From Gammaproteobacteria bacterium (GTDB lineage: Bacteria; Pseudomonadota; Gammaproteobacteria; Burkholderiales; SHXO01), in NCBI GenBank assembly GCA_041499435.1, contig JBGQKF010000002.1, positions 1 through 41,527 of the forward strand: 41,527 nucleotides of DNA, given 5' to 3'. The position numbers and the translations under genes are program-made. Below the pieces are notes generated by a model. That model ran no database searches, had not been told where the DNA came from, and was given only the letters and a program-made list of their open reading frames with translations. Below are positions 1 through 41,527 of the stretch, one piece after another. How positions within the stretch are numbered: position 1 is the stretch's first letter; every line of letters starts with the position of its first letter.

Positions 1-1095
1 CAGCGCCGTCACCAGCTTGCCGTACCAGTCGTGATAGAAAGCACGCACCACTTCCTGCACCAGTGTATTCGGGCAATTCATCGACAGGTGCACCGATGCG
101 GTGAGTAGAATCGGTCCGGTGCAGTCATGCGGAGCGACGGGAAGCTGATAACACTCGGCGAGCGTCGCGATCTTTTTGGATTCACTCAAGCCCCCGCACC
201 ATCCGACATCCAGCATGCACACACTGGCGGCGCGCTTCTCGAACAGATCGCGGAAGCCCCAGCGCGTGCCGAGCGTTTCGCTGGCCGTGACCCACACGTT
301 GGTCCGATGCGCATAATCGGCGACGGCGTCGAGGTTGTCCATCTTGATCGGATCCTCGTACCAGAAGGGGTCGAATTGCTCGAGCGCTTTCGCGATCTTG
401 ATCGCGGTGGGCAGGTTCCACAGCGAGTGGAACTCGACGTGGATGTCCATCTTGTCGCCGACCGCCTTGCGGATTTTCTCGAACGGCTGCATCGCCTTCT
501 TCAAGTCCGCGTTCGAAATATATGTGCCGTTAGAAGCTTCGGCGTACTCGTCGAACGGCCAGATCTTCATGCCGGTGTAGCCTTCCGACAGCAGCGATTG
601 CGCGAGCTCATCGGCGTATTTCATGAAGCCCACCAGATCCTCGTACGGCTGATATTTGTCCAGCCCGGTGGGCATGCCGAAATTGGCCGTGCCCTGCACC
701 GGCTTGGCACGCACGTACTGGTAGCCGGCACAGGTGTTGTACGCGCGCACCTGATCGCGGGTGGCCCCTCCGAGCAACTGGTAGATCGGTTGCTGGGTGA
801 GTTGACCCAGAATGTCCCACAGCGCGATATCGACCGCGGATGCCGCACGCATTTCCGCGGCGACACTCTTGAAGCCCAGATAGCTGTTGAGAAACCAGCG
901 GCTGTGCTTGTCGATGGTGAGCGGATCCTTGCCCAGCAGATAGGGGGCGAGCGTCTGGTGGATGTGGGCGATGACCGGCTCGACGGCGTAGAAGGTCTCA
1001 CCCAGCCCTACGATGCCTTCGTCGGTGTGGACGTGCACCCATAAGACATTGGGAAACTCGTCCAGATTGATGGTTTCGATGGCGGTGATTTTCAT
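1..1095 (-). CDS. mandelate racemase/muconate lactonizing enzyme family protein (enolase superfamily); 3' end cut by the window edge
   Basis: Absent from the ORF track because it runs off the left edge. Reverse-strand ATG at 1095-1093, GAGG about 8 nt upstream. Hand translation MKITAIETINLDEFPNVLWVHVHTDEGIVGLGETFYAVEP...AVDIALWDILG...MDIHVEFHSLWN...FWYEDP...VTASETL...LPVAPHDC stays open to position 1. The 127..1044 + ORF is its antisense shadow. Confidence 0.85.
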   Translation of the reverse strand, partial: MKITAIETINLDEFPNVLWVHVHTDEGIVGLGETFYAVEPVIAHIHQTLAPYLLGKDPLTIDKHSRWFLNSYLGFKSVAAEMRAASAVDIALWDILGQLTQQPIYQLLGGATRDQVRAYNTCAGYQYVRAKPVQGTANFGMPTGLDKYQPYEDLVGFMKYADELAQSLLSEGYTGMKIWPFDEYAEASNGTYISNADLKKAMQPFEKIRKAVGDKMDIHVEFHSLWNLPTAIKIAKALEQFDPFWYEDPIKMDNLDAVADYAHRTNVWVTASETLGTRWGFRDLFEKRAASVCMLDVGWCGGLSESKKIATLAECYQLPVAPHDCTGPILLTASVHLSMNCPNTLVQEVVRAFYHDWYGKLVTAL

Positions 1096-1264
1096 TGTCT
1101 GCCTCTGAAGGGCATTGCGATTGTGTCCGCCATTCTACACAGGGACGCAAGCCGATGCGAAAGGCCGGGGCGGGCGCAAAGCCATGGCAAGCGGATCTAC
1201 CTGTGATACCTTTGGCATCATCGTAATCACCGCACGTTGCATTATCAACAAAGAGGACTGTTTC

Positions 1265-2410
1265 GTGTCATTGGCCCACAAACTGCGCAGCCAGATGGCG
1301 CTCCCGGTCATCGGAGCGCCGATGTTCATCGTATCCAATCCCGATCTGGTGATCGCCCAATGTTTGAGCGGGGTGATCGGATCTTTCCCGGCGCTCAATG
1401 CGCGCCCGGCCGAGGCTCTGGAGACCTGGATCGAGAAGATCCAGACGGTGCTTGACGAGCATCGCCGCGCCCACCCCGGACACAAGGTAGCGCCGTTCGC
1501 CGTGAACCAGATCATCCATCAGACCAACGACCGGCTCGAGCACGACCTCGAGGTGTGTGTGCGTCATCGCGTGCCGATGATCATCACGAGCCTGCGCGCG
1601 CCTACCGACGTGGTGAAGGAGATTCATGCTTACGGCGGTGTCGTTTTCCACGACGTGATCTCGATGCGTCATGCACAGAAAGCGCTGGAGGCCGGCGTGG
1701 ATGGGCTGATTCTCGTGTGCGCAGGCGCAGGCGGACATGCCGGCACGCTGAGCCCCTTCGCGCTGGTGCGTGAAGTGCGGCGTTTCTTCGACGGGCCGAT
1801 CGCGCTGTCAGGCTCGATCACGGATGGCTTCGGCGTTCTCGCTGCCGAAGTGCTCGGTGCAGACTTCGCTTACGTCGGCACGCGCTTCATTGCGACACGC
1901 GAGGCGAACGCGGTGGACAGCTACAAGCAGATGATTCTGGACAGCGCCGCGGTCGACATCGTGTACACGCCGTTCTTCTCCGGAGTGCACGGCAATTATC
2001 TCAAGTCCAGCATCGCGGCTCAGGGCCTGGATCCGGACAACCTGCCGACGGCAGACAAGAAGGCGATGAATTTCGCCGGCACGCCCGTGAAGGCGTGGAA
2101 GGATATCTGGGGTGCGGGGCAGGGCGTTGGCAACATCGATGATGTGCCCTCGGCGCGTGAGTTGATCGAACGGCTGTGTGGAGAGTATGCGCAGGCGAAA
2201 GCGCGGTTGCTGGGCGAGCGTGCCGTCAAGGACGCGGTCAGTGGCGTCGAGGCGCTCGCGGGAAATACTGAGCATTCTGCAGTGCATGCGAATCCCACGC
2301 TGTTGCTCCCTCCCTTGCGAAGCGGGGGAGGGGCTGGGGAGGGGGCGCCCAGGCTAGACACGCGCTCGTTGGGCATTCAAGACACGACACATACAAGGAA
2401 AATCTCATGA
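1265..2410 (+). CDS. nitronate monooxygenase (2-nitropropane dioxygenase-like, FMN-dependent) with a repeat-derived C-terminal tail
   Basis: Track ORF 1115..2410. Family-typical ...LPVIGAPMFIVSNPDLV...GGHAG... motifs. GTG at 1265 sits 8 nt after GAGG (1253-1256) and gives a normal-length N-terminus; ATG 1295 is the alternative. The stop overlaps the next gene (ATGA at 2407-2410). Confidence 0.85.
   Translation: MSLAHKLRSQMALPVIGAPMFIVSNPDLVIAQCLSGVIGSFPALNARPAEALETWIEKIQTVLDEHRRAHPGHKVAPFAVNQIIHQTNDRLEHDLEVCVRHRVPMIITSLRAPTDVVKEIHAYGGVVFHDVISMRHAQKALEAGVDGLILVCAGAGGHAGTLSPFALVREVRRFFDGPIALSGSITDGFGVLAAEVLGADFAYVGTRFIATREANAVDSYKQMILDSAAVDIVYTPFFSGVHGNYLKSSIAAQGLDPDNLPTADKKAMNFAGTPVKAWKDIWGAGQGVGNIDDVPSARELIERLCGEYAQAKARLLGERAVKDAVSGVEALAGNTEHSAVHANPTLLLPPLRSGGGAGEGAPRLDTRSLGIQDTTHTRKIS
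2306..2346 (+). repeat. REP-type G/C-rich palindromic element (family C), located inside the 3' end of the NMO ORF
   Basis: CTCCCTCCCTTGCGAAGCGGGGGAGGGGCTGGGGAGGGGGC. The 27-nt core is identical to the copies at 3331 and 10334. Stem CCCTCCCTTGC / GCGGGGGAGGG closes a GAA loop. Confidence 0.9.
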
Positions 2411-3273
2411 TCCGTCCAGAGAGCACCATCCGCCCTCGCCGCAGCCTGCTGTTCGTGCCCGGCTTGCGTCCCGATCGGTATGCGAAAGCGCTCGATGCCG
2501 GCGCCGACATCGTATGCGTCGATCTGGAGGACGCGGTTGCGCTGGATCGCAAGGATGAGGGCCGCAAGCTCACACTGCCGCTGTTTGCTCAGCAGACGCA
2601 TCCGCACGTCGAGCATATGCTGCGCATCAACAGCATCTCCACGCTGCATGGGTTGAAGGATCTACAGGCCATTCTCGAGACCCTGTCGCCGCCGCCGTCG
2701 ATCATGATCCCGAAGGTGAAGTCGGCGGAAGAGGTGCAGTTGCTCGACACGATCTTGTCGACAACCCTCACGCAGCACATCCGCTTCTGTGTGATCATCG
2801 AGACCAACCAGGGCCTCGAGCGGGCGATGGAAATTGCGCGCTCGAGTGAGCGGATCGATTCGATCATTCTGGGCGGCGTCGACATGTCCGCTGATTTGCG
2901 CTGCCAGAAGGCGTGGGAGCCGCTCTTGTACGCGCGCTCGCGGCTGGTGCATGCGGCGGCGAGCGCAGGCATCGATCTGCTCGACGTGCCGTATCTGAAT
3001 CTGGACGATCCCGAGGGCTTACGCACAGAGGCGCAAGCGTGCGCGCGGTTGGGTTTTACCGGCAAGGCGTCGATCCATCCGAACCAGCTTGCCATCATCC
3101 ATGAGGCTTTCACCCCGACTGCTGAGCAAATCGCTCGTGCAAAGAAATGCGTCGCCGCGTTCGAGCAGAGTCCCACCGGGCTGGTGGTCGTGGACAACGA
3201 ACTGATGGAGCTGCCGGTGATCCGGTCGATGAAGCGGATCTTGGCGATTGCGGAGCGAGTGGGGGTTCGGTGA
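2407..3273 (+). CDS. HpcH/HpaI aldolase / citrate lyase beta-subunit (CitE)-like acyl-CoA lyase
   Basis: 288 aa. N-terminus RRSLLFVPGLRPDRYAKALDAGADIVCVDLEDAV is the CitE/HpcH family signature region. AAGGA RBS at 2393-2397. 4-nt overlap with the upstream gene. Confidence 0.85.
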   Translation: MIRPESTIRPRRSLLFVPGLRPDRYAKALDAGADIVCVDLEDAVALDRKDEGRKLTLPLFAQQTHPHVEHMLRINSISTLHGLKDLQAILETLSPPPSIMIPKVKSAEEVQLLDTILSTTLTQHIRFCVIIETNQGLERAMEIARSSERIDSIILGGVDMSADLRCQKAWEPLLYARSRLVHAAASAGIDLLDVPYLNLDDPEGLRTEAQACARLGFTGKASIHPNQLAIIHEAFTPTAEQIARAKKCVAAFEQSPTGLVVVDNELMELPVIRSMKRILAIAERVGVR

Positions 3274-3330
3274 TCAGAGCTTGTTGTACCAAATCTTGAA
3301 CCACAGAGAGCACTTGCGGTTACCTTGATT

Positions 3331-3373
3331 CTCCCTCCCTTGCGAAGCGGGGGAGGGCCGGGGAGGGGGCAAG
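3331..3373 (+). repeat. REP-type palindromic element (family C)
   Basis: CTCCCTCCCTTGCGAAGCGGGGGAGGGCCGGGGAGGGGGCAAG, in the gap between the convergent CitE-like and SNF2 genes. Confidence 0.9.
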
Positions 3374-3560
3374 TATCGCGACGTGCCCGACGGTCATACG
3401 CTCTCGAACAGTTGTTGCACCGGCACTTCGATATCGACACTGACCAAAGACAATATGCCACTCGGCTCGACCTCTGTGAGTAGATCGATGCATGGGTTAC
3501 CAGCTCCCCGTCCGATGGCGGCGCAAGGCCTAATCGAGAATTTCGCAAGCCTCTGCACCT

Positions 3561-6335
3561 TCAACTCGCCCGCGGCAATACGCTTGGGCTGCTCGCGACT
3601 GCACCGACCGGTGCCGGATGCTGCGTCGAGAAGCCCGATTCGCTGCCGGCGTCGATCAGCCTCGCCAGCGCTGCCGCCAGCCCGTCCAGCGCTTCCGCGC
3701 CGGGCAAGGTGACCGCGAGCCGGATCTTGCCGTCGTCGCCGGTCTCCACGCATTGACGAAGACCGGCCTTGACCGCCGCAACCGCTTCCGGGGCTGGCGT
3801 CGCGGAGGCCGACGCCGGAAGCATCTCGCTCAAGAAGGAGAATGCCGCAGCGAGCAAGTGCCCTCCCGCTTCCGCAACCCGTTCCCGGCGTTGGAGCAAC
3901 GCAGCTGCTTCAGCTCTTTCACGCATGGAGAGGTCCGGCGCTGCTTCAGGTCGGGCGCCAAGCAACGATTCGAGCCGGCGCTTGAGCTCCTCCATGCCGC
4001 TCGCAAGCTGCACCTCCTCCAGATTGGAGTCGGGATCGAGCACGGCGGCGGCCAGCTCGTGCTTGGCTGAGAGTGTGGCGAGAAGATTCTCTTCGATGGT
4101 GTCTTCCGTGACCAGCAGATACACCTGCACCGGCCGCTTTTGACCCATCCGATGCGCGCGCGCAATGCGTTGCTCCAGCAGCGCCGGATTCCATGGCAGA
4201 TCGATGTTGATGACCGTGTCGGCAGCTTGCAGATTGAGGCCGGTCGAGCCGGCATTGGTGGTGAGAAACGCGCGGCAGGCGGCATCGGCGTTGAACCGCG
4301 ACACGAGCTGCTGGCGCTGCTTCTGCGGCACGCTGCCATCCAGGCGCACGAAGCCGGCCCGCAGGCGCTTGAGAATCGGCTCCACGAGATCGAGCATGGT
4401 GGTCCATTCGCTGAACAGCAGCAGCTTGCGGCCACGTTCCGCACACAGCGTTTCGAGAAGCTCGTCGATACGCTCGAGCTTGGTGGAGTAGCCGGGTGGT
4501 TGCTTGTCCACCAGAAATGTGCTGTTCGCCGACATGCGCGCAAGCAGCAGGGCTTTCTGCAGCCGGAGCAGGTCCATCTCGCTGATGAACCGCTTGCGCG
4601 TAACTGACTGTACCACCTGCATCTGCGCACCATGGAGCTGAAGTTGCTCGTCGGTCGGCGTGATGCGTAAGATCTCGGTGGTGCGCGGCGGGAGCTCCAG
4701 CGCCACGCTTGCACGCGTGCGGCGCAGAAGCACCGCCTCCAGGCGAGCGCGCAGGGCATGGAGGTTCTTATACCCCAAGACTTTTCCGGTTTCGCTCGCA
4801 ACGCGGTGTCGGTTGATGAAACGGTACGCAGGGCCGAGCCGGCGCTCGTCGATGAACTCGACCACGGAGTAGAGATCGTCGAGCCGGTTCTCGAGCGGCG
4901 TGCCGGTGAGCACCAAGGCGAACGGTGAGTGCAGTGACTTGATGATACGGCTGGTCTTCGCCTCCCAGTTCTTGATGCGCTGTGCCTCGTCGAGGATGAT
5001 GAGGTCCCAGCGCGTGCGCTCGATGTCGAGGAAGTCGCGCAGCACCTGCTCGTAGTTGCACACCGTGAAGAATGCGCCGCCGGCATACGCCTGCGCACGC
5101 TCGGAGCTACGCCCCGTCACCAGTTGCACGCTGCGCGTGCAGAAGCGCGTGATCTCCATGCGCCACTGCGACTTGAGCGATGCGGGGCATACGATCAGCA
5201 CGCGCTCGATGCCGGCCTGCCGTGCGAGCAGCTCGGCAACGCCAACGCCCTGGATGGTTTTGCCCAACCCCATCTCGTCGGCTAGTACCGCGCGTCCGGC
5301 TCCCACAGCGAACGCGATGCCGTCGAGCTGATACGGCAGCAGTTCGGTCTGGAGCAGCTCACATCTGAGCGGATGCGCGCCGGGGTCCCTCCGTATCTGC
5401 GCTATCAGCTCGCTCATCCGGTGCCGGTGCAGAGCCTGACCGAGAATCTCCTCGGCATCGGGATAGACCGTGACTTCCTCGCCGAGCTGAGAGAGCTTGC
5501 GTATCGTCTCGATCAGCTCGATGAGCTCGGCGCCCTCATGTGCGAAACGACCTTTCCAGGGATCGACGATCCGCTTTGCTCCTGCAGATGGGCGCGGCGG
5601 AACCTCCAGACCTAGGCGCAATGCATGGTCATAACGCGCGTATACGCCGAAGCCCTGCGGCATCCACTTCTTCGCCAGGGCCGCGGTATTGAACTTTGTC
5701 TTCACCCACGCCTGCACCTTCAGGACGTGCTTGCAGGTTCCCAGCAGATTCTTGCGGAAGTCCGGGCACGAACAGTAGCTCTGCCCGCGCTCCATGCCGC
5801 GCAGAGCCACGCGATAAGTCTTTCCGGAGAGGGCGCTCGCGACGATGTAGTCTGCCCAGGGTACGGCCGCGGCAGTTGCCTTGATCTTCATCGCCTCTTG
5901 CTCTGCGCGCTTCGCCCGCTCGGCCAGAGCCCGTGCCTCGAGTGCGCTTTCGGGAAGACTTTCCCACGGCGTGTCCTCTTCCGGCGCGGCCGCCAGTCCC
6001 AGCGTGGTCTTCTCTTCGAGGATCAGCGACAGCGTCGCGGCCCGGTAGAGCAGGGCTTGTTCGCCCGAAGCGCTGCAGTCGATCCGCAGTCGGTCCCGAT
6101 GCGCGTCATCGAGCGCCACCGTAACCACGTGGGCGCGTTTGACTCGTGAATCGGGAAACGTGACTTGCAGACGCTCGTCGGTAAACAGTACCTGCGTGTC
6201 GAGGTCGATCTCGAGCGCGCCGCCTTTGGCGAGCAGTTGGGCACCTTGCGGACCGAGAAGCTTCTGTGCCTGGGCGAGCGTGAGTCGGGAGAGCTTGTCG
6301 CGCAAAGTGAGTTGTGCGGATGGTTTGACGCGCAT
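3561..6335 (-). CDS. SNF2-family DEAD/DEAH-box helicase with an N-terminal SWIM zinc finger
   Basis: 924 aa. SWIM CxC...CxH pattern in YCSCPDFRKNLLGTCKHV. SNF2 motifs LADEMGLGKTIQ (Walker A) and DEAQRIKN (motif II). Helicase-C region LLFSEW...STGLNLQAADTVINIDLPWNP...RAHRMGQ. Confidence 0.9.
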   Translation of the reverse strand: MRVKPSAQLTLRDKLSRLTLAQAQKLLGPQGAQLLAKGGALEIDLDTQVLFTDERLQVTFPDSRVKRAHVVTVALDDAHRDRLRIDCSASGEQALLYRAATLSLILEEKTTLGLAAAPEEDTPWESLPESALEARALAERAKRAEQEAMKIKATAAAVPWADYIVASALSGKTYRVALRGMERGQSYCSCPDFRKNLLGTCKHVLKVQAWVKTKFNTAALAKKWMPQGFGVYARYDHALRLGLEVPPRPSAGAKRIVDPWKGRFAHEGAELIELIETIRKLSQLGEEVTVYPDAEEILGQALHRHRMSELIAQIRRDPGAHPLRCELLQTELLPYQLDGIAFAVGAGRAVLADEMGLGKTIQGVGVAELLARQAGIERVLIVCPASLKSQWRMEITRFCTRSVQLVTGRSSERAQAYAGGAFFTVCNYEQVLRDFLDIERTRWDLIILDEAQRIKNWEAKTSRIIKSLHSPFALVLTGTPLENRLDDLYSVVEFIDERRLGPAYRFINRHRVASETGKVLGYKNLHALRARLEAVLLRRTRASVALELPPRTTEILRITPTDEQLQLHGAQMQVVQSVTRKRFISEMDLLRLQKALLLARMSANSTFLVDKQPPGYSTKLERIDELLETLCAERGRKLLLFSEWTTMLDLVEPILKRLRAGFVRLDGSVPQKQRQQLVSRFNADAACRAFLTTNAGSTGLNLQAADTVINIDLPWNPALLEQRIARAHRMGQKRPVQVYLLVTEDTIEENLLATLSAKHELAAAVLDPDSNLEEVQLASGMEELKRRLESLLGARPEAAPDLSMRERAEAAALLQRRERVAEAGGHLLAAAFSFLSEMLPASASATPAPEAVAAVKAGLRQCVETGDDGKIRLAVTLPGAEALDGLAAALARLIDAGSESGFSTQHPAPVGAVASSPSVLPRAS

Positions 6336-6367
6336 CGGTTGGATAATGATGGTGAATGGTCGAGATG

Positions 6368-6677
6368 CTACTTTACCTCACAGATGCAATCGTCCTGCGA
6401 CGGCGTCAGGCGAGTAGCTCGACACCGGGAGCCTTCCGCATCGATTGTGCTCGGGATCGCCTTTTCATCGAGGTCGAACTGCGGTTCTGCGAATGTAGTG
6501 CGTAACGTGCGGGCGACGTCGCCGGGTGTGGCCTGGAACGCCACTACCAAGTTTATATCGTGGGTGGCCGGCGGCCTCCCGGCGAGGGCGCGATGGCATG
6601 CGACGGGAAGCTCAACACTCTTCATACTGCGACAAGCCGATGGAGTGGAGCCACTCAGCGATACTGCGATCCGGCAT
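6368..6677 (-). pseudogene. possible decayed fragment of a SAM (sterile alpha motif)-domain gene
   Basis: The 21-codon ORF 6612-6677 reads MPDRSIAEWLHSIGLSQYEEC-stop, like the N-terminus of bacterial SAM-domain proteins. A different frame continues with HDINLVVAFQATPGDV, resembling the following NDIDxxVLxxLTxxDL segment. No intact ORF. Similarity judged by eye only. Confidence 0.25.
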
Positions 6678-6771
6678 CTGCCTCCCCTTCGCGGCGATTC
6701 CGTCCTAGAGGATTGGCGTACATGGTCGGTATGCTCCCCACGCCGCCACGCTCTCCGCAAAACCTGGCCCG

Positions 6772-7068
6772 TCAAACCTGAGGATATCCTAACTCGCGCT
6801 GATGGCGGATGCGTAGTACTCGAACGATATCGAACGAAGGGGAAAACCGATACAGCGCCAGAAACCCGGTCTTTCCTCTGGAGATCACGAGTTCCCGCAG
6901 GTCGTGTTTGGTGACACGACCGATCAAGGGGTGGTCGCCGAGGACTCCGATCGCCTGCCGTATGGGTGCTACCTGCGCAGCAGCAAGCTGAGGATCGTCT
7001 TTGGCGTAGGAGGTGAAGACCCGCTCAAAATCCTCCAGCGCGCGTTGGGAGAACGCTATTTGCGCCAA
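6772..7068 (-). CDS. type II toxin, RelE/ParE family
   Basis: 98 aa. The size and the C-terminal ...RELVISRGKTGFLALYRFSPSFDIVRVLRIRHQRE pattern are typical of ParE/RelE plasmid-stabilisation toxins. Overlaps the upstream RHH gene by 13 nt. Confidence 0.8.
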   Translation of the reverse strand: MAQIAFSQRALEDFERVFTSYAKDDPQLAAAQVAPIRQAIGVLGDHPLIGRVTKHDLRELVISRGKTGFLALYRFSPSFDIVRVLRIRHQRELGYPQV

Positions 7069-7346
7069 GCCTTGGGCCTTGGACGTCTGGCGCGCTTACC
7101 TTCGGCACGGGCGGTCATGTAGCGGAACACGTCCTCGGCCGCATAGTAAAGGCCCGTGTTATCCATGTCCCGCTCGGCTTCCAGAGCTTCGGCAAGGAAT
7201 GCCTCATAGCGCTCCGCGCGCGCGGTTTCATGCTCGATTGCTTCAAGCATGAATGCATGCGCAGACTTCCCGGCGGCCTGGGCCGCAGCGTCTACCCTCG
7301 CTTTGAGCTCGGGCGGGATTTTGAGACTGGTGGCTAGGGTCGACAT
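7056..7346 (-). CDS. type II antitoxin, ribbon-helix-helix (CopG/Arc/MetJ-like)
   Basis: 96 aa. N-terminal RHH-like LKIPPELKARVDAAAQAAGKSAHAFMLEAI. Lies immediately upstream of, and overlapping, the toxin gene. Confidence 0.78.
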   Translation of the reverse strand: MSTLATSLKIPPELKARVDAAAQAAGKSAHAFMLEAIEHETARAERYEAFLAEALEAERDMDNTGLYYAAEDVFRYMTARAEGKRARRPRPKAWRK

Positions 7347-7430
7347 AGGTAGTCAAATAGTAGTACCGCGAGAGCGTATCGTCAATATGAATCTTCGCGA
7401 TAGAATCCGCCTTATCCATCGAGTATCCAC

Positions 7431-8483
7431 ATGAATGCACCCGAGACCAAGCTTCCGCGCCTCACCAGCCTCTCCCACGGCGGGGGCTGCGGCTGCAAGA
7501 TTGCGCCCGCTCTGCTCGAGCAGATCATCGCAAAGAGCAGCGCCGGCATCCTGCCGAAGCAGTTGCTGGTCGGAACGGAAACCAGCGACGATGCTGCGGT
7601 CTACCAGATCAACGAATCGCAGGCCATCGTCGCCACCACGGACTTCTTCATGCCGATCGTCGATGATCCGTTCGACTTCGGGGCGATTGCAGCGACCAAC
7701 GCCATCTCCGACGTATATGCAATGGGGGGCACGCCGCTGTTCGCGCTCGCGCTGGTCGGCATGCCGATCAACACGTTGCCGATCGATACCATACGCAAGA
7801 TTCTGGAGGGTGGGGAATCGATCTGCGCGAAGGCCGGCATTCCCGTCGCCGGGGGTCACAGCATCGATTCGGTCGAGCCGATCTACGGGTTGGTTGCGAT
7901 CGGGCTGGTCCATCCTAAGAACGTCAAGCGCAATGCCGACGCCAGGCCCGGGGACAAGCTGATCCTCGGCAAGCCGCTCGGTGTGGGCGTCTACAGCGCC
8001 GCGTTGAAGAAGGATGCGCTCGATGAGACCAGCTATCGCGCGCTGATCGAGAGCACAACGAAGCTCAATACACCGGGCCGCGCGCTCGGCGAGATCAAAG
8101 AGGTCCACGCCCTCACTGATGTCACGGGATTCGGCCTGCTCGGACATCTCCTTGAGGTATGCAAGGGCTCGTCCGCTTCCGCGACCGTCGAGTGGAGTCG
8201 CATTCCACTTTTGCCGAATGTGCGTGCGCTGGTAGAGGTGGGCTACAAGACCGGCGCGTCCGGGCGCAACTGGAGTGGATACGGCACGAGAGTGGATCTC
8301 GGCCGGTATGGCGATGTCGAACAGGCGCTGCTCACCGATCCCCAGACCAGCGGCGGACTGCTGGTGACGTGTGCCCCATCGGCAGCCGACGATGTGCTGC
8401 AGATTTTCCGGGCGGAAGGCTTTCAACAGGCGTGTATCATAGGCGAGATGGGGTCTGGCGAGCCGGGCGTGCGAGTGGTGTGA
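7431..8483 (+). CDS. selD: selenide, water dikinase (selenophosphate synthetase), Cys-type
   Basis: 350 aa. N-terminal LTSLSHGGGCGCKIAP matches the SelD glycine-rich active-site loop (Cys at the Sec/Cys position). AIR-synthase-like fold motifs follow, e.g. DDAAVY and ATTDFF. Confidence 0.92.
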   Translation: MNAPETKLPRLTSLSHGGGCGCKIAPALLEQIIAKSSAGILPKQLLVGTETSDDAAVYQINESQAIVATTDFFMPIVDDPFDFGAIAATNAISDVYAMGGTPLFALALVGMPINTLPIDTIRKILEGGESICAKAGIPVAGGHSIDSVEPIYGLVAIGLVHPKNVKRNADARPGDKLILGKPLGVGVYSAALKKDALDETSYRALIESTTKLNTPGRALGEIKEVHALTDVTGFGLLGHLLEVCKGSSASATVEWSRIPLLPNVRALVEVGYKTGASGRNWSGYGTRVDLGRYGDVEQALLTDPQTSGGLLVTCAPSAADDVLQIFRAEGFQQACIIGEMGSGEPGVRVV

Positions 8484-8514
8484 GGGTCATCGTCGGCGCC
8501 GTCAAGCGAGTTGC

Positions 8515-8553
8515 GCCCCCACCCTGACCCTCCCCCGCTTTGCAGGGGAGGGG
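8515..8553 (-). repeat. REP-type palindromic element (family C), inverted orientation
   Basis: Reverse complement reads CCCCTCCCCTGCAAAGCGGGGGAGGGTCAGGGTGGGGGC, the same architecture as the copies at 2306, 3331 and 10334. Sits between selD and cysE. Confidence 0.85.
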
Positions 8554-8585
8554 ACACAGCGTGAAGCATTCCAAAGGACGCAAGC

Positions 8586-9371
8586 ATGGATATTCTGCAA
8601 AAAGACACTTGGGCCGAGCTGCGCCGGCTGGCGATTGCCGAGGCTGAGCGTGAGCCGGTGTTGTCGGGACACTTGTACGACCTGGTGATCCGCCACCGCG
8701 GCTATCCCGAGGCGCTGGCCTATCTCATCGCTGCAAGCCTTGGCAATCAGGTCTTCAATGCGGTAGCGATGTCCGATCTGTGCAACGAAACGCTGGCGGG
8801 ACATCCCGACATCATCACCTCCAGCCTCTACGATCTCAATGCGGTGCGCGAGCGCGATCCGGCATGCGAAAACGTGCTCATTCCGTATCTCTACTACAAG
8901 GGCTTCAAGGGCCTGCAGGCCTATCGCATTGCGCACGCCTTGTGGGATGCTGGCCGCACGGGCGTCGCGCGCTTTATGCAGAGCCGCGTCACCGAGGTAT
9001 TCGCGATCGATATTCACCCAGCGGCGCGCGTGGGGCGCGGCGTGTTCATCGATCATGCGACGGGTATCGTCGTGGGCCAGACCAGCGTGATCGAGGATGA
9101 TGTGTCGATGCTGCAGTCGGTTACGCTCGGCGGCACAGGCAAGGAGACCGGCGATCGTCATCCCAAGATCCGTCGGGGTGTGATGATCGGCGCAGGCGCG
9201 AAGATCCTCGGCAACATCGAGATCGGCGAAGGTGCGAAGGTCGCTGCAGGCAGCGTGGTTACCAAGCCCGTTGCTCCGCATACCACCGTGGCCGGGGTGC
9301 CAGCCCATCCGGTAGGACGTCCAACCTCTGAGATTCCTGCTTATGACATGAATCAGGAGTTGGATGAGTAA
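8586..9371 (+). CDS. cysE: serine O-acetyltransferase
   Basis: 261 aa. SATase N-terminal helical domain, then left-handed beta-helix hexapeptide repeats (DIHPAARVGRGVFIDHATGIVVGQTSVIEDDVSMLQSVTLGG...IGAGAKILGNIEIGEGAKVAAGSVV). Confidence 0.9.
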   Translation: MDILQKDTWAELRRLAIAEAEREPVLSGHLYDLVIRHRGYPEALAYLIAASLGNQVFNAVAMSDLCNETLAGHPDIITSSLYDLNAVRERDPACENVLIPYLYYKGFKGLQAYRIAHALWDAGRTGVARFMQSRVTEVFAIDIHPAARVGRGVFIDHATGIVVGQTSVIEDDVSMLQSVTLGGTGKETGDRHPKIRRGVMIGAGAKILGNIEIGEGAKVAAGSVVTKPVAPHTTVAGVPAHPVGRPTSEIPAYDMNQELDE

Positions 9372-9375
9372 CGAG

Positions 9376-9553
9376 GTGAAAAGGTGAAGAAGTGAAAAGG
9401 TGAACAGGGGGCGCTTCATGTGCTGAAAGCGAAGGATGTGAAGGATGCCCTCGCCGCTAGTTATGATCGAGGCCTCGCTCGTGCAACGTCGCCTTCCATG
9501 TTCACCTTTTCACCTTTTCACCTCTTCACCTCTTCACCTCTTCACCTCTTCAC
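9376..9553. repeat. family-A inverted tandem-8-mer hairpin element
   Basis: Left arm 9376-9407: GTGAAAAG GTGAAGAA GTGAAAAG GTGAACAG. Right arm 9501-9553: TTCACCTT x2, TTCACCTC x4, TTCAC. By hand alignment the inner 32 nt of the arms pair at 29 of 32 positions around a loop of about 93 nt. Starts 5 nt after the cysE stop and ends 7 nt before ATG 9561. Confidence 0.9.
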
Positions 9554-9560
9554 GCTTCTC

Positions 9561-10304
9561 ATGCTCCTCCTCGACAACGTCTCCAAGTCATTCGGCGCAA
9601 AGCAAGCCCTGGCGCCGACGTCGCTCGCGCCGCAGCCGGGGAAGACCACCGTTCTAATCGGGCCGAGCGGCTGCGGCAAGTCTACGCTGCTGCGTCTGAT
9701 GATCGGGCTGATCACGCCTGACAGCGGCAGCGTCAAGGTCGATAGCGCACCGTTAACGGCAAGCAATGTCGACGAGGTGCGGCATCGCGTCGGCTATGTC
9801 ATACAGGATGGGGGACTGTTTCCGCACCTCACCGCGTATGGCAACGTCACCTTGCTGCCTCGCTATCTGCGCAAGGAATCCGGTTGGATCGAGCAGCGTG
9901 TCAACGAGCTCGCTGCTCTCGTGAGCATCTCACGCGATACGCTGTCACGCTATCCGGCCGGGCTTTCCGGGGGAGAGCGCCAGCGCGTGGCGCTGATGCG
10001 TGCGCTCATGCTCGACCCACAGTTGCTCCTGCTCGACGAGCCGCTCGCCGCGCTCGACCCGATCATCCGCCGCGGCCTGCAGACTGAGCTCAAGGAGATT
10101 TTCGCGCGGCTCAGAAAGACCGTGGTGCTGGTGACGCACGATCTGCATGAAGCGGCGTGGTTTGGGGATGAGATCGTGCTGATGCGCGAAGGGCACATCG
10201 TCCAGCGCGGTACGCTCGATGACTTGCTGTCGCGTCCGGGGGAACCGTTCGTGACGGAGTTCGTACATGCGCAGCGGGCGGATCCGAGATTGGCCGCTGC
10301 ATGA
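9561..10304 (+). CDS. ABC transporter ATP-binding protein (glycine betaine/choline/osmoprotectant type)
   Basis: Walker A GPSGCGKST, signature LSGGERQRV, Walker B LLLLDEP. Start chosen at ATG 9561 (MLLLDNVSKSFG). The upstream part of track ORF 9420..10304 is only the translation of the repeat (FTFSPFHLFTSSPLHLFT). No SD visible. Confidence 0.85.
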   Translation: MLLLDNVSKSFGAKQALAPTSLAPQPGKTTVLIGPSGCGKSTLLRLMIGLITPDSGSVKVDSAPLTASNVDEVRHRVGYVIQDGGLFPHLTAYGNVTLLPRYLRKESGWIEQRVNELAALVSISRDTLSRYPAGLSGGERQRVALMRALMLDPQLLLLDEPLAALDPIIRRGLQTELKEIFARLRKTVVLVTHDLHEAAWFGDEIVLMREGHIVQRGTLDDLLSRPGEPFVTEFVHAQRADPRLAAA

Positions 10305-11941
10305 GCCCTCAGCGTGCGACACCGCGCAGGCCACTCCCTCCCTTGCGAAGCGGGGGAGGGCTGGGGAGGGGGCAAGGTCCGGCGAGGTGGAGAGGTCCAG
10401 CGAGGGGGCGAGGTCGAGATTCGCGCGCACCGCGTCGCTTATGTCAAGCCGGCGCAGCACTTGCCGCTGTCCTGGGCTTGCTCGGCACCGGGGGCGCCAC
10501 TGCGGAACAGACCGAGCTCACCATCGGTTCCAAGCGCTTCACCGAGTCCTACATCCTGGGCGAGATCCTGCTCGCGAGCACACGCACGGCCGGTGTTCAG
10601 GCGCAGCACAAGCAGGGTCTGGGCAACACCGGCATTCTGTTCGAAGCGCTGAAAAGCGGCAGCATCGACCTTTACCCCGATTACACGGGCACCATCGGTC
10701 GCGAGCTGCTCAAATCGGACGCCTCGGATCTCGCATCGCTCAATCGGGGACTCGCTCCTCTGGGCCTTGGTGTAGCGGTGCCGCTGGGGTTCGAGAACAC
10801 GTACGCGCTCGCGATGCCCGATGCTAAGGCGCAGCAGCTGGGTGTGCGCACGATCGGCGATCTCGCGAAGCATGCCGAGCTCCGCCTGGGCCTGTCACAT
10901 GAATTCTTGAATCGCAGCGATGGCTGGCCTGGATTGCAGCGTACCTACGCGTTGCCGCAATCGCCCAGCGGACTTGATCATGGGCTGGCCTATGAAGCCC
11001 TCGCCGGCGGCCAGATCGATGTGATGGACATCTACTCCACCGACGCGAAGATCGCGAAGTACAAGCTGCGCGTGCTCGAGGACGACAAGCACTATTTCCC
11101 CGAGTATGCGGCCGTGCTGGTCTATCGGCTCGATGTTCCGCAGCGTTTCCCGGCGGCGTGGACGGCCATGCAGAAGTTGCAGGGAAAGATCAGTGCGGCT
11201 CAGATGGTGCAGATGAACGCGCAGGCCGAGCTGGAGAGCAAAGCCTTTCCAGAGATCGCAGCTCAGTTTCTGGCGCAGGCAGGTCCCGCTTCGACCGGGA
11301 ACTCAGCGCGCGCGAATTTCTGGTCACGGCTGTTCGGCGGTGACTTCTGGCGCCTGACCTGGCAGCACCTACTGCTGGTGTTCGCCTCGCTCGCTGCCGC
11401 GATCGCGATCGGCGTCCCGCTCGGTGTGTGGGCAGCGCGCTCGCCGCGGGCGGCACAGCCGGTTCTCACCGCGGTGGGTTTGATTCAAACCATTCCGTCG
11501 CTCGCGTTGCTGGCGTTTCTCATCCCGTTGCTGGGTGCGATCGGGATCTGGCCGGCACTGGTTGCGTTGTTTCTTTATGCGCTGTTGCCGATCGTGCGTA
11601 ACACCCACAGCGGCATCGTCGACATCGCACCGAACCTGCGAGAGTCGGCGCAGGCGCTGGGCATCGCGCCTGCCGCGCGACTGCGACTGGTGGAGCTGCC
11701 GCTCGCCGCCCGCTCGATTCTCGCCGGGATCAAGACCTCAGCGGTCATCAACGTCGGCACTGCAACGATCGCCGCGTTCATTGGTGCGGGAGGGTATGGC
11801 GAGCGCATCGTGACCGGCCTGGCTTTGAACGACAATCAGATGCTGCTCGCTGGCGCGATTCCCGCCGCGGTGCTCGCGCTGCTCGTGCATTGGAGCTTCG
11901 AGCTGCTCGATCGGCGGCTGATTCCGGCAGGTGTGCGGTAG
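10301..11941 (+). CDS. fused osmoprotectant ABC transporter substrate-binding protein / permease
   Basis: 546 aa. N-terminal OpuBC-like binding domain (TIGSKRFTESYILGEIL...DLYPDYTGT...). C-terminal BPD-type permease with about 5-6 hydrophobic segments. ATG 10301 overlaps the ATPase stop (ATGA). The first ~45 codons are repeat-derived, so the true start is uncertain. Confidence 0.8.
   Translation: MSPQRATPRRPLPPLRSGGGLGRGQGPARWRGPARGRGRDSRAPRRLCQAGAALAAVLGLLGTGGATAEQTELTIGSKRFTESYILGEILLASTRTAGVQAQHKQGLGNTGILFEALKSGSIDLYPDYTGTIGRELLKSDASDLASLNRGLAPLGLGVAVPLGFENTYALAMPDAKAQQLGVRTIGDLAKHAELRLGLSHEFLNRSDGWPGLQRTYALPQSPSGLDHGLAYEALAGGQIDVMDIYSTDAKIAKYKLRVLEDDKHYFPEYAAVLVYRLDVPQRFPAAWTAMQKLQGKISAAQMVQMNAQAELESKAFPEIAAQFLAQAGPASTGNSARANFWSRLFGGDFWRLTWQHLLLVFASLAAAIAIGVPLGVWAARSPRAAQPVLTAVGLIQTIPSLALLAFLIPLLGAIGIWPALVALFLYALLPIVRNTHSGIVDIAPNLRESAQALGIAPAARLRLVELPLAARSILAGIKTSAVINVGTATIAAFIGAGGYGERIVTGLALNDNQMLLAGAIPAAVLALLVHWSFELLDRRLIPAGVR
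10334..10377 (+). repeat. REP-type palindromic element (family C) inside the 5' part of the fused opu-like ORF
   Basis: CTCCCTCCCTTGCGAAGCGGGGGAGGGCTGGGGAGGGGGCAAGG, followed at 10378-10425 by degenerate GCGAGGT/GAGAGGT units resembling the 8-mer arrays. Confidence 0.9.
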
Positions 11942-11959
11942 CAGGACGGAGCTTGAAGG

Positions 11960-13132
11960 CTAGTGATCGCGATAGCGCAGCGTGTTCAGCATTGCGTTGG
12001 TGAGCTCGATGTCGGAGAGCGTCTGGTTGGCAACCTGAGTGAACATGCGGGTGCGGATGCGCGTGAGCTCACCGATCAGGAAATCCTTGCTGAGCCTGGA
12101 ATCGAGCAATGCCTGAGGATTGAGCCGGCTATCTCTGCCGAAGTTCTCGTACATGGCGGCTAGCCGCTGCTTCAACTGGTCATCATCGAGCTTTTTTTCG
12201 CCGGTGAACTGGTCGAACTTCTTCCGCAGCTGCGCGTACCCTTGTGCTTCGATGGCGGGCTTGACCTTGTCGTAGTGCTGTTGCGATTGCGCATCGAGGC
12301 GCGAGCGATCCAGGTGCAACATCGCCTCGCGGCCTTGCGGTCCGCCATTGACCATCATGAAGGTGAGCTCACGCGCGAAGAAATCGTAATCGGATTGCTT
12401 GGGCGTCGCGGCCTGGACCGCGGCGACGCTGTCCGGTGATCCGATCCACTTCAGAACTTCCAGCACGCGCTCGGTGAGCTCCGGATCTTTGAGCTTGGGC
12501 TGCAGGCGGCGCTCGCCCTCCAATCCGTACACGCCATAAAGAAAAGCGCACATCAGCGTGGGATTGAGCGTGAGCGATTGATCGGACATGAACACCCCCC
12601 GCTCGGTCGGCAGGAAGGTGCGATCGATGAACGGGAGCAGAGCGGGATCACCGGAGGTGGCCAGGCCTTGCGTCAGGCGAAACAATTGGTCGAAATTCGC
12701 CTGGACGATCGGCGCTTGCGTGTCGATCGCCAGCAGCGCCTGCAACGCACGTTTGCGGTCTTCGGCTCCGCCGTCGAGATAGAGAAAGGAGCCGACGTCG
12801 AGCAGCAGCAGTTGCGAGGGCTTCGGCCGGTTCAGCTCAGCGGCGAGCTCACGCCGCAATACCGGCATCGCCTCATCGTGATGCGCATGGTAGAACTGCC
12901 AGGCCTCGTCCATCCCCTCGTTGTGCTGGCGAAGTTGCTCCGGCGTCGCGTCCGCGGGCAATGAGCGCAGCTGCGAGAGCCGCTGCAGTGTTTCCTGTTC
13001 GGTGGATGCGGCTTGCGCGCTGCCGATGATGATCATCAGCCAGCCCGACAACAGCATCATCAGGGTGACGGTGTAGCCAGAGCTTCTGGCTCTGGCCGTG
13101 CGAAACAGTTGCAAGATAGATTGCTCCCTCAT
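11960..13132 (-). CDS. hypothetical protein with an N-terminal signal/anchor segment (function unknown)
   Basis: 390 aa. Non-shadow amino-acid composition. Hydrophobic N-terminus YTVTLMMLLSGWLMIIIGSAQA. Its start overlaps the upstream GST stop by 1 nt (TAATG). I recognise no family. Confidence 0.7.
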   Translation of the reverse strand: MREQSILQLFRTARARSSGYTVTLMMLLSGWLMIIIGSAQAASTEQETLQRLSQLRSLPADATPEQLRQHNEGMDEAWQFYHAHHDEAMPVLRRELAAELNRPKPSQLLLLDVGSFLYLDGGAEDRKRALQALLAIDTQAPIVQANFDQLFRLTQGLATSGDPALLPFIDRTFLPTERGVFMSDQSLTLNPTLMCAFLYGVYGLEGERRLQPKLKDPELTERVLEVLKWIGSPDSVAAVQAATPKQSDYDFFARELTFMMVNGGPQGREAMLHLDRSRLDAQSQQHYDKVKPAIEAQGYAQLRKKFDQFTGEKKLDDDQLKQRLAAMYENFGRDSRLNPQALLDSRLSKDFLIGELTRIRTRMFTQVANQTLSDIELTNAMLNTLRYRDH

Positions 13133-13797
13133 TATCGGTTGGCATAGGGCTCGTCGGCCGCAACAAACTCCGTTTCGGCCAGCGCTCCCGCGCGCCAGCG
13201 CAGCACACCGGGCAGGCCGAGCACCGCGTTGGCATAGTGCTGCGCGAGCGCAGGCAGCTCGACTGCATAGGTGACGAATCGCGAGACCACGGGCGCATAC
13301 ATCGCGTCCGCGCAGGTGAACGATCCGAACAGCAGATCGCCACCGCTGCCGAAGCGCTCACGGCACGATTCCCAGATGGATACGATGCGCGCGATATCGT
13401 TCTCGACGGCAGGCGTGCGGCCTTTTCCGGGATGCGCAGACCGGATATTCATCGGCATGTGGCGGCGCAGCTCACGGAAGCCGGCGTGCATCTCGGCACT
13501 GATCGAGCGTGCGACGCGCCTGGCATTCGCGGCGGTCGGCCACAGCAGCTTCTGCGGGTAGAGCTCCGCGATGGTTTCGCAGATCGCCAGAGAGTCCCAC
13601 ACCGGCTGTCCGTCGACCCACAGTACCGGCAGCTGGCCGTTCGGCGACAGTTCGCCAATCCCGGCGACCTTGCCGTCATCGGTGAACTTGAGCTGCACCT
13701 CAGTGAATGGGATGCCGGCCTGCGTGAGCAGGACCCAGGGACGCATGGACCACGACGAGTAGTTCTTGTTGGCGATGACGAGTTTGAGTTCGGGCAT
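13132..13797 (-). CDS. glutathione S-transferase family protein
   Basis: LKLVIANKNYSSWSMRPWVLL...LPVLWVDGQPVWDSLAICETI is a thioredoxin-like GST N-domain, followed by a helical C-domain. ATG 13797 preferred (AGGA about 9 nt upstream); ATG 13806 is the alternative. Confidence 0.85.
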   Translation of the reverse strand: MPELKLVIANKNYSSWSMRPWVLLTQAGIPFTEVQLKFTDDGKVAGIGELSPNGQLPVLWVDGQPVWDSLAICETIAELYPQKLLWPTAANARRVARSISAEMHAGFRELRRHMPMNIRSAHPGKGRTPAVENDIARIVSIWESCRERFGSGGDLLFGSFTCADAMYAPVVSRFVTYAVELPALAQHYANAVLGLPGVLRWRAGALAETEFVAADEPYANR

Positions 13798-13839
13798 GGC
13801 GTGCATCCTATCAGCGTTTACCTCAGGTGAGTACGCACG

Positions 13840-15225
13840 TCAACCCTGCAGCGGCTGCAGTTCGCCCAGTACGGTCGGGATCAGCTCGCTGACCGTTGGA
13901 TGAATGCGCACGCCTCGCTGGAGCGCTGTGTAAGGCAGCTTCGCGTAGATCGCGTCCAGCACGGTATGCACCACTTCATCGCCCGACGTGCCGAGGATGT
14001 GCATGCCGAGGATGCGCTTGCTGTCCGCTTCCACCAGCACTTTCATGAAGCCCTGCGTTTCGCCTTTCTCCACCGCGCGGGCGACGCGCGTCATCGGGCG
14101 CTTGCCGACCAGCGCGCGAATCCCGGCTTGTCTGATCTCCGCCTCGCTCATGCCGACGCGTCCGAACGGCGGATCCGTGAACAGCGCGTACGCGGTGACG
14201 CGGTCGCTCACCTTGCGGCCGGCATTCTCCAGCAGATTCCCGGCAATGATCTCGTAGTCGTTGTACGAGGTGTGCGTGAACGCGCCTTTGCCGTTGCAAT
14301 CGCCGAGCGCCCACACCTGCGGATTGGTGGTGCGCAATTCGTCGTCGACTTTGATGTAGCCTTTGTCGTCTACCGCGATGCCGGCTTTATCCAGGCCCAG
14401 ATCGTCGGTGTTCGGCACGCGTCCGACGGCAAGCAGCAGATGCGAGCCGCTCACCGTGGGGGCACCTTGCTGGCAGTCGACCTTCACGTCGATGCCGGTC
14501 CCGTTTCTCGCTACGGACAGGCACCTGGCATTGAGTCGGATTTCGACGCCTTCGCCTTCCAAGGCTTCTCGCACACCGGCGGATACATCTTCATCCTCGC
14601 GGGCGATCAGCCGTGGCGCCATCTCGATGACGGTGACGCGGCTGCCGAAGCGGCGAAATATCTGTCCGAACTCCAGCCCAACGTAGCTGCCGCCGACGAT
14701 GATCAGATGCTCGGGCAGGAAATCCACGTCCATCAAGCTGACGTTGGTGAGGTAAGGCACACTGTCGATGCCGGGCATCTTCGGTATTAGAGGACGGCCA
14801 CCGACATTGACGAAGATGCGCGGTGCGGTGAGGCGGTCGTCGTTCACGCGCACCGTCTGCGGCCCCTCGAAGCGCGCGTGGCCGAGGAAAACGCGTCCGT
14901 TCTCGAGATTGCGCATCCACTGTTCAATGCCGTGGTTGGAGCGGCCCACCACCGCGTCCTTGCGTGCTTTCACCTTCTTCATGTCGACGCGGATCGGACT
15001 GTCGATCTCTATGCCGTATTCGGTGGCCCGGCGTGCGAGATGTGCGGCGTAGGCGCTTGCCACCATGGTCTTAGTCGGTGTGCAGCCGTTGTTGACGCAG
15101 GTGCCGCCGAACTTGTCGCGTTCGATGACGGCGACTTTCATGCTGGCTTGCGACAGGTGTGCCGCCAGGGAGGGACCGGACTGGCCGGTGCCGATGATAA
15201 TCGCGGCGAAAGTGAGATCGGACAT
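13840..15225 (-). CDS. FAD-dependent pyridine nucleotide-disulfide oxidoreductase, RclA/MerA-like (class I)
   Basis: 461 aa. FAD fold IIIGTGQSG, redox CxxxxC GGTCVNNGCTPTK, NAD fold IVGGSYVGLEF, C-terminal dimerisation domain with HPTVSE. No NmerA domain and no C-terminal Cys pair. GGAGG RBS. Confidence 0.88.
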   Translation of the reverse strand: MSDLTFAAIIIGTGQSGPSLAAHLSQASMKVAVIERDKFGGTCVNNGCTPTKTMVASAYAAHLARRATEYGIEIDSPIRVDMKKVKARKDAVVGRSNHGIEQWMRNLENGRVFLGHARFEGPQTVRVNDDRLTAPRIFVNVGGRPLIPKMPGIDSVPYLTNVSLMDVDFLPEHLIIVGGSYVGLEFGQIFRRFGSRVTVIEMAPRLIAREDEDVSAGVREALEGEGVEIRLNARCLSVARNGTGIDVKVDCQQGAPTVSGSHLLLAVGRVPNTDDLGLDKAGIAVDDKGYIKVDDELRTTNPQVWALGDCNGKGAFTHTSYNDYEIIAGNLLENAGRKVSDRVTAYALFTDPPFGRVGMSEAEIRQAGIRALVGKRPMTRVARAVEKGETQGFMKVLVEADSKRILGMHILGTSGDEVVHTVLDAIYAKLPYTALQRGVRIHPTVSELIPTVLGELQPLQG

Positions 15226-15286
15226 GCTTGCCTCCGGGTTTCGGGTTGGTCGTGGAGGATGCCGCGGCCTTACGTCTCAATAGCAG

Positions 15287-15318
15287 GTGAAGAGGTGAAG
15301 AAGTAAAAAGGTGAACAG
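15287..15318. repeat. solo arm of a family-A 8-mer array
   Basis: GTGAAGAG GTGAAGAA GTAAAAAG GTGAACAG. The inner junction GTGAACAGGAAAGCGTCCTA resembles GTGAACACGGAAGCGATCTA at 28441. I found no complementary TTCACC arm downstream. Confidence 0.8.
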
Positions 15319-15471
15319 GAAAGCGTCCTAGCCGATGGGACTGCCCGACACGTTCGATAGTTCAGCGCCGGCGGGCGTCGTTCAGAGCGGACTGGACTGG
15401 CTCAGGCCCGCGAACTCCGCCTCCGTGCAGCATCATCGACAGGTGTCAGGAGCCGCGTGATTGCCAGCGAT

Positions 15472-16428
15472 TCAACGATGGACGGGCGTGTCCTCGAACC
15501 GGAAGCCCATCGTCCGGCAGTGATAGTGCAAGCCGCCGTCTTGAACGATGAGCCAGTTCGCGGGCGCAGTGCCGCGATTGTGGTGCGAATGCACGCTGGT
15601 GGGCGGTGTCACCATGGTGACGAACGGCTGCCAGTCTTTGCGCGTGTCATTGACCATCGAGTAGCAGCGATCACCGTTGATGGCGAGCGACACCGCCACC
15701 GATGCGTGGCTGTGGGCGACCTGGTCTTCGCCGGGTCCGAGCTGATTCATCGCCAGCGTAAGCGTCGGAGAGATGTTGCGGCGATCCTCGAGGCGCTCGC
15801 TCGCGAACACGACTGCAAGACCCGCGACGCGCTGCCCTTTGAGTCGCGCACGTGCGCGATCGAGCTCGTCGGCGATCGTGGTGGCGGGGAAATGCGTCGC
15901 TTCGATCAGCGATTCGTCCATCGCGGCTGGCGCGACACGCTCGAAGTCGAGCTGAGGCTGGTTGGTGACCAGCCAGAGGACGCTGTCGCTCTTAGGGCTC
16001 GCCAACTCGATCGGCCGACCGCCGGGAAGCGAAAAGACATCGCCTGAGCTCCAGGCAATCGTGTCGGTGCCCTGGACCGCGCGGCCCGATCCAGCGATCA
16101 CGTAGGCGAGCAAGACGCTCGCTCGCGGCTCGACCATGAGCGACTCGCCGGCGCGTATGCGCGCATACGCGGCGAGGACCAGCGGCGAAGTCGCTGGAAA
16201 CGCAATGCCCAACGCGGCGCTTTGATCGCACTGAATAAGCCTGGTGCCGGTCGCGGGATCGAACGCGGCGTCGCGTTCAGCTACAAAGCTCGCGGCCGGC
16301 ACGTCCGGATAGACGATGTTGAACGCGTTGCCCGAATCGAAATAGCGCGCGCGGCGTGTGTAGGGTGTCTGCGCCTGGGCTGCGTCATCGAATGCCGTGT
16401 CCGCAGCGGCTTTCGCCATGCTGGTCAT
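15472..16428 (-). CDS. bicupin protein (gentisate 1,2-dioxygenase-like fold; specificity unknown)
   Basis: Two cupin-like halves. The metal-ligand-like His cluster occurs only in the C-terminal half (AHSHASVAVSLAINGD...VHSHHN). Start set at ATG 16428, 6 nt after AGGAGG; the track start 16446 is an upstream GTG. Confidence 0.72.
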   Translation of the reverse strand: MTSMAKAAADTAFDDAAQAQTPYTRRARYFDSGNAFNIVYPDVPAASFVAERDAAFDPATGTRLIQCDQSAALGIAFPATSPLVLAAYARIRAGESLMVEPRASVLLAYVIAGSGRAVQGTDTIAWSSGDVFSLPGGRPIELASPKSDSVLWLVTNQPQLDFERVAPAAMDESLIEATHFPATTIADELDRARARLKGQRVAGLAVVFASERLEDRRNISPTLTLAMNQLGPGEDQVAHSHASVAVSLAINGDRCYSMVNDTRKDWQPFVTMVTPPTSVHSHHNRGTAPANWLIVQDGGLHYHCRTMGFRFEDTPVHR

Positions 16429-16533
16429 GCTTATCCTCCTGGTCACCAGTTCGCTGCCTCATCGTTCCATAGTAAGTCAATCTACAAGGATAGGAGGCCT
16501 GTCCGCCCCTGTCGCCTCCTTCGGGAGCACACA

Positions 16534-18084
16534 TCATGCCGTCTGACGCGGCGTCTTCGCGATATACCCATAATAAGCGTTGCTGCGCTCGATGCCTTGC
16601 CGCGTGTACTCTGCCTTGATCGCGGTGAGCTTGTCTGCGGCAAAAGCCGGCCCCTGCGCCTGGCCGACGTTGTACTTGTAGAGGCGTGCCGAGTTCAATC
16701 CAAAGATCGCGCGCTTGGTCGGGCTGTCCGGACCGCCCAGCGGCTGCCAGCCCTGCTTCTTGCGCATGTCTTCCGGGATCTCGATGCGCCGCATGGCCTC
16801 GATCTGCCACTGGGGCGAGCCCCAGAATACCGAGTCGGTACCCCAGACGACGTGGTCCGCTCCCATCATGTGGACCAACTGGCCCAGCAGCGCCGTGCAG
16901 AATCGCGGGTTGGTCACGCAGGTGCTGGCGAATGTCGTGCCGATCTCTGCGTAGACGTTGGAGACGCCGTACTGTTCGGGGATGCGTGCGAGGTCGGTGA
17001 CCCAGCGGATGTAGCCCTTCTGCTCGAACTCGGCCATCTCCTGTTCCGGCGTATTCCATGCGAATGGACGGATCGCGGAGTGATAGATGACGAAGTTCAT
17101 CTGCGGCCAATCCTTTGCCGCCTGGCCCACGTCATCCGGAGTCGCGTGCCGCCAGGTGTCGGGGAATGCGTTCTCGTAATCCTTGGGCATGATGCCCTTG
17201 TGGATGCAGATGATATTGATGCCCGCCTTGAGCGCCTTCTCATAGAACGGATACATCAGCTTTTCGTCGTCCAGGCGCCAGGAGAAGTTGGACGGTGGAT
17301 AGAACGGCGCGCCCAGCGTGTAGGCTTTCCAGCTTGCCGGCCGCAGCGTCGCGATGGCGCGGTCGACCTCGTCCATCCAATTCTGGTATTTGGGCGTAAT
17401 GACGAAGTGCCCGAGCATGCGCCGACTGCCTGCGACGTTGTTGATCGAATCGACCGCCTGCTTGATGTTGTCGTTGGTGAGGAACCACCAGCCCGGATCA
17501 TCGCTGGGCGCCCCGGACAGCAGCGCCACCTTGGTATCGCTGTCCAGGAACATCTCCTTCACGTAGTTCTCGAACTTGAAGAGCGCCAGGCTGATTGGCA
17601 TTCCCTGCAGCATGCCGGGATTGGATCCGGACTCGATCGCCCACTTGACGCCGCCGAGCAGGCCTTCCTTGTCGAAGCCGTCGTGCACGAAGTGGGTCTG
17701 AACGTCGAAGATGAACTGCCCGGCGAGTCCTTTCGCGCGCTCGGCGGCGACATCCAGATCGCGCGCCTCCGCCTCGCTCACGCCGAAGATCGGACCGAAC
17801 ACCTTGTTCATGGCCAGGAATGCCATCGCCATGCCCGCGCTGCTGGCGAGAAAGCGCCGGCGGTCCACCTCCAGCCTCAAAGCCTGTTGGTCGGCCAGTT
17901 CCTTGATCAGGCCTTCGACCTGCCGCTGCTGATCAGTCTGTGGCGGTGGGTTGTACTCGCCGCTGGATACCACTTGTGTGGGCACCGGCGAGCGGAACGC
18001 ATTGCGCTGAGCGGGCAGGGTGTCTTCCAGCTCGCGATCGCTCATGTGAACGCCGAAGATCGGGTGTCTGGGTTGCTGTGCCAT
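16534..18084 (-). CDS. Tat-exported amidohydrolase-family metal-dependent hydrolase
   Basis: Start at ATG 18084 after GGAGGAGA. Twin-arginine signal DRRRFLASSAGMAMAFLA. TIM-barrel amidohydrolase-like body with FDVQTHF near the N-terminus and a late WGTDS motif. Confidence 0.8.
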   Translation of the reverse strand: MAQQPRHPIFGVHMSDRELEDTLPAQRNAFRSPVPTQVVSSGEYNPPPQTDQQRQVEGLIKELADQQALRLEVDRRRFLASSAGMAMAFLAMNKVFGPIFGVSEAEARDLDVAAERAKGLAGQFIFDVQTHFVHDGFDKEGLLGGVKWAIESGSNPGMLQGMPISLALFKFENYVKEMFLDSDTKVALLSGAPSDDPGWWFLTNDNIKQAVDSINNVAGSRRMLGHFVITPKYQNWMDEVDRAIATLRPASWKAYTLGAPFYPPSNFSWRLDDEKLMYPFYEKALKAGINIICIHKGIMPKDYENAFPDTWRHATPDDVGQAAKDWPQMNFVIYHSAIRPFAWNTPEQEMAEFEQKGYIRWVTDLARIPEQYGVSNVYAEIGTTFASTCVTNPRFCTALLGQLVHMMGADHVVWGTDSVFWGSPQWQIEAMRRIEIPEDMRKKQGWQPLGGPDSPTKRAIFGLNSARLYKYNVGQAQGPAFAADKLTAIKAEYTRQGIERSNAYYGYIAKTPRQTA

Positions 18085-18316
18085 GGGTCTCCTCCGTCGG
18101 TGCGTAATACTCCATCCCGATGCTACAGTACTCGCCGCGAATGCGAACTGCAACGAGGGTCACTGGTGGTCGATGATCGGCGGCCGAGGATTATGCGATG
18201 GCACGAGACGCGCGCCGGTGCGGTGCCCGGATCCGGGGAAACCGGTTGGCACCGTTCAGCGCTCGCTCGGGCCCGCGCGCAAACCGAGTCGAGCGCTGCT
18301 CGGGCGGTGCCGCGCT

Positions 18317-18817
18317 TCAGACCTGCACTGCTGGCTTCTGCGACTTGGCGGCCTGCCACTTGTCGAGCTTCGCGCGCGCCCCGTTGGTTGCGGGATCCAT
18401 CGCCCGGTCGTGACCGGCCAGTTTCGCAGTCAGCTCGATCACGTAACCGTTCGGATCGCGGAAGTAGATCGAATGGATGAAGCCGTGATCGGAGATGCCG
18501 CGCGTTTCGATCCCGCGCTCGCGTCCCTTCGCCATCATCGGTTTCAACACGGTCTCATCGACCTCCAGCGCGATATGCAGATCGAAGTCGTGCTGCGTCT
18601 TGAACTCGAACGGCATATCGGGCGCCTCGAAAAACGCCAGATAGGAATGATCGTCAAGCTCGTAGAACGTATGCAGGGTCTGAGTGGGGCGCCCGCTCTT
18701 CGTCTCCTTGATCTCGAGGGTGCCGGCGAGGCGCAGTCCGAGAAAGTCTTCATAGAACTTGCGCGTCTCCTCGGAATCGCGGCAGCGGTAGGCGTTGTGA
18801 TGAAGTTTCTTGAGCAC
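18317..18817 (-). CDS. VOC (glyoxalase/bleomycin resistance/extradiol dioxygenase) family protein
   Basis: 166 aa. LHHNAYRCRDSEETRKFYEDFLGL...HIALEV...HSIYFRDPNGYVIEL is the paired beta-alpha-beta-beta-beta VOC pattern. GTG start 7 nt after GGAGG, which overlaps the upstream GST stop. Confidence 0.85.
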   Translation of the reverse strand: MLKKLHHNAYRCRDSEETRKFYEDFLGLRLAGTLEIKETKSGRPTQTLHTFYELDDHSYLAFFEAPDMPFEFKTQHDFDLHIALEVDETVLKPMMAKGRERGIETRGISDHGFIHSIYFRDPNGYVIELTAKLAGHDRAMDPATNGARAKLDKWQAAKSQKPAVQV

Positions 18818-18830
18818 GGCAAAACCTCCT

Positions 18831-19505
18831 CTAGAGGACTTCCATCTTGTTGTCCTTCAGCGTGGACGCGTAACCGTAAATGACTTCATGGACCTTGTTC
18901 CAGCTGTTGAGCTTCTTCATGTTGCCAAGCCAGCGCGTCACGTTCGGGTAGGCGGAATAGTCGCAGCGGATCAAATCCCCGAGCCCGACGAAGGGGGCGC
19001 CCAGGTAGTCGGCGATGGTGATTTGATCACCGCACAGGTAGGCATTCTTCGGCCCGAGGATATGCTGGTCGAGAACCTTCAGCCAGCCTTGAGCTCTCTC
19101 CTTTCCCCAGGCCAGAGTTGCCGCCTGCACGTCGTCGCCTGGCCGCTTGTGCGTCGGAAAAATCTGCGGGTAGACGAAGCCGTAGGCAAAATCGCGGCAC
19201 AACTGCGTGTTGATCCAATCCATGCGCTCGTTCACGCGCGCGCGTTGCCGCAGATCGCGTGGATAGGCCGGCGAATTGATCTTCTCGGCGAGATACTTGA
19301 GGATCGCCGAGCTCTCCGTCAAGCGGAAGTCGCCGTCTTCGAGCACGGGCACCAGATGATTGGGATTGATCGCCTCGTAGGGAGGCTTGAAGTGCTCGCC
19401 CGTAAACAGGTCAACCACCTGAAACTCAGCATCGATCCCGTTCTCGCGAGCGAACAGCATGAGCGGACGGCTGGTGGTTGAAGCGGGATGGTAATAGATC
19501 TTCAT
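18831..19505 (-). CDS. glutathione S-transferase
   Basis: Start ATG 19505 (MKIYYHPASTTSRP...). LVPVLEDGDFRLTESSAILKYL is the GSH-binding N-domain. RBS GGAGAGGAGA upstream. The longer track ORF (to 19625) has no support. Confidence 0.88.
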   Translation of the reverse strand: MKIYYHPASTTSRPLMLFARENGIDAEFQVVDLFTGEHFKPPYEAINPNHLVPVLEDGDFRLTESSAILKYLAEKINSPAYPRDLRQRARVNERMDWINTQLCRDFAYGFVYPQIFPTHKRPGDDVQAATLAWGKERAQGWLKVLDQHILGPKNAYLCGDQITIADYLGAPFVGLGDLIRCDYSAYPNVTRWLGNMKKLNSWNKVHEVIYGYASTLKDNKMEVL

Positions 19506-19621
19506 GGTTTGTCTTCTCCTCTCCTTGTGCGATGCAATCCTGGCGGCGCCAGCTGTAGCGGCCCCTGGGATGCCTGGAGGGTCAAGTCTAACCTCACGAG
19601 ACGGGATTGTCCTGTCCGGCC

Positions 19622-20776
19622 TCAAAACAGGCGAGCGCTCGCCAAATCAGCGCCGGCGCGTAACGAGCGCAGCTTTTCCCACACCACCTCTTCGGCGACC
19701 ATGCCCACGCCGGTGGAAGTATCGAAGCCGCAGTCGGTGCCCGCGAGCACGCGGTGCGGATCGCCGATGGCCTGGGCAACCAGCTCGATCCGATCGGCCA
19801 CGACCTCCGGATGCTCGACGTAGTTGGTGGTCGTATCGATCACGCCTGCGACCACCAGCCAGTCGCGGGGGAACGGATGCCTCAGCAGGCAGCGGTGCTC
19901 GTGGGCGTGGCGCGGGTTGGCCATCGACAGGACCAGCGCCCCGACACGCGCCTGGTACAGATGCGGCAACAGATCATCGAGCGGCACGTCGAAGTTGTGC
20001 GGGCCCTCGTAGTTGCCCCAGCACACGTGCAGCCGCACCTGCTCGCGCGGCACATTCGCCAGGGCGCGATTGATGGCGGAGATTGTGAGGTCGAGAAACT
20101 CGAGGAACTCTGCGAGCGGCCGGCCGGCGAACTGGCGGTGCCGCTCCATCGCCAGATCCGGACCATCGATCTGCAGCACGTAGCTGCGCGCGGCAATCGC
20201 TTCGTACTCGGTCTTGAGCGCTTCTGCAACGGCATTCACGTACTGCGACATGGAGGCGTAGTAGTCGTTCTGCATGCCGCAGGCGACGATGCCCGGTGAG
20301 GGCGCAGTCCAGAAGGTCTCGAGGAAGCGCCGCGGTTGCTCCTCCAGGATCTTGCGATAGTCGGCGAGCTCCTGGTCCAGCGCGCCGCGATCGACGTAGC
20401 GCACCTCGCCCAGTGCGCGCGGTGGCGCGGTGTGCAGGCTCTTGCGCGCATGCGTCTGGAATAGCTCGCGAAACGTCGGATAGCTCGCCACGTCCTGCGC
20501 CGGCGGTCGCTGACCTTCGCCGCCGAACCCGCTCATGCGATAGCGCACGTAGGTGAAGAAGCTCTCGCGCGGCTGTTCGCCATCGTTGCCGACATCGATT
20601 CCACACTCGAGCTGGCGCTGCACGGCGCGACGTGTCGCCTGGTCCACGGTGTCAGCGAGCAGCGCTTGATCCACCACCTCGCCGCGATTGACGCGCAGCT
20701 GCAAATCCACCAGCGCCTTGGGTCGCGGCAGGCTGCCCGTGTGTGTCGTCAAGATTCGCGATTCGCTGCGCTGCAT
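19622..20776 (-). CDS. cobalamin-independent methionine synthase (MetE C-terminal domain)-like protein
   Basis: 384 aa. ILTTHTGSLPRP N-terminus and a late HVCWGN...H motif region, characteristic of the MetE-catalytic-domain / Meth_synt_2 family of Zn-dependent alkyl transferases. Confidence 0.78.
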   Translation of the reverse strand: MQRSESRILTTHTGSLPRPKALVDLQLRVNRGEVVDQALLADTVDQATRRAVQRQLECGIDVGNDGEQPRESFFTYVRYRMSGFGGEGQRPPAQDVASYPTFRELFQTHARKSLHTAPPRALGEVRYVDRGALDQELADYRKILEEQPRRFLETFWTAPSPGIVACGMQNDYYASMSQYVNAVAEALKTEYEAIAARSYVLQIDGPDLAMERHRQFAGRPLAEFLEFLDLTISAINRALANVPREQVRLHVCWGNYEGPHNFDVPLDDLLPHLYQARVGALVLSMANPRHAHEHRCLLRHPFPRDWLVVAGVIDTTTNYVEHPEVVADRIELVAQAIGDPHRVLAGTDCGFDTSTGVGMVAEEVVWEKLRSLRAGADLASARLF

Positions 20777-20793
20777 CGCGCTTGGCTCCCCGT

Positions 20794-20820
20794 TAACCTG
20801 GATAATTCATGAGGGACTCG
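20794..20820. repeat. copy A of the 27-nt TAGCCYGGATAWKTCATGARG motif
   Basis: TAACCTGGATAATTCATGAGGGACTCG, 18 nt upstream of the MetE-like start (20776). Closely matches 22329-22355 (TAGCCCGGATATTTCATGAAGGACTCG). Confidence 0.8.
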
Positions 20821-20849
20821 TATCGGGCGTTCGGGTCCGCATGCGACGG

Positions 20850-21302
20850 TCAAAACCCGGCCTCGGTGAACGACAGCGCTGTCGAGCCGTCGTCGCGCTG
20901 CATAACCAGAGCGTGCCGCCCCAGGATCATCATGTTGACCTTGCGCAACGCCTCCAGAAACTTATGCTCTTTGTCCATCAGCTCGGGCGGACCCCGCCTG
21001 CGCTCCCCCACCACACCGAGCGCGCCCCATGCCAGTTTACCGTCTGCCCCCAGCTTGTAAGTGCCGGCGAAGCGGTTCACCGCCGCGAAGCCCGCAACTT
21101 GTCCTCCAGGACCGAAGTTGATGGTCATTTTTGCATCGACGTGCATGATGTCAGGCTCGCCATCGACGACAATGGACTGCAGCTCCCACTCGCGTTGATA
21201 GAGCTTGTCGACGTCCCCTTGGCCTATCACCGTTGCCCCGGGGCTCGCGCAACCGGTCAACAGCAACAACAGCATCCAGGCGTTGCTACGCATCGTCGTC
21301 AT
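20850..21302 (-). CDS. META-domain lipoprotein (HslJ-like)
   Basis: 150 aa. Lipobox LLLLTGC. REWELQSIVVDGEP...INFGPGGQVAGFAAVNRFAGTY...MDKEHKFLEAL matches the META/HslJ pattern. Confidence 0.8.
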   Translation of the reverse strand: MTTMRSNAWMLLLLLTGCASPGATVIGQGDVDKLYQREWELQSIVVDGEPDIMHVDAKMTINFGPGGQVAGFAAVNRFAGTYKLGADGKLAWGALGVVGERRRGPPELMDKEHKFLEALRKVNMMILGRHALVMQRDDGSTALSFTEAGF

Positions 21303-21328
21303 GTGAGAGGTCCCCGGTCACTACCGCT

Positions 21329-22327
21329 TCAGATCAATGCAAAGGCTTGCGCCAGCAGCTCGTAGGAACGCAGCCGGCTCCCGTAGTCGCCGGTGATGGT
21401 GATCACCATCACTTCGTCGGCTTGAAATTGCTCCTGCAGCTCGAGCAGGCGCGCTTTCACACCCTGCGGCGTTCCGATCACCGCGCGGGCGCGCTCTCGC
21501 TGGATCAACATGCGATCGGCATCGCTGAGAGGCTGTGCCAACGCCTGTTCAACGGTGGCGATCGGCGCATCCTGTCCGCGGGTCATCTGCAAACGCCGTA
21601 GATCGATACTCACCGCCAGACGCTCCGCTTCCTCGTGCGTGGGCGCACAGATCGCGAAGACAGCGACCATCGAGTACGGCTGCGACTCGCGTCCGGACGG
21701 CCGGTAACCTTCGCGATACGCGCGCGTTACCGCTGGGCCGCCGTGCGCGCTGATGAAATGCGCGAACGAAAAGCGCAGGCCGAGATATGCCGCCAGCGAG
21801 CCGCTGTAGTCGGAAGAGCCCAGCAGCCACACTTGCGGCGAGCTCGGACCGGCCGGCATCGCCTTCACTGCATGGAAAGGATAATCCGCGGGCAGGCTGT
21901 CGTCGAGCCAGCCGATGAGCTCCTGCACCTGCGTGGGGAAACGTTCTTCGCCGGCGAACGCGTCGGCGTTCATTGCCTGCGCGACCAGCATCGTGCCTCC
22001 CGGTGCGCGGCCGATGCCCAGATCGATGCGGCCGGGGAACAGCGCCTCATACATGCGGAATACTTCCGCCACTTTGAGCGGCGAGTAGTAGGGCAGGAGC
22101 ACGCCGCCGGTGCCCGCGCGAATGCGCGTTGTGGCCGTTGCCACCTGGCCCAGCAGAATCTCGGGACACGGATCTGCGAGGCCCTGCATCGCATGATGCT
22201 CAGCGAGCCAATAGCGGTGATAGCCGAGTCGATCCGCTGCGCGCGCGAGCTCGATGGTCGCATGAATCGCATCCGCCGGCGTATGGCCGCTGATGATCGG
22301 GGATTGGTCGAGGATGGAAAGGCGCAT
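21329..22327 (-). CDS. LLM-class (luciferase-like) flavin-dependent oxidoreductase
   Basis: MRLSILDQSPIISG...YHRYWLAEHH...GGVLLPYYSPLKVAE is the YhbW-type LLM family. Start set at ATG 22327. An in-frame ATG at 22345 lies inside the adjacent inverted repeat. Confidence 0.85.
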   Translation of the reverse strand: MRLSILDQSPIISGHTPADAIHATIELARAADRLGYHRYWLAEHHAMQGLADPCPEILLGQVATATTRIRAGTGGVLLPYYSPLKVAEVFRMYEALFPGRIDLGIGRAPGGTMLVAQAMNADAFAGEERFPTQVQELIGWLDDSLPADYPFHAVKAMPAGPSSPQVWLLGSSDYSGSLAAYLGLRFSFAHFISAHGGPAVTRAYREGYRPSGRESQPYSMVAVFAICAPTHEEAERLAVSIDLRRLQMTRGQDAPIATVEQALAQPLSDADRMLIQRERARAVIGTPQGVKARLLELQEQFQADEVMVITITGDYGSRLRSYELLAQAFALI

Positions 22328-22328
22328 G

Positions 22329-22574
22329 TAGCCCGGATATTTCATGAAGGACTCGGGATGATCGCGAGGCGATTTGCGAGGCAGTTTGGGCTCGACCGTC
22401 GCGGCCAATAGCCGTGACTATTGGCAAGACGGGCATGCCCAAAATGACCGCAAAGCGTCCGCGAGCGCCCGAGTAGCCCGGCGCAACGAACTGTACCAAG
22501 CTCGACTTGCTGCAAGTGTCCTCGCATCAAAGCAGCCATGAATCCGGGGGCGTCTTCATGAAATATCCGGGCTA
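22329..22574. repeat. 246-bp MITE-like unit bounded by 21-bp perfect inverted repeats
   Basis: TAGCCCGGATATTTCATGAAG at 22329-22349 and its exact reverse complement at 22554-22574. TA at both tips. Internal perfect 8-bp hairpin GCCAATAG-CCGTGA-CTATTGGC at 22404-22425. No ORF of note inside. Confidence 0.6.
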
Positions 22575-23777
22575 GTCCAGCGTGGCAGGCGCAGGGGTGG
22601 CCGCGCGATAACACGCGCGACGATGTAGAGCCAACCAGACGACTGCGGCTCCGGTCGCGATGAGGAACGGTAGCGCCGTCAGATTCAGCGCATTCCAGCC
22701 CTGGCGATACAGAATCGCTCCCGAGATTGCGGAGCTCATGCCCATCACCGCGAACACCAGCATGTCGTTCAAGCCTTGCGCTTTCGCCTTTTCCTCCGGC
22801 CGATAAGCCTCGGTCAGCAGCGTGGTCGCGCCGACGTAGAGAAAGCACCAGCCTGCGCCGAGTAGCGTGCCGGACAGCCAGAAGTTGATCACGCGCTGAC
22901 CTTCCAGCGCGGCAAGGACGCACACCAGATACAGGGCGACGCCCGTGGCCATGATGCGCAGAATGCCGAAGCGCTTGATCAGCCAGCCGGCGAACAAGGC
23001 GGGCGCGAACATGCCGATGATATGCGACTCGATGACGAGCGCCGCGGAAGCGTACGGCAGCCCGCACATCTGCATCGCGAGCGGCGTTGCGCCCATCATG
23101 AGATTCATGACCGCATAGCTCGTGATCGCGCCGAGGCAGGCGACGGCGAAGATCGGCTGGCGAACGATCTCGCTCAGCGGACGCGGCTGCGCTTTGAATT
23201 CGGCCGCCTTCGGCGGTGGAATGTCGAGCAGGCGAATGACCGCCAGCGCAGCCAAGGCGAACAGCATGAGCACGGCATACGAGCCCATGAATGTCTTCGA
23301 CAGCAGCGACTTGGTGATCTTGCTGCTCTCCGGTCCGAGCACGCCGCCGATGATGCCGCCGGCGAGCACGAACGAGATGGCGCGGCTCTTGAAGCTCTCC
23401 GAGACCAGGTCGGCGGCGGCGAATCGGTAGTAGCCGCCCGCCGCGGTATAGAGCCCGGCGATCATCGCACCGAAGCAGAACAGCCAGAAGCTCTCAGCCG
23501 CAATTGCGATGGTGCAGATGGCGGCGCTCGCCAGTCCAGCAAGCGCGCCGACCGAGAAGCCGGCGCGCCGGCCGTAACGGCGCATCAGCTGCGAGAGCAG
23601 AAAAGTCGAGCAGGCCCCGCCGGCGATATAAGCGGTCGACGGCAGCGTGGCGAGCGACTTCTCCTGCGCGAGCATGTAGCCGGTCAGGCTGCCAAGCGAG
23701 ATCACCGTGATGTTGTTGGTGATGAGCAGCCCCTGGAGAATAGCCAGGGCGGAGATGTTTTTGGTTAGGGAGGGCAC
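22572..23777 (-). CDS. MFS transporter
   Basis: About 12 predicted hydrophobic segments and an MFS loop motif region (MRRYGRRAG). No in-frame ATG near the N-terminus. GTG 23777 (VPSLTKNISALAIL...) chosen; TTG 23795 is the alternative. The track start 23897 translates the repeat array. Stop TAG lies within the MITE-like inverted repeat. Confidence 0.8.
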   Translation of the reverse strand: MPSLTKNISALAILQGLLITNNITVISLGSLTGYMLAQEKSLATLPSTAYIAGGACSTFLLSQLMRRYGRRAGFSVGALAGLASAAICTIAIAAESFWLFCFGAMIAGLYTAAGGYYRFAAADLVSESFKSRAISFVLAGGIIGGVLGPESSKITKSLLSKTFMGSYAVLMLFALAALAVIRLLDIPPPKAAEFKAQPRPLSEIVRQPIFAVACLGAITSYAVMNLMMGATPLAMQMCGLPYASAALVIESHIIGMFAPALFAGWLIKRFGILRIMATGVALYLVCVLAALEGQRVINFWLSGTLLGAGWCFLYVGATTLLTEAYRPEEKAKAQGLNDMLVFAVMGMSSAISGAILYRQGWNALNLTALPFLIATGAAVVWLALHRRACYRAATPAPATLD

Positions 23778-23795
23778 GAGACGAAGGGGACGCAA

Positions 23796-23967
23796 GTTAA
23801 AAGGTGAATAGGCGAAAAAGGTGAAGAGGTGAACAGGTGAAAAGGTGAACTGTGACGACGGTGAGTAGGAACGACCTACGGTTGTAGGCGTGTTCACCGC
23901 TCCTGTTCACTTCTTCCGGTTCACCTGTTCACCTCTTCACCTGTTCACCTCTTCACTTCCTTCACTT
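23796..23967. repeat. family-A inverted tandem-8-mer hairpin element (largest copy)
   Basis: Left arm 23796-23850 (GTTAAAAG GTGAATAG GCGAAAAAG GTGAAGAG GTGAACAG GTGAAAAG GTGAAC). 41-nt core with GTAGG/CCTAC stems. Right arm 23892-23967 (GTTCACC...GTTCACCT CTTCACCT GTTCACCT CTTCACTT CCTTCACTT). Confidence 0.9.
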
Positions 23968-24636
23968 AACCACAATATCGACCGCATGAAACACCTCGCT
24001 CCCCGCGTTGACGATCTCCAGCGCGCTGCTCTGATCGCGCCATTTGAAGCCCGCAGGCTGCAAAGTGATCTGTTCTTCGCCGCCGGGGGCGTTGAGCTTT
24101 AAGCGGCCGCCGCTTACGCTCACCAGCATTCCGCACGGCGGATGCAGCAACAGGCGCTCGCCCGGCCCGATCATGATGCGCGTTACGCGCACGCGCTCAT
24201 TGTCGAGAATGAGCACTTGTCCTTCGCCATCTTTCACCGGGGCGAAGCCTCCGCAGCCGCGCACGATCTCGGTGTCGGTCACTCGATAGTTGGTGTCGCC
24301 GGTGTTATTGACCCGATGCACTTTGGGCTTCTTGCCGTACCCGAAGAAATAAGTGTCACCGATGATGCGCGGAGGCCGATCGGCGGGATCCGCGCCCAGC
24401 ACCTGCTCATTCGTCGACGCGGCCTCGATGTTGACGAATACACCGTCGTACACATGGAAGTGCCACAGCCCTTTGTAGCCCGGCGGCAACAGCACATCGA
24501 AGAGCCGCACATGCTGGTTCTGGAATTTCAGGCGATGTTGCGGCTCTTCTTCGATCGGGATGATCGATTCGGCGGCAATCGCGGCGCCGGTAAACAGCAG
24601 CATGCCGGCCGCTATCACAGGAATAGAGGCTTTCAT
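23962..24636 (-). CDS. secreted hypothetical protein (cupin-like beta-barrel suspected)
   Basis: Start ATG 24636 (MKASIPVIAAGMLLFTGAAIAAE signal peptide). GLWHFHVYDGVFVNIE and ...LLLHPPCGMLVSVSGG... suggest a double beta-barrel. Family not recognised with certainty. The stop codon lies inside the last repeat unit. Confidence 0.7.
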   Translation of the reverse strand: MKASIPVIAAGMLLFTGAAIAAESIIPIEEEPQHRLKFQNQHVRLFDVLLPPGYKGLWHFHVYDGVFVNIEAASTNEQVLGADPADRPPRIIGDTYFFGYGKKPKVHRVNNTGDTNYRVTDTEIVRGCGGFAPVKDGEGQVLILDNERVRVTRIMIGPGERLLLHPPCGMLVSVSGGRLKLNAPGGEEQITLQPAGFKWRDQSSALEIVNAGSEVFHAVDIVVK

Positions 24637-24758
24637 AGAATCTTTCGACGGGAAAGGCGCTAGTTTACGACGCGATGCGCAGTGCTGCAGTCGCCCCGCG
24701 CGGGAACTATGGGAACGCGGGCGCAATCCACCCTTCTCTCGAGAAGGGGAAACGAGCG

Positions 24759-25778
24759 ATGCAGAAATCAGCTGCCTGGTCGGGCTGGCTCGGGATCGCC
24801 GCGTTCGTCGCGATGCCATGCCTGGCCGACACAATCACGCTAGACAACGGCGACCGCCTGACTGGCAAGATCCTCCGCATGGAGGGTGGGAAGGTGGTGA
24901 TCAATACCAGTTATGCCGGCGACATCAAGATCGATCTGGGTCACATTCGTAATCTGCAGACCGACGGCACCATGACCGTGGTGCTGGGTAACGATCAACG
25001 GTTGTACGGCAAGCTGACGGGCGACGGCGCGGAAATTACGGTCCAGCCGCCGGGTGAGGGCGCAGCCCGGCAGGAATCGACCGGGAAAGTGACCGATATC
25101 CTGCCGGGTGTGGTCACTGGTCGCGAATGGAAGAGATCAGGACACCTCAATGTCGGGTGGTCCGACAGTTCGGGTAACACCGAGCTGAGCCGCGCACACG
25201 CCGATGGGGAGTTCAATGCGCAGCAAGGCAAGAATCGCTATACCGCGGGGATCTCGATCAACTATGCCACGGATCACGGCTCAGAGACGGAGTCCAATGG
25301 CCTGGCTTACGGCAAATACGATCGCTTCTTCAGTCAGAAGTGGTATGCCTATGCCAACACCAGCTTCGAGTACGACCACTTCAGAGACATCAATTTGCGC
25401 ACCACGCTGGGGGTGGGTTCGGGTTATCAGGCGATCGCTTCACCGCGCACCAACCTGGCGCTGGAGGGCGGTATCGACTATGTCTACACCGACTACAACG
25501 TCGCATCGAACGATCAGTTTCCCGCAATACGGCTGGCGTTGCGATTCGACCATTATCTGCTTCCCGACAAGCTGCAGTTCTTCCACAAGACGGAAGGGTA
25601 CGTGAGCCTGGAGAACGTGAAGAAGAGCTTCGCCCGCACGCAGACGGGCCTGCGGATGCCGATCACCGGAAATTTCGTGGCCACGACGGAGTACGACGTG
25701 ACGTGGGATGGCGACCCTCAGCCGGGCCGCGTCAGCACCGACCGGACGTTGCTGTTTACCTTGGGGTATAAATGGTGA
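24759..25778 (+). CDS. DUF481-family outer-membrane beta-barrel protein (YdiY-like)
   Basis: Start ATG 24759 after AAGGGGA. Signal peptide MQKSAAWSGWLGIAAFVAMPCLA. GWSDSSGNTE...alternating beta-strand pattern, ending in aromatic ...LGYKW. Confidence 0.8.
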   Translation: MQKSAAWSGWLGIAAFVAMPCLADTITLDNGDRLTGKILRMEGGKVVINTSYAGDIKIDLGHIRNLQTDGTMTVVLGNDQRLYGKLTGDGAEITVQPPGEGAARQESTGKVTDILPGVVTGREWKRSGHLNVGWSDSSGNTELSRAHADGEFNAQQGKNRYTAGISINYATDHGSETESNGLAYGKYDRFFSQKWYAYANTSFEYDHFRDINLRTTLGVGSGYQAIASPRTNLALEGGIDYVYTDYNVASNDQFPAIRLALRFDHYLLPDKLQFFHKTEGYVSLENVKKSFARTQTGLRMPITGNFVATTEYDVTWDGDPQPGRVSTDRTLLFTLGYKW

Positions 25779-25926
25779 ATGAGGGAAATGCGTGAAGGAG
25801 GTGAAGGAAGTGAAGGAGGTGAGCCCCCTCTCCCCGACCCTCTCCCCCGGTGATGGGGGAGAGGGAGAATTTAGGCGGCGCGACTGCGCCTGCCCTTCAC
25901 GCATTCCCTCCTTCCCTCCTTCTCTG
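25775..25926. repeat. family-B composite element: 9-mer GTGAAGGAR array + REP hairpin + inverted outer arm
   Basis: GTGAAGGAG GTGAAGGAA GTGAAGGAG GTGAG at 25792-25823. REP hairpin CCCTCTCCCCC-GGTGAT-GGGGGAGAGGG at 25838-25865. Outer IR GAGGGAAATGCGTGAAGG (25781-25798) versus CCTTCACGCATTCCCTC (25894-25910). Confidence 0.9.
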
Positions 25927-25932
25927 TTCCAA

Positions 25933-26169
25933 CTACTTATCCCTCGGCTCCGGATCGCCGGAAATGACTTCCACGCCAGGCTTGTCGTAATACTGATAGC
26001 CGGTCTGCGGGATGTGGGACTCTTCGTTGCGCTGGCGCAGCTCCAGATCCTGAAACTTGTCCCACCAGGTGGCACGCGCCGCCTTCTGTTTTTCGATCAC
26101 CTGCGGGTTCTTGTCGAGGAACTCGCGAATGAACCGGGTTATATCGGATTCGTAACCGGTCTTCTTCAT
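25933..26169 (-). CDS. small conserved protein, DUF3460-like
   Basis: 78 aa. MKKTGYESDITRFIREFLDKNPQVIEKQKAARATWWDK... matches my recollection of the YESxxTxF...Q...R..WDK pattern of DUF3460. It is the only believable part of track ORF 25933..27408. Confidence 0.6.
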   Translation of the reverse strand: MKKTGYESDITRFIREFLDKNPQVIEKQKAARATWWDKFQDLELRQRNEESHIPQTGYQYYDKPGVEVISGDPEPRDK

Positions 26170-26343
26170 GGAAAAGCTCGCATGTCTGTTGACTCGAGAT
26201 CGCGATTTTAATTGACCGGCGCGGGATCGGACAGCAGAGATTGCACCAGCCAGACTGTCCCACCTCAGGGCAACCCGGCAACTATCCCGGCGGCGGTCGG
26301 TCCATGGGGTATCATTCCAAGTCCCGTCTTGCACTCCGCGCCG

Positions 26344-28404
26344 ATGCCCACCGATTCTTCCGTGCCCTCGAGCAACCCACCGCGCGCGGCGCGCCTGGCG
26401 CGCACCACCACGCTCCATGGACATACGCTGAGCGATGACTATCACTGGCTGTGCGAAAAGGACGATCCGCAGGTTCGCGCCTATCTGGAGGCGGAGAACA
26501 CATACACGGCTGCGATCATGCGGCCCACCGAGAAATTCCAGGACGCGCTCTACCACGAAATGCTTGCCCGCATCAAAGAAACCGACATGGGCGTGCCGTA
26601 CCGCTACGGCCCTTACGAATACTACAGTCGTACCCAGGCCGGCGACGACTATCCCATCTATTGCCGCCGGCCGCGCGGAGATCTGCAGAGCGAGCAAGTT
26701 CTGCTCGACTTGAATGAGCTCGCGCAAGGGCACGAGTTCCTGTCGCTGGGGGCCTCGAGCGTGACTCCGGACGCGGCATTGCTCGCCTATTCGATCGATG
26801 TAACCGGTTATCGCGAATACACCCTCTATGTAAAGGACCTCGTGCGCGCAACGCTGCTGCCCTTGCGCATTGAGAAGGTGCGCTCGACCGCCTTTGCCAA
26901 CGACAGCGCGACGCTGTTTTATGTGATCGAGGATGATGCCAAACGCGCCTACCGGCTCTATCGCCACCGTCTGGGGAGCAGCGAGCATACGCTCATCTTC
27001 GAGGAGACGGACCCGCGCTTCAGCATTGGCGTACAGCGCTCGCGCAGCCGCGGCTACATCTTTCTCGGCTCGCACAGTGCCACGACTTCCGAAGTCCGCT
27101 TTTTGTCTGCGGACGATCCACAGGCGCCCTTTCGGCTGGTGGCCGCGCGCGCGCCCGATCATGAGTACGACGTCGACCACCGCGGCAATCTGTTCTATAT
27201 CGTCACCAACGATCGCGGGCGCAACTTCCGTCTGGTCACCGCGCCGGCGGTCGCGCCCGATCCGGCGAACTGGACCGAGTTGATCCCGCATCGGGAAGAG
27301 GTGATGCTGGAGGACATCGATCTGTTCGCGCGTCATGCGGTGGTGCACGAGCGCGCGGGCGGTTTCCCGCGCATGCGTGTAATCAGCTTCCTCACGGCGC
27401 AGGAACACGAGATCGAAATGCCGGAGCCGGTGTACTCGGCGTTTGGCACGGGCAACGCCGAGTTCGACACCGATCTGTTCCGTTTCAGTTACGAGTCGCT
27501 GGTCACGCCCGGCTCGGTCTTCGACTATGACGTGAACACGCGCAACCGCACGCTGCTCAAGCAGGAAGAAATACTCGGCGGCTACGACGCCGCGCTCTAT
27601 CGCTCCGAGCTGTTATACGCGAGCGCCGCGGATGGCGAACGCATCCCGGTGTCTCTCGTCTACCGTCGCGCTGGACATGAGCCGCAAAAGCCGCAGCCGC
27701 TGCTCCTGACCGGTTACGGCGCCTATGGCTTCGCGTCCGACGTTCACTTCAGCTCCACGCGCCTGTCATTGCTCGACCGTGGCGTGATCTATGCCGTCGC
27801 ACACATCCGCGGCGGCGGCGAGATGGGCAAGAAGTGGCATGACGAGGGTCGCATGCTCAACAAGAAGAATACCTTCACCGATTTCATCGCGGTCGCCGAG
27901 CTGCTCGTGGCGCAGCGTTACACCGGTCCAGCGCAGATGGTGATCGAGGGCGGCAGCGCCGGTGGCCTTCTGGTCGGGGCCGTCACCAACCTGCGCCCGG
28001 ATTTGTTCAAGGCGGTGGTGGCCGAAGTGCCGTTCGTCGATGTGGTCAACACCATGCTCGACGCAAACCTGCCGCTTACCACCGGCGAGTACGAAGAGTG
28101 GGGCAATCCGCAGGATCCCGAGTATCTCGCATACATGCTGTCGTACTCGCCCTACGACAATATCCAGGCGCGCGACTATCCGGCGATGCTGGTGGAAACT
28201 TCGCTGAACGACAGCCAGGTGATGTATTGGGAGCCGGCCAAGTACGTGGCGAAGCTGCGTGCCGTCAAGACCGACCACAACCCGGTCCTGCTCAAGACCA
28301 ACATGGGCGCCGGCCACGGCGGTGCATCGGGACGCTATGAATATCTGCGCGAGATCGCGTTCACGTATACGTTTATTTTGTGGCAGCTGGGGCTCGCGCC
28401 GTAG
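26344..28404 (+). CDS. ptrB: oligopeptidase B (S9A prolyl oligopeptidase family)
   Basis: 686 aa from ATG 26344. N-terminus HGHTLSDDYHWLCEKDDPQVRAYLEAENTYT. Catalytic Ser motif GGSAGGLL. C-terminal alpha/beta hydrolase with the D...H region (NDSQV...GAGHGG). Confidence 0.9.
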   Translation: MPTDSSVPSSNPPRAARLARTTTLHGHTLSDDYHWLCEKDDPQVRAYLEAENTYTAAIMRPTEKFQDALYHEMLARIKETDMGVPYRYGPYEYYSRTQAGDDYPIYCRRPRGDLQSEQVLLDLNELAQGHEFLSLGASSVTPDAALLAYSIDVTGYREYTLYVKDLVRATLLPLRIEKVRSTAFANDSATLFYVIEDDAKRAYRLYRHRLGSSEHTLIFEETDPRFSIGVQRSRSRGYIFLGSHSATTSEVRFLSADDPQAPFRLVAARAPDHEYDVDHRGNLFYIVTNDRGRNFRLVTAPAVAPDPANWTELIPHREEVMLEDIDLFARHAVVHERAGGFPRMRVISFLTAQEHEIEMPEPVYSAFGTGNAEFDTDLFRFSYESLVTPGSVFDYDVNTRNRTLLKQEEILGGYDAALYRSELLYASAADGERIPVSLVYRRAGHEPQKPQPLLLTGYGAYGFASDVHFSSTRLSLLDRGVIYAVAHIRGGGEMGKKWHDEGRMLNKKNTFTDFIAVAELLVAQRYTGPAQMVIEGGSAGGLLVGAVTNLRPDLFKAVVAEVPFVDVVNTMLDANLPLTTGEYEEWGNPQDPEYLAYMLSYSPYDNIQARDYPAMLVETSLNDSQVMYWEPAKYVAKLRAVKTDHNPVLLKTNMGAGHGGASGRYEYLREIAFTYTFILWQLGLAP

Positions 28405-28416
28405 GCGCGAGATCCA

Positions 28417-28560
28417 GTGAAGAGGTGAAAAAGTGAAAAGGTGAACACGGAAGCGATCTATGCGGGCCGCGAGTTTTGATGCTGGAAGGTCGGTAGGAGC
28501 TTCGTTCGCCGCGAGCCTCGCGGTTCACCTCTTCACCTTTTCACCTTTTCACCTGTTTAC
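28417..28560. repeat. family-A inverted tandem-8-mer hairpin element
   Basis: Left arm GTGAAGAG GTGAAAAA GTGAAAAG GTGAACAC (28417-28448). Right arm TTCACCTC TTCACCTT TTCACCTT TTCACCTG TTTAC (28524-28560). Fills the gap between the convergent ptrB gene and the 28562 gene. Confidence 0.9.
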
Positions 28561-28561
28561 G

Positions 28562-28915
28562 TCACTTCTTCTTCTTCCACTTACTCGCACACTGCACCGG
28601 CGTATTGCGCACGAGCTGCGCCTGCTCCTTCGCGTTCGCCCAGTGGATGACGGCCATCTTTTCGCCGCTGGCCTGGTTCACGATGTCGATCTCTTCGCCT
28701 TGAACGATGTCGCCTTCCCACACCTGATCCATCTTCGGATCGGGGCCTGATTTCCAGGAAAACAAGCCGAACTTCTCCTCCTGTGCACCCGGCAAGGTGA
28801 GCACGAAATAGCCGCACGTAGGATCGTGCCAGGTCACTGTACCTTCCACGGCGTGAGCCGGCTGGCACAGCGCTAGAGTCAAAGCGGCGGCGGACAACAA
28901 GTACTTGAACGGCAT
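28562..28915 (-). CDS. small secreted hypothetical protein
   Basis: 117 aa from ATG 28915 (GAGGAG RBS). Signal peptide MPFKYLLSAAALTLALCQPAHA. Two Cys, KKKK C-terminus. No family recognised. Confidence 0.65.
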   Translation of the reverse strand: MPFKYLLSAAALTLALCQPAHAVEGTVTWHDPTCGYFVLTLPGAQEEKFGLFSWKSGPDPKMDQVWEGDIVQGEEIDIVNQASGEKMAVIHWANAKEQAQLVRNTPVQCASKWKKKK

Positions 28916-28957
28916 TGCAGTCTCCTCGGTATGGCATTCTTGTCGGTGCGGCGTGCC

Positions 28958-28985
28958 TAGCCTGGATAAGTCATGAAGACGCCCC
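28958..28985. repeat. copy D of the 27-nt TAGCCYGGATAWKTCATGARG motif
   Basis: TAGCCTGGATAAGTCATGAAGACGCCCC, 43 nt upstream of the 28915 start. Shares the ...GAAGACGCCCC extension with the 22547-22574 copy. Confidence 0.8.
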
Positions 28986-29083
28986 ATAACGGCACGTATC
29001 CGTTGAGACGCAGGCGTTTGCTGGTGAGCAGGCCAGCGGCGATTATCGCCGAGTTCCGCGGTCCCTGCCAAAACGGAATGGAC

Positions 29084-29118
29084 CATTTCTCCTTCCCTCC
29101 TTCCCTCCCCCATTCACC
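29084..29118. repeat. solo pyrimidine-rich arm related to family B
   Basis: CATTTCTCCTTCCCTCCTTCCCTCCCCCATTCACC. The reverse complement GGTGAATGGGGGAGGGAAGGAGGGAAGGAGAAATG resembles the 25775 left end (GGTGAATGAGGGAAATG...GAAGGAGG). Compare 25901-25926. Confidence 0.6.
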
Positions 29119-29163
29119 GACCCACTGCGGTAACATGCCCACATCCGCACCTGAGAACTCGCC

Positions 29164-30207
29164 ATGAAACCAATCGACCTGCGCAGCGACACGGTTACTC
29201 TTCCGAGTGAGGCCATGCGCGCTGCCATGGCCGCGGCCGAGGTGGGCGATGACGTCTATGGCGAAGATCCGACGGTCAATCGGCTCGAGGCATTCGCGGC
29301 GGACCTGCTGGGCAAGGAGGCGGCGCTGTTCGTCGCCAGCGGCACGCAGAGCAATCTGCTTGCCATCATGTCCCAATGCGAGCGTGGCGACGAATACATC
29401 GTCGGACAGCAGGGACACACGTACAAGTACGAAGGCGGCGGTGCTGCGGTGCTGGGCAGTATCCAGCCACAGCCGCTCGACTACGAGCCCGACGGGACCC
29501 TCGACCTGCAGCGCGTCGAGGCGGCCATCAAGCCCGACGATCCGCACTTCGCCCGGACGCGTCTGCTATGCCTCGAGAATACACAGGGCGGCAAGGCGCT
29601 GCCGCTGGATTACCTGGAGCGTGCGTACGAGCTTGTGCATGCGCGCGGTCTGGCAATGCATCTCGATGGTGCGCGTGTGTTCAACGCCGCGGTGAAACAT
29701 GGCGTTCACGTGCGCGATGTCGCCCGCCGGTTCGACACGGTATCGGTGTGCCTGTCCAAAGGCCTGGGCGCGCCGGTGGGATCGGTCCTCTGCGGCAGCC
29801 ATGCTCTGATTGCCCGCGCGCGGCGCTGGCGCAAAGTGCTGGGCGGGGGCATGCGCCAGGCCGGCGTGCTGGCCGCCGCGGGACTCTATGCGCTGGAACA
29901 CAATATCGCCCGACTGGAGCAGGACCATGCGAACGCTGCCGCCCTTGCCCAAGCACTGTCCCGGCTGCCCGGGCTCACCGTGGAGTACGGGCCGAGCCAG
30001 ACCAACATGGTTTTCATGCGGCTCACGCCAACGCTGGTAGAGCTGCTGCGGCAGTTTCTCAAGCAGCGCGGGATGCTGATCGGTAACACTCACCCGATCC
30101 GTCTGGTCACGCACCTGGATATCGCTGCAGAGGATGTGAGCGCATTCGTGGAAGCGGTGGCCGCTTTCTTGTCACAGGATGGCGCCACGCGCAGCGTGGC
30201 GGCCTGA
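29164..30207 (+). CDS. ltaE: low-specificity L-threonine aldolase
   Basis: 347 aa. IDLRSDTVTLPSEAMRAAMAAAEVGDDVYGEDPTVNRLE...GTQSNL...CLSKGLGAPVGS (PLP Lys) is closely collinear with LtaE as I recall it. Confidence 0.9.
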   Translation: MKPIDLRSDTVTLPSEAMRAAMAAAEVGDDVYGEDPTVNRLEAFAADLLGKEAALFVASGTQSNLLAIMSQCERGDEYIVGQQGHTYKYEGGGAAVLGSIQPQPLDYEPDGTLDLQRVEAAIKPDDPHFARTRLLCLENTQGGKALPLDYLERAYELVHARGLAMHLDGARVFNAAVKHGVHVRDVARRFDTVSVCLSKGLGAPVGSVLCGSHALIARARRWRKVLGGGMRQAGVLAAAGLYALEHNIARLEQDHANAAALAQALSRLPGLTVEYGPSQTNMVFMRLTPTLVELLRQFLKQRGMLIGNTHPIRLVTHLDIAAEDVSAFVEAVAAFLSQDGATRSVAA

Positions 30208-30362
30208 TTCTTCAAGCTCAGAACCGACACATCCGGCTTGCTCGGCGGCCGCGGCAGCCGGACGGGAAGGGGCTATAATCTCAGCTTCACGCGCCCGAGG
30301 CGTTGCGGACAAAAAAACCAGGCGGGCGCTTGCCCTCTATCAGATTGGTTCTAGGAGCGATC

Positions 30363-31562
30363 ATGGATTTCGAGCTCAAGCCGGCGGTCCGACAGCTTAC
30401 GTTGGTCTTTCCGATACTACTCATCGCATTGCCCGCGGCCATCAAAGCCGCGGACGACAGGCCCGGCGCGGTACTTCCGCCCCCTAGCTTGTACGATGCA
30501 CCCGCTGATCCGGCGAAGCCGGCGTCAATGCCCTCGGCCACCAGGTCGCCGGTGAGCCCGGCCGCGGCGCCGGTTCCGGCCGCGGCGCAAACCAAACCGG
30601 CCACGCAGTCCACGCCCGCCTCGGCCGCCGTGCAGCCCACGGCTCCCCCAGCTGCCGCGCCTGCCAAGCTGTCGGCCACGAGCTCCGCGGGCGCAGAGCC
30701 GAGCCAACCCTGGTACAAGCGTTGGTTCTCGTCTTCGTCCTCAGCGCCTGCGGCACAGAAGCCTGCAGTCGCAGACGCAGGTGCGACGACGGGTGCTCTG
30801 AACACCGGCGGGCGCGCTCAATATGCGTACGATTCTCCCAGCCACGCAATCCGCACCGGGTACGGACAGTGTGTGCGCACCGGCTGGTGGACGCCGGGCA
30901 CCGGCTCCGCTGATTGCGAGCCTGACCTGCAGCGCCAGCAGGCTGCCGTGAAGCAGCCGCAGGTCGTCGCACAGGCCAGCCCGACGCGTGCTGCCGGCTC
31001 CGCGCCCGCGCGTGAGCTCACTGCCGCGAAGAACGACACCGTCGAGGTCGTGCCCCTGCCGCCCAGGCCGCAGCCGGTGCGCGAGGAGATCAAACCGGCA
31101 CCCGCGAAGGAACAGCTCGCGCGCGACGAGATCATCACGGCGCTCGCGGCCACGCGCCCGCTGGCCGAGCCCGACTACGACAAGCTCACGCTGTCGGCCG
31201 GCGCGCTGTTCCCGCTGTCCAGCACCAGCATCAAGCCGCTCGGGCGCGAGAAGCTCGATGAGCTCGTCTCCCGGTTGAAGGAGATCGACTACGAGAGCGT
31301 GCGCATCGTCGGTTATACCGATCCAACCGGCCCCGTGCCGATGAACGAGAAGCTGTCGAAGCGTCGCGCCGATGCGGTCAAAGGATACCTGGTGTCGAAG
31401 GGCATCGATGCCAAGCGCATCGCGATCGAGGGCAAGGGCGGCGCCCAGCCGCTGCCCAAGACCCGCGACTGCGATGCATTGCCGCGCATGGAAAAGATCA
31501 TCTGCTATGCGCCCGATCGCCGGGTGGAGATCGAAGTGGTCGGCGGCAAGCCGCGCACCTAG
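30363..31562 (+). CDS. OmpA-family protein (Pro/Ala-rich linker, C-terminal OmpA-like peptidoglycan-binding domain)
   Basis: Start ATG 30363 after AGGAG. Signal/anchor LTLVFPILLIALPAAIKA. Long P/A/S-rich region. C-terminus VRIVGYTDPTGPVPMNEKLSKRRADAVKGYLVSKGI is the OmpA_C signature. Confidence 0.85.
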   Translation: MDFELKPAVRQLTLVFPILLIALPAAIKAADDRPGAVLPPPSLYDAPADPAKPASMPSATRSPVSPAAAPVPAAAQTKPATQSTPASAAVQPTAPPAAAPAKLSATSSAGAEPSQPWYKRWFSSSSSAPAAQKPAVADAGATTGALNTGGRAQYAYDSPSHAIRTGYGQCVRTGWWTPGTGSADCEPDLQRQQAAVKQPQVVAQASPTRAAGSAPARELTAAKNDTVEVVPLPPRPQPVREEIKPAPAKEQLARDEIITALAATRPLAEPDYDKLTLSAGALFPLSSTSIKPLGREKLDELVSRLKEIDYESVRIVGYTDPTGPVPMNEKLSKRRADAVKGYLVSKGIDAKRIAIEGKGGAQPLPKTRDCDALPRMEKIICYAPDRRVEIEVVGGKPRT

Positions 31563-31566
31563 CCCG

Positions 31567-32466
31567 ATGGCAGCCTCTACGGACACACACAATATGGCGC
31601 TGTTCTGCGACTTCGAAAACGTCGCACTCGGCGTGCGTGATGCGAAGTACGACAAGTTCGATATCGGCAAAGTGCTGGAGCGGCTGCTGGTGAAAGGCAG
31701 CATCGTCGTGAAGAAAGCCTACTGCGACTGGGAACGCTACAAGGCGTTCAAGGCCACGATGCATGAAGCCGCGTTCGAGCTGATCGAGATTCCGCACGTG
31801 CGCCAATCGGGCAAGAACTCGGCCGATATCCGCATGGTCGTGGACGCACTCGATCTGTGTTACACCAAGGCGCACGTCGATACGTTCGTCATCATCAGCG
31901 GCGACTCGGATTTCTCCCCGCTCGTGTCCAAGCTGCGCGAGAACAACAAGGCTGTGATCGGTGTGGGGGTGAAGCAGTCTTCATCCGATCTGCTGATCTC
32001 CAACTGCGACGAGTTCATCTACTACGACGACCTGGTGCGCGAGGAAAAGGCCAAGGCCAAGCGCCCGCGGCGTAAGCCGCAGCCCAAAGCTGCCAAGCCT
32101 GCGGCTCAAGAAGAAGAGCCGAAATCGGGCGAGGAGTTGAAGCCGAGCGACGAGGTCAAGCCGGAAGAGGAAGCCAAACCCGAGCAGGAAGACAAGACCG
32201 CGCAGGCGGTGGACCTGGTGATGAGCACGCTCGATGCGCTGGTGGCCGAGCGCGGCGAAGACGAGAAGATCTGGGGCTCGATGATCAAGCAGACGTTGAA
32301 GCGCCGCCACCCGGGCTTCAACGAGTCCTACTACGGCTTCAAGAGCTTCAACAGCCTGCTGGAAGAAGCGCAGGCGCGCGGGCTGATCTCACTCGAGCGG
32401 GACGAGAAGTCCGGGGGCTACATCGTGTGGCCCGCGGCGCACGAGCCGGTGGCGGTCGAGGGTTGA
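31567..32466 (+). CDS. NYN-domain (LabA/DUF88-like) protein with a C-terminal OST-HTH/LOTUS domain
   Basis: ALFCDFENVALG...NSADIRMVVDALD...VIISGDSDFSPLV is the NYN/LabA PIN-like motif set. K/E/P-rich linker. C-terminal ...WGSMIKQTLKRRHPGFNESYYGFKSFNSLLEEAQARGLI is OST-HTH-like. ATG lies 4 nt after the OmpA-like stop; ATG 31594 is the alternative. Confidence 0.82.
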   Translation: MAASTDTHNMALFCDFENVALGVRDAKYDKFDIGKVLERLLVKGSIVVKKAYCDWERYKAFKATMHEAAFELIEIPHVRQSGKNSADIRMVVDALDLCYTKAHVDTFVIISGDSDFSPLVSKLRENNKAVIGVGVKQSSSDLLISNCDEFIYYDDLVREEKAKAKRPRRKPQPKAAKPAAQEEEPKSGEELKPSDEVKPEEEAKPEQEDKTAQAVDLVMSTLDALVAERGEDEKIWGSMIKQTLKRRHPGFNESYYGFKSFNSLLEEAQARGLISLERDEKSGGYIVWPAAHEPVAVEG

Positions 32467-32505
32467 GGGCCGCAGCCCACTGCGACGAGCCGGTAGGGAC
32501 GTCAG

Positions 32506-33348
32506 TCACGCGAGCTCGAGAATCAGCGGCTGGTGGTCGGACGCCTCAATCGTTGCATCGACTCTGACGCTACGCAGACGGGCGATCACGTCGTCAGTCG
32601 CGAAAGCAAAATCACAGCAGTAGAGCGGCCAGGTTTTTTCGAAGACACCCATGGTGGGCGGATGCGGCTCGTTCGGATGCGCCGCGAGCCACGCGTCGAA
32701 CAGGCGCTCCCCGCCGGGCTCCGGGCTCGCGGTTATGCGGTTGTGTTCGCGGTCTTCCGGCTTGAAGTTGAAGTCGCCGCACACGATAGCGGAAGCCGGA
32801 CGCACGAACGCCTGGAACGGTTCACCCGGTTTCCCGCTCACGCGCGGCGCACGCGCATGAGCGCATGCCTCGGCATGCAGGCGGCGCAAAGCCTCCACTT
32901 GCGCCATGCGCTGATGCGCTGAGTAGAACTCCAGATGGGTCGTGATCACCCGCAACGGCCCGCGCGGGGCGATCACTACCGCCTCGAGCGCCATGCGCTG
33001 CATGCTCAGCGCCGCGGCATCGGCCGGCCACGGCAGCAAATGCCGGTAAACCTGTACCACCGGCAGGCGCGTAAACACGGCATTGCCGAACAGGCTGCGT
33101 CCCCCGTTGCCGTCGTCAGTGTCAGTCGCGGGCCCGTAGAGCGCCGTGTACTCCGGTAGCGCCGCTGCAAGCTCGGCGAGCTGATCTTCGCCATTGCTGC
33201 CCGGCAGGCCGGGGAAGTTGATCGCCACTTCCTGCAGGCAGAGCACATCGAAATTGGCGAGATTGCGCGCGACGCGTGCGATACGGACGGGATCGACGAT
33301 TCCGTCCATGCCCCGACACCATTGCACGTTCCAGGTGATGAGGATCAT
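32506..33348 (-). CDS. endonuclease/exonuclease/phosphatase (EEP) family protein
   Basis: 280 aa. MILITWNVQW...DVLCLQEV...TTHLE...CGDFNF...SDHQPL are the conserved EEP catalytic motifs. Confidence 0.85.
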   Translation of the reverse strand: MILITWNVQWCRGMDGIVDPVRIARVARNLANFDVLCLQEVAINFPGLPGSNGEDQLAELAAALPEYTALYGPATDTDDGNGGRSLFGNAVFTRLPVVQVYRHLLPWPADAAALSMQRMALEAVVIAPRGPLRVITTHLEFYSAHQRMAQVEALRRLHAEACAHARAPRVSGKPGEPFQAFVRPASAIVCGDFNFKPEDREHNRITASPEPGGERLFDAWLAAHPNEPHPPTMGVFEKTWPLYCCDFAFATDDVIARLRSVRVDATIEASDHQPLILELA

Positions 33349-33351
33349 GGT

Positions 33352-33564
33352 TCACGTTCCGCCGCAGATCGGCCAACGCACCCACAGCGCACACCAGCCA
33401 TCGCTCGCTGCAGGTCTCCAGAGGCCGAACGGTCGGTGATGCAAAGACCACATGATCGAGTGGTAAAAGCAATTCTTGTCGTTGTTGTAAATCGTGCCGC
33501 GACCGGGATCACCGAGCTTACGTCCGGCACTACGCAGCCAATCTGACTGTCCACAGTGGAACAT
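33352..33564 (-). CDS. candidate small Trp/Cys-rich protein (unverified ORF)
   Basis: 70 aa. MFHCGQSDWLRSAGRKLGDPGRGTIYNNDKNCFYHSIMWSLHHRPFGLWRPAASDGWCALWVRWPICGGT. Stop is 3 nt before the EEP start. N/K/Y/F/H content is unlike the R/A/G/P-rich shadow ORFs of this window. No SD and no family recognised. Confidence 0.3.
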   Translation of the reverse strand: MFHCGQSDWLRSAGRKLGDPGRGTIYNNDKNCFYHSIMWSLHHRPFGLWRPAASDGWCALWVRWPICGGT

Positions 33565-33858
33565 GGGTGCTGTCTGCAGAAAAATATGACCTAGGTTATA
33601 GACGCACCGAGTCGACCGCGGGTTCGATGAAACCCGCTGGATTGTGCATACTGGCCTATTTGCGAAGGCGGCTTGTGCTGGCGGAGGACTAAGATCACCA
33701 TGCACGTGTGTCGTACTGTAACAGTGGGCAGCCGGGCAACACTGTGTTTCAAAAAGCGGCGGTCGAGACATGCGCAGCTTACGTGAGTCTGATTCAATAG
33801 CGGCTACCCCAATGCCTATGATGCTCCTCGGTATGATCGACGCATCGCCGGTGCGCTC

Positions 33859-35082
33859 ATGAACGCCCCCTCTCCGCTTTCCACTGAAGGCCGTGTGTTC
33901 GACCGGTCTCGCCGCTCGGGCTGGAAATGGGCGCTCGGTGCGCTGGCACTGTGCCTGGTGGCCGGCGCCGTTTACGTGTTGCTGGCCAGGAATGGCGCCG
34001 CGCAGTCGGGCTCGGCCAAGCAGGCGCAGAACAATCCGGCGGCGCGAAGCATTCCGGTCGCCGTCGCACCCGCCAAAACCGGTGACATCGGCATTTTCTT
34101 GAATGGCCTGGGGACAGTGACGGCGCTCAACACGGTGAGCGTGAAGTCGCGGGTGGACGGACAGCTCATGAACGTGCTGTTCCGTGAAGGGGATCTGGTG
34201 CGCGCCGGCGACGTGCTGGCGCAAGTAGACCCGCGCCCATTCCAGGTGCAGCTCGATCAGGCACTCGGGCAGAGAGCGCGCGACGAGGCCCTGCTCAGAA
34301 ACGCGCAGGTGGACCTGGAGCGCTATCGCCTGCTGGTGCAGCAGGACTCCATCCCGAAGCAGCAGCTCGATACTCAGGAAGCGCTGGTGAGCCAGTACGA
34401 GGCCGCCATCAAAGTCGACCAGGCGCAGATCGAGAATGCCCGTCTGCAGCTCACGTATTCACGCGTGACATCGCCGATCAGCGGGCGCCTCGGGCTGCGA
34501 CTGGTGGACGTCGGCAACGTCGTGCACGCCAACGATGCCACCGGGCTGGTGGTGATCACTCAGCTGCAGCCGATCACCGTGGTCTTCACCATTCCAGAAG
34601 ACAGCATCCGCGCGGTGATGCAGAAGCTGCACGATGGCGAAAAGCTCGTCGTGGAGGCCTGGGATCGCGAACAGAAGAACAAGCTCGCGACCGGCTCGCT
34701 GTTGACCATCGACAACCAGATCGACGTCACCACCGGCACGGTGCGTCTCAAGGCTCTATTCGCCAACGACGATCGCATGCTGTTTCCCAACCAGTTCGTC
34801 AACGCGCGGCTGCTGCTCGACGTGAAGCGCAGCGTAACGGTGATCCCGACGGTGGCGATACAACGCGGGAGTCAGGGCGCCTTCGTGTACGTGGTGAAGC
34901 CCGATCAGACCGTGGCCATGCGGCCGGTGAAACTTGGGCCGGCACAAGGCGACGAAGCGGCGGTCGAGTCGGGTGTCGCGCCGGGCGATCTGCTGGTGGT
35001 CGACGGGGCCGACAAGCTGCGTGAGGGCAGCAAGGTCGAAGTGCAGAGCGCCGAAGCGCCGAAGCGGCGCAGCAAATCATGA
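33859..35082 (+). CDS. mdtA: RND efflux membrane fusion (periplasmic adaptor) protein MdtA
   Basis: 407 aa. N-terminal anchor, then the HlyD_D23 pattern ...[37 protein letters not shown]...[17 protein letters not shown]... 4-nt overlap with mdtB. Confidence 0.88.
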
Positions 35083-38000
35083 ACCTGTCGCGGCCGTTCA
35101 TCCTGCGGCCGGTGGCCACTGCGCTGGTGATGGTGGCGCTGCTGCTGACCGGCGTCCTCGCCTATCGTCTGCTGGCGGTGTCGGCGCTGCCTCAGGTCGA
35201 CTATCCCACGATCCAGGTAATGACCTTCTATCCGGGGGCGAGCCCGGACGTGATGTCCTCTTCGGTCACCGCGCCGCTCGAGCGTCAGTTCGGTCAGATG
35301 CCGGGGCTGAACCAGATGACCTCGACCAGCTCGGGCGGCTCGTCGCTGATCACGTTGCAGTTCAGCCTCGATCTGAGCCTCGACGTTGCCGAGCAGGAGG
35401 TGCAGGCCTCGATCAACAACGCCTTTACTTTCCTGCCTAAGGACCTGCCCAATCCGCCGGTGTACAGCAAGGTCAATCCGGCTGATGCGCCGGTGCTGAC
35501 GCTTGCGCTCACGTCGGCCAGCATGCCCCTGCCGCAAGTCGAAGACCTGGCCGATACCCGGCTCGCCCAGAAGATCTCGCAGCTGCCCGGTGTGGGATTG
35601 GTGAGCATCGGCGGCGGCCAGCGTCCGGCCGTGCGCGTACAGGCGAATCCGACTGCGCTGGCTTCGTATGACATCGGCCTGGAAGATATCCGCGCTGCGA
35701 TCGCCGCCGCCAACGTGAATCAGGCCAAAGGCACGTTCGACGGCGAGCATCGCGCTTACACCATCGGTGCCAATGATCAACTGCTGTCGAGCAAGGAGTA
35801 TCGGCCGCTGGTCGTGGCCTACCGCAACGGTGCCCCGGTGCGGCTGTCGGACATCGCGGACGTGATCGACGACGCAGAGAACGTGAAGCAGGCGGCCTGG
35901 ATGAATACGGTTCCGGCGGTGATTCTCAACATTCAGCGCCAGCCGGGTGCCAACGTCATTCAAGTCGCCGACCGCGTGAAACGGCTGCTGCCACAGCTGC
36001 AGGCGAGCTTGCCCTCGACCGTGCAGGTGGCGCTGCTGACCGACCGCACCTACACCATCCGCGCGTCGGTACACGACGTGCAGTTCGAGCTGATGCTGTC
36101 GGTCGCACTGGTGGTGATGGTGATCTTTTTGTTCCTGCGCAATCTGGCCGCCACCGCCATACCAAGCGTGGCGGTGCCGCTGTCGCTCATCGGCACGCTG
36201 GGCGCGATGTATCTTCTCGGGTTCAGCCTCGACAATCTGTCTTTGATGGCGCTCACCATCGCCACCGGCTTCGTGGTCGACGATGCGATCGTCATGATCG
36301 AGAACATCGCCCGTTATGTCGAGGAGGGCGAGCCACCCCTGCAGGCGGCACTGAAAGGCTCCAAGCAGATCGGCTTCACGATTCTTTCGCTGACCGCATC
36401 GCTCATCGCGGTGCTGATTCCGCTGCTGTTCATGGGCGATGTGGTGGGCCGGCTGTTTCGCGAGTTCGCCATCACGTTGAGCGTGACCATCCTGATCTCC
36501 GCGGCCGTCTCCCTCACCCTCACGCCGACCATGTGTGCGCGCCTGCTCAAGCGCCGTCCGGTGAGCGAGCAGAGTCGCTTCTACCGGGTGAGCGGCGAGG
36601 CGATCGAGCGCTTGATCGATCGTTACGGGCGCAGTCTGCGCTGGGTGCTCGAACGGCAGGGCGCGACGCTGATCGTGGCGCTCCTCACGCTCGCCTTTAC
36701 AGCCGGGCTCTACATCATCATCCCGAAGGGATTTTTCCCGGTGCAGGATACCGTGGCCATCCTGGGCATTTCCGAGGCGCCGCAGACCATCTCGTTCGAG
36801 GGCATGGCCAAGCGCCAGCAGGCGCTCGCGCAGGCGGTGCTGCAGGACCCTGCCGTGCAGAGCCTGTCCTCGTTCATCGGCGTCGACGGCACCAATGTCA
36901 CGCTCAACAGCGGACGTTTGTTGATCAACCTGAAACCGCTCGCGCAGCGCAATGCCAGCGCCAGCGAGGTGATCCGGCGGTTGCAGCCCAGGCTCGCGCA
37001 GGTCGACGGCATCACCTTGTACATGCAGCCGGTGCAGGACCTGTCGATCGACGATCGCGTGAGCCGGACACAATATCAGTACACGCTGGAAGATCCCGAT
37101 CCGAAGGAGCTTGCCGATGCCGCCAATCGCATGGTGGATCGACTACGCACGGTGCCGGTGCTGCGCGACGTGGCCAGCGACCAGCAGAACGACGGCCTGC
37201 AGGCCGCGCTCGACATCGATCGCACCACTGCATCGCGGCTCGGCATCACGCCGCAGTTGATCGACGACACGCTGTACGACGCCTTCGGGCAGCGTCAGGT
37301 CTCGACCATGTTCACGCAGCTCAATCAGTATCGCGTCATTCTCGAGGTCAAGCCGGATTTTCAGAAGGGCCCGAGCGCGCTGCAAAACGTATTCGTGCGC
37401 CCGCAACCCGGGGCGCAGGTTCCGTTCAGCGCTTTCACCACCGTCACCGAGCGGGCGACGCCGCTGGCGATCAACCATCAGGCGCAGTTTCCAGCCGTCA
37501 CGCTGTCGTTCAACATCGCGCCCGGCGCATCGCTGGGCGACGCGGTGAAGGCGATCGAGCAGGTAAAGCAGGACCTCAATCTGCCGCCGAGCGTGCAGGC
37601 TGGCTTCCAGGGCGCGGCGCAGGCCTTCCGCGTCTCGCTGTCGAACCAGCTGCTGTTGATTCTGGCGGCGGTGGTCGCCGTGTATATCGTGCTCGGCGTG
37701 CTGTACGAGAGCTACATCCATCCGGTGACGATTCTGTCGACGCTGCCCTCGGCGGGAATGGGTGCGCTGCTCGCGCTGATGATCACGCGCACGGATCTTT
37801 CGGTGATTGCGCTGATCGGCATCATCCTGCTGATCGGCATCGTGCTGAAGAACGCGATCATGATGATCGACTTTGCCCTGGAGGCCGAGCGCCAGCAGGG
37901 CTTGAGTCCGTTCGACGCCATCTATCAGGCATGCCTGCTGCGCTTCCGTCCCATTCTCATGACGACACTGGCGGCGCTGCTCGGTGCGTTGCCCCTGGCG

Positions 38001-38192
38001 CTCGCCACCGGCGTCGGTGCGGAGCTGCGACGGCCGCTTGGCATCAGCATCGTCGGCGGCCTGATCGTGAGTCAGTTATTGACGCTCTATACCACGCCGG
38101 TGATCTATCTCGCGTTCGACCGGCTTGCGCGGCGCGTCACCGGACACCGTGCAGCCGACCGTGGTGACAGGCTTGCGCCGGAGCAGCCGTGA
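35079..38192 (+). CDS. mdtB: RND multidrug efflux transporter permease MdtB
   Basis: 1037 aa. [18 protein letters not shown]...[18 protein letters not shown]... is the AcrB/MdtB-type 12-TM RND architecture. 4-nt overlaps on both sides. Followed by a paralogous RND gene, as in mdtABC operons. Confidence 0.9.
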
Positions 38193-41100
38193 ACCTCTCC
38201 GAGCCGTTCATCCATCGCCCGGTAGCCACCACGCTGCTCACGCTCGGGCTCGCTCTTTCCGGCGTATTTGCGTTTCGATTGCTGCCGGTGGCGCCGCTGC
38301 CGCAGGTCGATTTCCCGACGATCAGTGTGACCGGGTCGCTGCCGGGCGCAAGTCCGGAGACGATGGCCACGGCCGTGGCGACGCCGCTCGAGCGTCAGCT
38401 CGGGCGCATCGCCGGCGTGACCGAAATGACCTCGACCAGCACGCTGGGCTCGAGCTCGATCACGCTGCAATTCGACTTGAACCGCAACATCGATGGCGCG
38501 GCGCGCGACGTGCAGGCGGCGATCAATGCCGCGCGCAGCCAGCTCCCCGCCAATCTGCCCACCAATCCGAACTACCGGAAGGTCAATCCGGCGGACGCGC
38601 CGATTCTGATCCTGGCGTTGACCTCGGACACGATGACCAAGGGCAAGATGTACGACGCTGCGTCGACCATCCTGCAGCAGAAGCTCTCGCAGATCCAGGG
38701 CGTGGGCCAGGTGTTCGTCGGCGGCAGCTCACTGCCGGCGGTGCGCGTGGAGCTCAATCCGAGCGCGCTCAACAAGTACGGCATCGGCCTCGAAGATGTG
38801 CGCACGATGCTCGCGAACGCAAACGCGAACCGTCCCAAGGGCCACCTCTACGACGGGGAGAAGACCTGGGATATCTTCGCGAGCGATCAGCTGTACAGCG
38901 CGGAGCAGTATCGGCCGCTCATCGTCGCATACCGAAACGGCGCTCCCGTGCAACTGACCGACGTCGCCGAGGTGAACGATGCGGTGGAAGATCTGCGCAA
39001 CGCCGGCACCGCGAACGGCAAGCCGGCCGTGCTCGTGATCATCTACCGCCAGCCGGCGGCCAACATCATCGAAACCGTGGACCGCGTGCGTGCGGCGCTC
39101 CCTCAGCTCGAGGCTTCGATACCCGGTGCGATCAGCCTCTCGATAGTGCTCGACCGCACCACCACCATCCGCGCTTCGCTGCATGACGTCGGAATCACGC
39201 TCGGCATCTCGATCTGCCTCGTGATTCTGGTGGTGTTCGTGTTCCTGCGCCGGGTGCGAGCCACTTTGATTCCCAGCGTGGCGGTGCCGGTTTCGCTGAT
39301 CGGAACGTTCGGCGTCATGTACGTGTGCGGATACAGCCTCGACAACTTGTCTTTGATGGCCCTCACCATCGCCACCGGCTTCGTGGTCGACGATGCCATC
39401 GTGGTGCTGGAAAACGTGTCGCGCCACATCGAGGCGGGCATGCCACGGATGGAGGCCGCCTTGCAAGGCGCGCGAGAAGTCGGCTTCACGGTGATGTCGA
39501 TGAGCATCTCGCTGGTTGCCGTGTTCATTCCGATTCTGCTGATGGGCGGTATGCTCGGACGGCTGTTCCGCGAGTTCGCCGTGGTGCTATCGGTAGCTAT
39601 TTTGATCTCGCTCCTGGTTTCACTCACCACGACGCCGATGATGTGCGCGCGCGTTCTGGCCCCGCACAGCGAGCGCGCGCCGGGTCGCTTCTATCGAGCG
39701 AGCGAGGCGGCCTTCGACTGGCTGCTTGCCCGCTACCGGACCAGCCTGGCGTGGGCGCTTCGCCATTCACTCGTCATGGCTCTGGTTACGCTCGCCACGG
39801 TGGCGCTGAACGTGTACCTGTTCATCATCATTCCCAAGGGTTTCTTTCCCGACCAGGATACCGGCCGGCTCACCGGCTCGATCGAAGGCTCGCAAGATAT
39901 CTCGTTCCAGGCGATGAGCGAGAAGCTGGATCGCCTGGTGGCGATCGTGCAGACCGATCCCGCAGTGGAGAGCGTGCTCGGGTTTTCCGGCGGCGCGGGC
40001 AGCGGTACCACCCGCAACACCGGCCGCGTTTTCATTTCATTGAAGCCATTGGATGAGCGCGGCGTCAGCGCCACTCAGGTGATCAATCGGCTGCGTGGCA
40101 AGCTGTCGCACGTGCCCGGCGCAACGCTTTATCTGCAGCCGGTGCAGGATGTACGCATCGGCGGTAGGCGCAGCAACGCACAGTTCCAGTTCACCCTGGA
40201 AGGCGAAAATCTGAAAGAGCTGTCCGACTGGTCGCGCCGTATCCTGCAGGAGCTGCGCGCTCTGCCGCAGCTCGCCGATCTCAACAGCGACGAGCAGAAC
40301 CGCGGGCTGATGGCCCAGCTCGCGATCGATCGTGCGACCGCCTCGCGCCTGGGCATCACGCAGTCCCTGATCGACAACACGCTGTACGACGCCTTCGGTC
40401 AGCGCCAGGTGTCGACCATCTATACCCAGCTCAACCAGTATCACGCCGTCATGGAGGTGGACCCGCGCTACTGGCGGCAGCCGAGCACGCTGCGCGCCCT
40501 CTATGTGCGCTCGAGCAACGGCACGCAGGTTCCGTTGAGCGCCTTTGCGAGCTTCGCGCCGAGCGCATCCACGCTGGCCGTGAATCATCAGGGTCAGTTT
40601 CCGGCGGTGACGCTGTCGTTCAACCTGATGCCTGGCGTTTCGCTCGGGGAGGCGGTCACTCTGATCCAAAGCACGATCGCGAGAATGGGCGTGCCGGCCA
40701 GCGTACGCGGCAGCTTCAAAGGCACGGCGGAGGCGTTTCAAGCCTCGCTCTCCAGTCAGCCGCTGCTGATTCTCGCGGCGTTCATCACGGTCTACATTGT
40801 GCTGGGCATTCTCTATGAGAGTCTGGTGCACCCGATCACGATCCTGTCGACGCTGTTTTCCGCGGGGGTCGGCGCGCTGCTCGCTTTGATGCTGTTTGGC
40901 GTCGAGCTGACGGTGATCGCGATCATCGGTCTCATTCTGCTGATCGGCATCGTCAAGAAGAATGCGATCATGATGATCGATTTCGCGCTGGTCGCCGAGC
41001 GTGAGCATGGCATGAGCTCGCGCGATGCGATCTACGCGGCCTGCCTGCTGCGCTTCCGCCCGATCATGATGACCACGATGGCGGCCTTGCTCGGCGCATT

Positions 41101-41311
41101 GCCGCTCGCGGTCGGGACGGGTGTGGGCTCGGAGCTGCGCCGGCCGCTCGGCATCGCCATTGTTGGTGGCTTGATCGTGAGCCAGCTGCTGACGCTGTAC
41201 ACGACCCCGGTCGTGTATCTCTATCTCGATCGGGCGCGCCTGTGGTACGCGCGCCTGCGCGGGAAGGAGCCAGCGCACCTCGCGCCACAGCCGGACGTGG
41301 GGACGGCATAA
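38189..41311 (+). CDS. mdtC: RND multidrug efflux transporter permease MdtC
   Basis: 1040 aa. [18 protein letters not shown]...[18 protein letters not shown]... Second RND permease, in the MdtC position of an mdtABC operon. Confidence 0.9.
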
Positions 41312-41317
41312 TAGTTG

Positions 41318-41527
41318 GGCGAGAGGCGTGAGGCGACAGGAGGGAAGGTGGGGGAAATGAAAAGCGTGAAGGAAGTGAAGGAGGTGAAGGAGGTGAGAAC
41401 CCCCTCCCTAACCCTCCCCCTTAGTAAAAAGGGGGAGGGAACTATGGCACTCCAAGGCTTGCTCTCTCTCCCCCTTTACTGGGGGAGAGGGTCGGGGAGA
41501 GGGGGCTCACTTCCTTCACTTCCTTCA
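41318..41527. repeat. family-B mosaic element: 9-mer arrays as outer inverted arms enclosing two oppositely oriented REP hairpins (cut by the window end)
   Basis: GTGAAGGAA GTGAAGGAG GTGAAGGAG GTGAG (41366-41397). Hairpins CCCTCCCCCTT-AGTAAA-AAGGGGGAGGG (41412-41439) and CTCTCCCCC-TTTACT-GGGGGAGAG (41466-41489). Right arm CTCACTTCCTTCACTTCCTTCA (41506-41527). Confidence 0.9.

Follow-up and report, generated by a model that had tools for sequence, protein, structure and literature searches.

Purine-first pairs of complementary simple-repeat arrays at gene junctions of a Burkholderiales contig: hairpins with a putative role

The gap between cysE and the gene of an ABC ATPase, both on the + strand of the DNA stretch analyzed here (41,527 nt at its full length, hereafter the window), is occupied entirely by a repeat element, locus 1, in which two arms flank a spacer. 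The purine-rich arm (R arm; 9374-9408, + strand) is composed of four GGTGAANA units, and reading 9376-9407 directly gives GTGAAAAG GTGAAGAA GTGAAAAG GTGAACAG. It is followed by a spacer (9409-9500), which would form a loop and shows no likeness to the spacers of the other copies, and by a pyrimidine-rich arm (Y arm; 9501-9553, + strand) with 6.6 TTCACCTY units. The original prediction had recognized the long spacer and put it at about 93 nt; it measures 92 nt. TRF detected a period of 8 in both arms, with 4.4 copies at 9374-9408 and with 6.6 copies, 97 % matches, and the unit TTCACCTC at 9501-9553, which bears out the earlier claim of four octamers facing 6.6 such units. Pairing between the arms extends over 33 nt at 88 % (9376-9408 with 9521-9553), in agreement with a previous hand count of 29 of 32 positions, and in a second register over 41 nt at 88 % (9368-9408 with 9505-9545). 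The arms are unequal, with 4 units against 6.6. TGA occurs in all three frames of the R arm, here as in the other copies, while the Y arm is open in all three, as a consequence of which naive ORF lists read through it.

The cysE stop codon is located at 9369-9371, and the R arm begins 3 nt downstream of it; the prediction was right that the element fills the gap and gave 5 nt for this distance. The Y arm indeed ends (9553) 7 nt upstream of ATG 9561 of the ABC ATPase gene, a start without a Shine-Dalgarno (SD) sequence, as judged from an anti-SD duplex energy of +1.9 kcal/mol. A 4-nt SD core is absent from 36 of the 70 called genes of the lineage and present in 34, so that its absence at ATG 9561 is nothing special, and the idea of a special SD-less start was rejected for this reason. 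The promoter scan yielded no promoter-like site inside the element. The gene order purM-cysE-ABC-OpuAC is conserved in relatives. The lineage is uncultured and betaproteobacterium-like, the closest named cysE homologue being found at 69 %. The GC content is 0.63; genes were called by a GC3-based rule that agrees with the database calls, and longest-ORF calling is unsuited to this GC-rich DNA.

The architecture recurs at two further paired loci and one solo arm, as had been predicted, and all four loci of this family (family A) are intergenic with genes set by Pfam and orthology. Locus 2 lies between the genes of a 224-aa secreted protein and an MFS transporter, both on the - strand. As read on the + strand, it has its R arm at 23799-23850, a spacer at 23851-23918, and its Y arm at 23919-23965; on the sense (-) strand, the former is the Y arm and the latter the R arm. 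In the sense orientation, the Y arm ends 21 nt before GTG 23777 of the MFS transporter gene, and the outermost repeat unit includes the TGA (23962-23964) with which the upstream 224-aa gene ends. Locus 3 separates the convergent genes of a prolyl oligopeptidase and a 183-aa protein. Its R arm (28416-28446, + strand) begins 11 nt past the prolyl oligopeptidase stop (28404), its spacer (28447-28522) contains an inner CCGCGAG-C-CTCGCGG hairpin, and its Y arm (28523-28560, + strand) reaches to within 1 nt of the 183-aa gene stop (28562). The solo arm (15285-15319, + strand), with 4.4 units of the GGTGAAGA type, is found between the stop of a cupin gene and the start of a Pyr_redox gene, both on the - strand, and is without a complementary arm in the 300 nt that flank it on each side. 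A short solo array at 29089-29108 (- strand), which reads as CTCCTTCC x2.5 on the + strand and is of the GGAAGGAG type on the - strand, is located in a divergent gap at the SD position of the 183-aa gene (- strand).

These tandem-octamer hairpins are real and occur far beyond chance. The two-unit pattern GGTGAANAGGTGAA, with at most two mismatches, was matched 28 times in the 41,527-nt window against 0.44 times expected, a number reached in none of 100 shuffles. RNA folding of the individual loci, as envisaged in the original prediction, gave strong stems, with z-scores of -5.5, -8.2, and -4.4 for paired loci 1, 2, and 3, respectively.

A sister family, family B, uses other units. Its first element (25770-25929), between the convergent DUF481 and DUF3460 genes, comprises an R arm of GTGAAGGAG 9-mers containing AAGGAGGTGA (25770-25822), a BoxC/TMECO-like core (25838-25865), and a Y arm of TTCCCTCC units (about 25893-25929). 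The second (41344-41527), downstream of an AcrB-type gene (stop 41311) and cut by the window end, has an R arm at 41344-41396, BoxC/TMECO-like cores, and a Y arm at 41507-41527. The tandem GTGAAGGAG arrays, at 25792-25822 and 41365-41396, give the full SD consensus AAGGAGGTGA four times. For the word GGAGGTGA, the window has 6 occurrences where 1.2 would be expected, and four of them are inside family B arrays. The triplex motif of BoxC/PIT/TMECO elements has been given as CCCTCNCCC N3-6 GGGNGAGGG N3 GGGNGAGGG (PMC4666352). In the window, a relaxed BoxC pattern matched solely 25838-25865 and 41412-41439, both in family B, and was found in none of the family A loci. The CCCTCNCCC...GGGNGAGGG core is also present in GTGAA-armed elements of L013, L020, L123, and L203. 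At 10305-10477, a BoxC-like element was clearly inserted, as relatives have overlapping genes at this position.

A wider scan with the exact three-unit pattern matched at least 116 loci. The 80 matches listed comprise 33 from Bacteroidota, 14 from Acidobacteriota, 9 from Burkholderiales, 6 each from Nitrospirota and Planctomycetota, and 12 others. Viral contigs gave only 8 matches, which were uninformative. Many matched loci from many phyla repeat the design of a purine arm, a variable middle, and a pyrimidine arm. Among the matches listed, 148 of 171 arrays were intergenic, and another 15 fell inside over-called ORFs but no further than 150 nt from their beginning; the loci scanned are 83 % coding, yet their arrays are some 90 % intergenic. 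Also among the matches listed, 50 of the 52 paired cases had the purine arm on the 5' side. Paired elements were found in same-direction (15), convergent (5), and, apparently, divergent (1) gaps (n=21). The one gap counted as divergent, that of window locus 2, resulted from an error in gene calling, so the paired elements were always situated past a gene end and none lay between divergent genes. Solo arrays, which made up 87 of the 139 arrays away from contig ends, occurred in every context, divergent gaps included.

Where arms meet genes, the purine arm adjoins or supplies the upstream stop codon and the pyrimidine arm adjoins the next gene; upstream ORFs often take their stop from the array, at a TGA with an offset of -4, -12, or -20, or terminate at most 15 nt from it. 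In same-direction cases of the Burkholderiales type, seven of eight downstream starts were found 7-21 nt past the pyrimidine arm and without an SD sequence, a result that is only marginal (p about 0.035) because half of the genes of the lineage have none. Clustering of 657 ORFs from the 116 loci revealed no recurrent gene family beside the arrays, and fold energy showed no bias to the sense strand (8 sense, 5 antisense, and 3 ties). When unrelated loci were picked by protein homology alone (80 loci, 627 kb), GTGAA arrays were present in only one, which belonged to a relative; the distribution is therefore lineage-specific. The same two-arm design is formed by the non-SD-like units GGGGAAAC, GAATGCG, and GTGATGA in protein-homology loci and unrelated soil contigs, and AT-rich units with a reversed arm order were seen twice in the protein-homology loci.

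In the contigs of two close strains (99.6 and 98.4 % identity), the elements differed by exact 16-nt (two-unit) array indels alone: the locus 1 Y arm is two units shorter in L117, and the solo arm at 15285-15319 is two units longer in L118. No substitutions were present in the arrays of these strains, while the adjacent spacer at 15320-15470 had strongly diverged. By this comparison, arrays were shown to gain and lose whole units through replication slippage. The contigs L119 and L120 stop at an array.

At greater distances, several lineages retain the structure at orthologous gaps while its sequence turns over. The gap past the prolyl oligopeptidase gene holds an element in the window, in L121, and in L123, each with a core of its own: a short GTGAA/TTCAC pair surrounds a CCCTCTCCC...GGGGGAGGGG hairpin in L121 (83 % protein identity), and long GTGAA/GTGAT arms surround a BoxC-like core in L123 (70 %). 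L122 (73 %) has no element in this gap. In the cysE-ABC gap, the arms of L201 (80 %) are short and made of GTGAAG (z -3.3), and in L203 (73 %) GGGAAGGA/TCCTTCCC units build a stem of 33 bp (z -7.6). The same gap consists mostly of a pyrimidine array with a weak hairpin (z -2.1) in L202 (75 %) and has no hairpin (z +0.3) in L204 (77 %); in view of this weakness and absence, the hairpin is dispensable. The cysE 3' ends read GGAGGAGTGA in L201 and GGAGGGTGA in L202. Where the window has the locus 2 array, the L202 orthologue has a 22-nt gap with a single GAGGTGA SD sequence before the MFS start. This gap is not a clean empty site, as it holds the likely seed GAGGTGA, and the array of the window looks like an expansion of such a stop/SD junction. 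Variable positions were shared between arms at 0.64 within an element against 0.52 between elements, a value reached in none of 5000 permutations, which is confounded by the genome-level preference for certain units.

Rfam 15 returned no matches at the gathering threshold and, at E<=1, just generic miRNA-precursor-like hairpins far below it. A full-text literature search with array strings gave chance primer matches alone, the nearest literature neighbours of the arrays being long simple sequence repeats (LSSR), TAACTGA repeats, and BoxC. The arrays can be classed as LSSR, since they consist of head-to-tail units in the 5-11-nt range beyond chance and vary by whole units between close strains. 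According to the summary in PMC4679880, LSSR with their 5-11-nt units are mostly intergenic, are rich in Betaproteobacteria (Burkholderia), cyanobacteria, and Xanthomonas, and have been ascribed to polymerase slippage (Mrazek et al. 2007). The window arrays share with them the tandem 7-8-mers, the mostly intergenic position, and the polymorphism in unit number, but differ in being complementary pairs within a long hairpin, purine-first and abutting stops and starts. Pairing, polarity, and codon abutment are not mentioned for LSSR in that summary (PMC4679880).

The arrays are not CRISPR arrays, and they are very probably not MITEs or REP/REPIN sequences either, because only the arms are shared, the spacers are unrelated, REP words are not enriched, and no gene recurs beside them. 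The family A copies have their arms in common, whereas aligning the three spacers gave a column identity of 39 %, the random level. MITEs were rejected on these unconserved interiors, and by inspection there are no flanking direct repeats (target duplications) at loci 1-3. No RAYT or transposase gene is present in the window, and none recurs near the arrays of the 116 loci. The proposal of a selfish MITE-like repeat was not upheld. REP/BIME elements stabilize upstream mRNA and affect termination, and they resemble the present elements as intergenic hairpins past gene ends in convergent or same-direction gaps. They differ in their 20-40-nt GTAG-head palindrome, in place of which the present elements have tandem-octamer arms and unconserved interiors, with no RAYT nearby. 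REPINs are high-copy extragenic hairpins (PMC3116915). REP/REPIN was rejected as the arms have no internal palindrome and GTAGGAGC-like words are not enriched (34 against 26.8 expected); the GTAGG words in two of the spacers, which had raised the REP idea, are not enriched either. A CRISPR array was rejected too: the units are 8 nt long and head to tail, against CRISPR repeats of 21-48 nt with spacers of similar size, just as the prediction had argued from unit length. The prediction had not recognized a described repeat family in the element, and no named family was matched, with no Rfam family and with the REP and MITE characters lacking.

Compared with bidirectional intrinsic terminators, the elements are alike in forming a hairpin past genes with A/purine-rich 5' and U/pyrimidine-rich 3' flanks on both strands, but the window stems are 30-45 bp long, with loops of 70-90 nt and no U-tract. 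A consensus scan of 9000-28999 for canonical intrinsic terminators, defined by a GC-rich 5-20-bp stem and a 3-8-nt loop before a U-tract, gave 15 sites against 13.8 expected and none at the elements. The STRR heptamers of cyanobacteria are short tandem intergenic arrays comparable to TAACTGA repeats. The TAACTGA heptamers of Beggiatoaceae, cyanobacteria, and Bacteroidetes are nearly always arranged as direct arrays (in BOGUAY, 169 are direct and 1 is indirect), for which a role in translation was proposed (PMC4679880). They are similar to the present arrays in being short and intergenic, in their scattered occurrence over phyla, often a few nt from starts, and in having stops in every frame one way while being open the other way (PMC4679880). 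Unlike the present arrays, they have another unit and no hairpin partner. The BoxC/PIT/TMECO elements are likewise intergenic and strain-variable and share their core with family B (PMC4666352), whereas family A has no such core and octamer arms fall outside the BoxC definition. We did not find a previous description of paired complementary arrays with purine-first polarity, stop-codon fusion, and, in one family, the SD consensus.

The SD/anti-SD likeness pointed out in the original prediction is genuine: GAGGTGA is complementary to the UCACCUC of the canonical 16S tail, and family B carries AAGGAGGTGA. With the canonical tail GAUCACCUCCUUA, from which that of the host may differ, GAGGTGA pairs over 7 nt and the family B sequence over 10 nt; Rfam detected no rRNA gene in the window. 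What stays invariant in the unit is GGTGAA and not the GGAGG core. The simplest account of the SD look is that it was inherited from seeding at SD/stop junctions, together with the purine-rich composition. A ribosome-directed role is putative, and the architecture does not call for one. The ribosome standby, sponge, or occlusion device of the original prediction is likewise a putative role. The occurrence across phyla, taken as proof of a universal partner, was weakened by the other unit types that build the same design.

Each of the two arms repeats a short simple sequence (GGTGAANA / TNTTCACC) that is complementary to that of the other, the purine arm being the 5' one on either strand, and the middle is unique to each copy. 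We favour, at a probability of about 0.4, the reading that they are lineage-amplified simple-repeat hairpins, grown by slippage and apparently seeded at Shine-Dalgarno/stop junctions, which in RNA likely serve as 3'-end, partial-terminator, or processing stems. The purine arm would have arisen where the stop codon of the upstream gene meets a Shine-Dalgarno sequence, and its likeness to an SD sequence as well as its TGA triplets would follow from this origin. Arm complementarity may persist because pairing is selected for, or because template switching copies one arm from the other across the hairpin. A transcript across the element is predicted to fold into a 30-45 bp stem starting at the upstream stop codon, in which the SD-like repeats would be masked. 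The RNA-level roles of the stems we infer from the sequence: most likely, the stem ends, insulates, or processes the upstream message, possibly as a barrier to 3'-exonucleases, a partial terminator independent of a U-tract, or an RNase III site. Termination is favoured by a weak RNA:DNA hybrid and a strong RNA stem, and the purine-first order would place a weak pyrimidine-RNA:purine-DNA hybrid in the polymerase as the strong stem forms, in both directions.

In same-direction pairs, the upstream stop and the SD-less next start would be the two feet of the stem, so that a ribosome terminating there would melt the outer turns of the stem and free the region before the next start. Full termination at locus 1 would silence the ABC operon, as the element fills the gap without a promoter-like site; termination there must be partial, or the role one of processing or coupling, because there is no internal promoter and the purM-cysE-ABC-OpuAC synteny is conserved. 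The unequal arms, the many solo arrays, the unbiased fold energy of the two strands, and the dispensable hairpin speak against these slippage-grown RNA stems. So does the observation that BoxC/PIT cores had no terminator activity in E. coli (PMC4666352).

Much of this evidence would also fit a neutral by-product, in which slippage and template switching around small pre-existing hairpins produce functionless arrays that are tolerated in gaps. The polymorphism in unit number between strains, the presence, absence, and unit changes at orthologous gaps, the unequal arms and the many solo arrays in all contexts, and the fold energy without a sense-strand preference all agree with it, as do the arbitrary units forming the same design in unrelated soil contigs and the lineage-specific distribution, with a GTGAA array in one of 80 unrelated homologous loci. 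We nevertheless regard it as somewhat unlikely: the 50:2 polarity and the lack of divergent gaps demand an extra assumption (seeding at stops or at existing terminator hairpins), the arrays had no substitutions between strains in which the spacer at 15320-15470 strongly diverged, and a strong cysE-ABC stem was kept in three lineages despite their differing units. A non-autonomous mobile element of the MITE or REP/REPIN type, moved by a transposase or RAYT, would explain multiple intergenic, hairpin-forming copies and the BoxC-like insertion at 10305-10477 relative to the overlapping genes of relatives. It is very improbable in view of the unrelated interiors, the lack of target duplications by inspection, the unenriched GTAG-type REP palindrome, and the absence of a recurrent transposase-like gene among 657 neighbouring ORFs, and the same orthologous gaps are occupied across 70-83 % protein identity. 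It would surprise us equally if the arrays acted at the DNA level, as an operator-like or nucleoid-protein site or as a contingency locus with phase variation by copy number. Tandem identical sites whose copy number differs between strains, and pyrimidine arms directly upstream of start codons, would suit such an array, but with a period of 8 bp consecutive sites point to different sides of the helix, the surroundings contain no conserved regulator gene, and the neighbours are housekeeping rather than surface or virulence genes. Cruciform extrusion is unlikely with spacers of 70-90 nt, which also counts against a DNA-level array.

A device directed at the ribosome, which sharpens the idea of the original prediction, is a doubtful alternative. 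In it, the SD array of the R arm would be hidden by a mimic of the anti-SD sequence, with the stop and the SD-less start at the feet of the stem. Its action is equally unlikely to be as envisaged, namely that a terminating ribosome or an invading 16S tail unmasks or bridges the start, so that translation is coupled or reinitiates over about 190 nt, or the ribosome-binding site is a split one. The GAGGTGA and AAGGAGGTGA content, the stop and start at the stem feet in loci 1 and 2 and in L203, and the seven of eight SD-less same-direction starts of the Burkholderiales type, 7-21 nt past the Y arm, would be expected of such a device, as would the MFS gene having an adjacent GAGGTGA in L202 and the array alone in the window. 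On the other hand, 5 of the 21 paired elements lie between convergent genes and serve no start, non-SD units give the same design, the most conserved bases are GGTGAA rather than GGAGG, and the seven of eight starts are marginal (p about 0.035) with half of the lineage genes lacking an SD sequence. Bacteroidota make little use of SD sequences, and arrays are abundant in them (33 of the 80 matches listed). There is at best a small chance that the stems are a convergently evolved gene-junction device, in which an SD array with three-frame stops next to the stop codon, masked by a mimic of the 16S tail, would hand ribosomes over across about 190 nt. The helix would bring the upstream stop next to an SD-less downstream start, and the handover would be made by a terminating ribosome or by the 16S tail as it displaces the outermost mimic unit. 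The same slight odds apply to this device working as helix-bridged coupling or as a split ribosome-binding site whose strength is tuned via the unit number.

In conclusion, the feature is real and unusual, and its role is putative. The arrays break metagenome assemblies, as in the contigs L119 and L120, which end at an array, and the frame-open pyrimidine arm misleads ORF callers. The purine-first rule, the stop-codon fusion, and the SD consensus of family B are testable handles on the birth of repeats at gene junctions and on whether it is the ribosome or RNA polymerase that reads them. Should the stems act on transcripts, they would represent a common, unannotated form of operon punctuation in GC-rich, SD-poor bacteria without canonical terminators, one that would be tunable by slippage.

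The combination of a tandem array, a spacer and an inverted complementary array was also found in unrelated soil contigs, in which the units differ. Such paired arrays, with the units GGGGAAAC, GAATGCG and GTGATGA, are located at L161 1267-1376, L188 10232-10367 and L199 658-806. Two further ones, with AT-rich units and in reversed order, lie at L145 1508-1606 and L162 11533-11729. In Prevotella-type genomes, the octamers are nested within a higher-order tandem unit of ~44 nt, GGCGTTAGCCAT-(TTTTCACC)3-4-TTTAAAGG, which reads AAAGGTGAAAAG..ATGGCTAACGCC on the opposite strand. This unit was seen at L006 800-960, L015 2040-2260, L037 7780-7960, L076 3070-3250 and L099 6850-7150, as well as in the viral contig L212.

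Two contigs each carrying a three-unit array, L013 (labeled Burkholderiales) and L090, have a GTGAAGGAGGTGAAGG... element (6839-7081 and 3449-3626, respectively) upstream of apparently orthologous genes (ATGATCTCCCCGACC... and ATGTCCTCCCCGCCC...). The upstream ORF appears to end within the array.

At locus 1, the hairpin in the cysE-ABC ATPase gap, two independent metagenome contigs from close relatives terminate at or within the purine arm, L119 at window position 9396 and L120 at 9369, which suggests that the arrays bring short-read assemblies to an end. Upstream of purM, a small ParE-toxin gene and an adjoining gene for a 96-aa partner form a toxin-antitoxin pair (window 6772-7346).

The elements of the sister family B (window 25770-25929 and 41344-41527) are positioned downstream of gene ends and consist of 9-mer GTGAAGGAG arms flanking BoxC/TMECO-like cores; AAGGAGGTGA, repeated in tandem in these arms, is the full SD consensus. 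An orthologous counterpart, L121 1-140, has arms of the GCCTCAC type instead. Close to the luciferase-like/MFS junction, there is a perfect 21-nt inverted repeat whose arms, TAGCCCGGATATTTCATGAAG (window 22329-22349) and CTTCATGAAATATCCGGGCTA (22554-22574), are separated by 204 nt. A word resembling it, CTTCATGAAATATCCGGCTTAGCC, is present in the relative L202 (12820-13075).

In the relatives compared (L201, L202 and L203), the ABC ATPase and OpuAC genes overlap or abut, the junction in L201 being ATGA. In the window, an insert (10305-10477) separates the stop of the ABC ATPase gene from the OpuAC domain and contains a BoxC/TMECO-like motif of the form CTCCCTCCC..GGGGGAGGG CTG GGGAGGGGG and an 18-mer tandem repeat (10366-10415). 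The insert keeps the frame open from the ATG at 10301 and may add a 59-aa Arg/Gly-rich extension N-terminal to the signal peptide, if translated.
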